NCBI GenBank assembly: GCA_003246855.1
Contig: QKCP01000051.1
Span: 36,095-100,094, forward strand
Reading direction: 5' to 3'
DNA length: 64,000 nt
Source: Ilyobacter polytropus
GTDB lineage: Bacteria; Fusobacteriota; Fusobacteriia; Fusobacteriales; Fusobacteriaceae
The notes under the pieces were generated by a model. It was not told where the DNA came from, searched no databases, and saw nothing but the letters and a program-made list of their open reading frames with translations. Position 1 is the first letter of the stretch. Every line of letters starts with the position of its first letter. Position numbers and translations under genes: made by a program. Below, piece after piece: positions 1 to 64,000 of the stretch.

Positions 1-581
1 ATAGCTAAAAGCCTTATTATAAATATAAAAATTATTATAAAATAGCTCAAATAGTTTTTAGATACCCCAATTACCTCAATGCCAAACCAATAAATAAGTC
101 CTCCCGAAAGGCATAAAACCGCGTATATCTCCTCTTTTAGGATGAACGGTATCTCCATAACCAGTATATCCCTTATCACCCCTCCTCCGACACCGGTAAG
201 GGTTGCCATTACAGCGGTCCCCAATATTCCCAGCCCATTAGACAGACCTTTTTCAGCACCTATTACTGTAAAAAGTGCAAGCCCCAATGCATCTGCAATC
301 TTTACAAAACTGGATATATATGTGAAATTTTCCAGCCTCTTGTACCCTACAGCATACACTAAAATACCCAGTGCGATTGCCATATAAATATCTTTATTGT
401 TCTCTAAGGCGTCCACGCTCACGTTCAGGACTACATCCCTTGTTATCCCGCCTCCAACTGAAGTTATAACTGCAAGCACTACTATTCCGAAAATATCCAA
501 ATGATGTTTTATCCCCTTTAAAGCCCCTGAAACAGCAAATGCCAACACACCAACTGTATTTATTATCAAAAATATCAGCAT
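1..581 (-). CDS. TRIC/UPF0126-family membrane protein (YadS/YicG-like); 3' end runs off the window
   Basis: Absent from the ORF track because no stop lies inside the window. My translation from the ATG at 581 reads MLIFLIINTVGVLAFAVSGALKGIKHHLDIFGIVVLAVITSVGGGITRDVV...GVGGGVIRDILVMEIPF. It has two GGGxxRD repeats, as in the duplicated UPF0126 domain. It supersedes listed ORFs 142..387(+) and 394..588(-). Confidence 0.75.
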   Translation of the reverse strand, partial: MLIFLIINTVGVLAFAVSGALKGIKHHLDIFGIVVLAVITSVGGGITRDVVLNVSVDALENNKDIYMAIALGILVYAVGYKRLENFTYISSFVKIADALGLALFTVIGAEKGLSNGLGILGTAVMATLTGVGGGVIRDILVMEIPFILKEEIYAVLCLSGGLIYWFGIEVIGVSKNYLSYFIIIFIFIIRLLA

Positions 582-589
582 AAGTCACC

Positions 590-1333
590 TCAAAGCTTTA
601 TGTACATATTAAGCAGATTAATAAAAAAATTGAATATAGGCAATATTATCCCCCACAAACTGCCTGTAAAAACTAATACTAGTATTATTATCAATCCGTA
701 GTTTTCCATACTCTCCATGAAATCCTTTACGCCTCTAGACCCCAAGCTCCAAATAATCCTAGACCCGTCAAGCGGCGGGATTGGGATAAGATTAAAAATC
801 GCCAGGACCAAATTTATGCGTATAAGATAGCTTACAACAGTATATATGTACTGGTTTGCATAAACCTTATCCGGAAAGAATTTTATTATGTTAGCACCTA
901 TAAATGCAAGAATAAAATTTACTGTGACCCCAGCTATAGAAACAAAAAATACACCATTTTTTTTCTTCCTCAACCTTTCGAATGAAATAGGAACCGGTTT
1001 TGCCCAACCTATAATAAACCTAGAGCCTGTAAGTATAAGGAAGAGCGGGAATAGGGTCCCTGCCAAGTCCAAGTGCTTTATGGGATTCAAGGTAAGCCTG
1101 CCTTGGTTTTTAGCAGTATCATCTCCGAACAGATAAGCCACATAACCATGCGCCACCTCGTGGAGAACCACCGACATTAGCAGTACCACTATTATAAGTA
1201 ATATTGCTGGGTTAAAAGCCACAGTTTTCAAGGCGTTTGCTAAAAATAAACCTCCTAAAATCCATAAAATATATTTTGCCGTTTTAGGCATGTCATAATT
1301 TAAATATTTAAATTCTTCCCAAAATCTTTTCAT
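590..1333 (-). CDS. Site-2 protease family (peptidase M50) membrane metalloprotease
   Basis: HEVAHGY (HExxH) lies in a TM segment, with a downstream NLIPIPPLDGSRI motif. The protein is polytopic and hydrophobic. Confidence 0.85.
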   Translation of the reverse strand: MKRFWEEFKYLNYDMPKTAKYILWILGGLFLANALKTVAFNPAILLIIVVLLMSVVLHEVAHGYVAYLFGDDTAKNQGRLTLNPIKHLDLAGTLFPLFLILTGSRFIIGWAKPVPISFERLRKKKNGVFFVSIAGVTVNFILAFIGANIIKFFPDKVYANQYIYTVVSYLIRINLVLAIFNLIPIPPLDGSRIIWSLGSRGVKDFMESMENYGLIIILVLVFTGSLWGIILPIFNFFINLLNMYIKL

Positions 1334-1389
1334 AATATTTCCCCCGCTATCTCTAGTTTATTATAAAATAACACATTTAAAGTTTTTTT

Positions 1390-3111
1390 TCAACGGCACC
1401 CCTCTACAGTAACTATCCTCCCATTCGTATTTTTAAACACATAATCTTTATAAATGAGTGTCTCACCATTTTTTAAGTTTATACTTTGTACAACATCAAA
1501 AGTTTTCACGAATTTATCATCTATTTCTTCAAGGCTTACCAACACATCTATGTTCTTTACACCATTGTCTTTTAGTAGCCGTATGTCTTTTTCTTTCAAT
1601 ATTTCATTCACTATCAAAATACTCTCACTGTTTCCAATATATCTGTTCTTCCTAAATTCAAAACTTTTTGAAGCACTGTTTAGATCCATATTAAAAACTA
1701 TAATTCCAACAATTACAATGCTAAAAATATTCTTTTTTGCCTTGACCCAGTAAAAAATAAATAACATGAGACAAAGATATAGATAGATGAAAAATAGTGG
1801 CGATATCTCCCTATAAATTTCCACTGTCATAATTGGTAATTTTGATGCTGCACCTATAAATACCATAAGGAGCCTATAGACAGCATATGTAAGAGGCATT
1901 AAGAATTTCCCAAAATAAATAAAGGAACATGCCAGTGCGAAAAATGATAGCTGTATAAACAGGGTCCCCAACGGAACGGCTACAACATTCACCAAAAATG
2001 ATAGTAATGGAATACTTTTAAAATAATATAAAAATATCGGAGTTAAGCTAACCTGTATTGAAAAACTTATAACCATTAAATCCAATAAAACTTCAAAAGC
2101 TTTGTTTTTATTCTTCTCAATGATCCTAATTTTTGCCTTTAGATTTTCTTTTATTTTCGGGAAGACAAAAATTATGGCAAAAAGTGCCACATACGAGAGT
2201 TCGAATGAAACTGAATTTAAAATAGTTGGATTTATCAATATGGAAATTATAAATGCAAGACACAAAGACTTTTTCAAATCTGTTTCCTCATAAAATATTT
2301 TAGAAAAAATATATATACTGCCCATTATATAGGCCCTTAAGGTGGATGGGCTAAAGCCTATTGAAAAACAATAAAAACTCAAAATTATAAAAGTTAATAT
2401 ATATTTTAACTGATAAGGCGTCCTTAAAAGGTTAAATATCCCCATACAAATAACAGCTATAGTCCCTATATGCAACCCTGAAACAACTATTAAGTGTGCT
2501 GTCCCGGTATACGAAAAGCGTTCTTTCATCTCATTTTCTATTCCATCTTTATCTCCCAGCAGTACAGCTTTTATAAATCCCTGAAACTCCTGAGGATAGT
2601 CCTTTGTAAGTCTGAGTATATTTTTTAAAAATACCCTCCTGTATCCGTCAAAGCTTGCCTGATATATCTCTTTAGAGTCTATATCTAGATAAAGAAAGCC
2701 CCTAGAATCTTCTAGCCCTCTTACTTCGGCATAAACCTCATAATACCCGCTCTCGATGCTTTCATCGTCTAACTTGGCGTACACTTTTTTCACAGGGTAC
2801 CTTCCATCTATTTTTGTAATTTCAGAACTCGAACTAAACTTGTGTATGTTGAACCGGTGTAACTCTCCAATTGAAAGCTTTCCCTTATACGTGGTCATCT
2901 CATACCTTGCACTCAATAATAAAATCGCAGTCCAAAAAATTATAAACTTGCTTTTATTTCTACACTTTCCTCCGCTTGATAAAACTCCGACAAAACTTAA
3001 AAACGCCAAAAAAGGGAGTATAAAAATCAGCGGTATTCTAAATACCGACACAGCTAAAGAAAATAAAAAACTTACAAAAAACAAAAAATATATAGGTTGC
3101 AAAAATATCAC
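1390..3111 (-). CDS. comEC: ComEC/Rec2-family competence channel protein (no C-terminal beta-lactamase domain)
   Basis: 573 aa and polytopic. It carries the GTAHLIVVSGLHIG motif typical of the ComEC competence domain. Confidence 0.8.
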   Translation of the reverse strand: MIFLQPIYFLFFVSFLFSLAVSVFRIPLIFILPFLAFLSFVGVLSSGGKCRNKSKFIIFWTAILLLSARYEMTTYKGKLSIGELHRFNIHKFSSSSEITKIDGRYPVKKVYAKLDDESIESGYYEVYAEVRGLEDSRGFLYLDIDSKEIYQASFDGYRRVFLKNILRLTKDYPQEFQGFIKAVLLGDKDGIENEMKERFSYTGTAHLIVVSGLHIGTIAVICMGIFNLLRTPYQLKYILTFIILSFYCFSIGFSPSTLRAYIMGSIYIFSKIFYEETDLKKSLCLAFIISILINPTILNSVSFELSYVALFAIIFVFPKIKENLKAKIRIIEKNKNKAFEVLLDLMVISFSIQVSLTPIFLYYFKSIPLLSFLVNVVAVPLGTLFIQLSFFALACSFIYFGKFLMPLTYAVYRLLMVFIGAASKLPIMTVEIYREISPLFFIYLYLCLMLFIFYWVKAKKNIFSIVIVGIIVFNMDLNSASKSFEFRKNRYIGNSESILIVNEILKEKDIRLLKDNGVKNIDVLVSLEEIDDKFVKTFDVVQSINLKNGETLIYKDYVFKNTNGRIVTVEGCR

Positions 3112-3153
3112 CTACCAATTAAAGAAAGCGGGGATATCACTATCCCCTACACT

Positions 3154-3678
3154 CTACTCTTTTATCCAGTTGTCTGTAACTGTATAATTATCTTTAGTAG
3201 CACCATCAGGCTTATATGTATTTACCTGCAGATAATCCACGTATGGTCTTGATATATAAAAAGCTATCTTATATAAAGGATCTTCGTCATCATTGAAAAT
3301 ATAGATGGAAAAGTTTTTGTTCAAATTTCCTTTTACAGTTGTGTGAAAAGCTGAATCAGAAGTGCTTGTTATATATGTAAATTTATCGGAGAGTTTCAGA
3401 GTCTCCTTTAAGGCTGCTGGGGAACTTGAGCTGTCATATATCTCAAATTTTGAAGGAAGGTTCATCTGAATGTTATAACTTTTCCCCTCTTCAAAGGATT
3501 TTTCAGCTACCGCCCTAAAAAATTCAGGTATCTGCGTCTTCATCCTTATGAATTCATTTTTTTCATATCTTTTATTCATAGCCAGCATGCCCATACCCAC
3601 CAAAATTGCTATAATGGCCACGACCACCATCATCTCTACAAGGGTAAAACCTCTTTTTTTACCAAACATATCTATCAC
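3154..3678 (-). CDS. Prepilin-type N-terminal cleavage/methylation domain protein (type IV pilin or pseudopilin-like)
   Basis: The N-terminus is MFGKKRGFTLVEMMVVVAIIAILVG, i.e. a G/FTLxE class III signal plus hydrophobic helix. The real start may be the internal Met 3 codons in. Confidence 0.8.
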   Translation of the reverse strand: MIDMFGKKRGFTLVEMMVVVAIIAILVGMGMLAMNKRYEKNEFIRMKTQIPEFFRAVAEKSFEEGKSYNIQMNLPSKFEIYDSSSSPAALKETLKLSDKFTYITSTSDSAFHTTVKGNLNKNFSIYIFNDDEDPLYKIAFYISRPYVDYLQVNTYKPDGATKDNYTVTDNWIKE

Positions 3679-3773
3679 CCGCCCATTATTGATCTTTTAA
3701 TCATCTCCTAATTTATATACAAAAAAATATAATATTTCCTACGAACAAAAAATAGAGTCAATTCAGCTTGACC

Positions 3774-4373
3774 CTATTTCATAATCTGTATTTTTTTCAA
3801 GACACCCTTTACAGCTTCCTCTATATCGCGGTATCCGTCTATATCCTCTTTCCTTACTATACTTGAGATCTCCTTTTTACTGTATCCCAGGGATTCTAAA
3901 GCAAGGTACAGGTCTTCCTCCAGCCTTAGCTTCTCGTCTGCGTCACCGGCATCGACCACATCAAATATACTGAGTCCGCCTACCTTGTCCCTCAGATCTA
4001 CTATTAATTTTTCAGCCTTTTTCTTCCCAAGTTTAGGGACCTTTATAAGCAGGTTTATATCTCCGTTAACAATGGCTTTTTTAAGATCAGACACATCGAA
4101 GGCAGACAGGATTGCAAGCGCTAAGCTTATACCTATACCGTTTACGTTTAAAAGCAGCTTAAACATATCTCTCTCCCTCTCATCATAAAAGCCTATCAGC
4201 TTAAAGCTGTCCTCTTTTACATAGGTATATATATACAATTTCTCTTGTGCCCCTAGTTTTAATTTATCATATGTCTTCAAGGATATGTGTACCATATACC
4301 CTACCCCATTTACATCTAAGGCCACATACTCAGTTTTTTTTGTTTCCAAAACCCCTTTTATATATTCATACAC
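3774..4373 (-). CDS. ruvA: Holliday junction branch migration complex subunit RuvA
   Basis: N-terminus MYEYIKGVLE...VNGVGY, 199 aa, with HhH region NGIGISLALAILS. Confidence 0.93.
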   Translation of the reverse strand: MYEYIKGVLETKKTEYVALDVNGVGYMVHISLKTYDKLKLGAQEKLYIYTYVKEDSFKLIGFYDERERDMFKLLLNVNGIGISLALAILSAFDVSDLKKAIVNGDINLLIKVPKLGKKKAEKLIVDLRDKVGGLSIFDVVDAGDADEKLRLEEDLYLALESLGYSKKEISSIVRKEDIDGYRDIEEAVKGVLKKIQIMK

Positions 4374-4375
4374 GG

Positions 4376-5203
4376 CTATTCTCCTTCATACTTTTCTATA
4401 TCGACCATCTCTACATTTTCAAGGGATGAGTTCAAGAAAATCCCCCCTAATTTCTGAAAATCATTCGGAGAATCACTTACATAGAACTCTGTCTCGCCCT
4501 TTTTCTCCTCTCCGCCGAGAATATTCAAGTTGCTCAAGGTATACATCACATCGATTGCCGTTTCTTCGGCAGGATTTATAAGGTTTATACCGTGACCATT
4601 GAGCACCCTTTTTATAACGTTTTTGAGAAGCGGGTAATGTGTACACCCTAGAACAAGGGTATCTATTTCATTTTTTATCTCTAAAAGGTATCTTTCAGCC
4701 ATCTCTTCGGTTATTATGTCGTTTTCAAGTCCCTCTTCAACCAGTGGGACAAATAGAGGACAGGCTTTCTGCCTTACGACTATTTCAGAATTTAAGCTTC
4801 TTATCTCTCTGAGGTAAACTTCGCTTGAAACTGTTTTTTTAGTACCTATTACTCCCACTATATTATTCTTGGTTGCTGTTGCGGCCCTTCTGCTCCCAGC
4901 CTTTATTACACCGATAACAGGTATTTCTAGCTCTTTTTGAAGTTCTTCTAGTGCAAGAGAGCTTGCGGTGTTGCATGCGACGACTATCATCTTAACATTT
5001 TTTGTCAGCAAAAAATTCGATATCTGTCTGGAATACCTTAGTATTACTGTTTTTGACTTTGCCCCATAGGGAACTCTCGCAGTGTCCCCGAAATAAACTA
5101 TATTTTCATTTGGCAATAATTTCCTAAGCTCTTTCACTACTGTCAAGCCACCGAGCCCAGAATCAAATACTCCTATAGCCCTTTTATCTATCTCAATCAC
5201 CAC
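4376..5203 (-). CDS. murI: Glutamate racemase
   Basis: Motifs DSGLGGLTV, VACNTAS and GCTHYP are all present. Confidence 0.95.
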   Translation of the reverse strand: MVIEIDKRAIGVFDSGLGGLTVVKELRKLLPNENIVYFGDTARVPYGAKSKTVILRYSRQISNFLLTKNVKMIVVACNTASSLALEELQKELEIPVIGVIKAGSRRAATATKNNIVGVIGTKKTVSSEVYLREIRSLNSEIVVRQKACPLFVPLVEEGLENDIITEEMAERYLLEIKNEIDTLVLGCTHYPLLKNVIKRVLNGHGINLINPAEETAIDVMYTLSNLNILGGEEKKGETEFYVSDSPNDFQKLGGIFLNSSLENVEMVDIEKYEGE

Positions 5204-5221
5204 TTTCCATATTCCTTTTGA

Positions 5222-8059
5222 TTAATCCATTTTTCTATTCAAAACTTTTTTCAAGTAATATCCTGTATAGGATTTCTTTTCCTTCGCCACCTCTTCAGGC
5301 GTTCCAATAGCGACTACCTGTCCGCCGCCGTCTCCTCCTTCAGGTCCTATATCTATTATATAGTCCGCTGTTTTTATCACATCAAGGTTATGCTCTATTA
5401 TAAGTACTGAGTTCCCCTTTTCCACAAGTCTATTAAGTACCTCCAAAAGCTTCCTTATGTCCTCGAAGTGTAAACCTGTAGTTGGCTCATCTAGTATATA
5501 TATAGTGTGACCCCTAGACATCTTTGCGAGCTCTGCTGCCAGCTTTATCCGCTGCGCTTCACCGCCTGAAAGGGTGGTAGCTGGTTGGCCAAGCTTTATG
5601 TAGTCGAGGCCTACGTCTATGAGCACCTTGAGTTTTCTTTCCAAGGAAGGGATGCTATTAAAAAAGTCATAGGCCTCTCCCACGCTCATATTCAAAACTT
5701 CCGAAATATTTTTACCTTTATAGTGTACCTCTAGCGTCTCTTTATTATACCTTTTCCCTTTACAAACCTCACATTCAACGTAAACATCTGGCAAAAAATT
5801 CATCTCAATTTTTATTATGCCGGCTCCCTGACAGGCCTCACATCTACCGCCCTTGACGTTAAAAGAAAATCTTCCCTTTTTATATCCCTTTATCTTCGCT
5901 TCCTTGGTTAAAGAAAAAAGATCCCTTATATCATCAAATATTTTTGTATAAGTAGCTGGGTTCGACCTAGGCGTTCGACCTATGGGACTTTGATCAATCT
6001 CTATAACCTTATCCAGATTTTCTATCCCATCTACCCCTCCATTTTCAAGAGGGTAAAGTTTCCCTTTGTTTAGCTTGTTAAAAAGTATCGGGTGCAGAGT
6101 CTGACTTACCAATGTGGATTTTCCACTGCCGCTAACACCTGTGACCACAGTTATAACTCCGAGGGGTATCTGGACATCTATGTTTTTTAAGTTGTTTCCT
6201 TTGGCTCCTTTTAAAGTCAGATGAGCGAAGGCCTTCCTCCTAGTTTCTGGCACATCTATACCGATCTCACCTTTTAGAAATTTCCCGGTTAAGGATTCCT
6301 TTTTCCTCATAACCTGTTTCGGTGTGCCGAAGGCGACTATGTCCCCACCAAACCTCCCTGCTCCTGGACCTAAATCTAACAGATAATCTGCTTGCAACAT
6401 AGTATCCTCATCATGCTCCACAACTATAAGTGTATTTCCCAGGTCCTTCAGTCTCCTGAGGGTAGTTAGTAATTTGTCGTTATCCCTTTGGTGAAGGCCT
6501 ATACTAGGTTCATCTAGCACATACAACACCCCTGTAAGTCCTGATCCTATCTGCGTAGCTAGTCTTATCCTCTGACTTTCTCCACCAGAAAGAGTTTTTG
6601 TCTCCCTAGAAAGGGTCAAGTAATCAAGGCCGACGTTTATCATAAAGGTGAGCCTCTCGCGAATTTCTTTCAAAATCTCCTTTGCTATAAACTCCTGTTT
6701 TTCGGTAAGCTTTAGTCCATTAAAAAATTTCAAAGCTTCTTTTATACTGAGAAAACATATTTCCATTATATTTTTACCGCTTACCGTTATAGATAAAACT
6801 TCTGGCTTCAGCCTCCTGCCTTCACAAACTTTGCATACCCTCTCTATCATATATTTATTCTCTATCTCATCTTTTACCGCATCAGAATTTGTCTCATAGT
6901 ATCTTCTTTCCAAGTTTTTTACTATGCCTTCAAAGTCCTTCATTCCATTATACGAAAAGTCTCTTCCCCTATAATCTACCCTAAATCTCTTGCCGCCTGT
7001 GCCGTAAAAAATTATCTGCTTTTTGTGCTCCTCTATCTCCCTGAAAGGTAAGTCCATATCTATTTCGAAGGCCTTTGCCATAGATTCAAAAATGGTCCAA
7101 ACATAACCCTTCCTTACACTGCCTCCTGGAATGTAAATAGCTCCCTCTCTTATAGATAAATCTTCATTTATAAGCAGCCTACCTTCGTCTATCTCCAGCT
7201 TCTTACCTATACCATTACACTCCACACACGCACCGTAAGGGGCATTAAATGAAAAAAGCCTTGGATTTACATCTGGAAAATCCACGTCATGATCCGGGCA
7301 GGCAAAGTTTTCGCTATATGAATAATCATCCCCGTTTCTGTTTACCATTACCCTGCCTTCTGATAGGATAATCGCGCTCTCAACAGACTCTGTAAACCTA
7401 GCTTCAAACTCCCGATCGTCTTTTTTCAATACCAACCTGTCGACTACAACTTCTATGTTGTGCTTCTGGTTTTTATTAAGATTTATTTCATCTTCTAAGT
7501 AAAGTATCTCCCCGTTTACTCTCACCCTTACGAACCCCTTTTTTAAAAGGTTCAAAAAAAGGTTTTTATGTGTACCCTTTTTTCCTCTCACAACTGGCGA
7601 CAGCACCATAAGCTTGTCTCCGTCCTGAAAGCTTTTTAGCACCCCTTCCACTATTTCTTGAGTGCTTTGCTTTTCTACCACCCTGCCACATATAGGACAA
7701 TGGGCCGTGCCTATATGTGCAAAAAGCAATCTCATATAATCGTATATTTCGGTTATTGTCCCCACTGTAGACCTTGGATTTTTGCTGGTAGTCTTCTGTT
7801 CTATTGATATTGCAGGAGAAAGCCCCTCTATGCTGTCAACATCCGGCTTATTCATCTGACCTATAAACTGTCTGGCATATGCGGAAAGGCTCTCTACATA
7901 ACGCCTCTGACCTTCAGAGTACAGCGTATCAAATGCTAGACTTGACTTTCCGCTCCCGCTAACTCCAGTTATCACTATGAACTTATTTTTAGGAATCTCT
8001 ATATTTATATTTTTCAGGTTATGCTCCCTGGCACCTTTTATAATTATCTTATCCAACAT
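5222..8059 (-). CDS. uvrA: Excinuclease ABC subunit A
   Basis: 945 aa with two ABC modules ([23 protein letters not shown]), zinc-finger Cys clusters and LSGGE signatures. Confidence 0.98.
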
Positions 8060-8444
8060 AATTTCCCCCTGAAACTTTTTACTATATTATACCATAATTC
8101 ACTCAAGTTGCTATTCAAAATTATCAATGTATTACTGAATTTATTTACTAAAGATTTTTAGCACAGAGTTTTTATAGAACTTTTAAATATGAGGCGCACA
8201 GAGAAAAACTTTAAAATAATTTTTTGTCACAAATTTTCACATATCACTCGAACTATTAAATAGATCTAAGTAAGTCTCTTTTACGCCTAAACTCTATAAA
8301 ACTCTTTCTTTTGATTCATGTCAATTCGTGTGGTTCACAACTAAAACATATATTTTTTTATTTTTATGACTTTAAATCAATTCAATAGTTTGTTTAAAGT
8401 TTAAATACAGTTATCAACTTAAAATATTTATACAAAATAAAATG

Positions 8445-8466
8445 AAAAAAGGCACCCTTGGGTGCC
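8445..8466 (-). terminator. Intrinsic terminator downstream of glyA
   Basis: The minus strand reads GGCACCCAAGGGTGCC followed by TTTTTT, 4 nt after the glyA stop. Confidence 0.75.
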
Positions 8467-8469
8467 ATA

Positions 8470-9714
8470 TTATCTGTATAATGGAAACTTTTCAGAAAGT
8501 TTACGTACGTCTTCTTTAACTCTCTTAAGTTCAGCTTCATCCTCTATGTTGTCTATTACTCTTTCTATAAGTGAAGCTATCTCTTTCATTTCAGCCTCTT
8601 TCATTCCACGCTGAGTTACCGCAGGAGTACCTATTCTGATACCGCTTGTAACAAAAGGACTTTGTTGGTCAAAAGGAATAGTATTTTTATTAACAGTTAT
8701 TTCAGCTTTTACAAGCGCTTCTTCAGCTTTTTTACCAGTTATACCTTTTCCGCTAAGGTCAACAAGCATCAAGTGGTTGTCGGTTCCCCCACTTACTATT
8801 CTCAACCCTTTGTTTGTAAGCTCTTCTGCAAGAACTTTAGCATTTTTAACTATTTGTTTTTGGTATTCTTTGTACTCATCAGTCAAAGCCTCTTTAAATG
8901 CAACAGCTTTTGCAGCTATAACGTGCATTAATGGCCCACCTTGAATTCCAGGGAAGATACTTTTATCTAATTTTTTAGCTATTTCCTCATCATTAGTAAT
9001 AATCATACCGCCACGAGGTCCTCTAAGAGTTTTGTGAGTTGTAGTTGTAACTATGTGGGCATATGGTACTGGGCTAGGATGCTCTCCTGCAGCTACTAAT
9101 CCAGCAATATGAGCCATATCCACCATCAAGTAAGCTCCTACTTCGTCAGCTATCTCCCTGAATTTTTTGAAATCTATTATTCTTGGATACGCGCTTGCCC
9201 CAGCTACGATAAGCTTAGGCTTGTGCTCCACTGCAAGTTTCCTAAGTTCTTCATAGTCAATTGTTTCTGTTTCTTTATCCACTCCGTAGAAAACTGCATT
9301 ATACAATTTACCAGAGAAGTTTATTCCGAATCCGTGAGTTAGATGCCCACCATGGTCTAATTTCATACCAAGGATAGTATCCCCTGGTTCAATTACAGCT
9401 TGGTATGCACCCATATTTGCTTGTGAACCCGAATGAGCTTGAACATTTACATATTTTACGTCGAATAGTTCTTTTGCCCTTTCGATTGCTAGTTCTTCTA
9501 CGATGTCAACGTTTTGGCATCCACCGTAATATCTTTTGTGCGGATATCCTTCTGCATACTTGTTTGTCATAACTCCGCCAACAGCTTCCATTACAGCTTT
9601 TGTTACAAAGTTCTCAGAGGCTATAAGTTCTATTCCGTACTCTTGTCTGTCTTCTTCTTTTTTTATAGCTTCGTATACCTCTAAGTCAACTTTCTTTAAA
9701 TGTTCCTGATTCAT
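8470..9714 (-). CDS. glyA: Serine hydroxymethyltransferase
   Basis: 414 aa with LIASENF, the PLP-lysine context [14 protein letters not shown], and GGTDNHL. Confidence 0.98.
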
Positions 9715-9730
9715 TTCATCACCCCAAATT

Positions 9731-10993
9731 TTAATTCTTTGTATAAAATATTTTTACATCCCCAGGCTTCAACAGTTCCTCATAAGCTATAGGAATGGTT
9801 CTTTCTAACGAAAAAGGAGATATATCCTCTATTAAGCTGCTCTCTAAAAGTTTGTCTAGATTTTCCAAACTTACCTTTTCTTCACCGCTAAAATTAAGGT
9901 TAGCGATTATCAAAGCGCTCTCATTTTCTGTGCTTTTTTTCAATAATAACACATTTGGATTAGGACAGTTTAAGAAAAAAAGCTCTGTCTCCTCATTAAA
10001 TATCTGGTATGTTTCTTTTATCCTATTTATTTCTCTTATGTATTCTTCCAGATGCATACTCTCTTCATCGATATTAAAATCGTAAATTCTTACGTCATCC
10101 AATCTTGCAGAACTACCATTTTCATATCCAACGGGTACTAAAACCCCTTTATTCATATATGCCGCCAACGAATACAGTACCATGGAGGCATTTGGATTTT
10201 TGTCGTATTTATCCGCTATTCTTTCTGTATCGTAATTTTCTGGAAAAGATATCAATCCTACATTATTTTTTAATTTATAATGCTGATCTAAAAACCAAAC
10301 ATCCTTAAAATTCCACCATTTAAAGCTGGTAAACAAATAATCAAACCCAATTCTTCCTAGGTCCAATATCTCACCAAGATTTGCTCCGAGATTATCACCT
10401 AGGAATATGAAATTATCCCTCTTCTGCTTTCCAGTTTTTATTAGTCTATCTATCAGACCTTCTGGAAGGTTAAACGCACAGTGTATCTTGACCCCATCAA
10501 AATCAAAGTCCATATAATGGAGCAAAAGTCCCTCCCAATAAGACCATATTTCTTCCCTTGTAGACATATTATCTGTATTGTTATCTATACGGAGAACATC
10601 TACGCACTCCGCCCAATCGTTGGAGCTTGTGATGGTATAGTTCTTAAACTGACCGTTTTCTGACTGATACCACTCGGGATGTTCCAGAACTAAATCCGAG
10701 TCTATAGATGTATGTGTACATATCATTTCAAAAATCACACCTATGCCAAGACGGTGTGCCTCGTTTACAAACGCCCTCAGCTGATCCTCAGCACTCTCAG
10801 GGGAATTGTCATCACAAATCCTCTCAGATATCTCATAGAAGTTCTTAGGAGCATAGAGATTCCGAGAATAACCAGTCTGAAAAAAAGGATTTATATATAC
10901 GTGGTCAAAATTCATGTATTTTATTTTTTTCAATCTTTCTTTCCAATCTGCCATGCTTCCAAGAGCATTTGGAAATAAATTATATATCCTCAT
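9731..10993 (-). CDS. GH13 alpha-amylase-superfamily protein, GlgE-like, possibly non-catalytic
   Basis: [11 protein letters not shown]...[12 protein letters not shown] and EHPEWY resemble the GlgE catalytic-domain N-terminus. Start moved to the Met preceded by GGAGGGGAG (ATG at 10993). See the finding on catalytic residues. Confidence 0.6.
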
Positions 10994-11097
10994 AATCTCC
11001 CCTCCTTTCACGACACTTCATAAAGATTTTAACATATTCTACTTCATTTTACAATTAAATTATACATAAAATATATTAATTAACACGCCAATATGCT

Positions 11098-13011
11098 TTA
11101 CTTTGCAAACCTTTTCCTTTTGCTTAAAAGTATCATATCTCTTAAATAATTTTCGTTTTTTGCAGCCATCCATTTTTCCTCAAAATCATCCTCTCTTGTC
11201 AAGGCAGCAATGGACGCCAAAGTCATTAGGTGAGTTTTCCTTACTCCACTACTGCTTATAAAAAGAAATACTGCCTTTATCGATTTCTTTTTCTCGTTGA
11301 ACCTTATCCCTTGTTTGCACCGAATAACAACCAGATTAAACAATTCTTCCTCATCAAGAACTATGTGCGGTATTGCTGTAAACTCAGTAATAGCAGTAGA
11401 GCTCTCCCTCTCCCTTTCATTAAAGAGTTGTATCAACCTGTCTCTCGCTATATTTAAAGTATTCTCTAGCCTCTCCGCTTCTATTTCAAATAGCTCATCT
11501 AAAGTAAGTGGACCCTGTAAATCTAAGATGACCGCATTTTTGACCAATTTATCAAATTCATCCAACTCCACACTGTCTCTTTCATGAATTATATCCCTTA
11601 ACTCAGATTCCAAGTCATGCTCTAGCTTAAGATTCTCCGTAACTCTTAAGAGCAGGTGCAAAAGGGCATACTCCTGGCTTGCATTTTTCTTACCATAGTT
11701 GAAATATATGACAATACTTAAGAAAATTAGGGCCAAATTGGTTTCTATCGCAGTATACCCCAATTTGTTTATAAAGTAAGTAAAAATTACAACTATGCAG
11801 ACTTGAACCCAAGGATAGAAAGGTGCTTTAAATGTGGGTTTATAATTTACCACATTGCTCTCTCTCAAGATTATCACCGATAAATTAGTAAGTATATAAG
11901 TCATTAAAATAACTGCAGAAGCAGTTTTCGCAAGTGTCTCAAGTGGCAGTGTCAAAGAAAAAGTGATGAACCCTCCTGTGAGAATTATGGATATCACCGG
12001 TGTCTTAAATCTTTTGCTCACCTTGCTTACTATTTCTGGTAACAAACCGTCCCTGCTAAGTGCCAGAGGGTACCTCGACGCTGCCATTATCCCAGCATTT
12101 GCAGTAGATATGAATGCCAGCATCGCAGCTATTGTTATAGCAATATAACCCGGCGTCCCGGCAATGTTTCTGGCAGCATCAGCTATAGGTGTAAGCGATG
12201 CTGCCAGCTTTTCTCCCTCTACACTCCCTATAGTAACAAAAAGCACCAAAACATAAAGTATACAGATGCTGATTATAGAGCTTATAAGACCATAAACTAT
12301 GTTTATATGGGTATCTTTCACTTCCTCCGATACGCTTGCAGCCTTTAATAGACCCCCGAAAGATACAAAGATAAAGGCTGTCGTAGCAACCACGATCCTG
12401 AATTCCGACCCAGAAAAGCTGACTATTCCTCCCAAACTTTTTGCAATTCCATTTGAAATCTCAAATTCTTGAAAAAAAGGAGAGAAATGCCCTAATTTAA
12501 TTTTAAAAATCCCTATACCTATATACAAAATCATTAAACTTATTAGGGCTGCTACAATTATTATTTCAAATTTACTGGCTACCTCCACCCCGATTATATT
12601 CAAAGCCACAAAAAAAATTGTAATAATCACAGATATCACGGCTATCTTACTTGGGTCAAAGCTGCCATATAACAATCCAACAATAACACCAGACATACCA
12701 TATATAGCAAAAGCAGATTTTAATGAGATGGCAAACCAACTTAAAATTCCAGATATAGTCCCAACCAGCGGCCCAAGTGTCCTCTCTACAAAAAAATAAT
12801 CTCCACCCGCCTTCGGCATTGCCGTTGTGAGCTCTATTATAGACAGTATACCCAAAAGAGCTATTATGCCTCCCAAAAAATAGGACAAAATTATACTAGG
12901 CCCTGCCTTGCTAAAGGCTATCCCAGGCAAAACAAATATCCCCGAACTTATCATTGCCCCTGAAGCTATGCTGTAAACATCCCAAAACCCAAGTTCTCTT
13001 TTCAATTTCAT
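11098..13011 (-). CDS. APC-superfamily amino-acid permease fused to a C-terminal PTS EIIA type-2-like domain
   Basis: The N-terminal ~440 aa are polytopic (IASGAMISSGIFVLPG, MPKAGGDYFF). The C-terminal ~150 aa carry ERERESSTAITEFTAIPH ... SIKAVFLFISS ... THLMTLASIA, matching the EIIA-2 layout. Confidence 0.8.
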   Translation of the reverse strand: MKLKRELGFWDVYSIASGAMISSGIFVLPGIAFSKAGPSIILSYFLGGIIALLGILSIIELTTAMPKAGGDYFFVERTLGPLVGTISGILSWFAISLKSAFAIYGMSGVIVGLLYGSFDPSKIAVISVIITIFFVALNIIGVEVASKFEIIIVAALISLMILYIGIGIFKIKLGHFSPFFQEFEISNGIAKSLGGIVSFSGSEFRIVVATTAFIFVSFGGLLKAASVSEEVKDTHINIVYGLISSIISICILYVLVLFVTIGSVEGEKLAASLTPIADAARNIAGTPGYIAITIAAMLAFISTANAGIMAASRYPLALSRDGLLPEIVSKVSKRFKTPVISIILTGGFITFSLTLPLETLAKTASAVILMTYILTNLSVIILRESNVVNYKPTFKAPFYPWVQVCIVVIFTYFINKLGYTAIETNLALIFLSIVIYFNYGKKNASQEYALLHLLLRVTENLKLEHDLESELRDIIHERDSVELDEFDKLVKNAVILDLQGPLTLDELFEIEAERLENTLNIARDRLIQLFNERERESSTAITEFTAIPHIVLDEEELFNLVVIRCKQGIRFNEKKKSIKAVFLFISSSGVRKTHLMTLASIAALTREDDFEEKWMAAKNENYLRDMILLSKRKRFAK

Positions 13012-13098
13012 ATATATTCACCGCCAATTCAAATAAATCACGTTTATTTAAAATATTCAAAATTAAAGCGGCATATCCTTTAAAGCATCTGTGCTAAA

Positions 13099-13368
13099 TT
13101 AGCCGATACTTTTTTTAGCCCTCTCCATAATAAGTCCCATCTTACTCAAAACATGATTATAACCACTTTCCTTGATATGTGGAAGGAGGCACTTTGAGCA
13201 ATTCTTTATCCCCTTTTCATTATAGGAATAATCCCCACCACAATCTTTCCCGAGCATATAAAGCGGACAAAAACAGAATAAGCAATTGAATATTTCCTTA
13301 TCTCCTATTTCATGACACGGAAAATACTCGCAAATTCTGTTCTGCACAAACTTATAGTTATCCCCCAT
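13099..13368 (-). CDS. Cysteine-rich small metal-binding domain protein
   Basis: ICEYFPCH...CLFCFCPLY...DCGG...CSKCLLPH. Start moved to the Met preceded by GGAGG (ATG at 13368). Confidence 0.6.
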   Translation of the reverse strand: MGDNYKFVQNRICEYFPCHEIGDKEIFNCLFCFCPLYMLGKDCGGDYSYNEKGIKNCSKCLLPHIKESGYNHVLSKMGLIMERAKKSIG

Positions 13369-13393
13369 TTGAACCTCCATAAAATCATTCTAT

Positions 13394-14434
13394 CTAATCT
13401 ATGTGTATATGCCTTTCTAAAAGGCTTTTTTCAGCCAATTTTTTCAACTTTTCTATCTGCTCTTCTTTTCCCATAACCAAAAGTTTACTGCCAGACGTAA
13501 GAAGCGTGTTTGACATAGGGTTTAATTTGAAATCGTCCTCTTTTTCTACGCCTATAACAACTAGGTTTGTCTTTTGTGGTATCCTGGCTTCTCTGAGAGT
13601 TGTATTGTGCAGCTCACTCCTCTCATTTATCATTATAAACTCCAGCCTCAGACCATCAAGTTGGGATTTTTTGCTCACTATATCCACAAAACTAACCAGG
13701 TTTGGCTCTGTTGCGGTTGAAAATATTCTCTCAGCCGCTATGTCCAGTGTCGATATAGTAAAATCAGCCCCAGCACGCCTTAACTTATAAGAATTTCCGC
13801 TCTCCATTACCTTGGTTATAACTTTTAATTTGCTATTGAGGTCTTTTGCACTAAGCGTTACAAAAAGATTGTCCGCATCTGTTGCCAAAACAGATATCAA
13901 GGTTTTGGCCTTTTTTATCCCCGACTGTGCCAACACCTCATCCTTTGTGGCGTCCCCATGTACAAATAGCATGATGTCTCCATATCTTTCCTTGAGCTCG
14001 TTTATAACCTCGAACTCCCTCTCTATTACCACAAATTCAAGCTTTCTCTCGATAAACTTTTCGATTATCTTGGCTCCTGTATTTCCATAGCCGCATATTA
14101 TGAAGTGACCTTCAAGTTTGGATATCTCCTTTTTCATCTTTACCCCTTTCAAATACTTTTTAAACTCCCCCTCTATTAAAAAGCTGGCTAGGACCCCGAA
14201 GCTGTACACAACAACCGTCATGCCTGAAAATATGAGAAAAATTGTAAACAGCTTTCCTACATCACTGAGTTCCCTTATAACCCCAAATCCCACTGTGGAT
14301 AGGGTTATGGTTGTCATATAAAAAGAGTCTAAAAGGGTATATTTTTCTACATACATGTACCCGAAAACTCCGACTAAAAATATCGCCGTCAGAACTTTTA
14401 AAGCTATTATCAGTTTTCTTATCTGTTTATTCAT
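13394..14434 (-). CDS. Potassium channel with RCK/TrkA-N and TrkA-C domains (MthK-like)
   Basis: Two TM helices flank a TLSTVGFGV selectivity-filter-like motif, followed by a Rossmann-type segment IICGYGNTGAKI. Start placed at the ATG at 14434 (upstream GGGGG); the listed start is TTG. Confidence 0.8.
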   Translation of the reverse strand: MNKQIRKLIIALKVLTAIFLVGVFGYMYVEKYTLLDSFYMTTITLSTVGFGVIRELSDVGKLFTIFLIFSGMTVVVYSFGVLASFLIEGEFKKYLKGVKMKKEISKLEGHFIICGYGNTGAKIIEKFIERKLEFVVIEREFEVINELKERYGDIMLFVHGDATKDEVLAQSGIKKAKTLISVLATDADNLFVTLSAKDLNSKLKVITKVMESGNSYKLRRAGADFTISTLDIAAERIFSTATEPNLVSFVDIVSKKSQLDGLRLEFIMINERSELHNTTLREARIPQKTNLVVIGVEKEDDFKLNPMSNTLLTSGSKLLVMGKEEQIEKLKKLAEKSLLERHIHID

Positions 14435-14453
14435 GATTGCCCCCAAAATCTGC

Positions 14454-15161
14454 TTAAACTGATCTTTTTTCTACTTCTACCAAATGTCTGTAGTACACAA
14501 CCCCGCCTTTATATTCTAAAAGAATAGGATATACCTCCACCCCGCTGTCCATGGCTTCATAAAAAAGTTCTGCAAACTTTGGATCGGTCTCCCACCTGGG
14601 CCTAAAAGTTTTTGAGGCCCTGAGTATTAAAAAATATACTGCAGCCCTGTCCCCCTTATTTTTTATCTCAATAAGCTCCTTAAGGTGTCGTTGCCCCCTT
14701 GTGGTGGGGGCATCTGGAAACATAGCCACGCCATTTTCCGACAACGATACCCCTTTTACCTCTATCCAAATTTTTTCTCCACTCTTTTCCACAAGATAGT
14801 CTATCCTGCTGCTACCATACTTTACTTCTGCTTTTATGAATTCCAACTCTCCCAAAGGGTTTAAGCTCGGCTTCTTTAGAATCTCTTGCGAAATATATCT
14901 GTGATACATGGAATTTACCAAAACGTCCTCAGAGTCTGCATCTGCACTTATAACATCCCATTTAGTTTTTCTTTCTGTATTTTTTGCTTTTTTAAGCTTT
15001 ACCCTGTTGCCAGGGTACAAAAGTTCCTTCAACCTTCCAGGGTCGTGCACATGCACCAATTCTGTTTCTCCAGACTCAAGCTCCACCTCAGCTAAATACC
15101 TGTTTAGTCTTTTTAGAAAAGTGGCCTCTGCATCTATCTGAATTTCATATAATTTTTCCAT
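14454..15161 (-). CDS. sfsA: Sugar fermentation stimulation protein A homolog (SfsA nuclease family)
   Basis: 235 aa with FLKRLNRYLAEVE...VHVHDPGRLKELL...EVKGVSL, as in SfsA. Confidence 0.85.
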   Translation of the reverse strand: MEKLYEIQIDAEATFLKRLNRYLAEVELESGETELVHVHDPGRLKELLYPGNRVKLKKAKNTERKTKWDVISADADSEDVLVNSMYHRYISQEILKKPSLNPLGELEFIKAEVKYGSSRIDYLVEKSGEKIWIEVKGVSLSENGVAMFPDAPTTRGQRHLKELIEIKNKGDRAAVYFLILRASKTFRPRWETDPKFAELFYEAMDSGVEVYPILLEYKGGVVYYRHLVEVEKRSV

Positions 15162-15186
15162 AACCAGTTTTCTCCTTCTGCTTTTT

Positions 15187-15504
15187 CTAATCGGCGCCTT
15201 TCCATTCCTTTTCGTGCTCTAATTCCTCTATCATATCCCCTATCTCAATATCTTCTGGGAATATGAGCCTAAGGGCATTTAAAATTTTTTCCTCTTCACC
15301 TGCTTTTTTCAAAAAATCCTCCATCTCGTATTCACACACAAAATCCTCTTCGTCAGTCATTACTCGTTCAAGGTCTTCCCACTCATTTTTCAGGTGCTTT
15401 TTGTATCTGTCTTTTAATTTCATAAGCTCCGTTTTTTCCAGTTTCTCTTCTAAAAAAAGTTCTATATCATGCCAAGTTATATGACCCTTCCTGATTCTTC
15501 CCAT
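15187..15504 (-). CDS. Hypothetical acidic protein
   Basis: 105-aa ORF, very Glu/Asp/Lys-rich. I recognise no motif. It is tightly spaced with neighbouring minus-strand genes. Confidence 0.45.
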   Translation of the reverse strand: MGRIRKGHITWHDIELFLEEKLEKTELMKLKDRYKKHLKNEWEDLERVMTDEEDFVCEYEMEDFLKKAGEEEKILNALRLIFPEDIEIGDMIEELEHEKEWKGAD

Positions 15505-15519
15505 GCTAAACTCATCCCC

Positions 15520-15873
15520 CTATTTAAGAGGCTTGCCCTTCTTTTTAAAAATCATAAAAAATAAAGCGAATATCAGTAGCAACGGCAATAAAAATAAGAT
15601 CGCCCTGCCTAAAAAGAACAAACCTATAAAAAAGAATATAAAGAACATAGATAAAAATAAGCCTGAAAAAAGAAATAGTGTCATCAAGAATATCCCCATC
15701 AGTATCCCGGAAATTATCACTGCAGATTCTATCCCGGTGACCTCTCTAGAAGTATGCACTACTTCTCCGCCATTATAATCCAATACAATTGTGCTACTAT
15801 ACTCTTTGTTCAGATAGATTAGTAAAAATACAACGGCTATTATTATTAAAGCTATTAAAATATTTCTTCTCAT
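15520..15873 (-). CDS. Hypothetical membrane protein
   Basis: Hydrophobic, with an N-terminal TM and a Phe/Leu-rich C-terminal half. Start taken at the ATG at 15873, downstream of GGAGGTGGG; the listed start is TTG. Confidence 0.45.
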   Translation of the reverse strand: MRRNILIALIIIAVVFLLIYLNKEYSSTIVLDYNGGEVVHTSREVTGIESAVIISGILMGIFLMTLFLFSGLFLSMFFIFFFIGLFFLGRAILFLLPLLLIFALFFMIFKKKGKPLK

Positions 15874-16014
15874 TGATTTATTCCCACCTCCAGCAATATT
15901 CAAAATGAATGCACAAATTAAAAAGGGGCTATCTAGATATGCTATTTTTTCTAAATTTCCCCTTTTATAAATTTATAATTTTACCTACACTTTTCCTCTT
16001 TTATAAGAACAAAT

Positions 16015-16611
16015 TTAATCTATTTCTTGTCTGGCCTCTAAGGACTTGGCTATGGTGGCTATGTCAGCAAACTCTATATTGCCTCCAATAGGGATACCAC
16101 TTGCTATTTTGCTTACCTTCACTCCAAAGGGTTTCAAAAGCTTTGCTAGATACATTGCAGTTGTCTCACCTTCAAGATCAGGATTTAAAGCTAAAATTAC
16201 CTCTTTTATATCCTCGTTCGTTACCCTCTGCAAGAGAGACTTTATGTTCAACTTATCCGGACCTATGCCGTTTAAAGGATCTATCTTCCCATGCAACACG
16301 TGATAGAGCCCCTTGTAATTTCTAGCCTTTTCCAGGGATATTATATCCTTGCTGTCTTCTACAACGCATATAAGGCTTTTATCTCTGAATTCGTCACTGC
16401 AGATCTCGCACTCCTCTTTCTCACTCAAGTTACCGCATACACTGCATCTTTTAATTTTCTCTTTTACATCCCTTACAGACTGTATAAAGCTCTCTATTTC
16501 AAAATCCCCCATCTCCATAACATGAAACGCAAGCCTTGCTGCAGTCTTCCTTCCTATACCTGGAAATTTATTAAATTCGTCTATCATTTTTTCAAGCGAT
16601 TTTGTAGCCAT
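16015..16611 (-). CDS. recR: Recombination protein RecR
   Basis: 198 aa with an HhH N-terminus, the C4 zinc finger CSVCGNLSEKEECEIC and a Toprim region. Confidence 0.95.
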   Translation of the reverse strand: MATKSLEKMIDEFNKFPGIGRKTAARLAFHVMEMGDFEIESFIQSVRDVKEKIKRCSVCGNLSEKEECEICSDEFRDKSLICVVEDSKDIISLEKARNYKGLYHVLHGKIDPLNGIGPDKLNIKSLLQRVTNEDIKEVILALNPDLEGETTAMYLAKLLKPFGVKVSKIASGIPIGGNIEFADIATIAKSLEARQEID

Positions 16612-16713
16612 TTTATCCCTCCTGTAGATGCTATAGAAATATTTTAAACCATTTGCTGTTTTTTTTCAATACAACTCGCTGCATAAATAGTTGTATATTT
16701 ACCTGAAACCATT

Positions 16714-16740
16714 AAAAAATAGGACCTGTGAGCGGTCCTA
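16714..16740 (-). terminator. Intrinsic terminator of msrB, overlapping its stop codon
   Basis: The minus strand reads TAGGACC-GCTCACA-GGTCCTA followed by TTTTTT. Confidence 0.7.
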
Positions 16741-17280
16741 CTCTTCAAATAATTTTTTATATTTACTGTAGCCTTCAACCTCTAGTGCTCCAACTGGTAT
16801 AAACTTTAACGCCGCTGAATTCATACAGTATCTCAAACCTGTAGGTGGTGGTCCATCAGGAAAAACATGCCCTAGATGAGAATTGCCTTTTTTACTTCTT
16901 ACCTCCACCCTTTTTGAAAACAGCGCCCAATCTTCTACATACACAAGGTTGCTTGGTTCAAGGGGTCTGACGAAGCTAGGCCAACCTGTCCCCGATTTAT
17001 ACTTATCTAAAGAGCTGAAAAGCGGTTCCCCTGAAACTATGTCCACATATATCCCTGCTTCCTTATTGTCCCAGTATTCATTTTTAAACGCTGCCTCTGT
17101 TCCGTTTTCTTGGGTTACCTTATATTGTAACGGGGTAAGCTTTTTCTTGAGTTCCTGTTTTATTTCTCTGCTGTTACCCTCTTTGTTTTTCAATATCTCT
17201 TCGTTTAGCCATTTTGCATCAGCTTTATTTGAAAAAATTAATCCACTTAAAAAAATTAAAACGAGTATTTTAAATAACAT
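16738..17280 (-). CDS. msrB: Peptide-methionine (R)-S-oxide reductase MsrB with signal peptide (exported)
   Basis: The SelR domain is present ([26 protein letters not shown]). The N-terminus [22 protein letters not shown] looks like a signal peptide. Confidence 0.9.
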
Positions 17281-17589
17281 CTTCTACACCTCCACAAACC
17301 CTCTTAAATTATTTTATTACAATCCCCAAACTAGAATACATTAATTTTTTTTAATAAAGACTTGAAAGTCTTGCTTGTCATAACCTTAATTCAAGCTATT
17401 GAATTTATTTAAAATTCACAATGAACTGGATTTCTTCCAGTCTTGAATTAACTATGATACAAAATATTAGAAAAAAATATACTGTGCTCAGAAATTCGTG
17501 ATAAAAAATAAACCTGTGGGATTCATCGATTTAAAAATCACTTGGGACTGCCTATTAAAATTGTATAATTTAATAGAGGAGGAGATTTT

Positions 17590-18276
17590 ATGAGTAAACT
17601 TGTCTTTCTTTTATTGACTTTCTTTTTCAAGTTTCTGTGGGCCGAGACGTTTTTATATGAAGAATTTCTCACCCTAAACAATTGGAGGCCACTAAAGTTC
17701 AGAAATATAACTGCCCTTTCACGCTACGAAATCTTAGATGGGGGAATACTCAAGGCTAGCAGCCTGGGAAGTGCTTCGGCAATAATTTACAGAAAAAGCT
17801 TTGATGCTTACAGCTACCCTTTGCTTGAGGTGAGGTGGATGGTGGAGAACATCTACGAAAAAGGTGATGCAACATCTAAATCTGGAGAAGATTTCCCAAT
17901 AAGAATCTATATAATATTTGAGTATTCTCCAGAAAAAAGTACGGCATTGAAAAAACTCAAATACAACTTTATTAAAAAATTCTACGGAGAATACCCTCCA
18001 CACAGCGCTTTAAACTATGTTTGGGCAAGTAAACTTAATAAAGGGAGTATTGTCACAAGTCCTTATTCGGATTCTTCAAAAACCTTTGCGTTACAGAGTG
18101 GGAGTAATAAAGTTGGGGAATGGGTTACCGAGAATAGGAACATCATAGAAGACTATCTCTCTGCCTTTGGGGAATCTCCTCCGAATAATGCTAGCATAGC
18201 TATAATGAGTGACTCCGACAATACTATGGAACAAGCCACCGCTTACATAGATTATATTAAAATATCCGACGACTGA
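17590..18276 (+). CDS. DUF3047-family exported protein
   Basis: Signal peptide, then W..L.F....T.Y...DG.L.A.S..SAS ... PLLEVRWMVEN ... GEDFPIRIYIIF, the pattern I associate with DUF3047. The RBS is GAGGAGG. Confidence 0.6.
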   Translation: MSKLVFLLLTFFFKFLWAETFLYEEFLTLNNWRPLKFRNITALSRYEILDGGILKASSLGSASAIIYRKSFDAYSYPLLEVRWMVENIYEKGDATSKSGEDFPIRIYIIFEYSPEKSTALKKLKYNFIKKFYGEYPPHSALNYVWASKLNKGSIVTSPYSDSSKTFALQSGSNKVGEWVTENRNIIEDYLSAFGESPPNNASIAIMSDSDNTMEQATAYIDYIKISDD

Positions 18277-18380
18277 GACTATTAAAAAATATTATTAATG
18301 TCAGTGTACATACATTGACTAGTATATGTACTTCTAGCGATAAAGATAATAGTTATTCTGGCATTTCTTTACATAAAAAA

Positions 18381-18404
18381 TTTTTGGGGGTATACCCCCA
18401 AAAA
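18381..18404. terminator. Bidirectional intrinsic terminator between DUF3047 gene (+) and ptsI (-)
   Basis: Perfect palindrome TTTTTGGGGGTA/TACCCCCAAAAA between convergent genes. Confidence 0.8.
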
Positions 18405-18414
18405 TTCTTTAAGA

Positions 18415-20133
18415 TTATTTCGATTCCAAAAAATTATTTATCTCCTCTTTTATCTCATCTGCAGTTTCCATCTTCAAAATCCGCTCTACCAGCTTCTCAC
18501 ATTTTCTTTTATCCAGACTCAATATATTTTTTTTTATTTTTGGTATCAAAATAGGTGACATTGAGAATGATTCCAGTCCCATGCCAAGCAATAAAGCTGT
18601 CGCTTTTTCGTCTCCTGAAAGCTCTCCGCACATAGAAATCATTATTTTCTGTTTTTTGGCTTCTCTTATAACTGTATTTATAGCCTCTAATACGGCAGGA
18701 TTATATGGATCGTATAAGTTGAATATATATTCATTCCCCCTGTCTACAGCTAATATATATTGTGTCAGGTCGTTTGTGCCTATTGAAAAAAACTCCACCT
18801 CTTTGGCGAAATTTTTGGCACGCATTACAACAGCAGGCGTCTCAACCAATATACCCACCTTTATATACTCATCAAATAGGACCCCTTCCTGCCTTAACTC
18901 GTCCTTACATTCCTCGATTAACTTTTTTGCCTTTCTAACCTCATCCATTGAAATTACCATAGGAAACATTATCAATACGTTTCCATAGTTTGAAGCTCTT
19001 AAGATTGCTCGAATCTGTGTTTTAAAGGTCTTCAAATCTTTTAGAAATATTCTAAGGGCCCTCATCCCTAAAAATGGGTTATCCTCCTTTGGAAACTCCA
19101 TATATTCAGGAAATTTATCTCCGCCTATATCCAGGGTCCTTATTATTACCGGTTTACCTTCCATCCTCTCTACGACTTTTTTATATGAATTGTACTGCTC
19201 CTCTTCATTAGGAAAGTTCTTTGAATTCATAAATAAAAACTCAGTTCTATACAAGCCTATTCCATCGGCACCATATTTTAAGACCAGATCAATATCATCT
19301 GCACTTTCTACATTTGCCAGTATTCTAACTTCAAATTTATCTTTCGATATCGCTTTTTTCCCCTTTAGTTTATCGAGATTCTCCTGTTCTTTTTTGTACT
19401 TTTGAATCTTTAAACTATACTTCTTGATTTCAGATTCATCCGGATTAACTATAACTTTCCCCTCAATAGCATCGAGTATCAAGGCTTCTCCATTCTTTAC
19501 TTCTCCTCTTAGCTCTATCCCCACTATAAAAGGTATCCCCAAAGATCTTGCCATTATCGAGGCGTGGCTCATTTTCCCACCGTTAAAGCTGACAAAACCG
19601 TCTACTTTTTTTAAATCCATTTTAATAATATCGGAAGGGTCTATGCTATCGCTGACTATTATCGTTCTATTTAGAAGCTCTGGCGTATCCTCTGACTCTA
19701 TTTCCAATATATTATCTATCCATCTCTTGCCTATATCTTTAAGGTCTGCCGCCCTTTCTTTGAAGAATTCATCCTCTATTTGTGACAGCAGGTTGCAGTT
19801 CTCCTCAATGACGCATTTCAAGGCGTATTCGGCAGAAACCATCTCTTTGTCTATATATGAGTGTATCTGATTCAGTATATACTCGTCTTCTAATAGTGTA
19901 ACGTGGCTGTCAAATATCGCAGCCTCATCCTCCCCCATTATCTCAAGAGTTTTCTCTTTAAATTTTAAGAGTTGCTTTTTTGTTTTCTTTTGGGCATTTA
20001 TGAGCCTTTCTTTTTCAGTGTTCTTCCCGAGCATACTATCCTTATTTATAGAGATCTCTTTTTTTTCATATATATGAACTTTAGATATAGCCAAGCCTAC
20101 AGAGGTCACCATTCCCTTGAACACTTTCCCCAT
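18415..20133 (-). CDS. ptsI: Phosphoenolpyruvate-protein phosphotransferase (PTS Enzyme I)
   Basis: 572 aa with the phospho-His region GGKMSHASIMARSLGIP, the PEP-utilizer TIM barrel (SIGTNDLTQY) and CGELSGDE. Confidence 0.95.
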   Translation of the reverse strand: MGKVFKGMVTSVGLAISKVHIYEKKEISINKDSMLGKNTEKERLINAQKKTKKQLLKFKEKTLEIMGEDEAAIFDSHVTLLEDEYILNQIHSYIDKEMVSAEYALKCVIEENCNLLSQIEDEFFKERAADLKDIGKRWIDNILEIESEDTPELLNRTIIVSDSIDPSDIIKMDLKKVDGFVSFNGGKMSHASIMARSLGIPFIVGIELRGEVKNGEALILDAIEGKVIVNPDESEIKKYSLKIQKYKKEQENLDKLKGKKAISKDKFEVRILANVESADDIDLVLKYGADGIGLYRTEFLFMNSKNFPNEEEQYNSYKKVVERMEGKPVIIRTLDIGGDKFPEYMEFPKEDNPFLGMRALRIFLKDLKTFKTQIRAILRASNYGNVLIMFPMVISMDEVRKAKKLIEECKDELRQEGVLFDEYIKVGILVETPAVVMRAKNFAKEVEFFSIGTNDLTQYILAVDRGNEYIFNLYDPYNPAVLEAINTVIREAKKQKIMISMCGELSGDEKATALLLGMGLESFSMSPILIPKIKKNILSLDKRKCEKLVERILKMETADEIKEEINNFLESK

Positions 20134-20168
20134 ATGTACATACCTCCAGCCTAAAAATAATTTTAAAA

Positions 20169-20200
20169 AATAGAAGATACTTGTGTATCTTCTATTTTTT
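20169..20200 (-). terminator. Intrinsic terminator downstream of ppdK
   Basis: Hairpin AATAGAAGATAC-TTGT-GTATCTTCTATT flanked by A and T runs. Confidence 0.7.
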
Positions 20201-20281
20201 ATTGTATGTTAAAACTTTTTAAAATATTTTACTGTCTCTCCTTTCTACTGGTTTAAACTTCAAATCAAATACATGAAAATT

Positions 20282-22987
20282 TTATTCCTTAGCTGCTTTG
20301 GCAGCCGCTACTCTAGCTATAGGCAACCTATAAGGTGAACAGCTCACATAATCAAAACCTATGTCACTTACAAACTCTATAGATGACGGTTCTCCGCCGT
20401 GTTCTCCGCATATCCCTATCTCTATTTCCTGATTAATACCCTTTGCCTTCTCAAATGCAATTTTCATAAGTTGTCCAACCCCATCCCTGTCCAATACCTG
20501 GAACGGATCTTTTTTTAGTATTTTCTTTTCTAAGTATATAGGTAAAAATTTATTGGCATCGTCACGAGAATACCCGAAAGTCATCTGAGTTAGATCGTTT
20601 GTTCCAAATGAAAAAAACTCAGCATGTTTTGCTATCTCGTCGGCAGTTAAGGCTGCCCTAGGTATCTCTATCATTGTACCTATTTTGTACTTTACCCTCA
20701 CACCCATTTGATCAAACACGTTTTTTATGGTTTTCTCTATGTAAAGTTTTTGCATTTTCAATTCTTCTAGAGTTCCAACCAATGGAACCATTATTTCAGG
20801 GAAAACATCTATTCCCTTATTTTGGACGTTTATCGCAGCCTCCATTATAGCTTTTGTCTGCATTACGGTAATTTCTGGGTAGGTATTTCCTAGTCTGCAC
20901 CCCCTATGCCCCAGCATAGGATTAAGTTCTTTCAAGTGCTCTACAGTTTCCCTAACCTTGCTTGCCTTCACGTGAAGCTCTAGAGCTAGCTCTTCCTGCT
21001 TTTCCTTTGTATGCGGTAGAAATTCATGCAGAGGTGGATCTAAAAGCCTTATGGTAACCGGAAGACCCTTCATTACCTCAAATATCTCTTCAAAATCCTT
21101 TCTCTGTAATGGAAGTAATTTTGACAAGGCTTTTTCCCTTCCTTTTTCATCCGATGCCAGTATCATTTCTCTCATAGCTTTTATTTTATCTGGTTCAAAA
21201 AACATATGTTCGGTTCTGCAGAGCCCTATGCCTTTAGCCCCAAACTTAAGCGCTAAAGCTGCATCCACAGGCGTATCTGCATTTGCTCTCACTTCAACAC
21301 GTGCAATTTTGTCTGCAAGTTTTAAAACCCTTTCGAAATCAGCACCAATTTGAGGTTCCGTTGTCTCAAGTTTCCCTTCATACACCTCTCCGGTCCTACC
21401 ATTTAGCGAGATCCATTCCCCTTCTTTAAATACCCTTCCATCTACTTCAAATATCCTTTTCTTATAATCTACTCTTATTTCACCTGCTCCCGCCACGCAG
21501 CATTTTCCCATTCCTCTTGCCACAACCGCAGCGTGGGATGTCATCCCTCCACGCACAGTTAAAAATCCATTTGCAAGTGTCATCCCCTTAATATCTTCGG
21601 GAGAGGTTTCCAATCTAACCAGTATTGCCTCGTCGTATTTCTCCACTTCATCTGCAAAAAATACTACGCGTCCCATTGCTGCCCCAGGTGCTGCCGGCAA
21701 ACCCTTGGTAACAACCTTAGCCTTTTTCAAAGAATCTGCAGAAAATACTGGATGTAGCAGTTCCCCTATTTTATTTATATCTATTCTATCAAGGACTGTC
21801 ATCTCATCTATTATCCCTTCATCTAGGAGATCTACTGCAATTTTTATCATGGCTTGACCTGTCCTCTTTCCTGTCCTTGTTTGTAGCAGCCATAATTTCC
21901 CCTCCTGTACTGTAAATTCTAGATCCTGCATATCCTTATAGTGTTGCTCTAGCTTTTCCTGTACTTCGTAGAGTTCTCTATAAACTTCCGGCATTAGTTC
22001 TTCTAAAGAAGGGTGTCTCTTTATCCTCTCCCCCTCTACTATATTGTTCCTCTTAGCCCACTCTATGGAGTCTTCCTGTGTTATCTCCTGAGGGGTCCTT
22101 ATCCCTGCCACCACGTCTTCTCCCTGAGCATTGACCAAAAATTCTCCGTTAAACTTATTTTCACCCGTAGCGGCATTTCTTGTAAAAGCCACGCCGGTTG
22201 CAGAATCTTCACCCATGTTTCCAAAAACCATGGCCTGAACATTTACAGCTGTCCCCCACCAATCTGGTATTTTTTCAAGCTTTCTGTATATTATTGCCCT
22301 TTCGTTCATCCAGCTGTCAAACACTGCAGCTATGGCTTCCCAAAGTTGTTCCCACGGATCTTGTGGAAACTCTTTCCCAGTTGATTTCTTTATAAGAACC
22401 TTGAATTTTTTTACCAATACTTTCAAGTCCTCCACCTTAAACTCTATATCATTTTTTATCGCCAAAGCTTCTTTCATGTCCTCTATTATTTTTTCAAAAG
22501 GATTTCCGTCATCCTTTGATTCTGGCTTCATCCCGAGTACTACATCACCGTACATCTGCAGAAATCTTCTATAGGAATCCCATGCAAACCTTTCATTACC
22601 GGTCTTTTCCACAAGTCCCTTGACTATATCATCATTTATCCCCAGGTTTAATACTGTATCCATCATACCTGGCATAGATTTCCTTGCCCCGGATCTCACT
22701 GAAAAAAGCAAAGGATTTTCTGTGTTTCCAAATTCCATTCCCACTGTTTTTTCAACAAATTCAACAGAATTTTTTATTGTTTTCTCCAAGATTTTTTTTA
22801 CTTCATCTTTACCTTTTTCGTTATATATAGTACAGATCTCGGTGCTTATAGTAAAACCTGGCGGCACCGGTATCCCTATCCTTGCCATTTCAGCTAAGTT
22901 TGCACCCTTTCCGCCTAAAAGCTCCTTCATACTTGCATCTCCATCTGATTTGTTTGGTCCGAATAGATAGACATATTTTTTATCCAT
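20282..22987 (-). CDS. ppdK: Pyruvate, phosphate dikinase
   Basis: About 900 aa with GGKGANLAEM, phospho-His GGMTSHAAVVARGMG and C-terminal FSFGTNDLTQ...CGEHGG. Start taken at the ATG at 22987 (MDKKYVYLF), 9 nt after AAGGGG. Confidence 0.97.
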   Translation of the reverse strand: MDKKYVYLFGPNKSDGDASMKELLGGKGANLAEMARIGIPVPPGFTISTEICTIYNEKGKDEVKKILEKTIKNSVEFVEKTVGMEFGNTENPLLFSVRSGARKSMPGMMDTVLNLGINDDIVKGLVEKTGNERFAWDSYRRFLQMYGDVVLGMKPESKDDGNPFEKIIEDMKEALAIKNDIEFKVEDLKVLVKKFKVLIKKSTGKEFPQDPWEQLWEAIAAVFDSWMNERAIIYRKLEKIPDWWGTAVNVQAMVFGNMGEDSATGVAFTRNAATGENKFNGEFLVNAQGEDVVAGIRTPQEITQEDSIEWAKRNNIVEGERIKRHPSLEELMPEVYRELYEVQEKLEQHYKDMQDLEFTVQEGKLWLLQTRTGKRTGQAMIKIAVDLLDEGIIDEMTVLDRIDINKIGELLHPVFSADSLKKAKVVTKGLPAAPGAAMGRVVFFADEVEKYDEAILVRLETSPEDIKGMTLANGFLTVRGGMTSHAAVVARGMGKCCVAGAGEIRVDYKKRIFEVDGRVFKEGEWISLNGRTGEVYEGKLETTEPQIGADFERVLKLADKIARVEVRANADTPVDAALALKFGAKGIGLCRTEHMFFEPDKIKAMREMILASDEKGREKALSKLLPLQRKDFEEIFEVMKGLPVTIRLLDPPLHEFLPHTKEKQEELALELHVKASKVRETVEHLKELNPMLGHRGCRLGNTYPEITVMQTKAIMEAAINVQNKGIDVFPEIMVPLVGTLEELKMQKLYIEKTIKNVFDQMGVRVKYKIGTMIEIPRAALTADEIAKHAEFFSFGTNDLTQMTFGYSRDDANKFLPIYLEKKILKKDPFQVLDRDGVGQLMKIAFEKAKGINQEIEIGICGEHGGEPSSIEFVSDIGFDYVSCSPYRLPIARVAAAKAAKE

Positions 22988-23084
22988 ATTTTTCATCCCC
23001 TTAAAAATATTTCTTTTCAGAATACATTTACTAATAATTTACATAGTTTTATGCATTTTCCTTTTAATAATTTAAGCCAAGTTT

Positions 23085-24029
23085 TTAATTAGAAATTATT
23101 AGGCTGTTGCAAAAGTATTGTATAATTTTCAATACTGCAATAGCCTTTTCTATTGTAAATAACAATAATTTTAAGCTTACATTGAAATATTTTCTGCTAA
23201 GACCTCTTACCCGATGATTATCAATCGAATAGTTTTCTTTTAAGTTTCCAAATAACCTCTCTATTTCCCAGCGCTTTCCGTATCTTTTCTTTCCGGCTTT
23301 AGATTGCAGATAAGTATAATTTGACCTTCTTAACGGGTCTTTCAGTTTATCTACTTCAATCCTTTTAGCTTTTCGTTTATTCAAAGGACAAATTAAGTTG
23401 ACACCTAATTCTTTCGAATAGCCTAATAACCTACTCACATCATATCCTTTATCTGCGATAACATCCGTGTTTGGCGCTATTTTGCTTAACGAATTTATTA
23501 ATTCTTCACATCTGGAATCGTGAATATTTGCTGTAGTTATGTTAAAAGAAAACGGTATCCCATTACTGCTGCAAATCAAATGTAATTTATACCCGCAATA
23601 CCAATCCAGTCTTGTAGATTTTCCAAACCTAGCTTCTTTATCTAATTTTGAAGTTATTAAAGAACTGGAGTCTAAGTAAAAAATAGTCTCATTTTTATAC
23701 AGTTGCTTTCCTATTCTTTGAAGATAAAGATTCATATTATATTTCAAATGTTTAGTATACGTCTTAAATAGAATTGAAAAATCAGGCATCTTTTCAAGCC
23801 CAAGTATTCTAAGGGAGATGAAATCTTTTTTCAAAGACTCCTCTATCTTTCTGAAACTAAGGTTAGCGCTACGCGCTTTGTAAATCATAACTGCCAAAAC
23901 TTTTCCTAAGCTATATTTTCTAGGTCTTCCAGAGTTATTATTAAGAAAAAGTTCAGGGAAATTTTTTTCAATAATCTTTAAAATTTGATAAAGTAGGTTG
24001 CTCTTAATAATAGATTGTGGTATATACAT
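23085..24029 (-). CDS. DDE transposase (IS4/IS5 superfamily)
   Basis: 314 aa with candidate DDE residues in YLDSSS, ADKGYD and RWEIERLFGNLK. The last fits the Y-x2-R-x3-E-x6-K motif. The stop codon lies 13-15 nt outside the IS end. Confidence 0.85.
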   Translation of the reverse strand: MYIPQSIIKSNLLYQILKIIEKNFPELFLNNNSGRPRKYSLGKVLAVMIYKARSANLSFRKIEESLKKDFISLRILGLEKMPDFSILFKTYTKHLKYNMNLYLQRIGKQLYKNETIFYLDSSSLITSKLDKEARFGKSTRLDWYCGYKLHLICSSNGIPFSFNITTANIHDSRCEELINSLSKIAPNTDVIADKGYDVSRLLGYSKELGVNLICPLNKRKAKRIEVDKLKDPLRRSNYTYLQSKAGKKRYGKRWEIERLFGNLKENYSIDNHRVRGLSRKYFNVSLKLLLFTIEKAIAVLKIIQYFCNSLIISN

Positions 24030-24134
24030 TAGGGATCATATCCTTTCGAGCAGAATTTTGTGTGGTAACTTAATTATTACTCTATTTTGGATATGATTTT
24101 TAATTTTTTTGTAAATTACTTTTGCAACACTCTA
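23100..24134 (-). mobile_element. Intact 1035-bp insertion sequence (IS4/IS5 superfamily, IS903-like dimensions)
   Basis: Terminal inverted repeats are TAGGCTGTTGCAAAAGTA (23100..23117) and the reverse complement of 24117..24134, TAGAGTGTTGCAAAAGTA (16/18 identical). A 10-bp direct repeat TAGAAATTAT flanks it at 23090..23099 and 24135..24144. Confidence 0.85.
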
Positions 24135-24299
24135 TAGAAATTATCAATAAAGTATTAAAACTTAAGCATAGGTAACCAGTTAAGTTAATTTGTATAGGTG
24201 CAATTTAAAAGCAGCTGATTTTTAATTCTAATTTTTAAAGGAATTACTTAATTAATATAGTAAAATATCTATGAGGCAGTTTTTAAGAAGGTGATGATT

Positions 24300-24497
24300 A
24301 TGAATATTATTTTTCTTTTGATTTTATCCAGCACCTTAGGGCTTACCTTGTTTCATTCCATAAAAGAATTCGGGATCCCCAAAACAATTTTTTTAGGATT
24401 ATTTCCAACAGTAGCTTACTACTTTTATCCTGTGATACTTATATCTATCCTAATTTACGTATATAGACTATACAAAAGAAACAGAGACCAGTCTTAG
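24300..24497 (+). CDS. Small two-TM membrane protein, hypothetical
   Basis: About 65 aa and hydrophobic. AAGAAGG lies 9 nt upstream of the ATG at 24300. A terminator hairpin spans the stop codon. Confidence 0.5.
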   Translation: MNIIFLLILSSTLGLTLFHSIKEFGIPKTIFLGLFPTVAYYFYPVILISILIYVYRLYKRNRDQS

Positions 24498-24510
24498 CTG
24501 GTCTTTTTTA
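24485..24510 (+). terminator. Intrinsic terminator
   Basis: AGACCAG-TCTTAG-CTGGTCT followed by TTTTTT. Confidence 0.7.
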
Positions 24511-24774
24511 TTGCATTTTTTTACAATTTTCCCATAAATATATAGATATTTTAATCACATAATGTATTAATGTAAAGAATATATTTGAATATGTACGGGC
24601 ACAAGTATGATAAAATATTATTTTTTTATTTTTTATACTTCCTTTTAGAAATAAACTGTGGTATATTTTTATCATAAAATATTAATATTTAATCATATTA
24701 AGTTGTTTTAATTCAAAAATATATGATTGATATTCAATTTTTTAATTTTATTAAATAAAAAAAGGAGGAATTTT

Positions 24775-26151
24775 ATGGCACTTAGCATTGTAGGTATTAT
24801 TTTATCTCTTATCTTACTTATGTATCTTGCATATAGGGGGATCGCAGTTATATGGCTAGCTCCGATTCTTGCTCTTGTTGCTGTTCTGTTTTCTACGGGT
24901 ACACCAGTTATGGCGTCGTATACCGAGGTGTTTATGAACAACTTTTCTGGTTACGTCAAAGCATACTTTCCTGTATTCTTAATGGGAGCTATCTTTGGTA
25001 AGATAATGGAGGAATCTGGGTCAGCAAAAACTATCTCCCATTTCTTCACAGAAAAGCTTGGAAAGAAAAATGCGTTGCTGGCAATTGTACTTTCTGTTTC
25101 TGTTCTAACCTATGGTGGTGTATCGATGTTTGTTGTGGCGTTCGCGGTTTATCCTATCGCCGCAGAACTTTTCAGGGAAAATGATATTCCTAAAAGACTT
25201 ATTCCTGGAACAATTGCTCTAGGATCGTTTACTTTTACAATGACTGCATTACCTGGTTCACCTCAAATACAAAACACAATACCTATGCCGTTTTTCGGTA
25301 CTACAGCTTACGCTGCTCCAATACTTGGTCTAATTGGTGGTACGGTTATGTTTGTTGGAGGTATGATGTGGCTAACTAGAAGGGAAAAAGCTGCCCGTGC
25401 AGCCGGAGAGGGATACGGAGACCATCATGACAATATCAAACAATTTGATGAAGGAGTAAATCTGCCTTCTCTTCCAGCAGCCTTAACGCCTATTTTAATA
25501 GTCTTAGTTTTAAACTTTGTTATAGGAAATATACTCTATTCTGGTATTACTGCTGACTACTTGAAAGACTACGGAACAACTTTCACCAAAGTTAAAGGGA
25601 TATGGAGTCTGCTTATAGCACTTCTAGCTTCTATAATTGCAGGGGCTATTTTATTCAGAAAACAGTTGGGATCTTTAAAAGATACTGTAAACAAAGGTGC
25701 CTTTGGTGCACTGCTTCCAATTATAAATACTGCTTCTGAAGTTGGATACGGTAACGTAATAAAATCTCTTGCCGCCTTTACTGTAATACAAGCTGCTGTA
25801 CTTGGAATACCTGGTACACCGTTTATATCGCTTGCTGTTTCTTCGAGTGCAATGGCAGGGATCACGGGTTCTGCATCTGGTGGTATGAGTATAGCTCTAA
25901 GCGCCTTAGGTGATGTTTACATGCAAAAGGCAGCTTTACTAAACATTAACCCGGAAGCTTTCCACAGAATAGCTGCAATGGCTTGTGGAGGTTTAGACTC
26001 TCTTCCTCACAATGGTGCCGTTATAACTCTTCTAGGTATCACAGGACTAACACACAAGCAATCCTACAAGGATATAGGTATGGTTACTGTTGTAATCCCT
26101 ATTATAGCTACTGCAATTGCTATAGTTTTCGCAACAATGGGAGTTGTATAG
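24775..26151 (+). CDS. GntP-family (gluconate/organic-acid:H+) permease
   Basis: About 458 aa and polytopic. The N-terminus MALSIVGIILSLILLMYLAYRG... and GAIFGKIMEESGSA are typical of GntP-family transporters. Start taken at the ATG at 24775, after AAGGAGG. Confidence 0.8.
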   Translation: MALSIVGIILSLILLMYLAYRGIAVIWLAPILALVAVLFSTGTPVMASYTEVFMNNFSGYVKAYFPVFLMGAIFGKIMEESGSAKTISHFFTEKLGKKNALLAIVLSVSVLTYGGVSMFVVAFAVYPIAAELFRENDIPKRLIPGTIALGSFTFTMTALPGSPQIQNTIPMPFFGTTAYAAPILGLIGGTVMFVGGMMWLTRREKAARAAGEGYGDHHDNIKQFDEGVNLPSLPAALTPILIVLVLNFVIGNILYSGITADYLKDYGTTFTKVKGIWSLLIALLASIIAGAILFRKQLGSLKDTVNKGAFGALLPIINTASEVGYGNVIKSLAAFTVIQAAVLGIPGTPFISLAVSSSAMAGITGSASGGMSIALSALGDVYMQKAALLNINPEAFHRIAAMACGGLDSLPHNGAVITLLGITGLTHKQSYKDIGMVTVVIPIIATAIAIVFATMGVV

Positions 26152-26170
26152 AAATATTAAGTATAAAAAA

Positions 26171-26188
26171 GCGGCCGATATCGGCCGC
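26171..26188. terminator. GC-rich palindromic hairpin downstream of the GntP-family gene
   Basis: Perfect palindrome GCGGCCGAT/ATCGGCCGC, preceded by AAAAAA. The T tract on the plus strand is weak. Confidence 0.6.
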
Positions 26189-26388
26189 TTCAGTTTATAG
26201 ATGTTTTTTATTAAAACGTCTATTTCATAAAACTGCTCTTCAGTTATAACATAAATCAGTATATGTACTTTTTCTCCATTTTCACGGAAATAAGCAGTGT
26301 CTTCTACGCTGATAACGCATTTGTCATAGATGTAGTCAGGCTCCGCATATGTATATCTTATTGTATTAACTAAAGGAGAAGAATAATT

Positions 26389-26796
26389 ATGAAAAGACAA
26401 TTGAAAAGTACAAAATTGGTTAAAAAATATCATTTGGAGGAAAAAGTAAAAGAAATATACTCCAATTTATGTTTAGAAAAATATGGGAAATGCCCGCCAA
26501 CTATGGATTTAAAATTGGAATTTGAAGCGAAAAAACAAGCCCTTCACGGTGCTTTAATTGAAATACAAAACAAACTGTTAGAGTTAAACAAAGCTAAATC
26601 AAATCATATTTGTAAAGATTATGATTATGATGGTATTTCTACTGAAAATTTAAATTCTGAACTAATAGAGGAAATATGCCAAGATTGCGTCCATTATGAA
26701 GAGCATCTTGAAAGATTGTCTAAAGAAATTATAGAACTTGAAAGATATGATGAAATTATTAAACATGACTATGAAATTTTAATATCTAAATCTTAA
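26389..26796 (+). CDS. Hypothetical 135-aa protein (Lys/Glu-rich, probably helical, five Cys)
   Basis: RBS AAAGGAGAAG lies 8 nt upstream of the ATG, and its own terminator follows at 26852..26890. I recognise no family. Confidence 0.5.
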   Translation: MKRQLKSTKLVKKYHLEEKVKEIYSNLCLEKYGKCPPTMDLKLEFEAKKQALHGALIEIQNKLLELNKAKSNHICKDYDYDGISTENLNSELIEEICQDCVHYEEHLERLSKEIIELERYDEIIKHDYEILISKS

Positions 26797-26851
26797 TAAT
26801 AAATATGTTTAATGAATAATAAAAAAATAGACCTTTAAAATTGTAGACAAA

Positions 26852-26890
26852 CGACTATCGAATAGAAATATTTGATAGTCGCTTTCTTTT
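26852..26890 (+). terminator. Intrinsic terminator of the orphan cassette
   Basis: CGACTATC-(14-nt loop)-GATAGTCG followed by CTTTCTTTT. Confidence 0.6.
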
Positions 26891-26964
26891 ATTTTTGATA
26901 AATTTAATAAAAAGGCATGAATTTGCTTTGAAAGTAAGGAATAAAATCCGTTTTTTGCCTTTTT

Positions 26965-27105
26965 CCCCACAGGATAGCTGCTCGAATTAGACTCTCTTCC
27001 ATACGATGGTGCCGGTGTAACCCTTTTGAGGATAACAGATTAACATACAAGGATATAGATATGGTTACTGTTGTAATAGTTTTTGCGTCATTTGAAGTTG
27101 TATAA
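26965..27105 (+). pseudogene. Decayed duplicate of the 3' end of the GntP-family gene
   Basis: It shares blocks with 25960..26151 in the same order: TTAGACTCTCTTCC, ATGGTGCCG, TACAAGGATATAG, TATGGTTACTGTTGTAAT and AGTTGTATA. It has internal deletions and an in-frame TAA (..LDSLPYDGAGVTLLRITD*). A related GGCCG hairpin follows it. Confidence 0.8.
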
Positions 27106-27114
27106 AAATAAAAA

Positions 27115-27140
27115 AACGGCCGCTACCGGCCGTTTTTTTA
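27115..27140. terminator. Bidirectional intrinsic terminator (serves pyk on the minus strand)
   Basis: AACGGCCG-CTAC-CGGCCGTT flanked by A7 and T7. Confidence 0.8.
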
Positions 27141-27156
27141 TTACTAAATATTTTTA

Positions 27157-28572
27157 TTATTTAACAACAGAAACTTTAAAGCTGTTTGTTGTTCCTGGTT
27201 TGAATATTCCTTCACCGTAAGAGATTACTACTACATCTCCAGTTTGAGCGAATCCTTTTTCAACTGCTAGTTTTTCAGCTTTAGCTGTAAACTCTTCAAT
27301 TGAAAGGTCTGCTTTCTCCACTGCAGTGTAAACTCCTTTTGAAAGCATAAGTTGTCTTGCTGTTTGTTCATTGTTTGTAATAGCTAGAATTTGTGCTGTA
27401 GGGAAGTATTTTCTTATAGATCTTGCTGCTCTTCCTGTTTCAGTAGCAACTACGATTAATTTTGCTCCTAAGTTTTCAGCAGATTCTACTGTTCCTTTAG
27501 CTACTGCTTCAGTTATTGTAGTAGGTCCATCGAAGTCCATTGGCATGTACATCATAACAGAATCTGTTTTTTGGCATATTTTAGCCATAGTTTTTACAGC
27601 TTGCTCAGGATATTTTCCTTTTGCAGACTCTCCAGAAAGCATTACTGCATCTGTACCGTCTAGAATTGCGTTAGCAACGTCTCCTGCTTCTGCTCTTGTA
27701 GGTCTAGGATTTTTGATCATAGAATCTAACATTTGAGTTGCAGTGATAACCATTTTCCCTGCTTCGTTACATTTCTCTATCATCATTTTTTGAGCGAAAG
27801 GAACTTCTTCTACAGGAATTTCTACTCCAAGGTCTCCCCTTGCTACCATGATACCATCAGATAGCTCTAGTATTTCGTCGAAGTTGTCTACCCCTTCTTG
27901 GTTTTCTATTTTAGATATGATTTTGATGTTTGTTCCACCATTATCATCTAATACTTTTCTTACTTCTTTAACGTCTGAAGCTTTTCTGATGAATGAAGCT
28001 GCTACAAAGTCTACTCCAACTTCGCATCCGAATTTTAGGTCAGCTATATCTTTTTCTGCTAATGCAGGTAATTGAACAGATACACCTGGCAGGTTAACAC
28101 CTTTATTTTCCCCAAGTTCTCCTGAGTTGTTTACAGTACATTTTACTTCGTTTCCAGATACTTCTTTTACAGTCATTCCAACTAATCCATCATCTAAAAG
28201 GATAGTGTCTCCTGGCTTAAGGTCTTTTGCTAAACCTTCGTAAGTAACTGCTACTTTAGTTTTGTTTCCGATAACTGTTTTGTCAGTAGTGATAGTGAAC
28301 TCTTGTCCAGCTTCTAGTAAAACGTCGTCCCCATTTTCAAGTTTGATAGTTCTGATTTCAGGACCTTTAGTATCCAATAGGATAGCTACTTGATTTCCTG
28401 TTTCAGCCACGATCTCTCTTATTGTGTTGATTCTTGCTCCGTGCTCTTCGTAGTCACCGTGAGAGAAATTAAGTCTCATTACGTTCATTCCAGCTGCTAC
28501 TAATTTCCCCAGCATTTCTTTTGATTCGGACTTAGGTCCAATAGTACATACAATCTTAGTTTTTTTCAACAT
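27157..28572 (-). CDS. pyk: Pyruvate kinase
   Basis: 471 aa with [38 protein letters not shown] and ATQMLDSM. Confidence 0.98.
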
Positions 28573-28617
28573 GTAATCTTACCTCCTAGAATTTATTGTA
28601 AAAGATTATTTAGTATG

Positions 28618-29580
28618 TTATTCAGCCAAAGTTTGTGCCAATTCATAGTCTTTTGGCACAGGATGTTTTTTATTCTCCCAAGCGTAAGAAATCGGATGGT
28701 TGACAAGTGCATTTTTTTCTAAACCAACCATTTTACCGCTTTCCCCTTCTGAAAGCAGGTCAACAGCATAAGCAGCTAATTTCGTAGCAAGAATCCTGTC
28801 GAAAGCCGACGGAGCTCCTCCCCTTTGTACGTGCCCTAAAACTGTAACCCTCATTTCTGATCTTACTTTTCCTTCAAGTCCTTTGGCTATATCAAATGCC
28901 GATCCGACACCTTCAGCTACTAGAATGATGTCGTGAAGCTTACCTTGAGCTCTTCTTGCATTAAGCTGTTCTGCAAGCTCTTCTATCGAAAAATGAACTT
29001 CAGGGATCAACAATCCATCCCCTCCACCTGCCATGCAGGCATAAAGTGCTAAATCTCCACAAGCTCTTCCCATTACCTCTACAAGATATGTTCTCTCATG
29101 AGAAGTAGCTGTATCCCTAAGCTTTGTTATTGCATCTAAAATAGTATTCAAAGCTGTATCATAACCTATAGTGTAATCTGAACCAGCGATATCATTATCT
29201 ATGGTTCCAGGAATTCCTATTACTTTTATCCCGTGTTCCTTGTATAAAAGGTCGGCACCATGGAATGATCCGTCCCCTCCTATTACAATAAGGCCTTCTA
29301 TCCCCCTCTTTTGAAGGTTCTTTACAGCCTCAGCCCTTACTTCTTTTTGCTTAAATTCAAGACACCTTGCAGTTAAAAGATCTGTTCCCCCTCTGTCAAC
29401 GATCCCACTAACGTTAATGGACTTCATCTCAAATACATCATCATTTAACATTCCGGCATAACCTCTTTTTATACCGTATACCTTCATGCCCTTTGAAAAT
29501 GCGTACTTAGCAGCTGCTCTCACAGCCGTATTCATACCAGGGGCATCCCCACCACTAGTTAAAATAGCTATGTTTTTCAT
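28618..29580 (-). CDS. pfkA: ATP-dependent 6-phosphofructokinase
   Basis: 320 aa with ILTSGGDAPGMN, IGGDGS, PGTIDNDI and GHVQRGG. Confidence 0.98.
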   Translation of the reverse strand: MKNIAILTSGGDAPGMNTAVRAAAKYAFSKGMKVYGIKRGYAGMLNDDVFEMKSINVSGIVDRGGTDLLTARCLEFKQKEVRAEAVKNLQKRGIEGLIVIGGDGSFHGADLLYKEHGIKVIGIPGTIDNDIAGSDYTIGYDTALNTILDAITKLRDTATSHERTYLVEVMGRACGDLALYACMAGGGDGLLIPEVHFSIEELAEQLNARRAQGKLHDIILVAEGVGSAFDIAKGLEGKVRSEMRVTVLGHVQRGGAPSAFDRILATKLAAYAVDLLSEGESGKMVGLEKNALVNHPISYAWENKKHPVPKDYELAQTLAE

Positions 29581-29753
29581 ACTACTTCCCCTTTCTTAAC
29601 AACCCTTTTTATTTTTAAACACCCTTTTTTTTAAATACCATAAGGCATTTTTACAAGAATTATATAATATATACTATTTTTTTTCAACTTTTTTTTGGCT
29701 TATTAAGAGAAATTTGTATCAAATTAAAAGTAAATGTGTATTAATTATTTAGT

Positions 29754-29776
29754 AAAAAATGGGGGTTTCCCCCCAT
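29754..29776 (-). terminator. Intrinsic terminator downstream of accA
   Basis: The minus strand reads ATGGGGGG-AAA-CCCCCAT followed by TTTTT. Confidence 0.75.
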
Positions 29777-29795
29777 AAAATCTTAAATAATTTAT

Positions 29796-30737
29796 TTATA
29801 GATTAAAAAATCCCATGTTCCTAAATTTCTCATATCTTTGAACCTTAAGTTCCTCAACTGTGAGGTTCTTAAGCTCTGAAACTGCTTCTAAAACCTTTTC
29901 TTTTAAGTTATTTGCCATCTGTTCCGGGGCTCTGTGGGCTCCTCCTACTGGCTCGTTTATTATACCATCTATAACTTTTAGCTCTAGTAAGCTTTTTGCA
30001 TCTATCTTTAGGCTCACTGCTGCTTCAGGTGCCTTCTTTGCATCTTTAAAAAGTATAGCCGCACATCCTTCAGGAGATATTACAGAGTAAACACTGTTCT
30101 CAAGCATGAACACCCTGTTTCCTACTCCAAGCCCTATGGCACCTCCGCTTCCCCCTTCTCCTATTACTATAGATATTATAGGTGTAGCAAGTCCAGCCAT
30201 CTCAAGAAGATTTCTTGCTATAGCCTCGCCTTGTCCGCGTTCTTCCGCCTCTTTTCCAGGATAAGCCCCAGGTGTGTCCATGAGGGTAAGAACAGGTATT
30301 TTAAACCTCTCGGCCATTTTCATAAGCCTCAGGGCCTTTCTGTAGCCTTCTGGGTTTGCCATAGCAAAGTTCCTATGAAGATTTTCTTCTAAATTGTTTC
30401 CCTTTTGGTGCCCTATAATTACGAACTTCTCGCCACCTATTTTACAAAGCCCCCCAACTATTGCCGGATCGTCTCCGAAAAGTCTGTCGCCGTGAAGTTC
30501 AACAAAATCTTCCGCTATATATTTCACATAATCTAGGGTATGCGGTCTGTTCGGGTGCCTGGCAACCTGGGATTTTTCCCACGGATTTAAATTTTTGTAT
30601 ACCTCTTTTATCTTTAAATCAAGCTCTTTTTCCAATTTATCAATTTCGGAAGAAAGGTCTATCTCCTTTTCTTCTGAAAATTTCTTGAGCTCACATATTT
30701 TCTTACTCAGAATTTCTAACTCTTTTTCAAACTCCAT
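29796..30737 (-). CDS. accA: Acetyl-CoA carboxylase carboxyltransferase subunit alpha
   Basis: 313 aa with RHPNRPHTLDY, DTPGAYPG and IGEGGSGGA. Confidence 0.97.
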   Translation of the reverse strand: MEFEKELEILSKKICELKKFSEEKEIDLSSEIDKLEKELDLKIKEVYKNLNPWEKSQVARHPNRPHTLDYVKYIAEDFVELHGDRLFGDDPAIVGGLCKIGGEKFVIIGHQKGNNLEENLHRNFAMANPEGYRKALRLMKMAERFKIPVLTLMDTPGAYPGKEAEERGQGEAIARNLLEMAGLATPIISIVIGEGGSGGAIGLGVGNRVFMLENSVYSVISPEGCAAILFKDAKKAPEAAVSLKIDAKSLLELKVIDGIINEPVGGAHRAPEQMANNLKEKVLEAVSELKNLTVEELKVQRYEKFRNMGFFNL

Positions 30738-30776
30738 TCTTTCCCCTCCTTAAAAACCTCTCCTCAAAAATTAGGA

Positions 30777-31649
30777 TTACACCAAGTTGCTTAATATTTT
30801 ATGGATAGTGTCCTTCAGTTCCTCTCTTTTAGCTATCACGTCGACCATCCCGTGTTCTAAAAGAAACTCACTTTTTTGAAAGCCTTCTGGGAGCTTTTGT
30901 TTAATTGTCTGCTCGATAACCCTAGGACCTGCAAATGCTATAAGGGTCTTCGGCTCGGAAACTATTACATCCCCTAACATGGCAAATGATGCAGTTACCC
31001 CTCCAGATGTAGGGTTTACAGGAACAGCTATATAAGGCAACCTCGCCTCTCTAAGTCTGTCTAATGCCGCTGAAGTTTTAGCCATCTGCATAAGAGAAAC
31101 AAGCCCCTCCTGCATCCTAGCACCACCGGAAGTGGACACTATTATTACAGGCAATCTCATCTCTATCCCTCTTTCAATTGCACGTGTCAGCTTCTCTCCA
31201 ACTACTGATCCCATGCTACCGCCCATAAAGTCAAAATCCATCACAGCTAAACTGACTTTTAGTCCGTTCATATTCCCTGTCCCGGATATAACTCCGTCGT
31301 TTAGGTTGGTTTTTTGCTTAGAAGATTCCAGTTTTTCAACATATTCCGGAAACTGCAAAAAATCCTTTGAACTTATGTTTTCATCATATTCCACAAAGGT
31401 CCCTTCGTCTATTAAAAGAGCTACTCTTTCCTTTGATGACATCCTAAAATAGTCGTCACAGTTTGGACATTTTTGAAGGTTTTCTTCTATATCTTTTCTA
31501 TACACTATCTCACTGCACCCAGGACATTTTATCCATAGGCCTGAAACCTCTTTTTCGGTTTTCACCGGTACAGTTTTTACTTCAGTTTTTTCCTTGGTGC
31601 TTACAGTTGCGTATTTCCTTCTCGTTGAAAAAATTTTCAATCTCATCAC
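30777..31649 (-). CDS. accD: Acetyl-CoA carboxylase carboxyltransferase subunit beta
   Basis: 290 aa with the N-terminal Zn ribbon CPGC...CPNC, followed by MGGSMGSVVGEK and SGGARMQEG. Confidence 0.97.
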   Translation of the reverse strand: MMRLKIFSTRRKYATVSTKEKTEVKTVPVKTEKEVSGLWIKCPGCSEIVYRKDIEENLQKCPNCDDYFRMSSKERVALLIDEGTFVEYDENISSKDFLQFPEYVEKLESSKQKTNLNDGVISGTGNMNGLKVSLAVMDFDFMGGSMGSVVGEKLTRAIERGIEMRLPVIIVSTSGGARMQEGLVSLMQMAKTSAALDRLREARLPYIAVPVNPTSGGVTASFAMLGDVIVSEPKTLIAFAGPRVIEQTIKQKLPEGFQKSEFLLEHGMVDVIAKREELKDTIHKILSNLV

Positions 31650-31888
31650 CCCTTACAACCTCGTATGAGTCAAATATAATTATGGACATTTTCTCTATTC
31701 TACAAAATTTCACAGAATTATGCAAATAGAAATTGATTTTTAAAACTTTTTATTATAGAATGATATATTGAGCCTATGATGAAGTTAGGCCTCCGTAATC
31801 TGGAAAACGTTGTTCAATCTCGGCCTACAGTTATGTACTTATTGTATTGTTAATTTCCTTGAAAAAACAGTCTAAGGGAGCGTGTAGT

Positions 31889-32506
31889 ATGAAACTTGTC
31901 AAATTTTCATTTTTCTTAGCACTTTTATTTTTTAGTTTTGCTTGTACAAATAGCAAACTGCCAGGAATAAAATCTAAGCCTGAAAAACAATTCAAAACCA
32001 TAGTAGAAATCTCAGTTGATCCGGAAAAAGAAATTTACAGCATAGGGGAGAGTAAAATAGGGGAAAGCGGTATCAAGGTGGCCAGGATGAAGTCTACAGA
32101 AGCTGCCAACGAAGCTTTAAAAGAAAAAGTACAAAAACAGTCCTATGAAATATTGGAAGGATTCTTCAAAAAGGCGGCTATATACGAAGGTAGATTCAAT
32201 AAAAAAATAATGAACAACTTAAGCGAATATGTGTCTGCAAAGGTAATGAAAAACGCAAAAACAAAAAAAGAGTGGGAGTATGATACCGGGGACATTTTTG
32301 TTTTGGTAAGCGTAGAGAAATACGATATTGTAAAAGAGACGAAAGCAATTTTCATCGAACATATAAATAAGGTTTTGGATGACTTAAAAAAGGTAAAAGA
32401 GGAATCCTCACTTTATGAAGAGGGGGAAAAAGGTTCTTCTTCCGGATGGTTAGACGATGAAAGTTCAGACGGGGTAGAAGATAAAGAATCAATCTTTGAT
32501 CTATAA
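31889..32506 (+). CDS. Putative lipoprotein
   Basis: MKLVKFSFFLALLFFSFAC has a lipobox-like Cys. AAGGGAG lies 8 nt upstream of the ATG at 31889. The C-terminus is acidic and Ser-rich. A terminator, AAGCCACTC-ATTTA-GAGTGGCTT plus T run, sits at 32511..32537. Confidence 0.65.
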   Translation: MKLVKFSFFLALLFFSFACTNSKLPGIKSKPEKQFKTIVEISVDPEKEIYSIGESKIGESGIKVARMKSTEAANEALKEKVQKQSYEILEGFFKKAAIYEGRFNKKIMNNLSEYVSAKVMKNAKTKKEWEYDTGDIFVLVSVEKYDIVKETKAIFIEHINKVLDDLKKVKEESSLYEEGEKGSSSGWLDDESSDGVEDKESIFDL

Positions 32507-32569
32507 AATAAAGCCACTCATTTAGAGTGGCTTTTTCTTTGTTTAGTCATAGAAGCTGACCTCAGGTTC

Positions 32570-33673
32570 TCAACCGTATAGTTTTATGCTCTGAACTATC
32601 CCAAGCATCATAAAAACAAATATAAACGAACTTCCTCCATAACTCATTAATAGAAGTGGAAGTCCTGTTACCGGCATGATACCCATTATCATACCTAAAT
32701 TTACAACTGTATGGAAAAAGATTATCCCAGAGATTCCGTATGCTACAAGTTTTCCATATTCGCTGTCTGATTTTTGAGCCACTAACAAAATGTTATAAAT
32801 AAGCAATAAATATAGGAATATAAGTATAATCCCTCCTATAAAACCCGTTTCCTCAAGTAAAACTGAACCTATAAAGTCAGTATGGGCTTCAGGAAGAAAC
32901 TTTAACTTATTTTGAGTACCCTGCAAAATCCCCTTACCAAAGATTCCGCCTGAACCTATTGCTATTTTAGATTGTATTACATTCCATCCACTTCCAAGCA
33001 TATCAGCTTCTGGATTCAAAAATGTCTTTATCCGCTGTCTCTGATAGGTTTTTAGCAAGAAAAAATAAGCAAACGGTATAAATGCCAAGCCGCTGCCTAT
33101 AAGCAAGGAAAAAGACTTAATATCTATTCCATAAATAAAAATCAGGAGACAGTATAAAAAAACAAGTACTAGTGAAGTTCCCAAGTCAGGTTGTTTTGCA
33201 ATCAATAAAAATATCGGTATAAAGTGTAAACTTGTAAAAAATATGGTTTTAATACCGACAAACTTCTCCCTATATTTCACCACAAGTAGAGCTGAAAATG
33301 TCAAAACTATAAAAAGTTTTGAAAATTCTGAAGGCTGTATACTAATTGGTCCTAACTTTATCCACCGTTTAGCACCAAGTATGGTGCTACCAAAAGCGTA
33401 TACAGAAAGTAACATAAGAACATTAAAAATATACACAATTTTGGAATACTTTAAGTATAGCCTATAATCTATAAGTGAAAAAATGAAGAATACAACTATT
33501 CCTAAAATTATCCATACAATCTCTTTCATGAAAAAAGAGTTGCTCCTTGTATATGTAGCACTATACACTGTTATCAAACTTATTAAAGAAAGCAGCATGG
33601 CGTTTGACACCAAAGGATAGCTGACCTTTCTTAACTTTTTTACCAACATTTTTACATCTCTATTACTTTTCAT
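32570..33673 (-). CDS. rodA: SEDS-family peptidoglycan polymerase (RodA/FtsW/SpoVE); RodA assignment by position after minE
   Basis: 367 aa and polytopic, with QPSEFSKL, PEAHTDFI and the LPLLLMSYGGSS motifs. Confidence 0.85.
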   Translation of the reverse strand: MKSNRDVKMLVKKLRKVSYPLVSNAMLLSLISLITVYSATYTRSNSFFMKEIVWIILGIVVFFIFSLIDYRLYLKYSKIVYIFNVLMLLSVYAFGSTILGAKRWIKLGPISIQPSEFSKLFIVLTFSALLVVKYREKFVGIKTIFFTSLHFIPIFLLIAKQPDLGTSLVLVFLYCLLIFIYGIDIKSFSLLIGSGLAFIPFAYFFLLKTYQRQRIKTFLNPEADMLGSGWNVIQSKIAIGSGGIFGKGILQGTQNKLKFLPEAHTDFIGSVLLEETGFIGGIILIFLYLLLIYNILLVAQKSDSEYGKLVAYGISGIIFFHTVVNLGMIMGIMPVTGLPLLLMSYGGSSFIFVFMMLGIVQSIKLYG

Positions 33674-33680
33674 CTAAAAA

Positions 33681-33947
33681 TTACCCACCATATTTTATTT
33701 TTTTCACAGGAACAGATATCTCTAATCCAATGCTCCTTCTCTCTTCTTTTGCCAAACTGCACTCAAGCCCTTGTCTCTCTATCTCAAGGTATTTTTCCAC
33801 TACCTTTATTATATCCTGCTTTAATAACTCCAAAACCTCAGAACTCAGATGAGCTCTATCCTGAGCTATTATAACCTTTAATCTATTTTTTGCAACATTT
33901 GCGCTCTTACTTTCACCTGATAATTTCTGAAACAATTCTTTTAACAT
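33681..33947 (-). CDS. minE: Cell division topological specificity factor MinE
   Basis: 88 aa with SANVAKNRLKVIIAQDR, immediately downstream of minD. Confidence 0.9.
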   Translation of the reverse strand: MLKELFQKLSGESKSANVAKNRLKVIIAQDRAHLSSEVLELLKQDIIKVVEKYLEIERQGLECSLAKEERRSIGLEISVPVKKIKYGG

Positions 33948-33963
33948 AACAGACCACCTTCAC

Positions 33964-34755
33964 CTATTTTTTAAACAATTGTTTAAATTTATCAAAAACA
34001 CCCTTAGATCTCAACGACATGATAGGTATATCCTCTCCTGCTATCCTTCCACTTATATTTTGATAAGCTTTTCCAGCTAATGCAACTGTGTCTTTAACTA
34101 TTGCTTCCCCTCTATTCGTAGAAATTATTACAGCTTCGTCATCGGGAACAATTCCTAAAAGTTCTATCTCAAGTGATTCGATGATATCATTTATATCAAC
34201 CATCTCACCCTTCCTAACCATATCAGGCCTTATTCTATTTATGATAAGTTTAGGAAGCTTTTTTTCATATGAATCCAATATACCTATTATTCTATCAGCA
34301 TCCCTTATGGCTGAAAGCTCAGGATTTGTAACAATTAGGACTTCATCAGCACCAGCAACAGAATTTTTAAAACCTTGCTCAATTCCAGCAGGAGAATCTA
34401 TAAAAATAAAATCGAACTCCTCTCTGAGTTTATCCGTCAATTTTACCATATCTTTTGGACTTATTGCATCTTTGTCTTTTGTCTGAGATGCTGCTAAAAG
34501 CTGAAGATTATCTTTTAGTTTCTTATCCTTTATCATAGCCTGCCTTACAGTTGCCCTACCCTCTACTACATCTACAAGATCGTAAACTATTCTGTTTTCT
34601 AACCCCATAACTATGTCCAGGTTTCTAAGGCCTATGTCGGCATCTATGACAGCCACCCTATAACCTTTTAACGCAAGTCCTGTACTTATATTTGCAGTAG
34701 TAGTAGTTTTCCCGACTCCACCTTTTCCGGAAGTCACTACATAAACAATACCCAT
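33964..34755 (-). CDS. minD: Septum site-determining ATPase MinD
   Basis: 263 aa with the deviant Walker A SGKGGVGKTT and a C-terminal amphipathic KGVFDKFKQLFKK. Confidence 0.96.
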   Translation of the reverse strand: MGIVYVVTSGKGGVGKTTTTANISTGLALKGYRVAVIDADIGLRNLDIVMGLENRIVYDLVDVVEGRATVRQAMIKDKKLKDNLQLLAASQTKDKDAISPKDMVKLTDKLREEFDFIFIDSPAGIEQGFKNSVAGADEVLIVTNPELSAIRDADRIIGILDSYEKKLPKLIINRIRPDMVRKGEMVDINDIIESLEIELLGIVPDDEAVIISTNRGEAIVKDTVALAGKAYQNISGRIAGEDIPIMSLRSKGVFDKFKQLFKK

Positions 34756-34803
34756 GAACTTACCTCCCCTTTATTCTGTATTTGTTTTATATGAAAATTT
34801 TAA

Positions 34804-36033
34804 TTAATCTTCTATATCCCCCAGAACTGTGACAGAGTAATATCTGTCATCGAATATATCTTTTGCAACCCTCTTTATGTCCGACATTTTTATATCTTCT
34901 ATCTTTTTCGTTATTTCCTCTATTGGTTTTATTCTTTTAAACATGAGATAGGAGTTGGCCATACGTGACATTCTTGCCTTGCTAGTTTCAAGACCAAGTA
35001 TCAGCATGCTTAATAGCTGATTTTTTGCCTTAGACAGCTCTTCTGACGTTATCCCGTTTCCTTTTATATCATCGAATTCTTCTCTTATGAGCCCTACTAC
35101 AGTTTCGTAGGATTCCTTGGTTGTCCCAGCGTAAACTGTAAAAAGCCCGCCTTCCTCATATGAAGAAAGGTATGTGTATACAGAATAAGCCAACCCCCTG
35201 TCCTCCCTTATCTTTTGAAAAAGTCTAGAACTCATATTCCCACCTAAAATATTGGATATTATGGACAGCTCATACCTGTCGTCACTTAAAAACGACGCTC
35301 CTTTTGTGTTAACGCAAAGGTGCACCTGATTTGTTTCCTTGCTAAATTTTTTATTACCACTGTTTATCTCAAATTTAGGGTCATAAGGCCTAGCCTTTAG
35401 TTGCCTGTTTAAGCTCCCGAACTTTTCATCTAATAAATTAATTATTCTGGCCTCGTCGATTTTCCCGGCTATGGATATCACAATGTTGTCTGTTGTATAT
35501 CTTGACTTGAAATACTCAAGTAACATCCCCCTTGTTATCCCGGTTACCGTCTCTATAGTCCCTAGTACAGACCTTGAGTGGTTTCCACTTATTGCAAATT
35601 CAGAGTTCAAGTCGTGTAGCTGTTCTTCGGGTACATCCTCATACATCCTTATCTCTTCTATTATCACCTTTTTCTCTTTTTCCAGGTTCTCTTCGGTGAA
35701 TGTAGAATTCAAAAACATATCCGAAAATATATCTATCCCGACATCTATGTGCTTGTGCAATAGGCTAACATAATAGGCCGTTATTTCCTTGCTTGTATAC
35801 GCATTTATATGCCCCCCTATATTGTCTATAGTTTCTGAGATCTCTTTTGCGCTCCTATTTTCAGTGCCCTTAAACATCATGTGCTCTAACAAGTGTGAAA
35901 TTCCTTCTTCCCCTGGCAACTCATTTTTAGAACCGGTTTTTACATAGACACCTATGGTGACAGAATCCAAATTTTCTATATCTTCTATTAAAACGGGGAT
36001 CCCATTTTTTAGTTCTCGCTGAACTGCATACAT
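34804..36033 (-). CDS. M16-family (pitrilysin-like) zinc peptidase
   Basis: 409 aa with HLLEHMMFKGT, the inverted HxxEH zinc motif. Confidence 0.88.
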   Translation of the reverse strand: MYAVQRELKNGIPVLIEDIENLDSVTIGVYVKTGSKNELPGEEGISHLLEHMMFKGTENRSAKEISETIDNIGGHINAYTSKEITAYYVSLLHKHIDVGIDIFSDMFLNSTFTEENLEKEKKVIIEEIRMYEDVPEEQLHDLNSEFAISGNHSRSVLGTIETVTGITRGMLLEYFKSRYTTDNIVISIAGKIDEARIINLLDEKFGSLNRQLKARPYDPKFEINSGNKKFSKETNQVHLCVNTKGASFLSDDRYELSIISNILGGNMSSRLFQKIREDRGLAYSVYTYLSSYEEGGLFTVYAGTTKESYETVVGLIREEFDDIKGNGITSEELSKAKNQLLSMLILGLETSKARMSRMANSYLMFKRIKPIEEITKKIEDIKMSDIKRVAKDIFDDRYYSVTVLGDIED

Positions 36034-36058
36034 TGATCATCTCTCCCAACTATGTTTT

Positions 36059-37123
36059 TTAATATTCTGCTCTTTTCATACTCATAATCCCCAAACAAAA
36101 AAATATTATGTTTGGCACCCAAGCACCTATTATTGGTGGAATTATTCCCCCTTGACTCATAGCTTCCAAACTAGCCTGAACCACGTAGTATGAATAGCCT
36201 AAAACTAAACTTAAGGTTATGTTTATGGCAGACCCACCCCTTACATATCTGCTCCCCAAAGATAGGCCCAGAAAACTCACTACAAAACAGGCGAAAGGAT
36301 ATGATAACTTATTATAAAGTGCCGTTAATATCTCTCTGGAGTTCCCGCCTACAGAACCCACAAAATTAGCTGCTTGTCGCATCTCTTTTATGCTTAATTC
36401 TTCAGACCTGACTTCGTCCACCAAAAAATCTTCCACCCTTTCCTGTAGATAGGGTGCCTTATAGGTAGAGAATTCCTGTTCCTCTCCCTCTTTAATATTG
36501 TTTATTACTCCGTCATAGAATTCCCAACCAGTTCCTATATAACTGGCATTTTTTGCAGTTATTAGCTCTATAATCTGACTCATATCTTCAGAAAGCTTCA
36601 CCACCTCAACATTTACCATGGACTCTTTCTGTCCGTTGATCTCTTCTGCATAGTATATATAAGGTCCATGCCCTTTGAAAAATAAATTTTTCTTAGTTTT
36701 GGATGTTTTCTCAATTTCTCCACTTTTAAGCGTCCTGCCTCTCTTTTTAGCGACCGGGACCACATTATCGTTGAACCAGTACATAAAAAGAGCCAATATA
36801 AAAGATAAGATTATAGGTCCCCTTACTATCCTTGAAAAACTAACTCCAGATGTTTTCAGAGCTATAACTTCGAGACTTTTAGCCATTTTACTGATTGTTA
36901 TAAGTGAACCTAATAGTACTGCAAGAGGCATCATATCAACTATTGCGGCAGCAAGGTCGGTCAAAAGATATAAAAAAGCATCCGAAATGTTCATTCTTCC
37001 TGTAGTAATATACTTTATAATTTTAAATAACCTGGCTACAACATATATGTTTAAAAACCCAAACAAGCTTAAGAATGTAGCTTTAAGGTAATTTTTTACT
37101 ATATATCTATCTATTTTTTTCAT
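36059..37123 (-). CDS. lptG: LPS export ABC permease, YjgP/YjgQ family (LptG by gene order)
   Basis: 354 aa. N-terminus IDRYIVKNYLK, three TM helices, a periplasmic insert, then three TM helices. It abuts the preceding paralog with no gap. Confidence 0.75.
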   Translation of the reverse strand: MKKIDRYIVKNYLKATFLSLFGFLNIYVVARLFKIIKYITTGRMNISDAFLYLLTDLAAAIVDMMPLAVLLGSLITISKMAKSLEVIALKTSGVSFSRIVRGPIILSFILALFMYWFNDNVVPVAKKRGRTLKSGEIEKTSKTKKNLFFKGHGPYIYYAEEINGQKESMVNVEVVKLSEDMSQIIELITAKNASYIGTGWEFYDGVINNIKEGEEQEFSTYKAPYLQERVEDFLVDEVRSEELSIKEMRQAANFVGSVGGNSREILTALYNKLSYPFACFVVSFLGLSLGSRYVRGGSAINITLSLVLGYSYYVVQASLEAMSQGGIIPPIIGAWVPNIIFFCLGIMSMKRAEY

Positions 37124-38203
37124 CTACCTACTCCTCGATTTCCTTAAGTACATAATGTAGGTAAGCACTGCCAATAACGCATTGGGGAACCATATCCCTA
37201 AAGCAGGGGGTATTTCCCCTTTTGAAGACATAACCATGCCAATATTTATAAATGCGACATAAAAAAAGATCACTCCTATACTTATTCCAAAGCTCACTCC
37301 TTTTCCTGTCCTGTGATGCCCTACAGAAAGTAGAACCCCCAGTATGCCTAAAAGTACTGTTGAAAGTGGTACTGCGATCTTTTTATGGAGTTCCACCCTG
37401 TAATCTAACCATTCTTCGCCGTTTTTACCGGCACTTTCTTTCACTATCTCTCTAATTGACAAGGCTTCTACATCATCTACCTTTGCCTCGATTTTATCTA
37501 AAAATGAGGCTAGAGGTATAGTCTGTTTTCTAAAGCTTCCACTTAAATCTGTTTTACCATTTTGATCCATCTGATAGAATTCTACATCTTCCATTATCAT
37601 TTTGGATTTTTCCCATTTAGTTTGTTTTGACAGTGCTACCGTTGGAAATTGACTGTTGTCATTGTTTCTAAACAGCACTAAGTTTTTAGCGCTGTTTTCC
37701 TCACTCCCTACGCTGTCTATATAAACACTGTAATCACCTATCCCCTTTACAAAAGTTTTACCCTTTAACTGTATTGGAGGGCTGGTATAGGCTATTTTTT
37801 TTGTTAACTGCCCCAATCTATAAAAAGATCTCGGTACTATCTCCTCCTGCAAAAAAAATACAGATATTGTTAATATAATAGCCACTATGAAACTTGGCTT
37901 TATTACTTTCTTTAAGCTCATCCCCATAGACACCATGGCGGTAAGTTCACTTGTACTGGTAAGCCCTCCGTAAGTTATCATTACCCCAAGAAAAAATCCC
38001 ATTGGGAGTGTCTGTGAAAGTATCGGAGGTAGGTAGTAAGATAACATCCGCAACACAGATATTATAGGCAACTTATTGACTATTATGCTCTCCATCATCT
38101 GGATTAGGATATCTATAAGAAATATAAATGTAAAAAGGCTCACCCCAAAACATACCGGGAGCAGCATCTCCTTTATTACATACCTGTCTATTGTTCTCAT
38201 CAT
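37124..38203 (-). CDS. lptF: LPS export ABC permease, YjgP/YjgQ family (LptF by gene order)
   Basis: 359 aa with N-terminus IDRYVIKEMLLP and the same topology as its downstream paralog. Confidence 0.75.
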   Translation of the reverse strand: MMRTIDRYVIKEMLLPVCFGVSLFTFIFLIDILIQMMESIIVNKLPIISVLRMLSYYLPPILSQTLPMGFFLGVMITYGGLTSTSELTAMVSMGMSLKKVIKPSFIVAIILTISVFFLQEEIVPRSFYRLGQLTKKIAYTSPPIQLKGKTFVKGIGDYSVYIDSVGSEENSAKNLVLFRNNDNSQFPTVALSKQTKWEKSKMIMEDVEFYQMDQNGKTDLSGSFRKQTIPLASFLDKIEAKVDDVEALSIREIVKESAGKNGEEWLDYRVELHKKIAVPLSTVLLGILGVLLSVGHHRTGKGVSFGISIGVIFFYVAFINIGMVMSSKGEIPPALGIWFPNALLAVLTYIMYLRKSRSR

Positions 38204-38222
38204 TTCTCCCTGTATAAGATTT

Positions 38223-38771
38223 CTAAATCTCTTCTAGATACTTTTTGATTCTCTCTTGATACTTGGACTCTTCTAGCATTTTCTTTATCTCTTGAGGCAA
38301 TACTCCTTCAAAGTTTACCGAATATTCTAAAAAATACTTTCTTATGTAAGAGTCTTCACTGAATCTCTCTATTTTTTTGCTATGCTTGCTGAAAAAAAGG
38401 ATAGATATAAGCATTATAAGTGCTATTATCGCGCCTTTAAATAGTCCTATGACTCCTCCTACCAGCTTGTCTATAAAGCCCAAAATACCTCCTTGGCTCA
38501 TTTTTTTTAAAAAATAAGTCAAAATAACTATTGCTAGGTATAAAAGACAGAAAACTATAAAATATGAAAGAGCATAGTTGAACTTGTCTTCCTTATCCAC
38601 TGTTATTGAGAAGACTTTAAAAAATTTTGGAGTCAAATTTTTTGTAGCCAATACAGCTACGACTACCCCTACAAATGAAAAAATTTCAAGTAGAAATCCT
38701 TTTCTGTAACCTAAAAATATAGTTATTGCTATGATTAGTATCAACAAAATATCCAAATACATTTTTACCAC
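38223..38771 (-). CDS. cvpA: CvpA-family membrane protein
   Basis: 182 aa. YLDILLILIIAITIFLGYRKGFLLEIFSFVG is the typical CvpA N-terminus. Confidence 0.75.
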   Translation of the reverse strand: MVKMYLDILLILIIAITIFLGYRKGFLLEIFSFVGVVVAVLATKNLTPKFFKVFSITVDKEDKFNYALSYFIVFCLLYLAIVILTYFLKKMSQGGILGFIDKLVGGVIGLFKGAIIALIMLISILFFSKHSKKIERFSEDSYIRKYFLEYSVNFEGVLPQEIKKMLEESKYQERIKKYLEEI

Positions 38772-38783
38772 CTATTTTTTATT

Positions 38784-39959
38784 TTAGATTACCCTTACCC
38801 ACAAAGCTTTTAAATATAATGTTTCAGGGATATGCAATACCCAAGGGTGATCCGAAGGCTGATAGTTTATTCCTATTACCTCTAAAAGTTTTCCATTTTT
38901 AGAAGCTGCCATTCTGGTCACCTCCAAGAGATCTTGAAGTGAAATATGGTAGGCACATGTTATTACACCTAGTATACCACCTTCATCCAACATTTTAAAA
39001 CTATCATCGCAAAGTTTATAGAAAAAATCTCTACCTCTTCTTATATCTGCTTTCTTCTTGATCAATGACGGCGGATCTAAAGTTATCACATCATACTTTT
39101 CTCCTCGTTTAGCCATTACCTCAAGTAGCGTGAATGCGTCCCCTTCATTTGTATGAAATTCTCCATCAAATCCGTTTAACTTATAGTTTTCATGGCAAAG
39201 CTTAATCGCATAAGGTTCCTTATCTATGGCGACTACCTTTTGGCAGCCTTCTTTTAAAGCTGCTATAGAAAATCCACCACTAGAAGAAAACACATCTAAA
39301 AATCTTGTGTTTATATCAAGGTATTTTCTAATAAATTTTCTGCTTTCCCTCTGGTCTAGAAAAAAACCGGTTTTTTGGCCTTCGGCTATGTTTACTATGT
39401 ATTTTAGCCCGTTGTCTTCCATTATGATTTCTTCAGGTATCTCTCCGTATATCACACCGGTTTTTTGTTCTACTCCTTCAACAACCCTGTTTTCAACGTC
39501 AGATCTTTCGTATATACCCTTAGGTTTTATAACCTTTTTTAAGGCATTTATTACTTCTTTTCTAAATACTTCTATCCCGGAATTTCTGAATTGAACTGAC
39601 AAATACTTATCAAATTTATCAACTATAAGGCCAGGCAATCCGTCCGCTTCTGAAAAAAATACCCTAACTGAGTTAGTTTCAGCGTTAAGTTGCATTCTTT
39701 TTTCATATGCCTTTTTAATTTTATCCATTATAAATTTTTTATCTATAGGCTCATCTTTGGTAGTTAGAACCCTTATATAAGACGATGTGTTCTCGGTAAC
39801 ATAACCTCTCCCTACAAACCCCATCTCACTATCACAAACGTCTACTATGTCTCCGTTACTTATGCTACCTATTACCTCTTTTATCTCATCCTTAAATACA
39901 TTAGGATAAAAATTTCTTATTTTACTATCTTTTCCTCTATTTAAAATTACTCTTGTCAT
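38784..39959 (-). CDS. rlmI: Class I SAM-dependent rRNA methyltransferase (RlmI/YwbD-like, PUA plus MTase)
   Basis: KTGFFLDQRE and DVFSSSGGFS (SAM motif I) are present, with the LDPPS motif. Start taken at the ATG at 39959, preceded by AAAGGAAAAAG. Confidence 0.8.
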   Translation of the reverse strand: MTRVILNRGKDSKIRNFYPNVFKDEIKEVIGSISNGDIVDVCDSEMGFVGRGYVTENTSSYIRVLTTKDEPIDKKFIMDKIKKAYEKRMQLNAETNSVRVFFSEADGLPGLIVDKFDKYLSVQFRNSGIEVFRKEVINALKKVIKPKGIYERSDVENRVVEGVEQKTGVIYGEIPEEIIMEDNGLKYIVNIAEGQKTGFFLDQRESRKFIRKYLDINTRFLDVFSSSGGFSIAALKEGCQKVVAIDKEPYAIKLCHENYKLNGFDGEFHTNEGDAFTLLEVMAKRGEKYDVITLDPPSLIKKKADIRRGRDFFYKLCDDSFKMLDEGGILGVITCAYHISLQDLLEVTRMAASKNGKLLEVIGINYQPSDHPWVLHIPETLYLKALWVRVI

Positions 39960-40210
39960 CTTTTTCCTTTCTGGCATAATTTTTCAAAAAACAAAATATG
40001 GGAATTCCCATATAGATTTTAACATGAAACCATATTTTACCAAAATGATTTTGGCAAATTCTGCTAAATATACACAATTTTTACTCGATTAGTTTGTATT
40101 CTTAATGAATTACTGAATCTACTTACCATCTTTTAACTTTTTAACTATCAAAAATAAAAAAGATAAATTCAATAAATCATTAAAGCCCACAAATTATTCC
40201 GTATTTTAAC

Positions 40211-40238
40211 ATTCCCTTGCCTTTCGGCAAGGGAATGT
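40211..40238 (-). terminator. Hairpin immediately downstream of the secDF-wHTH operon
   Basis: CATTCCCTTGCC-(GAAA loop on the minus strand)-GGCAAGGGAATG is a 12-bp perfect stem. The T tract after it is weak. Confidence 0.55.
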
Positions 40239-40241
40239 ATT

Positions 40242-40448
40242 CTACTTTAGTGAAAATTTTATAGATTTACCAAATCTTTCAGAAAAAAGTTTTTCTTCTT
40301 TCATAAGCCAACCTATAGCAAGAAGCAGGTCTTCTTTTTTCAAACCAGTAGTCTTTTCAAGCGATGAAAGTGTTTGAGTAGGTGTGCTACTTAAACTTTC
40401 CCATATTTTCCCTGCATTTGCTCCAATTTCTTCACAAGTATACCTCAT
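40242..40448 (-). CDS. Small winged-helix protein (DUF2582-like)
   Basis: 68 aa. EEIGANAGKIWESL...LSSLEKTTGLKKEDLLLAIGWLMKEEKL matches my memory of the DUF2582 wHTH pattern. Confidence 0.6.
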   Translation of the reverse strand: MRYTCEEIGANAGKIWESLSSTPTQTLSSLEKTTGLKKEDLLLAIGWLMKEEKLFSERFGKSIKFSLK

Positions 40449-40450
40449 TA

Positions 40451-41332
40451 CTAAACCTCCGTTACTGATTGTTTCTTTTCTAAGATATTTACAACTGGAC
40501 TCGCAACAAATATAGAAGAATATGTTCCTACAACAACTCCTATTAACAAAGTAGTTATAAATGTCTTAAGCGAATCTCCACCAAATACTAAGATAGCTAT
40601 AATAGCTAAAAATGTAGTTAAAGATGTATTAATAGATCTTGTCATAACTTGATTAATACTTATATTTATGGATTCCGCTAGTGAGACAGCTTTTTTCCTT
40701 CTCAGATTTTCTCTTATCCTATCAAAAACTACTATTGTATCATTAATAGAGTAACCTAATATAGTTAGCAAAGCTGCTATAAAAGGAGTGTTCAACTCGT
40801 ACCCTAAAATTGCTATAAATCCAACTGATATAATTATGTCGTGGAAAAGTGCAATTATAGCCGCTATTGCAAACTTGAATTCAAATCTAAGTGTTATATA
40901 CATAACTATTAGTATCCCACCTATTATAAGGGCGTATATCGCTGTCCTTTTTAGCTCAGATCCTATAGTCGCTCCTACTTTTTCGCTTTTTTGAAGTTCA
41001 TAATTAGAATAAGCTTCTACACCACTTAAAAATTGAGTCTTTTGCTCTTCAGACATTTCCAAAGTTCTTATTATTGCAACATTGTCTTCTGAGATTTGAA
41101 CTTTCCTACTTCTAGAATCTAGCTGCGGTATCTTCGAAGCTATCCCGTCTAGCACAGGATTTAATTTTTGCAGGGACACCTCTTCTTGAAACTTCAACTG
41201 AAACAGATTCCCGCCTGTAAAGTCTATTCCATAATTTAAGCCTTTGAAAATAATACCAAATAACGATATTAATATTAAAACTCCTGAAACACCTAGCCAA
41301 ATTTTTGTATTTCTTATAATATCTATATTCAC
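40451..41332 (-). CDS. secF: Protein translocase subunit SecF
   Basis: 293 aa with GIDFTGG and DTIVVFDRIREN, adjacent to secD. Confidence 0.95.
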   Translation of the reverse strand: MNIDIIRNTKIWLGVSGVLILISLFGIIFKGLNYGIDFTGGNLFQLKFQEEVSLQKLNPVLDGIASKIPQLDSRSRKVQISEDNVAIIRTLEMSEEQKTQFLSGVEAYSNYELQKSEKVGATIGSELKRTAIYALIIGGILIVMYITLRFEFKFAIAAIIALFHDIIISVGFIAILGYELNTPFIAALLTILGYSINDTIVVFDRIRENLRRKKAVSLAESINISINQVMTRSINTSLTTFLAIIAILVFGGDSLKTFITTLLIGVVVGTYSSIFVASPVVNILEKKQSVTEV

Positions 41333-41335
41333 CTT

Positions 41336-42556
41336 TTAGTTCCCCCTAACACCAAATAGTTGAGGCTTCTCAATCTTAAATAAAATTACGAAACCTTTTA
41401 ATAAAAGTCTGGTAAATGTTATAGCCGTAAACATAGAGGCAAGTATACCTATTGTCAATGTTATGGCGAACCCTTTTACAGGACCTGTTCCCATAGTAAA
41501 AAGTATAAATGTTATTATAAGAGTTGTAAGATTAGAGTCAAAAATAGCCATAAAAGCTTTTTTGAAACCTACTTCTATAGATGATAAAATTGTATTGCCG
41601 TACCTTAACTCTTCCTTTATCCTCTCGAATATTATTACATTGGCATCTACTGCCATACCAAGTGACAGTATAAGTCCTGCTATACCTGGAAGTGTAAGTG
41701 TAGCATCTAAAAAGTTTAGAGTTCCAAAAGCTATTAGCCCAAAACTTAGCAAGGCCAGGTCTGCAACCAATCCTGGAATTCTATACCATATAACCATAAA
41801 TGCTGTTATTAGCATAACGGCAATTATTGCAGCTTTTTTACTTTTGTTTATAGATACGTCTCCCAATGAAGCCCCTACAGAACGCGTTTCAAGTATTTCA
41901 GCCTTTACAGGTAAAGCCCCTGCATTAAGCAATGTAGCCATAGCCTTGGCCTCTTCTACTGTATAATTTCCAGTTATTACTCCAGATCCACCAGGAATTT
42001 CCGTATTTATAACTGGGGCTGTCTGAACTTCTCCATCAAGAGTTATCGCCAGCTTTTTCCCAATATTTTCCCTGGTTATCTTTGCAAATACCTCTGCTCC
42101 ATCTGTGTTTAATTCAAAAGCTATCTGAGGTCTTCCTAAATTATCATAACTTACATCTGCTTTTACAAGATCTTTTCCTGTCAAAAGAGTTTCCCCTAAG
42201 CTTCCATCATCGTTCACCAGCTTAAACTCCAAAAGAGCTGTTTTACCGATTAATTTTATGGCTTCCTCAGTATCTTCTACCCCAGGCAATTCGATTATAA
42301 CCCTTTTTTCCCCGGATCTTTGTACGACCGATTCCGCAACTCCGAGTCCATTTATTCTCCTGTCAAGAACCTCCGTAAGCCTATCCATGGCCTCGTTGTC
42401 TATCTCTTTACCATCTTCAGACTGCGCCTCAAGAACCACGTAAACACCACCTTTTAGGTCAAGGCCTAATTTTGTGGGCTTTACAAAACTCAGCCACGCG
42501 GCACCGCACAAGATAATAAAAATTAGCACAAGCTTGATAACTAGCGATTTTCTCAT
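41336..42556 (-). CDS. secD: Protein translocase subunit SecD
   Basis: 406 aa with LGLDLKGG, LGVAESVVQR and DANVIIFERIKEE. Confidence 0.95.
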   Translation of the reverse strand: MRKSLVIKLVLIFIILCGAAWLSFVKPTKLGLDLKGGVYVVLEAQSEDGKEIDNEAMDRLTEVLDRRINGLGVAESVVQRSGEKRVIIELPGVEDTEEAIKLIGKTALLEFKLVNDDGSLGETLLTGKDLVKADVSYDNLGRPQIAFELNTDGAEVFAKITRENIGKKLAITLDGEVQTAPVINTEIPGGSGVITGNYTVEEAKAMATLLNAGALPVKAEILETRSVGASLGDVSINKSKKAAIIAVMLITAFMVIWYRIPGLVADLALLSFGLIAFGTLNFLDATLTLPGIAGLILSLGMAVDANVIIFERIKEELRYGNTILSSIEVGFKKAFMAIFDSNLTTLIITFILFTMGTGPVKGFAITLTIGILASMFTAITFTRLLLKGFVILFKIEKPQLFGVRGN

Positions 42557-42589
42557 GATGTCCTCCCTCGTAGAGTTAAAAAACTCTTT

Positions 42590-43012
42590 TTATTTTCTGC
42601 TGTTCATATCAAGGTATGTTTGCAAAATAATTGTCGCAGCTACCTTGTCTACAACTTTTCTTTTTTGTTTTGCATCTTTTTTAGTCATTTCATTTAACAT
42701 CCTGTCTGCAGAAACAGTTGAAAATCTTTCATCAACCTCAATTATATCAAGGTCTTTTATTTCCTTTTTTAGCTTATCAATAAACTCCCTTACTTTTTCA
42801 GCCTGTCTTTTTTCAGAACCATCAAGACTTTTTGGGATCCCTACCACTATATTTTTAGTATTTTCACTATCACAAATTTCTTTTATACGCTTTACAGCCT
42901 TTGTTTTTCTCCTGTCGATAACTTCAAGAGGAGATGCGAACATGCCGAGTACATCGGATTTCGCTACACCTATTCGCACATCTCCTATATCAAGTGCCAA
43001 GTATTTCTTCAT
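42590..43012 (-). CDS. ruvX: Putative pre-16S rRNA nuclease / Holliday junction resolvase-like YqgF
   Basis: 140 aa with LALDIGDVRIGVAKSD and DERFSTVSA. Confidence 0.92.
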   Translation of the reverse strand: MKKYLALDIGDVRIGVAKSDVLGMFASPLEVIDRRKTKAVKRIKEICDSENTKNIVVGIPKSLDGSEKRQAEKVREFIDKLKKEIKDLDIIEVDERFSTVSADRMLNEMTKKDAKQKRKVVDKVAATIILQTYLDMNSRK

Positions 43013-43063
43013 AAAACTTTCTCCCGTATAAAAAGCAAGAAGTGAGCATAACTCACCCTTACT

Positions 43064-45670
43064 TTATAATTTATCATTCAACAATTTCTTACCAAACTCT
43101 ACTGCTTCGAGAACTTTAAATCCGTCTTTCCCTCCGGCTTGAGCAAAATCCGGTCTTCCCCCACCGTTTCCTCCGGCTACATTGGATATCTCCTTTACTA
43201 AGTCCCCAGCTTTTACCTTCCCTATAAGGTCTTTGGTGACCCCTACTGCAAATACAGCCTTGCCATTGTCAGTACCAAGTATTACCACACAAGATCCAAG
43301 TTTATCCTTGGCTTTGTCGACTATCTCCCTAAGTGATCCGGCCTCTTTATCTTTAAATGATTTTACCAGTACTTTTACGCCGTTTATCTCCTCTACGTCA
43401 TCAAACAGCTGGTTGGCCTCATAAGTAGCCAACTTAGACTTGTATTTTTCTAACTCCTTCTGGGTATCTTTTAGTTCCTCCATGAGCTTAGCAGCCTTTT
43501 CCTCGATATGGGTGCCATCTGTTTTAAGTGCATCAGCCACATTTAGTATGACTTTTTCCATCTCATTTACAACTTTAAAACTCATATAGCCAGTGGTTGC
43601 CTCAATCCTTCTGGTGCCCGCAGCTATTCCGGTTTCAGTTAGTATATTGAAAAGTCCAATCTCTCCTGTTCTATCCACATGAGTCCCTCCGCAGAGCTCC
43701 ATTGAAAATCCAGGTACGTCCACGACTCTGACAAGGTCTCCATACTTGTCGCCAAAAAGTGCAGTCGCCCCTTTCTCTTTGGCCTGTTCTATATCCATTA
43801 AGTTTACTTCCACTTCAAGATTTTCAAATACAATCTTGTTCACTATTTCTTCAACCTTTTCAATTTGCTCCCTTGTTACGGCCTCATAATGGGTAAAGTC
43901 AAACCTCAACCTGTCTTCATCTACTAACGACCCTGCCTGCTGTACGTGGGCTCCTACTACTTCTTTTAATGCCTTTTGTAGTAAGTGAGTAGCTGTATGA
44001 TTTCTCTTAATTTGGTTCCTTCTCGCTTTATCCACAGCTAGGTGCAGCTTTACACCTTTTTTTAAGTTTTCTGCTCCCTCTTCTATTTCAACTGTATGCA
44101 TGTATATCTCTTTCTGCTTTTGAACATCAATTACCTTACCCTTTATCCCGTCCCCAGATATGGTTCCGTGGTCTGCGGCCTGCCCTCCAGACTCTGCATA
44201 AAAAGGTGTTCTGTCAAATATAACAAGGTATTTCCCGTTAGGAAGTTCTTTCGAATGATATATTACTCCTTCTATTTCGAAGCTTTCATAACCGTCGAAT
44301 ATGGTCTTTCCGTATTTATCATAAAATTCTTCTATAAACTTATCCTGTCCCTTTTCTTTAACTATCTCCCTTGCGCTCCTAGCTCTCTCTTTTTGCTCCT
44401 CCATTTTTTCTTTGAACTCGTCGAAGCTTATTTTTATGGAGTGCTCATTACAGATCTCCTCTGTAAGTTCATAAGGGAACCCGTATGTGTCGTAAAGTTT
44501 GAATACTGTTTCGGCATCCAGTTTATCCATACCTTCTGACTTCAGCTTGTCTATCTCATCGTTTACCATCTGTATTCCCTGGTCTAGGGTGTGGGAGAAT
44601 TTCTCCTCCTCTATTTTTATAACTTTCTTTACATGTTCTTTATTTCCCGTGATGTCGGGGTAAGCTCCACCCATTATATCTACTACAACATCAACCAATT
44701 TGTATAGGAAGATTTCCTCTTTTCCTAGAAGTCTGCCGTGTCTTGCAGCCCTTCTAAGTATCCTTCTTAGGACATACCCTCTACCCTCATTGGACGGGAG
44801 TACGCCGTCGTTTACAAGGAAAGTTATCGCCCTGGTATGATCGGTTATAACTTTTAGGGAAAAATCCTTGTTTCCGCTTTCTTTGTATGCTACACCGCAC
44901 TCTTTAGCTGCAGCTTCAAGAATTGGGAACAAAAGGTCTGACTCGAAGTTATTTTCTTTCCCCTGAACTATGGCTGCTATCCTCTCAAGTCCTGCTCCAG
45001 TATCAATATTTTTCTTAGGAAGAGGTACTAACGACCCGTCTTCCAACCTGTTCCACTCTGTAAACACTAAGTTCCATATCTCTAGGTACCTGTCACTGTC
45101 GCATTCACAGCCGAGCTTACAATCCGGTCCACACCCGAAATGCTCACCCTGGTCATAATGTATTTCAGAACAAGGTCCGCATGATCCTGTGGGCCCCGCT
45201 GCCCACCAGTTGTCGTCTTCTCCTAGCCTTACTACCCTGTCCTTTGGAACGCCTATTTTTTCAATCCAAATTTTTTCACTCTCGTCATCATCGTTGTAAA
45301 CTGATATCCAAAGCTTGCTTTTGTCCAGTTTCAAAACCTCAGTAACGAATTCCCAAGACCACTCGATAGACTCCTCTTTAAAGTAGTCTCCAAAAGAAAA
45401 GTTTCCAAGCATCTCGAAAAAAGTATGGTGCCTTGCTGTTCTTCCTACATTTTCAAGGTCATTTGTTCTGATGCACTTTTGATATGTTGTCACTCTTTTG
45501 TTAGGAGCTTCTTTTTGTCCCAAAAAAAACGGCTTAAACGGAACCATTCCTGCTACCGTTAAAAGCAGGGTAGGATCGTCTGGTATAAGTGATGCACTTT
45601 CATAGTGCTTATGGTCTTTTTCTTTAAAAAATTCTATAAACTTGCTTCTTATTTCATTTCCTGAAAGCAT
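43064..45670 (-). CDS. alaS: Alanine--tRNA ligase
   Basis: 868 aa with FEMLGNFSFGDYFK, the editing-domain HTATHLL motif and a C-terminal DHHA1-like GGGRPDFAQAGG. Confidence 0.98.
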   Translation of the reverse strand: MLSGNEIRSKFIEFFKEKDHKHYESASLIPDDPTLLLTVAGMVPFKPFFLGQKEAPNKRVTTYQKCIRTNDLENVGRTARHHTFFEMLGNFSFGDYFKEESIEWSWEFVTEVLKLDKSKLWISVYNDDDESEKIWIEKIGVPKDRVVRLGEDDNWWAAGPTGSCGPCSEIHYDQGEHFGCGPDCKLGCECDSDRYLEIWNLVFTEWNRLEDGSLVPLPKKNIDTGAGLERIAAIVQGKENNFESDLLFPILEAAAKECGVAYKESGNKDFSLKVITDHTRAITFLVNDGVLPSNEGRGYVLRRILRRAARHGRLLGKEEIFLYKLVDVVVDIMGGAYPDITGNKEHVKKVIKIEEEKFSHTLDQGIQMVNDEIDKLKSEGMDKLDAETVFKLYDTYGFPYELTEEICNEHSIKISFDEFKEKMEEQKERARSAREIVKEKGQDKFIEEFYDKYGKTIFDGYESFEIEGVIYHSKELPNGKYLVIFDRTPFYAESGGQAADHGTISGDGIKGKVIDVQKQKEIYMHTVEIEEGAENLKKGVKLHLAVDKARRNQIKRNHTATHLLQKALKEVVGAHVQQAGSLVDEDRLRFDFTHYEAVTREQIEKVEEIVNKIVFENLEVEVNLMDIEQAKEKGATALFGDKYGDLVRVVDVPGFSMELCGGTHVDRTGEIGLFNILTETGIAAGTRRIEATTGYMSFKVVNEMEKVILNVADALKTDGTHIEEKAAKLMEELKDTQKELEKYKSKLATYEANQLFDDVEEINGVKVLVKSFKDKEAGSLREIVDKAKDKLGSCVVILGTDNGKAVFAVGVTKDLIGKVKAGDLVKEISNVAGGNGGGRPDFAQAGGKDGFKVLEAVEFGKKLLNDKL

Positions 45671-45773
45671 TCTGTTCTCCTTCCTTAACGCCTATTTTCC
45701 AATGATATAATATAAGATTTAAAATTAATTGTCAAATTAATTTATTTGATGGCAAAACAAGAGAACAAGGAAA

Positions 45774-46499
45774 TCAATCCAATTTGAACCCCTGACCTAG
45801 GTATACTCTTCTTGCTGTATCATCATTTGAAATCTCTTCAGGGGTACCGCTTATCAGCACCTTTCCTTCGGCCATTATATAGGCCCTTTCTGTTATGCTC
45901 AAGGTTTCCCTTACGCTATGGTCAGTAATCAGTATTCCCAAACCTTTTTCTTTGAGGTACCTCACTATATTCTGTATATCCTCCACTGCTATCGGATCCA
46001 CTCCTGCAAAAGGTTCATCCAAAAGTATAAAGTCAGGATCATTTGCTATTGTCCTTGCTATTTCGACCCTTCTCCTCTCCCCACCAGATAGGGAGTACCC
46101 CAAAGACTTTGAGACATGGGTAAGCTTAAACTCATCTAGCAGGTTCTCCATTCTCTCAACCCTGTCTTTCTTTTCTATATTCCTCATTTCCAGTATCGAG
46201 AGTATGTTTTCCTCAACAGTAAGGTTCCTAAAAACAGACGGTTCTTGAGCCAGATACCCTATGCCAAGTCTTGCCCTCTTATACATCGGATATCCAGTTA
46301 TATCCACCTCATTTAAGAATACACTCCCTGTTTCCGGCTTAACTATTCCAGTTATCATATAAAACGTGGTTGTTTTTCCGGCACCGTTTGGACCGAGAAG
46401 TCCCACTATCTCACCCTTATTTACCTCAAGGCTCACTCCGTTTACAACTCTTCTTTTCTTGTAAGACTTACACAAGTCCTGGGCTATAATTGATTTCAT
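45774..46499 (-). CDS. lptB: LPS export ABC transporter ATP-binding protein LptB
   Basis: 241 aa with [22 protein letters not shown] and a C-terminal [11 protein letters not shown]. It sits directly downstream of the OstA-like giant gene. Confidence 0.88.
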
Positions 46500-46520
46500 A
46501 GGTTTAGCTCCTTTATAGTT

Positions 46521-49500
46521 TTATTCGGCAACAAATCTGAGTTCTCTGTTTTTTATAACTGCAGAAAATATCTTCTGAGAACGCTTGTCCTCCAACCTGA
46601 ATAAAGCTTTTAATACAGGCCCGTTTTTCGGTTTCCCGACTATCTTCCCGTTAGAATCTATAAACCCGCCTAGTGATTGCCACTCTAACTTAATATCGGA
46701 AATATTTTTAGGTAGTTCTATTGCTACTGCCCCTTCAGGGTATACTCCGAGTTCAAACTTGGAAAGTTCCCTGCTTAAGTATTTTTCTTTTACTTCTTTC
46801 TCAACCTTTACATAGTAATCTTTTTTCCTACTTACACCCTCCAGGGTGAATGTCCCTGTTAATTTTATCATTGAATCCCCTGCAAGGTATCCAGGGTGGT
46901 TCACTTTACCGTTTTTCCCGATAGTTTTTACATCGCTGGAATCCCATTCTATCAAGACTTCTCCGTGAAAAGCCGGAAGATTGAGATTGAATACTGAGTT
47001 TCTAATTAGGCTTTGAATCTTTACCTTGTCCATAGCTGTTTGTATATTTTTCACAGCAATCTGCCTCTTTTTTCCCTCTTTTTTTCTGTCGCTTTCTACT
47101 CCGCTTAAATGTTCGACAAAAACATTCCCCTTGCCCTTTACTTGTTCTTTTTGCATATCATAGTAACCCTCGTCGGACCACATCGTAGTCCCGCCCTTAT
47201 CTAGTACCACATTCCCTATGAACTCACTTTGTCTGTTCATATCGTCGTACTTGGCGTAGTCCGAACTTACATGCACTTCCCCCGAATCTTTTAGAATGCT
47301 TTTCATTCTGACATTCCCTTCAGCTACTGCGACTTTTGTGTTTGAATTAAATCTGAGTTTATCAGAAGATATTTCGCTGCCGTCCGATTTCTGAAGCCTT
47401 GAGTTTCCATTTGATATCGATTCTCTAGAAAAGTGGTCCAACTCGAGTTTTTGAGTAAATATACGGTAATCTCCATAGTTTAATTCGACGTTGTTTCTTA
47501 GTTCACTTTTGTATACGGAGTAACTCCCTCCATTTTTTCTAAGTAGCAGTCTAAGCAGGTCGCTTTTGAAATAAAGTTTTTCTTCGCCTAAGCTGAACTT
47601 TAAATCTTTGCCTCCTTTTGTCAGAAGTACCCCGCTCACGTCTCCAGCGACCTCCATCGCGTTGTTTTTAAAATCTGCCAGGTAACCGTCTCCCGAGACA
47701 CTCTCCCCGTAGTTATCTCGAAAAGTAACGTCTCCTCCCTCTGCCGTGTCTGTATCCATATTCACTTTAGCCCATTTGGAATCTAAATTTATGCCGCCAT
47801 ATTTAATACTCACATCTTTTTCGGATACTGCATAGGAAGTCGGGATATAGTAAGTTATCCCCTGAGACATAGCTTCCATCTCAGCATCCTTTACCGTAAC
47901 ATCACCTGAGAGCTTTAAGATTTTTTCCTCTGAACTGTAATGTCCATTTTTACCTCTTAGTTCCCTCTCCTGTGAAACTGCATAGAAGTTTCTCCCGGTA
48001 AAACTCTTTTTCTGCAGATCGTAATACCCTTCGTACATCCTGCCTTTTATGTCGCTTCCAGAAAACTCTATTTCTCCTGGAAGGTATATAAGCTCTTTTC
48101 TCTTATCATAGTCGGCCTTTTTAGATGAGATCGTGTAGCCGTCTATTTTCATCTCTACATTTCCAGTTAATTTGATAAAACTATCCTTCTTGTATATGGC
48201 TTCTTCCGCCCTGAGTTCATGTCCTTTATTCAAATCTTTTGCGAATATATCTCCATTAAAGTTAGCTTCTTCATTATCCAGGTTATACTCTGCGCTTTTA
48301 CTCTGAATGAAATATTCAGAATTCAGTACCTTCGCATTTTTTGTGACCTCAGCCTTTTTAAGCCTGTCTGAATAATAGCCGCTATCACCTGATATCTCAA
48401 GCTTCTTTTTTTGCTGTATTATTTTAAAATTACTGTCAAAAGTTATTTTTTCTGTGGTCTCATCTACAACTGCACTTTTAGAGCTTATCATATAATCTCC
48501 GTATGTAGCAGATACCTTACCTTTGAGAGTGTGCTTTAACTGTGAAAAATCAACATTGGTTTCGGTAGCTGATAAGCGGTTTTTCCCGTCTTCTATCTTC
48601 GCATTTTTCAGCAATCCTTTTTTTGTATCCGTGTTGTACAGCATGCTGTCCCCTGTGCTGGTATACTTTTCACCTGTGTAAATATATTTATTCGCAGCAA
48701 ATAGTTCTTTTGTTTTCAGGTTGTAGTTGAAATTTTTGCTAGATAGCCTTTCCTTGGCGGACACATACTCAACTTTACCGCTGCTAGGTGCTAAAAATGC
48801 AGCTTCTCCTGTTGCTGTATTGTACTCCACAAGCTCCGCTATAAGCTTGTCTCCTTTTTCCCCAAGCACAGATACATCATCGCTTATTTTTAGTATTTTT
48901 CTATCAGGATAGTACACACCGCTGTTTGCAGAAAATTTGTATCCTTCACTCTTACCGATTATTTTACCGTAAAGATTCATCTCTCTTTTGGAATTATTGT
49001 AATATATCTTTTTTAACCCTAGATCTACTCCATCTCCTGTAATCTTTAAGTTTTCTAAGACTTCAAAGTCACCGCTGTTTTCGTAGTAGACGAACTCTCT
49101 TCCACTCATTTTCATGCCGTCATAATCCGCCACAAGGTTACCGTGACCCCTTGCGATTTTCTTCTTGCCGTCATATTCCAAGCTGTCAAATCTACCTGTT
49201 ATAGGGGCACCTCCATCTTTGGATACAACTGAAAATTCTATCCCACCGTCCATATCAAGCATGTCGGTGCTGTCACTGTAATGGGCTTTCTCCCCCTTCA
49301 AAATAAGGCTTTCTGTCCTTACAGTTATATTGCCCGATAACACCATGTCCTCCATACTCTTATCGCTTTCAAAACGGTCTCCAAATATGGAGATTTTTTT
49401 CTCCTCGTTATATGCAGTTACCCCTTCTTCAGAATAGAGTTTTTCCATCTCTGCAGAATAGCTGGCGCTCTTTGCACTTATCTTCCAACCATTCTTGCCC

Positions 49501-49802
49501 ACTCCATCTATATTACCGGACAGCACCAGGTTTTTAAGTGCATCTATAAAAGCACTATCTGAACTTATGCTCATATTCTTAAAAATAGCCTTTGCATTTT
49601 TAAAAAATGTTTCTTTTTTCTCTATGTCATCTATTTGCGTCTCAGCCCTGAGTTTGTAGTCTTTTGACTTGTACACAACCCCCCTGGTTTCTATTATATC
49701 CGTAAGGTCAAACTTCAGAGGGGATTCCTCTTTGAAGTAGTTAAAATATACAAACAAAACAAATAAAATGGCTGCCAATATATAAAGAATTTTTTTTAAC
49801 AT
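46521..49802 (-). CDS. Giant membrane-anchored OstA/LptA/LptC-like repeat protein with a distinct C-terminal tandem domain
   Basis: 1093 aa with one N-terminal TM (ILYILAAILFVLFVYF). I count ten exact G-[ND]-[IV] strand motifs (e.g. LSGNIT, LTGNVE, LSGDVT, AEGNVR, FIGNVV) interleaved with K-x-A-x-Y strands (SKSAEY, SKKADY), as in LptA/LptC beta-jellyrolls. RBS AGGAGG. It occupies the lptC-lptA position upstream of lptB. Confidence 0.7.
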   Translation of the reverse strand: MLKKILYILAAILFVLFVYFNYFKEESPLKFDLTDIIETRGVVYKSKDYKLRAETQIDDIEKKETFFKNAKAIFKNMSISSDSAFIDALKNLVLSGNIDGVGKNGWKISAKSASYSAEMEKLYSEEGVTAYNEEKKISIFGDRFESDKSMEDMVLSGNITVRTESLILKGEKAHYSDSTDMLDMDGGIEFSVVSKDGGAPITGRFDSLEYDGKKKIARGHGNLVADYDGMKMSGREFVYYENSGDFEVLENLKITGDGVDLGLKKIYYNNSKREMNLYGKIIGKSEGYKFSANSGVYYPDRKILKISDDVSVLGEKGDKLIAELVEYNTATGEAAFLAPSSGKVEYVSAKERLSSKNFNYNLKTKELFAANKYIYTGEKYTSTGDSMLYNTDTKKGLLKNAKIEDGKNRLSATETNVDFSQLKHTLKGKVSATYGDYMISSKSAVVDETTEKITFDSNFKIIQQKKKLEISGDSGYYSDRLKKAEVTKNAKVLNSEYFIQSKSAEYNLDNEEANFNGDIFAKDLNKGHELRAEEAIYKKDSFIKLTGNVEMKIDGYTISSKKADYDKRKELIYLPGEIEFSGSDIKGRMYEGYYDLQKKSFTGRNFYAVSQERELRGKNGHYSSEEKILKLSGDVTVKDAEMEAMSQGITYYIPTSYAVSEKDVSIKYGGINLDSKWAKVNMDTDTAEGGDVTFRDNYGESVSGDGYLADFKNNAMEVAGDVSGVLLTKGGKDLKFSLGEEKLYFKSDLLRLLLRKNGGSYSVYKSELRNNVELNYGDYRIFTQKLELDHFSRESISNGNSRLQKSDGSEISSDKLRFNSNTKVAVAEGNVRMKSILKDSGEVHVSSDYAKYDDMNRQSEFIGNVVLDKGGTTMWSDEGYYDMQKEQVKGKGNVFVEHLSGVESDRKKEGKKRQIAVKNIQTAMDKVKIQSLIRNSVFNLNLPAFHGEVLIEWDSSDVKTIGKNGKVNHPGYLAGDSMIKLTGTFTLEGVSRKKDYYVKVEKEVKEKYLSRELSKFELGVYPEGAVAIELPKNISDIKLEWQSLGGFIDSNGKIVGKPKNGPVLKALFRLEDKRSQKIFSAVIKNRELRFVAE

Positions 49803-49817
49803 TAATGCCTCCTGAGC

Positions 49818-52439
49818 TTATAGCTCCTCTCTCAACTTCTTTTTGAATTCGTTTAGCTTGAAAAGAGCATCCAATGGTGTAGTGTTGTTTAAATCCATAG
49901 CTTCTAACTCGTCCAAAACAAGCTTTTTCCCCTCACTCAAAATTTCCTTTGGATCTTCTTCCTCCTCAATGGCAGGTACAACATTTTGACCTCCGAAAAG
50001 TAATAATTGCTCCCCTTTTATCTTTTTCTCTATTATGGCTCTCTTTTCTTCCAGCATTTTTAGGGTGTGTTTGGACTTTTTCAATATTTCTTTGGGCAGA
50101 CCGGCAAGCCTAGCTACCTCTATCCCGTATGACTTGTCTGCTCCTCCCCTGACTATCTCCCTGAGAAATATTACGCTTTCCTGGGTTTCCTTTACCTCTA
50201 TCCTGAAGTTCACCATTTTCTCGTAATTATTCTCAAGCTCTGTTAGTTCATGGTAGTGAGTAGCAAAAATAGTCTTAGCTCCTATTTTATCGTGTATGTA
50301 CTCGGTTATGGAGCTGGCTATGGATATCCCGTCAAAAGTTGAAGTCCCCCTCCCGACTTCGTCTAAAATGACAAACGAATTTTCTGTCGAGTTATTCACT
50401 ATGTTGGCTACCTCACTCATCTCCACCATAAAGGTAGACTGCCCGCTGACTAAATCATCGCTAGCCCCTACCCTTGTAAATATTTTGTCAACCACACCTA
50501 CTTTGGCATAGGTTGCCGGCACGTAAGAGCCTATCTGTGCCATTAGTATTATAAGTGCATTTTGCTTCATGTATGTAGATTTACCGGCCATGTTCGGTCC
50601 GGTTAATATTATTATCCTTTCTTCTTCGTCCATTTTGATGCTGTTTTTCACAAATTTTTCTTCCCCTATAAGCTTTTCAACTATGGGGTGCCTGCCATCT
50701 TTTATCTCTAGGCCATAATCCGCACTTATTTCAGGGCATACATAGTTATTTTTTGTGGCAACATCCGCTAAAGATACTATCACATCCAAATATGAAACCC
50801 CGTAAGCAAGCTCCTTTATGATTAATTTGCTATCCTTTAGCTTAGCCGATACTCTTTTGAAGAGTTCGTACTCAAGCGCTTCTATCTTCTCTTTGGCATT
50901 TAGTATCTTAGACTCGTACTCCTTAAGTTCGGACGTTATATATCTTTCAGCATTTGAAAGTGTCTGCTTTCTTATGTAATCTTGCGGAACTAGGTGTACA
51001 TTGGATTTGGTTACCTCCAAAAAGTACCCAAACACTTTGTTGTACTTTATCTTCAAATTTTTTATACCACTTTTTTCTTTCTCCTTTGTTTCTATCGCTA
51101 TTAGGTAGTCTTTACCAGATTTAGAGATTTGGTGCAACTCGTCTAAGTAGCTGTCATAACCCCTTTTTACTATATTTCCTTCTCTCACCGAAAAAGGGGG
51201 TTCGTCACATATAGATTCTTCTATTAAATTGTATATGCCGACGAGTTCCTCTATATTTGTCTGAAAGAGCTGTTTTTCACCCAAAATCTTTATTATTTCC
51301 AGTATGGATTTTATTGATTTTTTCATGGCTATTAGATCCCTAGCGTTCTCAGTTCCAAGGATTATTTTCCCCATAAGCCTCTCCAGGTCATATACCTCTT
51401 TCAGTTTTTCCTTTATCTCTTCGCGCACCAGGACCTCTTCTATAAAGTACCCGATATCGCCCTGCCTTTCCCTTATTTTTTGTGGATTCATAAGAGGATT
51501 CTTTATAAACTTTTTCAAAAGTCTGGTTCCCATGGAAGTTTTACACCTATCCAAGACCCAAAGTAGGGTCCCGTGACTGGTTTTTTCATTCTGGTTTCGC
51601 GTCAGCTCAAGATTTCTTTGTGTGGTTAGATTAAGCTCCATATACTCTTCCATGCTGTCGTACGCTATTCTGTCTATGGGAAGTTCAGCATGTTTTTGAA
51701 GCTCAAGTATATAGTTCAAAGTCATTCCGCAAGCAAGAATACTTACTTCTTTTTGAGATAAACCATAGCTTTCCAAGGATACTACATTAAAGTACTCTTT
51801 CAATAGTTCCTCACAGTTTTTTGGCCCCTTTACCCTGTTTACTACAACCTCACTCAAGTACGCATAGTTATCGAGTTCCTGTTTATATTTATTGTATACT
51901 GCCTCGTTCACCACTATCTCGTTTGGTGCAACTTTGTGCACTTCATTCAATACTTTGAGTATAAGGTTTTCGCCGCTTACTTCTGTAACCCTAAACTCAC
52001 CAGTTGTGATGTCCACATATGCTAGTGCGGCAACCTCGCCATTAGCTTCTATTCCTAATAGGTAGTTGTTACTTTTTTCATCAAGATACTCGGTATCTAT
52101 CACCGTCCCCGGAGTTATTACCTTTATGACCTCTCTTTTCACTATCCCCTTGGCTTCCTTAGGATCTTCCACCTGCTCGCATATCGCCACCTTATACCCC
52201 TTGGCAACGAGCTTGCTTATGTAGGATGCCGCCGAGTGAAACGGAACCCCCGCCAACGGGACTTCCTGATCTTTCTCCTTATTCCTGCTTGTGAGTGTTA
52301 TGCCGAGTTCTTTCGAGCTAGTCACAGCATCCTCGAAAAACATCTCGTAAAAATCTCCCAACCTGAAGAAAAGGATGGAGTCCTCGTACTGGGACTTTAT
52401 CTCCTTGTATTGTTTCATAAGCGGTGTTTCTTTAACCAT
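49818..52439 (-). CDS. mutS: DNA mismatch repair protein MutS
   Basis: 873 aa with TPLMKQY, GDFYEMF, TGPNMAGKST and STFMVEM. Confidence 0.98.
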   Translation of the reverse strand: MVKETPLMKQYKEIKSQYEDSILFFRLGDFYEMFFEDAVTSSKELGITLTSRNKEKDQEVPLAGVPFHSAASYISKLVAKGYKVAICEQVEDPKEAKGIVKREVIKVITPGTVIDTEYLDEKSNNYLLGIEANGEVAALAYVDITTGEFRVTEVSGENLILKVLNEVHKVAPNEIVVNEAVYNKYKQELDNYAYLSEVVVNRVKGPKNCEELLKEYFNVVSLESYGLSQKEVSILACGMTLNYILELQKHAELPIDRIAYDSMEEYMELNLTTQRNLELTRNQNEKTSHGTLLWVLDRCKTSMGTRLLKKFIKNPLMNPQKIRERQGDIGYFIEEVLVREEIKEKLKEVYDLERLMGKIILGTENARDLIAMKKSIKSILEIIKILGEKQLFQTNIEELVGIYNLIEESICDEPPFSVREGNIVKRGYDSYLDELHQISKSGKDYLIAIETKEKEKSGIKNLKIKYNKVFGYFLEVTKSNVHLVPQDYIRKQTLSNAERYITSELKEYESKILNAKEKIEALEYELFKRVSAKLKDSKLIIKELAYGVSYLDVIVSLADVATKNNYVCPEISADYGLEIKDGRHPIVEKLIGEEKFVKNSIKMDEEERIIILTGPNMAGKSTYMKQNALIILMAQIGSYVPATYAKVGVVDKIFTRVGASDDLVSGQSTFMVEMSEVANIVNNSTENSFVILDEVGRGTSTFDGISIASSITEYIHDKIGAKTIFATHYHELTELENNYEKMVNFRIEVKETQESVIFLREIVRGGADKSYGIEVARLAGLPKEILKKSKHTLKMLEEKRAIIEKKIKGEQLLLFGGQNVVPAIEEEEDPKEILSEGKKLVLDELEAMDLNNTTPLDALFKLNEFKKKLREEL

Positions 52440-52446
52440 GTTTATC

Positions 52447-53406
52447 CTACACCTCGCATTTTTTGTTTATTTCTCTCAGGTTCTCCAGAATCTCTATAAG
52501 TTCTTCGTAATTTTGAGACCTGTTTATCAGATTTTTCATCTGACTCGAATACTTGAGTCCCTTTATGTACCAGCAAAGATGTTTTCTTATTTCAAAGTAG
52601 AACTCCCTGTCAAAGACGTCCTCCATTACATACCCGATATGTTTTATTGCCATATCTATCCTATCGTCAACAGTCACCTGGGTTTTCACTTCCCCAGTTT
52701 CCATTATCTCCCTGATCTGCCTTATAAGCCAAGGGTTCCCAAAAATACCCCTAGCCAGCATAACTCCGTCTACCCCTGCCATATTTGCCCTCTCCAGGGC
52801 ATCTTCTGCGGTAAATAAATCCCCGTTACCTATAACAGGTATTGATACCTCTTCCTTTACACGCTTTATGACCTCCCAATTCGCCACTCCGCTGTACATC
52901 TGTTCCCTTGTCCTACCGTGAATGGTTATATGGCTCAGTCCGAGCTCTTGGGCTATCTCTGCCATCTCTAGAGGATTTTTATGCTGTTTATACCCTATCC
53001 TTATCTTCATGGAAAGGGTGGTGTCGTCGCTTAAGGATTCCCTTATCTCATACATCATTTTTTTCACATGTTCCGGGTCGGCTAACAATGCTGATCCGTA
53101 TCCGTTTTTTACTATCTTTGGCATGGGACATCCAAGGTTTACGTCTATTTTTTTTGCCCCGGCACCTTCTGCAAACTTAGCACTATCCTTCATGTACTCT
53201 ATGTCCTTGCCGAATATTTGCACCCCATCCCCAGGGTTAAGCCTCAAAAGCTGTCCCACGGTTTTTTCGTTAGCCATCATCACTGCGTTAGAGCTCACCA
53301 TTTCTGTAAACACCAAGTCAGGGGCAAACTCGTTTAGTATTCTCCTATAACTGTAGTCGGTTACTCCTGCTATAGGCGCCACATATATTTTAAAATTGCT
53401 GTTCAT
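52447..53406 (-). CDS. dusB: tRNA-dihydrouridine synthase
   Basis: 319 aa with APIAGVTD, DVNLGCP and ITIHGRT. Confidence 0.92.
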   Translation of the reverse strand: MNSNFKIYVAPIAGVTDYSYRRILNEFAPDLVFTEMVSSNAVMMANEKTVGQLLRLNPGDGVQIFGKDIEYMKDSAKFAEGAGAKKIDVNLGCPMPKIVKNGYGSALLADPEHVKKMMYEIRESLSDDTTLSMKIRIGYKQHKNPLEMAEIAQELGLSHITIHGRTREQMYSGVANWEVIKRVKEEVSIPVIGNGDLFTAEDALERANMAGVDGVMLARGIFGNPWLIRQIREIMETGEVKTQVTVDDRIDMAIKHIGYVMEDVFDREFYFEIRKHLCWYIKGLKYSSQMKNLINRSQNYEELIEILENLREINKKCEV

Positions 53407-53421
53407 ATCCTTACTCCTCTT

Positions 53422-53943
53422 TTATAAATCCTTACCCATTCTTATATCCCTGTGCCAGCCACCAAATGCGTAGGTGCCCTTCTCATTTACATCTATCTCT
53501 CTATACCCTAACTCTTGATAAAGAGAAAGAGCCCTTTCATTAAACGAAAATACGCTAAGCTCAGCTCTCTTCACTCCGACTTCGGATATCATCCCTTCAA
53601 TCTCTAAAAGAGCGGTTTTTTCCACATACAGATTCCAGTAATTTTTCTCCCCTATTATCATTTGTACCATAGCATGCCTTTTGCTGTTTATGTCAAAACA
53701 GTCCACCCCAGTGTCGTAGCATACATAACCTACAGTTTCACCATGAAAATCAACCATGTAAGCAGTCTTGCTGTACTTGCCTATGCGTTTAATAACTTCA
53801 TGTTTCCCGACGCGCTCAAAATCGTCTGCTTCTTTAAAATTTGGAAAAAAATATGGCCTTATCTCAAGGTCATTCTCCCATTTCTCAATAAGGCCTAAAT
53901 CATCTAAGTTTTTTACTTTTCTCAAAACGATACCGCTTTTCAT
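53422..53943 (-). CDS. GNAT-family N-acetyltransferase
   Basis: 173 aa with a GNAT-like core (VGYVCY..., ERALSLYQELGY). Confidence 0.7.
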   Translation of the reverse strand: MKSGIVLRKVKNLDDLGLIEKWENDLEIRPYFFPNFKEADDFERVGKHEVIKRIGKYSKTAYMVDFHGETVGYVCYDTGVDCFDINSKRHAMVQMIIGEKNYWNLYVEKTALLEIEGMISEVGVKRAELSVFSFNERALSLYQELGYREIDVNEKGTYAFGGWHRDIRMGKDL

Positions 53944-54035
53944 TCATCCACCTTTTATAATAAATATTAATCAAGAAATTAACCCCTCTGTAACTTAAGA
54001 ATTATATCATATCTATCCTATTTTTTCAAACATTT

Positions 54036-54079
54036 GGGAAATAAAAAAGACCTCGTATACGAGGTCTTTTTTATTTCCC
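54036..54079. terminator. Perfect 44-bp palindrome acting as a bidirectional intrinsic terminator
   Basis: GGGAAATAAAAAAGACCTCGTA/TACGAGGTCTTTTTTATTTCCC. The core hairpin GACCTCG-TATA-CGAGGTC has A6 and T6 flanks. It lies downstream of the 98-aa gene on the minus strand. Confidence 0.8.
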
Positions 54080-54112
54080 ATCTTAAACTATAAGCCACTT
54101 AAGAATGCCAGC

Positions 54113-54409
54113 CTACACATACACTATAGTTATCTCATCAAGTTCTTCGTCAAGTTCTTCAACGGCCCTTATTATCTTGGAAAACTCCCTTTTTTTAGCC
54201 GACCTTTCTATATCGTCCCCTAGTTTATATATCTCATAAAATCCATAGTCATCAGCTATATCTTTCATTGTACAGGCTATTTTTTCCACAGTTTCAAAAT
54301 CACCTTCATAAGCAGAGTCACTCAGTAACAATACTTCCATTTTTCGATTTTTAAGGAAATCAGGTATTTTTTCTTTTAAATCTCTTGGTATAAAAACAGT
54401 ATCGCTCAT
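54113..54409 (-). CDS. Small acidic protein with an HPt-domain-like layout but no histidine
   Basis: 98 aa. FLKNRKMEVLLLSDSAYEGDFETVEKIACTMKDIADDYGF...LGDDIERSAK resembles the HPt four-helix pattern, with Cys where the phospho-His normally sits. Confidence 0.4.
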   Translation of the reverse strand: MSDTVFIPRDLKEKIPDFLKNRKMEVLLLSDSAYEGDFETVEKIACTMKDIADDYGFYEIYKLGDDIERSAKKREFSKIIRAVEELDEELDEITIVYV

Positions 54410-54484
54410 ATCTACCCCCCCTAAATAAATCCTATATAATACTACTTACAATATCCACATGAAATTCCTCTTAAAAAATTAAAA

Positions 54485-54501
54485 AGGCGCGTATCGCGCC
54501 T
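54485..54501 (-). terminator. Intrinsic terminator of the BI-1/YccA-family gene
   Basis: The minus strand reads AGGCGCG-ATA-CGCGCCT followed by TTTTTAATTTTTT. It overlaps the stop codon. Confidence 0.75.
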
Positions 54502-55196
54502 CAATCCCTTGACCTTCCAAATATTCTCAAAAGATATATGAATAGGTTTATAAAATCCAAATATAACTTTAAAGCCCCGAATATCGAGTACTTGGCCAGC
54601 ACTTCTTCATCGCCATCCGATATCTCCATAAGCATGTATTTTATTCTGTTAACGTCATAGCCTATAAGAGCTATAAAAAGTATTACACCAAAATACGAAA
54701 TAACCATGTAAAACATAGGCCCTTTTATAAGGAACATATTTAGAAGTGATGCCACCACCAAAATTATAAGACCAACAGTCAGAAGCGATGTGTACTTACT
54801 CAGATCCTCCTTCGTCACATATCCGTAAATGGCCATTACGGCAAATAGGATAGTTGTCAAAGCTAATGCCAAAGTTATAGACCCCGCAGAAAACACCATC
54901 CCAAGTACAGAAAAAGTAACTCCCGTAAGCGCTGCATAAAGGTAGAATAAAATTTTCGCCGTAGCTGCCGATATCTTATTTATCATAAAAGAAAAAAACA
55001 TAACGACTCCGAATTGCATAATTACCACAGGCATATAACTCCTTAAAACCGCCTGGTAGAGGTTCGGATTAGAAAAAATATAAGTCGCCGTAATAAAAGT
55101 TACTAAAAGAGCCGAGAACATCCATAAAAACACCTTATTGATTGCCTTAGACACCTGTTTTTCATCTAAATTATAAGTCATTCTTCTACCATACAT
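54501..55196 (-). CDS. BAX inhibitor-1/YccA-family membrane protein
   Basis: 231 aa with seven predicted TM helices. FLWMFSALLVT... and a C-terminal LYLDFINLFIYLLRIFG fit the family. Confidence 0.8.
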   Translation of the reverse strand: MYGRRMTYNLDEKQVSKAINKVFLWMFSALLVTFITATYIFSNPNLYQAVLRSYMPVVIMQFGVVMFFSFMINKISAATAKILFYLYAALTGVTFSVLGMVFSAGSITLALALTTILFAVMAIYGYVTKEDLSKYTSLLTVGLIILVVASLLNMFLIKGPMFYMVISYFGVILFIALIGYDVNRIKYMLMEISDGDEEVLAKYSIFGALKLYLDFINLFIYLLRIFGRSRD

Positions 55197-55272
55197 TTTT
55201 TATCTCCCCCTAACTAATATTTACGATCAGTTTAAAAATTAAAGACAGAAGATTACTCCTGTCTTTAATATA

Positions 55273-57207
55273 CTACTTATTCTCTAGCTTGTCCATATCA
55301 AATTTTATTCTAGTCTCTTCTTTTATCGCAGTTACAAATTCAGAAAGAGCCTGTGTAGTCTGATCTTTAGAACCGAATCTTCTTATATTTACTTCTCTGT
55401 TTTCTACCTCGGACTTACCGATAATAAGCTGTACAGGTATTTTATACTTCCCGTTCGCTTCCCTTATTTTATAGCCTATCTTTTCTGCTCTGCTGTCTAG
55501 CTCTACTCTTACCCCCTCGGATTCCAGGATAGAAGCTACTTCTTTTGCATAAGGTATTACATCGTCGTTTATAGTCAGTATCTTTACCTGGGTAGGCGCA
55601 AGCCACAGAGGAAAGGCTCCTGCATAGTGCTCTATTAGTATCCCGATGAATCTTTCGATGCTTCCGTATATTACCCTGTGCACCATTACCGGCCTGTGCT
55701 TATCGTTATCCTCACCTATGTATGAGATGTCAAACCTTTCAGGCAGGTTAAAGTCTAGCTGTATAGTACCGCACTGCCACTCCCTTCCTATGCAGTCCTT
55801 TATCTTGAAGTCAAGCTTAGGTCCGTAAAATGCCCCATCTCCAGGATTTATCTTATAAGCTTTCCCCAGTTTTTTCATAGCGTTTTCAAGGGCGGTTTCC
55901 GCCTTATCCCATATTGCTGCGTCACCAATTGCTTTTTCAGGTTTTGTAGACAGTTCTATTCTGTACTCAAATCCGAAAAGTCCGCTGTAAAACTTATCTA
56001 TAAGCTCTATTACACCTATAATTTCTTCTTCTATCTGTTCCGGAGTCATAAATATATGAGCATCGTCCTGGGTGAAGTTCCTTACCCTCATTAGGCCATG
56101 AAGCGCCCCAGAAAATTCATGCCTGTGAACAAGTCCGAGTTCCCCCATCCTTATAGGCAAGTCTTTGTAGGAGTGCATCCCATGTTTGTAAGCCAGCACC
56201 CCTCCAGGACAGTTCATAGGCTTTATGGCGAATACGGTCTCGTCTATTTCAGAAGTGTACATATTCTCCCTGTAGTTGTACCAGTGTCCCGAAGTTTCCC
56301 AAAGCTCTTTGTTTAGCATAATAGGGGTTTTCACTTCTTGGTACCCTGCTTTTGTATGTTCTTTTCTCCAAAGGTCCTCCAGTACGTTTCTTATCACCAT
56401 ACCCTTTGGAAGAAAAAACGGGAACCCAGGTCCGTACTCCGACATAAAGAAAAGGTCAAGTTCTTTTCCTAGCTTTCTGTGGTCTCTTTTCTCAGCCTCT
56501 TCCAGGAACTTTAAGTGATCCTTTAACTCCTTGTCGCTCGAAAATGCAAACCCGTATATTCTTTGAAGCATCTTGTTGTCCGAGCTACCTCTCCAGTAAG
56601 CACCCGCGACAGATCTCAACTTAAACGCTTTCAGATATCTTGTCGACGGCACATGCGGCCCCCTACAAAGGTCCACAAAATCCCCCTGTTTGTAAAAGCT
56701 CAGCATCTCACCTTTGGCTATATCTCTTATTATCTCAACCTTATACTCTTCTCCCAAGTCTTCGAAATACCTTATGGCATCATCCCTGGACATTTCAAAT
56801 CTCTCTATCTGCACATCCTCTTTTATTATACTTCTCATTTCCTCTTCTATCTTTTCCAGGTCAGTTTCTGTAAACTGCTCCTTTGGATCGAAGTCGTAGT
56901 AGAACCCGTACTCTATCGAAGGCCCTATTGCAACCTTAGTACCAGGAAAAAGCCTGATTACCGCTTGAGCCATCAAGTGAGCGGTACTGTGCCTTATAAC
57001 ATCTACGCCGTCCTCAGTTTCAGGCACTATAATTTCCACGTTGGCGTCCCTTTCAAGGACGTATCCCATATCCACTGCTTGTCCATCCACTTTGGCAGCA
57101 AGGGCCTTTTTCGCCAACGAATTACTTATACTTTTTGCGATTTCAAACATGTTAACCGAACCTTCGAACTGCTTTATATCGCCGCTAGGCAAACTTACAT
57201 TTATCAT
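55273..57207 (-). CDS. thrS: Threonine--tRNA ligase
   Basis: 644 aa with a TGS N-terminus, the editing-domain HSTAHLMAQA, class II core motifs (FRHEFSGALHGLMRVRNFTQDDAHIF) and an anticodon-binding C-terminus. RBS GAGGAGG. Confidence 0.98.
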   Translation of the reverse strand: MINVSLPSGDIKQFEGSVNMFEIAKSISNSLAKKALAAKVDGQAVDMGYVLERDANVEIIVPETEDGVDVIRHSTAHLMAQAVIRLFPGTKVAIGPSIEYGFYYDFDPKEQFTETDLEKIEEEMRSIIKEDVQIERFEMSRDDAIRYFEDLGEEYKVEIIRDIAKGEMLSFYKQGDFVDLCRGPHVPSTRYLKAFKLRSVAGAYWRGSSDNKMLQRIYGFAFSSDKELKDHLKFLEEAEKRDHRKLGKELDLFFMSEYGPGFPFFLPKGMVIRNVLEDLWRKEHTKAGYQEVKTPIMLNKELWETSGHWYNYRENMYTSEIDETVFAIKPMNCPGGVLAYKHGMHSYKDLPIRMGELGLVHRHEFSGALHGLMRVRNFTQDDAHIFMTPEQIEEEIIGVIELIDKFYSGLFGFEYRIELSTKPEKAIGDAAIWDKAETALENAMKKLGKAYKINPGDGAFYGPKLDFKIKDCIGREWQCGTIQLDFNLPERFDISYIGEDNDKHRPVMVHRVIYGSIERFIGILIEHYAGAFPLWLAPTQVKILTINDDVIPYAKEVASILESEGVRVELDSRAEKIGYKIREANGKYKIPVQLIIGKSEVENREVNIRRFGSKDQTTQALSEFVTAIKEETRIKFDMDKLENK

Positions 57208-57260
57208 AATTCCTCCTCATCTATGTTAATCCTTGATTTTCCACCATGCAACTACAGGAT

Positions 57261-57289
57261 ATTATAGTGTATATTGGCTATTTTTTCAA
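57261..57289 (-). promoter_or_regulatory. Candidate sigma-70 promoter (P2) immediately upstream of thrS
   Basis: The minus strand reads TTGAAA, a 17-nt spacer, then TATAAT. It lies between the leader terminator and the thrS RBS. Confidence 0.5.
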
Positions 57290-57310
57290 GTTTTAAAAGG
57301 CACCGTATAT

Positions 57311-57346
57311 AAAAACAGGCCATTTAGGCGTTTGCCCAAATGGCCT
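57311..57346 (-). terminator. Strong intrinsic terminator in the thrS upstream region (candidate attenuator)
   Basis: The minus strand reads AGGCCATTTGGGC-AAAC-GCCTAAATGGCCT, a 13-bp stem with one G-U pair, followed by GTTTTT. Confidence 0.8.
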
Positions 57347-57427
57347 CAATCAATAAATCCAAAACTTCAACCACGGGTACAAACTCCAAAAACGTGAACC
57401 GGGTTTGCCCCTCTAGAAGGGTAAACC

Positions 57428-57469
57428 CTATATTGTGGTTTTTGTTGTTGAACTAAAATATCCTAACAT
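57428..57469 (-). CDS. Candidate 13-aa Thr-rich leader peptide MLGYFSSTTKTTI
   Basis: AGGAG lies 7 nt upstream of the ATG at 57469. Codons are atg tta gga tat ttt agt tca aca aca aaa acc aca ata tag. The stop abuts the first hairpin segment. Not in the ORF track because it is too short. Confidence 0.55.
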   Translation of the reverse strand: MLGYFSSTTKTTI

Positions 57470-57500
57470 ATATATTCTCCTGCTTGAAATGGTATTTCAA

Positions 57501-57531
57501 ATATTAAAACATTTTTACACTTATATGTCAA
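57501..57531 (-). promoter_or_regulatory. Candidate promoter (P1) for the thrS leader transcript
   Basis: The minus strand reads TTGACA, a 17-nt spacer, then TTTAAT preceded by TGT (extended -10-like). It starts 11 nt after the lptD-like stop. Confidence 0.45.
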
Positions 57532-57541
57532 GGTGTAATCG

Positions 57542-60500
57542 CTATTCTACATAGCTGTCCACATCCACGCCGCTGTCCAAGAAAAGTGGCCTAACACTTG
57601 AGTTGTATGATTTTTCAGCCCCAAATATAGGCATATTAGGGAAGGTAAGTAGGGCTACTTCAAACGAAAGGCTCCACTCATAATCCTCTGTGGTCTTATC
57701 CCACTCGTTTTTAAATGCCACAGAAAATTCATAGAAATCCCTCTCTTTTCCGAGCTCCACCCCGTATTCGTCGAAGAGTTTTCCGTCGTCATCTTTGGAT
57801 GAATCCTCATCTAGTCTGGTGAAAAGCTTCAACCTCCACGAGTTGCTCGGTTCCCCTAGCTTGGTCTGCATTGCTATTTCGTGTTCCCTCTCAGTTTCGG
57901 TTTTGATCCATTCACCGGAGCTGTATTGAAAATTTGCGGTCTGGTCAAAAGCGTACGCCAGCTTTAATCTATTGTAGCCGGTTTCCAACCTTATCTCGCT
58001 CTCTTTTAAGCTATCGAAAAAGTCGCCGGTCTGGTCATAGTACTCCTTGTGTCTTCTACCCAAAAGTGAAACAGCGAAAAAGTTTTTGTAGTCGATCGGC
58101 TCCGCTACCTCTTCTCTTATGCTTTTAAGGTCAGTCCTAACAGCTTCTTCTTCGTTTTCATCCCCTTTATTCCTGTACTCATACCTCAAAGCTATAAGGT
58201 CCTCTTTATAGCTCTCGTCGCCGTCCAGGTAAGTATCTTCACGCTTGTCATAGGACTCATAACTGACATTGTAGAAATTCTCCACAGCCCCACCGTCTAG
58301 ATAGGACACAGAGTAGCCTTGATTTTTCGTATCCAAGTCCACTACGTCTTGAGTAAGATTTCGCCTCTCATCCTCACCCAACTTATACTCAAAATTCCAC
58401 TTGTTTTCACCACGAGACAGCTCATACCCGTATATGTTTTCCAAAAGGTTTTCGTCCACATCATCCACACCGGCACCATTTTTATCAGTTAGGGTGTAAT
58501 CTAGGTTTTCGCCTTTATAGTAAAGTTTGCTGCCTTTAAAAACATACTCCACTGAGTACTTGTTATCGTCCAATCCTATATCGTAAATTTCATTGTTTAT
58601 ATTCTCATAATCTTTTTTGTCGGTTTTCTCCAGACTGCTCTCAAATGCCAAGTAATGTTCTTCACCAAGGGCAAGCTTGAATTTGTTTCCGAGAACATCC
58701 CCCTCTCTGTCGTCGCTAGTCGGGTCGTATAGTTCTTTGTAGTCAAACGTATACTGGGCACCTTTTTCTCCTATCTTAAAGTCTACTGTATCACTGTATT
58801 GGTCGAAATCATCCCTGTTCTTAAATCTGGATTTTTCGTACTCCTCAACGTCACCCGACTCCCTGTCGCTTAAAGAGTATTGATTTTGTGCCCTGGCATA
58901 CCTAAAGGTATTTCCAAGGGTGGAATCCTCACCTACACTAAAGCTCTTTTGATGCGAAACGTAAAATTCATGTTTCTCAGTTTCATCGCCTTCGTCGTAC
59001 TCATCCATTCTGAGTGTGTACCCTGCTCCCATGCTTCCAAAAACCCAAAGTGGAAGTTTCTGCTCATCTAGTTTTATTTCAACAAAATCAGAGTTGTTCT
59101 CATATACCTGGTAGGCATCACCGGCTTGAAAATCCGTATAGGAGTAAACTCCTTCCCTGTCCCACAATTCTTCCTGGGTATTACCTGCACTCACTTTCAA
59201 ACTCAAAGTATCATAGGAGATGGAGGTTCCGAATTTCTCTTCCTCCACTTCCTGATACACCAAGTTTTCAAACCTGTTGTATTGGCTATCCCTTTTATTT
59301 TCAGTATCAGAGACATAACCTTCTCTGAATACATCATTATCCGTGTTCAGACTCTTTTCTGAGTAGTCATAGCTGTATTCAAATCCAGACTTTAGTTTGG
59401 TATCAAATAAGTTATACTCTCCGAACGTCAGCCCGTACCTTTTGGAGTTGGCCACATCATAAAGTGGTACCGTCCAAGGCACATATTTTATATCCAATAC
59501 CTCTTTTAGGTTCGGATCCCGTTCCCAGTACCTTAGACTCCTATACTGATCGCCGTTCTCCTCGCTGTAACTTGCTCCAACTTTGTAGTCCTTCGCTCCT
59601 AAGGCGAACCCGAAGTCCTCTCTCTTAGACTGCATGTCTTCTGGACTAGACCCAGCATCCAGGTCATCCAGGTAGTGGTAGTTTGAAGATATAAGGTAGC
59701 TTTCATTTTCTTTCTTAAAATCCAAATCAGTGTATAAGTCATGGTCTACTTTACTAGAATAACTGGCATTTTCAAGCTCATCGTCCACAATTTCCTGCAG
59801 AATTTCTTTTTTATCCACCAGGTACATATCTCCATAAAAATCTATGTCCTGATTAGCTCCGGCTCCCTTGACGTCGGATTTAAGAGAGTAAAACTGTATA
59901 TTCTCAGAATCACTAGGCCTAAGGTCTGCCTCGGTATATTTGGCGTCGTCTTCCTTCTCATCCCTCAGCTTTTGAAGTTCTTTCCAGTTATTGGCAGTGA
60001 CATTTCTATAAGCGAACTCGATATCTCCTCCGTTGGTCTCGTAGACGTGGGTGTAATCCAAATCCCACCTGTCATCTATGCTGCTATCTTTTTTGTAAAT
60101 AAGTGTATCGGTTAGGTTTATCTGCCCCCAGGTCTTTTCGGTGGGTTGCCATCTGTTCTCAAACCTTCCTATCAATAATCCAAGCTGGTCTGCAAATTTA
60201 GGAGCTATCCCTCCCTTGAAAAACCTGCTGTTTTTCCCGTATATAATACCCCAGCTTGTATAGAATCCGTAATCTTCATCAGATCCCACAATTGGGAAAA
60301 GCGGCACTTCTGATCCAGGCCTCAAGTTTATTGCATACCAAGGAAGCCAAACTACAGGGGTATCCTGTACATAAAGTTTGTTGTTGTGAAAACTGGCCTT
60401 CTCACTTGGCTCCACCACTATCTCAGCAGATGACACGTGGTATTGAGCATCTTTCGGATCTTCTACTTCCAAAACCTTCCTGGTTGTCGTCATCCAGGCA

Positions 60501-60928
60501 TCCTTGACAACTACCTTAGTTTCTGTACCCTCTCCTTGTCTGCCTCCAAAATATATACTGTCATCAGGAGCTTCCGCTCCTGTATCTACCTTTAACCTTC
60601 CTATCCCGTCCTGGAAGTAAAATTTCTTTTCATCCAGATCTAATTTAAGTGCCCCTGTCTCAAACTTCAAGTCAACATTGTCGTCTTCTATCTGAGCTAT
60701 AACATCTTTCTTTGCTTCAACTATGTTGTCTTCAGCATCTCTCTCTATTTCATAGGCTTTCAACCTTATATTATCGAATTTAAAGTTTACCCCGCCCTCT
60801 GCAGTTATTCTCTCATCTTTCAAATCTATGATAACCTCATCACTAGATGAGCTTTGTCCTATATTTTCCTGAGAAAAAGTTATAGAAGCCAGCAGAAAAA
60901 GAAAACCAAAATTCAACTTTTTATACAT
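57542..60928 (-). CDS. lptD: LptD-like LPS-assembly outer membrane protein (enlarged)
   Basis: Signal peptide MYKKLNFGFLFLLASITFS is followed by an OstA-like N-terminal domain (ITAEGGVNFKFDNIRLKAYEIE). The segment TPVVWLPWYAINLRPGSEVPLFPIVGSDEDYGFY is LptD-like. A long Tyr/Asp/Glu-rich beta-barrel-like region follows. Start taken at the ATG at 60928. Confidence 0.75.
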   Translation of the reverse strand: MYKKLNFGFLFLLASITFSQENIGQSSSSDEVIIDLKDERITAEGGVNFKFDNIRLKAYEIERDAEDNIVEAKKDVIAQIEDDNVDLKFETGALKLDLDEKKFYFQDGIGRLKVDTGAEAPDDSIYFGGRQGEGTETKVVVKDAWMTTTRKVLEVEDPKDAQYHVSSAEIVVEPSEKASFHNNKLYVQDTPVVWLPWYAINLRPGSEVPLFPIVGSDEDYGFYTSWGIIYGKNSRFFKGGIAPKFADQLGLLIGRFENRWQPTEKTWGQINLTDTLIYKKDSSIDDRWDLDYTHVYETNGGDIEFAYRNVTANNWKELQKLRDEKEDDAKYTEADLRPSDSENIQFYSLKSDVKGAGANQDIDFYGDMYLVDKKEILQEIVDDELENASYSSKVDHDLYTDLDFKKENESYLISSNYHYLDDLDAGSSPEDMQSKREDFGFALGAKDYKVGASYSEENGDQYRSLRYWERDPNLKEVLDIKYVPWTVPLYDVANSKRYGLTFGEYNLFDTKLKSGFEYSYDYSEKSLNTDNDVFREGYVSDTENKRDSQYNRFENLVYQEVEEEKFGTSISYDTLSLKVSAGNTQEELWDREGVYSYTDFQAGDAYQVYENNSDFVEIKLDEQKLPLWVFGSMGAGYTLRMDEYDEGDETEKHEFYVSHQKSFSVGEDSTLGNTFRYARAQNQYSLSDRESGDVEEYEKSRFKNRDDFDQYSDTVDFKIGEKGAQYTFDYKELYDPTSDDREGDVLGNKFKLALGEEHYLAFESSLEKTDKKDYENINNEIYDIGLDDNKYSVEYVFKGSKLYYKGENLDYTLTDKNGAGVDDVDENLLENIYGYELSRGENKWNFEYKLGEDERRNLTQDVVDLDTKNQGYSVSYLDGGAVENFYNVSYESYDKREDTYLDGDESYKEDLIALRYEYRNKGDENEEEAVRTDLKSIREEVAEPIDYKNFFAVSLLGRRHKEYYDQTGDFFDSLKESEIRLETGYNRLKLAYAFDQTANFQYSSGEWIKTETEREHEIAMQTKLGEPSNSWRLKLFTRLDEDSSKDDDGKLFDEYGVELGKERDFYEFSVAFKNEWDKTTEDYEWSLSFEVALLTFPNMPIFGAEKSYNSSVRPLFLDSGVDVDSYVE

Positions 60929-61144
60929 ATCGACACCACTCTCTCTAAGTATATTTAAGTGCTCCAAAGCATAAGAACTCTATTTTAGAGTATACCACAA
61001 TTTAATTCCATGTTAAAGTTTTTTGTTCCATGATCTAAGGTACCGTTTTCACGATTGCAGCCTTCTGGATAAAAGAGGAAATCCCAACCGGAACTCGTAT
61101 TAAATATACAGAAAAATGAACATAGACTAAAAGAGGAGGATTCT

Positions 61145-62968
61145 ATGAAACTGGAAAAAAAGTTAAAGTTCATCGATGTGTTCTGCATAGCTTCCGGGGC
61201 AATGATAAGTTCCGGTATTTTTATTCTTCCGGGCATAGCCTATGAAAAAGCAGGGCCATCAGTTATCTTCTCCTATTTCCTCGGCGGGGTTCTGGCTTTC
61301 TTGGGTATTTTAAGCATCATAGAGCTTTCTACTGCCATGCCAAAAGCCGGCGGTGATTATTTCTTCATAAACAGGAGTCTGGGACCTCTGGCTGGTACAA
61401 TTTCTGGCATACTCAGCTGGTTCGCCCTATCTTTAAAAAGCGCTTTTGCCATATACGGGCTTTCAGAACTTCTGCGTATTAACTTCAATATCAACCCAAT
61501 TTTTTCCTACATATCATTTGCAGTAGTCTTTATAATTCTAAATATAGTCGGCGTTGAGCTTGCTAGTAAGTTTGAGAATATAATCGTCATATCCCTTCTT
61601 GTAATACTGGGGTTTTTTATATTTTCCGGAACAACATCCTTAAATACCGAAAATTATCTACCATTTTTCAGAACCGGGATAAACTCATCTATATCCACAG
61701 CTTCTTTCATCTTTGTATCGTTTGGCGGGCTTATAAACGTAGCCAGTATATCCGAAGAGGTTATAGCTCCAAAAAAAAATATATCCCAAGGAATAATAGC
61801 CTCAATTGTATTGGTAACCATACTATATACCGCAATCCTTTTCATTACTGTTGGTACATTAGGGGGAGCTATGTCAGGAAATCTAACCCCCCTTGCAGAT
61901 AGCGCCTATATAATTTTCGGAAACAAGGGGTATATAATGATGTCCATAGGTGCCGTACTGGCTTTTTTATCAACAGCAAATGCTGGGATAATGGCCGCTT
62001 CTAGATATCCACTAGCCCTTGCAAAGGATAACCTTATCCCAACATCTATAAGCAAGGTAAGCCATAGGTTCAAAACTCCTTCAACCTCCATACTGGTTAC
62101 CGGCGCCTTTATAATTTCAGCAGGCTTCCTAAAGTTGGAAGTGCTTGTAAAAATGGCTTCGTCGGTTATACTTTTGACATATATACTTACAAATATATCA
62201 GTGATTATATTAAGAGAGAGCAAACTAGAAACTTACCGCCCATCATTTAAAACAAAGTTTTATCCATTTTTACAAATAATCAGTGTGGCGATATATATTA
62301 TACTGATTGTTGATATGGGGATAGCTTCTGTGGAGATTGCCTTTTTCTTCCTGGCCCTTACCTTAGGGGTATACTTTTTCTACGGAAGAAAAAAGTACAG
62401 CGGGCAGTTCGCTATAGGATTGATCCTAGAAAGGATCATAGACAAAAAAGTGGCAAATCGCCATTTGGAAAAAGAGTTAAGAGAGATTGTCCTCAACAGA
62501 GACGAGATAGAGTTAGACCGATTTGATGACTTGGTGCTAAACTCCACAGTATTCGACTTTGATAAAACTTTAAATCTAGATGAAGTTTTTAAAATTTGTA
62601 TTTCAGAACTGCACAAAGAGTACAGTGTAAACACCGAAAGCGTAAAAAAGGAATTCTTTTCTAGGAAAGGAATAGAACATACCGCCATAAATGAATTTTT
62701 AGCCATACCACATATAGTAGTAAACGAGGATATCTTAAAACTTTTTATTGTTAGAAATAAATCAGGCATACGATTCAGTGAAAAAGCTGACTCTATAAAA
62801 TGTATGTTTATTCTTATAGGAACCAAAAACGATAAAAAGTTCCATCTGCAAACTCTAGCTGCAATTGCTAAAATTTCTTTGGAGAAAGGTTTTGAAGAAA
62901 ACTGGTTAAGAATAAAAAGTGAGAGCATAAAGGAATTTATAATACTCTCTGAAAGGAAAAGGTTTTAG
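61145..62968 (+). CDS. APC-superfamily amino-acid permease fused to a C-terminal PTS EIIA type-2-like domain (paralog of 11098..13011)
   Basis: RBS AAGAGGAGG. The N-terminal region is near-identical in places to the other copy (IASGAMISSGIFILPG, MPKAGGDYFF). The C-terminus carries GIEHTAINEFLAIPH ... SIKCMFILIGT ... FHLQTLAAIA. Confidence 0.8.
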   Translation: MKLEKKLKFIDVFCIASGAMISSGIFILPGIAYEKAGPSVIFSYFLGGVLAFLGILSIIELSTAMPKAGGDYFFINRSLGPLAGTISGILSWFALSLKSAFAIYGLSELLRINFNINPIFSYISFAVVFIILNIVGVELASKFENIIVISLLVILGFFIFSGTTSLNTENYLPFFRTGINSSISTASFIFVSFGGLINVASISEEVIAPKKNISQGIIASIVLVTILYTAILFITVGTLGGAMSGNLTPLADSAYIIFGNKGYIMMSIGAVLAFLSTANAGIMAASRYPLALAKDNLIPTSISKVSHRFKTPSTSILVTGAFIISAGFLKLEVLVKMASSVILLTYILTNISVIILRESKLETYRPSFKTKFYPFLQIISVAIYIILIVDMGIASVEIAFFFLALTLGVYFFYGRKKYSGQFAIGLILERIIDKKVANRHLEKELREIVLNRDEIELDRFDDLVLNSTVFDFDKTLNLDEVFKICISELHKEYSVNTESVKKEFFSRKGIEHTAINEFLAIPHIVVNEDILKLFIVRNKSGIRFSEKADSIKCMFILIGTKNDKKFHLQTLAAIAKISLEKGFEENWLRIKSESIKEFIILSERKRF

Positions 62969-62984
62969 CAATAATCAGAAATTT

Positions 62985-63008
62985 AAAAGGAGCCATTTGG
63001 CTCCTTTT
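62985..63008. terminator. Bidirectional terminator between convergent transporter genes
   Basis: AAAAGGAGCCA-TT-TGGCTCCTTTT palindrome. Confidence 0.75.
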
Positions 63009-64000
63009 AAATTGTTTCTGCTTTTATTTTTGAATATTTTTTAGATATCTTATTTACTATTATTGCTATAGCACCATCGCCAGTTACATTTGTAGCTGTA
63101 CCAAAGCTGTCTTGAGAAAAATGAAGTGCTATCATAAGTGCCTGATGCGAAGCACCAAACGAAAGCATGTTTTCAAGAAGCCCCAAAGCAGCCATCACCC
63201 CTCCACCTGGTATACCAGGTGCTGCAACCATGGTTACACCTAGCATAAGTATAAACGGAAACATCATGGCCATGGTGGGCTCTACACCCATACCAAGCAT
63301 GAACCCCATACTACCTAAAACTAATGCTATAGTATCTCCGGCCAGGTGTATAGTCGCGCATAAAGGCACCACAAAATCCACCACATCCTCTTCCACACCG
63401 TTTTTCCTAGAACACTCCAAACTAACAGGTATGGTGGCTGCAGACGATTGCGTCCCCACAGCTGTAAAATATGCCGGAAGCATATTTTTAAGTGCACCAA
63501 CAAGGGGTTTACCAGTGTATGCATTCACAGCTATGTACTGGATCATTATGTAAACTGCCTGCATCGCCAGTATTAGTGCAAAAATTGAAGAAAACGCCTT
63601 TATGGTAGCCAAAAGCCTACCTTCTGCGGTAATCCTTGAAAATATACCTGCAATGTGAACCGGAATAAGCGGAATTACGACTTTAGATATTACTTTACTT
63701 ACTATCTTTTGTAAGTCCGACACAGCTTTAAAAAGGTTTTTTTCTTTCAGATTTGCCATACCTAGTCCAAGCAAAAACGCTAATACCAAAGCGGACATTA
63801 CTCCTATGACAGCTGGCATCTCAATTGTAAAGTAAGGCGAAATATCTATACCACTTTTTTCTCCGAGTCCGCCTAACTTGTTTACCAGTTTTGGCAGTAC
63901 TGCCTTTCCAGCAAAAAAAGCTAAAAGACCTGCTATTATAGTGGAAGTATACGCAATGGCAACAGTAGAAATAAATATATTGTTTGCCTTTTTCCCGAGA
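63007..64000 (-). CDS. Dicarboxylate/amino acid:cation symporter family protein (SstT-like Ser/Thr transporter); 5' end beyond window
   Basis: The listed ORF begins at an internal Met. The same frame stays open to nt 64000 (..LGKKANNIFISTVAIAYTSTIIAGLLAFFAGKAVLPKLVNKLGG..YFTIEMPAVIG). C-terminal motifs GTQSSAATIP, PLCATIHLAGD and TNVTGDGAIAIIVNK fit the DAACS/SstT family. Confidence 0.8.
   Translation of the reverse strand, partial: LGKKANNIFISTVAIAYTSTIIAGLLAFFAGKAVLPKLVNKLGGLGEKSGIDISPYFTIEMPAVIGVMSALVLAFLLGLGMANLKEKNLFKAVSDLQKIVSKVISKVVIPLIPVHIAGIFSRITAEGRLLATIKAFSSIFALILAMQAVYIMIQYIAVNAYTGKPLVGALKNMLPAYFTAVGTQSSAATIPVSLECSRKNGVEEDVVDFVVPLCATIHLAGDTIALVLGSMGFMLGMGVEPTMAMMFPFILMLGVTMVAAPGIPGGGVMAALGLLENMLSFGASHQALMIALHFSQDSFGTATNVTGDGAIAIIVNKISKKYSKIKAETI

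Follow-up and report, generated by a model that had tools for sequence, protein, structure and literature searches.

Upstream of thrS, on the minus strand, lies what is very probably a ribosome-mediated leader-peptide attenuator, one that would set the transcription of thrS by the supply of charged tRNA-Thr. An attenuator of this kind had been proposed earlier from the letters of the window alone (the window being the whole stretch of DNA analysed, 64,000 nt in length). That overall interpretation is upheld here, chiefly by comparative evidence: seven diverged lineages share one layout 5' of thrS, made up of a promoter, a ribosome-binding site, an ORF with Thr codons, a hairpin abutting the stop codon of that ORF, a copy of one arm of the hairpin, and a terminator.

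Elements of the thrS leader

The spacer between the stop codon of the upstream ORF (57542) and the ATG of thrS (57207) is 334 nt long. Within it, on the minus strand, are found all the elements that the original prediction had named (promoter, Shine-Dalgarno sequence, mini-ORF, segments A, B and C, and terminator), each in its predicted place. The features of the locus, all on the minus strand, are as follows.

57544..57542, minus strand: stop codon of the upstream ORF (1141 aa)
57503..57531, minus strand: promoter P1, with -35 TTGACA at 57531..57526, a 17-nt spacer and -10 TTTAAT at 57508..57503
57477..57481, minus strand: Shine-Dalgarno sequence AGGAG of the leader ORF, 7 nt before the ATG (57469)
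57428..57469, minus strand: leader ORF, 13 codons plus stop, encoding MLGYFSSTTKTTI
57448..57446 (ACA) and 57445..57443 (ACA), minus strand: Thr codons 8 and 9 of the leader
57439..57437 (ACC) and 57436..57434 (ACA), minus strand: Thr codons 11 and 12 of the leader
57401..57428, minus strand: hairpin A:B, with A at 57428..57419 and B at 57411..57401, dG -13.3 kcal/mol
57368..57385, minus strand: antiterminator strand AGUUUGUACCCGUGGUUG, made of segment C (57384..57375, a near copy of A) and GUGGUUG
57311..57346, minus strand: intrinsic terminator, 57346..57334 paired with 57329..57317, 13 bp, 7 of them G-C
57261..57289, minus strand: promoter P2, TTGAAA-17-TATAAT, an 11/12 consensus match, between the terminator and thrS
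55273..57218, minus strand: thrS, with Shine-Dalgarno sequence GAGGAGG at 57218..57212 and ATG at 57207, 644 aa

The product of thrS is confirmed as ThrRS by its Pfam domains (TGS, tRNA_SAD, tRNA-synt_2b and HGTP_anticodon), and it is 77-81% identical to the closest named ThrS proteins. The 1141-aa upstream ORF had been labeled lptD-like, a label that finds no support, since the ORF has no domain match in either Pfam or NCBIfam.

The leader ORF was predicted exactly: 13 codons beginning 7 nt after AGGAG, with four Thr among the final six codons of MLGYFSSTTKTTI. This frame is the only ATG ORF of 8-30 codons, on either strand of the 64 kb, that has at least four Thr within six codons. From shuffled sequences, 1.18 Thr-rich mini-ORFs would be expected per window, and only 0.04 that also have a Shine-Dalgarno sequence. 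The Thr-rich mini-ORF is not a chance feature.

P1 is assigned as a promoter by its match to consensus. Its spacer ends in TGn, with TG at 57511..57510, and its -10 hexamer, TTTAAT, is non-canonical. It was not listed by a simple promoter scanner, because the hexamer lacks A at position 2. The predicted promoter would place leader and thrS in one transcription unit.

At the other end of the leader, the terminator closes on the loop AAAC with a predicted hairpin energy of -23.5 kcal/mol, and its stem is followed by G and then by UUUUU (57315..57311). Its apex, said in the original prediction to resemble B, is GGGCAAAC, an exact repeat of 8 nt of B. Segment A starts on the last base (G) of the TAG stop codon of the leader ORF. 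Folding of the 201-nt leader gives z = -3.1. An origin of these structures in a repeat or mobile element was considered and rejected: both the A:B hairpin and the terminator are unique in the window, allowing up to three mismatches.

No known RNA family accounts for the region. Searched against Rfam at gathering thresholds, the whole window gives no match, and 57150..57650, searched at E up to 10, gives neither a T-box (RF00230) nor a Thr_leader (RF00506). The best match, to the trpB motif, was set aside at 23 bits (the gathering score is 59), a match driven by the terminator. Seven related loci and I. polytropus are likewise free of any Rfam match, T-box and Thr_leader included. A T-box of 96.3 bits, recovered upstream of thrS in locus L148, probably a Firmicute contig, served as the positive control.

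Conservation of the leader in related genomes

The original prediction had pointed to the mini-ORF, its Thr run and segments A, B and C as features to be sought in relatives, and there they are, in seven diverged lineages of one ThrS clade. Loci in the same 90% ThrS cluster as the window retain the 334-nt spacer. L083, the most diverged copy in that cluster, differs by a synonymous ACA-to-ACT substitution in one Thr codon and by GG in place of AA in the 3' arm of its terminator, where two U:A pairs become U.G. At about 80% ThrS identity, L087/L088, L085/L090/L091 and L089 share this architecture, and L096 has it as well. It is kept even in L126/L129, more distant at about 70% ThrS identity over the N-terminal 200 amino acids. 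The seven leader lineages share ThrS identities of about 70-81%, and their intergenic DNA is otherwise barely alignable.

The leader peptides of these relatives are given below.

MLEYFSSTTKTTI, orthologous leader peptide
MLELLISTTETTD, L087/L088
MLYGVFFDTTTTLTNK, I. polytropus (L089 type)
MNSYMIKSTTTTSTTS, L085/L090/L091, the type whose 90% ThrS cluster includes P. maris
MNFYMMKSIATTSTTI, L096
MRLLTTTTDTFI, or the same with L, L126/L129

The L089 type is that of Ilyobacter polytropus DSM 2926, whose finished genome, CP002281.1, carries the leader in minus orientation, inside 1806128-1811050. The broken leader frame in L089 itself was dismissed as an assembly (homopolymer) error, T7 standing there for the T6 of six other I. 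polytropus assemblies; MLYGVFFDTTTTLTNK is read from the finished DSM 2926 genome and from five other assemblies of the species. The 90% cluster to which the L091 leader type belongs also takes in the ThrS of Propionigenium maris DSM 9537, and by this cluster membership the thrS of that strain probably has the leader too.

What is conserved, and what is not? In all seven lineages the ORF is 12-16 codons long, 4-6 of them for Thr, and is preceded in every case by a Shine-Dalgarno sequence (AGGAG, GGGAG or AAGGAG). The Thr codons are always in frame, and they exchange synonymously among ACA, ACT, ACC and ACG while the other residues of the peptide vary. Upstream, at 31-37 nt 5' of the leader ATG, eight of nine sequences checked have TTGACA, a 17-nt spacer ending in TGn, and a -10-like hexamer. 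By leader type, the perfect TTGACA promoter is complete in five of six, the exception being L129 (of the L126/L129 type), with TTGACT. Downstream, strong terminators of differing sequence stand at the same place in every lineage, with energies of -15 to -25 kcal/mol and a U-run. The elements, their positions and their alternative pairings recur across the clade as plain observations.

The gene upstream of the leader does not recur in the same way. In the L085/L090/L091 type a GGDEF gene takes that place, and in L089 what lies there is unrelated again. By this comparison the leader travels with thrS and not with the upstream gene. In neighbouring loci of Cetobacterium and Fusobacterium there is neither leader nor terminator, and the large upstream ORF ends 20-40 nt from thrS. 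In a neighbor-joining tree the ThrS proteins that have the leader form one clade, with the single exception of L119, whose spacer is occupied by a GC-rich palindromic element.

P2, which the original prediction had overlooked, is conserved in L083, L087 and L088 as well as in the window lineage. The leaders of L085/L091 (Propionigenium-like), I. polytropus, L096 and L126 lack it; L129 has a 10/12 promoter match after its terminator, of doubtful significance. To judge by its sequence, P2 is probably an attenuator-independent promoter of thrS in the window lineage. It lies 3' of the terminator, and therefore the attenuator may govern only part of thrS expression there. The case is different in four of the six leader types (L085/L091, I. 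polytropus, L096 and L126/L129), where the 45-91 nt from terminator to thrS contain no promoter-like site, the doubtful match of L129 being the sole candidate. In these lineages thrS therefore needs read-through of the terminator, unless another promoter exists.

These comparisons bear on a simple idea, that the hairpin and U-run are a plain terminator of the 1141-aa upstream gene, that P2 drives thrS, and that the mini-ORF and segments A, B and C are there by chance. The terminator does lie about 200 nt past the stop of the upstream ORF, with a near-consensus P2 after it, and folding at equilibrium reveals no switch. But the same ORF, hairpins and terminator are found where the upstream gene differs and where P2 is absent, so the hairpin does not merely end the mRNA of that gene. 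Nearly every lineage has a perfect TTGACA promoter before its leader, such an ORF would be expected by chance only 0.04 times per window, and leaderless relatives keep the upstream gene 20-40 nt from thrS with no terminator at all. I regard this explanation as extremely unlikely, already largely refuted by the comparative data.

A second idea is that P1, the mini-ORF and the terminator make up an independent gene that does not regulate thrS and whose product, a small RNA or a micropeptide, may act in trans. In favour of this, the unit comes with a promoter and a terminator of its own, thrS has P2 in this lineage, and action in trans by a released attenuator RNA has a precedent in rnTrpL of Sinorhizobium (PMC6614838). 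Against this, the peptide is not conserved beyond its Thr run, the unit is always directly 5' of thrS and on the same strand, and four lineages have no other recognisable promoter for thrS. A conserved strand that can alternate with the terminator is also something a plain small-RNA gene would not need. This possibility seems quite improbable, and an attenuator of thrS remains the preferred reading.

Alternative pairings and the position of the ribosome

If the leader is an attenuator, then its RNA should be able to fold in mutually exclusive ways. The original prediction had proposed a chain in which A pairs with B, B with C, and C with the terminator, and this chain is recovered by folding. 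The last link, put forward as a pairing of C with the apex of the terminator, holds as a pairing, but the strand involved is longer than had been stated. It extends from 57385 to 57368 and covers the entire 5' arm of the terminator together with the loop. Its predicted partners are three: B, which would lock it; AACCAC of the Thr-codon region, which in the window complements GUGGUU of the strand; and the 5' arm and loop of the terminator. The duplex energies in the window are -13.0 kcal/mol for C with B and -12.5 kcal/mol for the antiterminator strand with AGGCCAUUUGGGCAAAC.

Equivalent pairings were located by duplex searches, at equivalent positions in six leader types. All lineages have a hairpin, of -9 to -16 kcal/mol, which starts at a distance of 0-5 nt from the stop codon's first base. 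In every leader type the 3' arm of this hairpin is followed, after a further 12-21 nt, by a near copy of its 5' arm. In six types of six the copy overlaps the antiterminator strand, and the strand pairs with the 5' arm of the terminator at -11 to -13 kcal/mol. Compared with shuffled sequences, the z-scores of the duplexes are modest (-0.2 to -3.9).

Compensatory change, for which the original prediction had suggested looking, is present in A:B to a degree. In the four hairpins that align without gaps, 92% of the cells are paired and three pairs are compensatory, as against 19-60% pairing in slid controls. Formal covariation in these four does not rise above shuffles, because the sequences are so few. 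RNAalifold on a MAFFT alignment of nine leaders recovers only fragments of B:C and of the terminator: the lineages are too diverged to be aligned in register.

Does the position of a ribosome choose between the structures? The RNA was cut before the 3' arm of the terminator and folded with 28-nt masks in place of the ribosome. The switch called for by the original prediction is clear in L085 and L096, where the unpaired fraction of the terminator 5' arm falls from about 0.5-0.65, with no ribosome or with one at the stop codon, to about 0.1-0.3 with the ribosome at most of the Thr codons. It is partial in L087, with a weaker change from 0.52 to 0.33-0.46, and in the window, where the loop of the terminator is 0.76 unpaired with a ribosome at the stop codon and 0.06 unpaired with one at Thr8 or Thr9. 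In the window the difference between stall and stop is confined to the apex of the terminator, which in these modelled folds fits the earlier idea that C would block the site where the terminator nucleates. No switch is seen in L083, I. polytropus or L126, whose cut RNAs fold without distinguishing stop from stall, nor is there any in the full-length leader, where at equilibrium the terminator forms in every ribosome state. The proposed switch would therefore have to be kinetic, and on that a fold at equilibrium gives no information. A terminator favoured at equilibrium is usual for attenuators.

Perhaps the leader senses not Thr-tRNA specifically but ribosome activity in general, or the coupling of transcription to translation. 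Any ribosome reaching the stop codon would affect the hairpin that abuts it, and the discrimination in silico between stall and stop is weak in several lineages. It is then hard to see why the Thr run alone is conserved in the peptide and why the regulated gene is thrS. I consider a general sensor very improbable, and so return to one that responds to charged tRNA-Thr.

I propose that the leader works in the following way, where its translation, ribosome stalling, kinetics and responsiveness to Thr-tRNA are what I infer. The transcript from P1 would open with the 13-codon ORF, whose codons 8, 9, 11 and 12 call for Thr. With Thr-tRNA plentiful, the ribosome would proceed to the stop codon, and its footprint would lie over segment A. 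With A covered, B would pair with C, and the Thr-codon region could pair with GUGGUU, so that the antiterminator strand (57385..57368) would be locked. The 13-bp terminator would then nucleate at its free apex, and transcription would end at the U-run, giving an RNA of about 185 nt counted from the predicted start at P1. With Thr-tRNA scarce, the ribosome would stall at Thr codons 8 and 9, masking the Thr-codon region but not A, and A:B would form. Segment C and GUGGUUG, left free, would pair with the 5' arm and loop of the terminator before its 3' arm was made. With that arm sequestered, RNA polymerase would read through into thrS. In the window lineage and in L087, P2, which looks constitutive, would probably supply a basal level of thrS mRNA, to which the attenuator would add an inducible fraction. 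The model is essentially that of the original prediction; the antiterminator is now longer, and a classical 1:2 helix has been added.

Known systems and the place of this one

Control of thrS is textbook material in two cases: Firmicutes use a T-box, and E. coli a translational operator. The T-box of B. subtilis thrS/thrZ (RF00230) resembles the present proposal in the gene it controls, in taking the charging of tRNA-Thr as its signal, and in acting by antitermination in the thrS leader. It differs in binding uncharged tRNA directly, with no ribosome or ORF, and none was detected here. In an early survey, no T-boxes turned up in the two Fusobacteria/Thermotogae genomes that it covered (PMC2494555).

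The operator of E. coli thrS provides feedback on thrS through the 5' leader of its mRNA, as the present leader would. There, ThrRS binds mimics of the anticodon arm that lie over the ribosome-binding site; the control is translational and involves no leader ORF or terminator. In the window, inspection by eye of the region 57260..57208 finds a single stem, AUCCU/AGGAU, whose loop is large; 7-nt xGU loops are absent. One might still suppose that ThrRS or another RNA-binding protein mediates attenuation by the same kind of logic, recognising anticodon-like UGUA/CUGUA in A and C. E. coli ThrRS does regulate itself through anticodon-arm mimics, and U-UGU-A or C-UGU-A recurs in A, C or both in all lineages. 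But these motifs lie inside stems and not in 7-nt loops, and a protein would leave unexplained the conserved Shine-Dalgarno sequence, the ATG and the in-frame Thr codons that vary synonymously. Mediation by a protein thus appears highly unlikely, and the argument goes on with the ribosome as the mediator.

Leader peptides provide closer parallels. E. coli thrL (RF00506) shares a short Thr-rich peptide, an intrinsic terminator, and exclusive pairings of antiterminator and terminator, as well as the logic by which read-through rises when charged tRNA-Thr is low. It controls, however, the biosynthetic thrABC, contains Ile codons too, and is gammaproteobacterial; in neither sequence nor covariance model is there any similarity to the leader here (no match at E up to 10). 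The established precedent for leader-peptide attenuation of an aminoacyl-tRNA synthetase operon is pheM-pheST of E. coli, which differs from the present case in its Phe codons, its synthetase, its place in the Gammaproteobacteria and its unrelated sequence. The attenuator of the E. coli trp operon also lets the position of the ribosome select between overlapping helices, and the pairing of the Thr-codon region with the antiterminator strand corresponds to its 1:2 helix. What trp lacks is the extra hairpin A:B abutting the stop codon and the duplicate of A (segment C), which together make a five-segment chain.

Four of the features by which leader-peptide attenuators are recognised are present in the thrS leader: an ORF led by a Shine-Dalgarno sequence, a cluster of the cognate Thr codons, an intrinsic terminator and an upstream promoter (by consensus match). 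As for an antiterminator, its pairings are found at equivalent positions in six types, and the mask-dependent switch in some lineages only.

The original prediction knew of no leader-peptide attenuation of thrS. In Fusobacteria that judgment stands, for a search of the literature turned up no description of a thrS leader peptide there, nor of any earlier ribosome-mediated attenuator in the Fusobacteriota. Elsewhere there is a weak candidate. Leader peptides have been proposed upstream of leuS, trpS, alaS and thrS in Streptomyces lividans TK24, and the one before thrS, 'thrL', is like the present case in that position (PMC8079986). That leaderless candidate, MKRVRPFLETTPGFVPAR, contains just two Thr codons and shows no clear intrinsic terminator; it comes from another phylum, lacks comparative support, and is unrelated in sequence to the leader described here (PMC8079986).

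The evidence, taken from the comparison of genomes, supports an undescribed family of Thr-codon leader-peptide attenuators that would control thrS in the Ilyobacter/Propionigenium clade. I lean, if only slightly, towards a broader proposal. The leader described here would be the founding example of a family with a single origin, on the Ilyobacter/Propionigenium branch of the Fusobacteriaceae. In a phylum that has no T-boxes, it would be a third, independent answer to the need for feedback on thrS. It would work as a five-segment 'double lock', in which the terminating ribosome itself triggers the off state, and its leader RNA of about 185 nt could act in trans.

The model is directly testable, because the leader is carried by the cultured Ilyobacter polytropus DSM 2926 and probably by P. 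maris DSM 9537. It gives annotators a new cis-regulatory family that is not in Rfam. If the model is true, the leader would stand, besides pheST, among very few well-supported leader-peptide attenuators that control a synthetase. A conserved attenuator of this kind would then be a third solution to the regulation of thrS, evolved independently of the other two.

Two predicted promoters and their flanking possible pairings

The leader-peptide attenuator proposed 5' of thrS has its own predicted promoter, P1, upstream of the leader, and there is a second, P2, nearer the gene. Each adjoins a possible pairing on its downstream side.

57261..57289, minus strand: promoter P2, TTGAAA-17-TATAAT, near-consensus, between the attenuator terminator and thrS
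57229..57260, minus strand: possible stem of AUCCU (57260..57256) with AGGAU (57233..57229), directly 3' of the P2 -10 hexamer
57484..57500, minus strand: perfect inverted repeat TTGAAAT-ACC-ATTTCAA, adjoining the P1 -10 hexamer downstream

P2 and its upstream flank, CCTTTTAAAAC, are kept in the window and in the lineages of the related thrS loci L083, L087, and L088, and P2 is absent from the leaders of the Propionigenium-like loci (L085 and L091), I. polytropus, L096, or L126. At the sites equivalent to the stem, L087 carries AUUCU and AGAAU, a compensatory change of C:G to U:A relative to the window, and the pairing may be a 5' stem-loop of the P2 transcript. As for the repeat at P1, L083 retains the TTGAAAT/ATTTCAA pairing by way of a G.U pair, and in L087 no such repeat is evident 3' of the -10 hexamer. 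It could be a hairpin at the 5' end of the leader transcript or an operator bound by protein.

Surroundings of thrS and the Rfam scan

57542..60967, minus strand: ORF of 1141 aa directly 5' of thrS, conserved
L148, 1235..1415: genuine T-box upstream of thrS, 96.3 bits in the Rfam scan

In the majority of the Fusobacteriaceae loci compared, the ORF occupies this place and ends in a C-terminal region carrying the motif ...LLTFP...IFG.... The original prediction called it lptD-like, a label left without backing by searches of Pfam and NCBIfam, neither of which gave a match.

Over all 64 kb (1..64000) Rfam gave no gathering-level match: no tRNA, rRNA, or riboswitch. The T-box of L148, probably a Firmicute metagenome contig (57% identity over the N-terminal 200 aa of ThrS), served as the scan's positive control. 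GC skew is strongly negative across the same 64,000 nucleotides, except at 24001..28000.

Exceptional leaders and a recurrent motif

The leader reading frame appears broken in L089, a long-read metagenome contig of I. polytropus, because of a homopolymer error in the assembly: at about 2860..2870 it reads T7, against T6 in L176-L181, the finished genome and five other assemblies. L119 lies within the leader-bearing clade, yet has no Thr leader.

L119, about 1190..1500: spacer of 310 nt with GC-rich perfect palindromes, e.g. CCAAGGGGCAACGCC/GGCGTTGCCCCTTGG

The spacer also repeats the unit GGGGCTTTGCCCCGAACCC. Palindromes and repeats are bounded by ACTCAGG and CCTGAGT, as if a small repeat element had been inserted here in place of the leader.

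U-UGU-A or C-UGU-A recurs in segment A, segment C, or both (the near copies complementary to B). This holds for every related lineage as well as for the window, where A is 57419..57428 and C is 57375..57384. The motif resembles the anticodon loop of tRNA-Thr(UGU), is always located within stems, and may recur simply as ancestral sequence.
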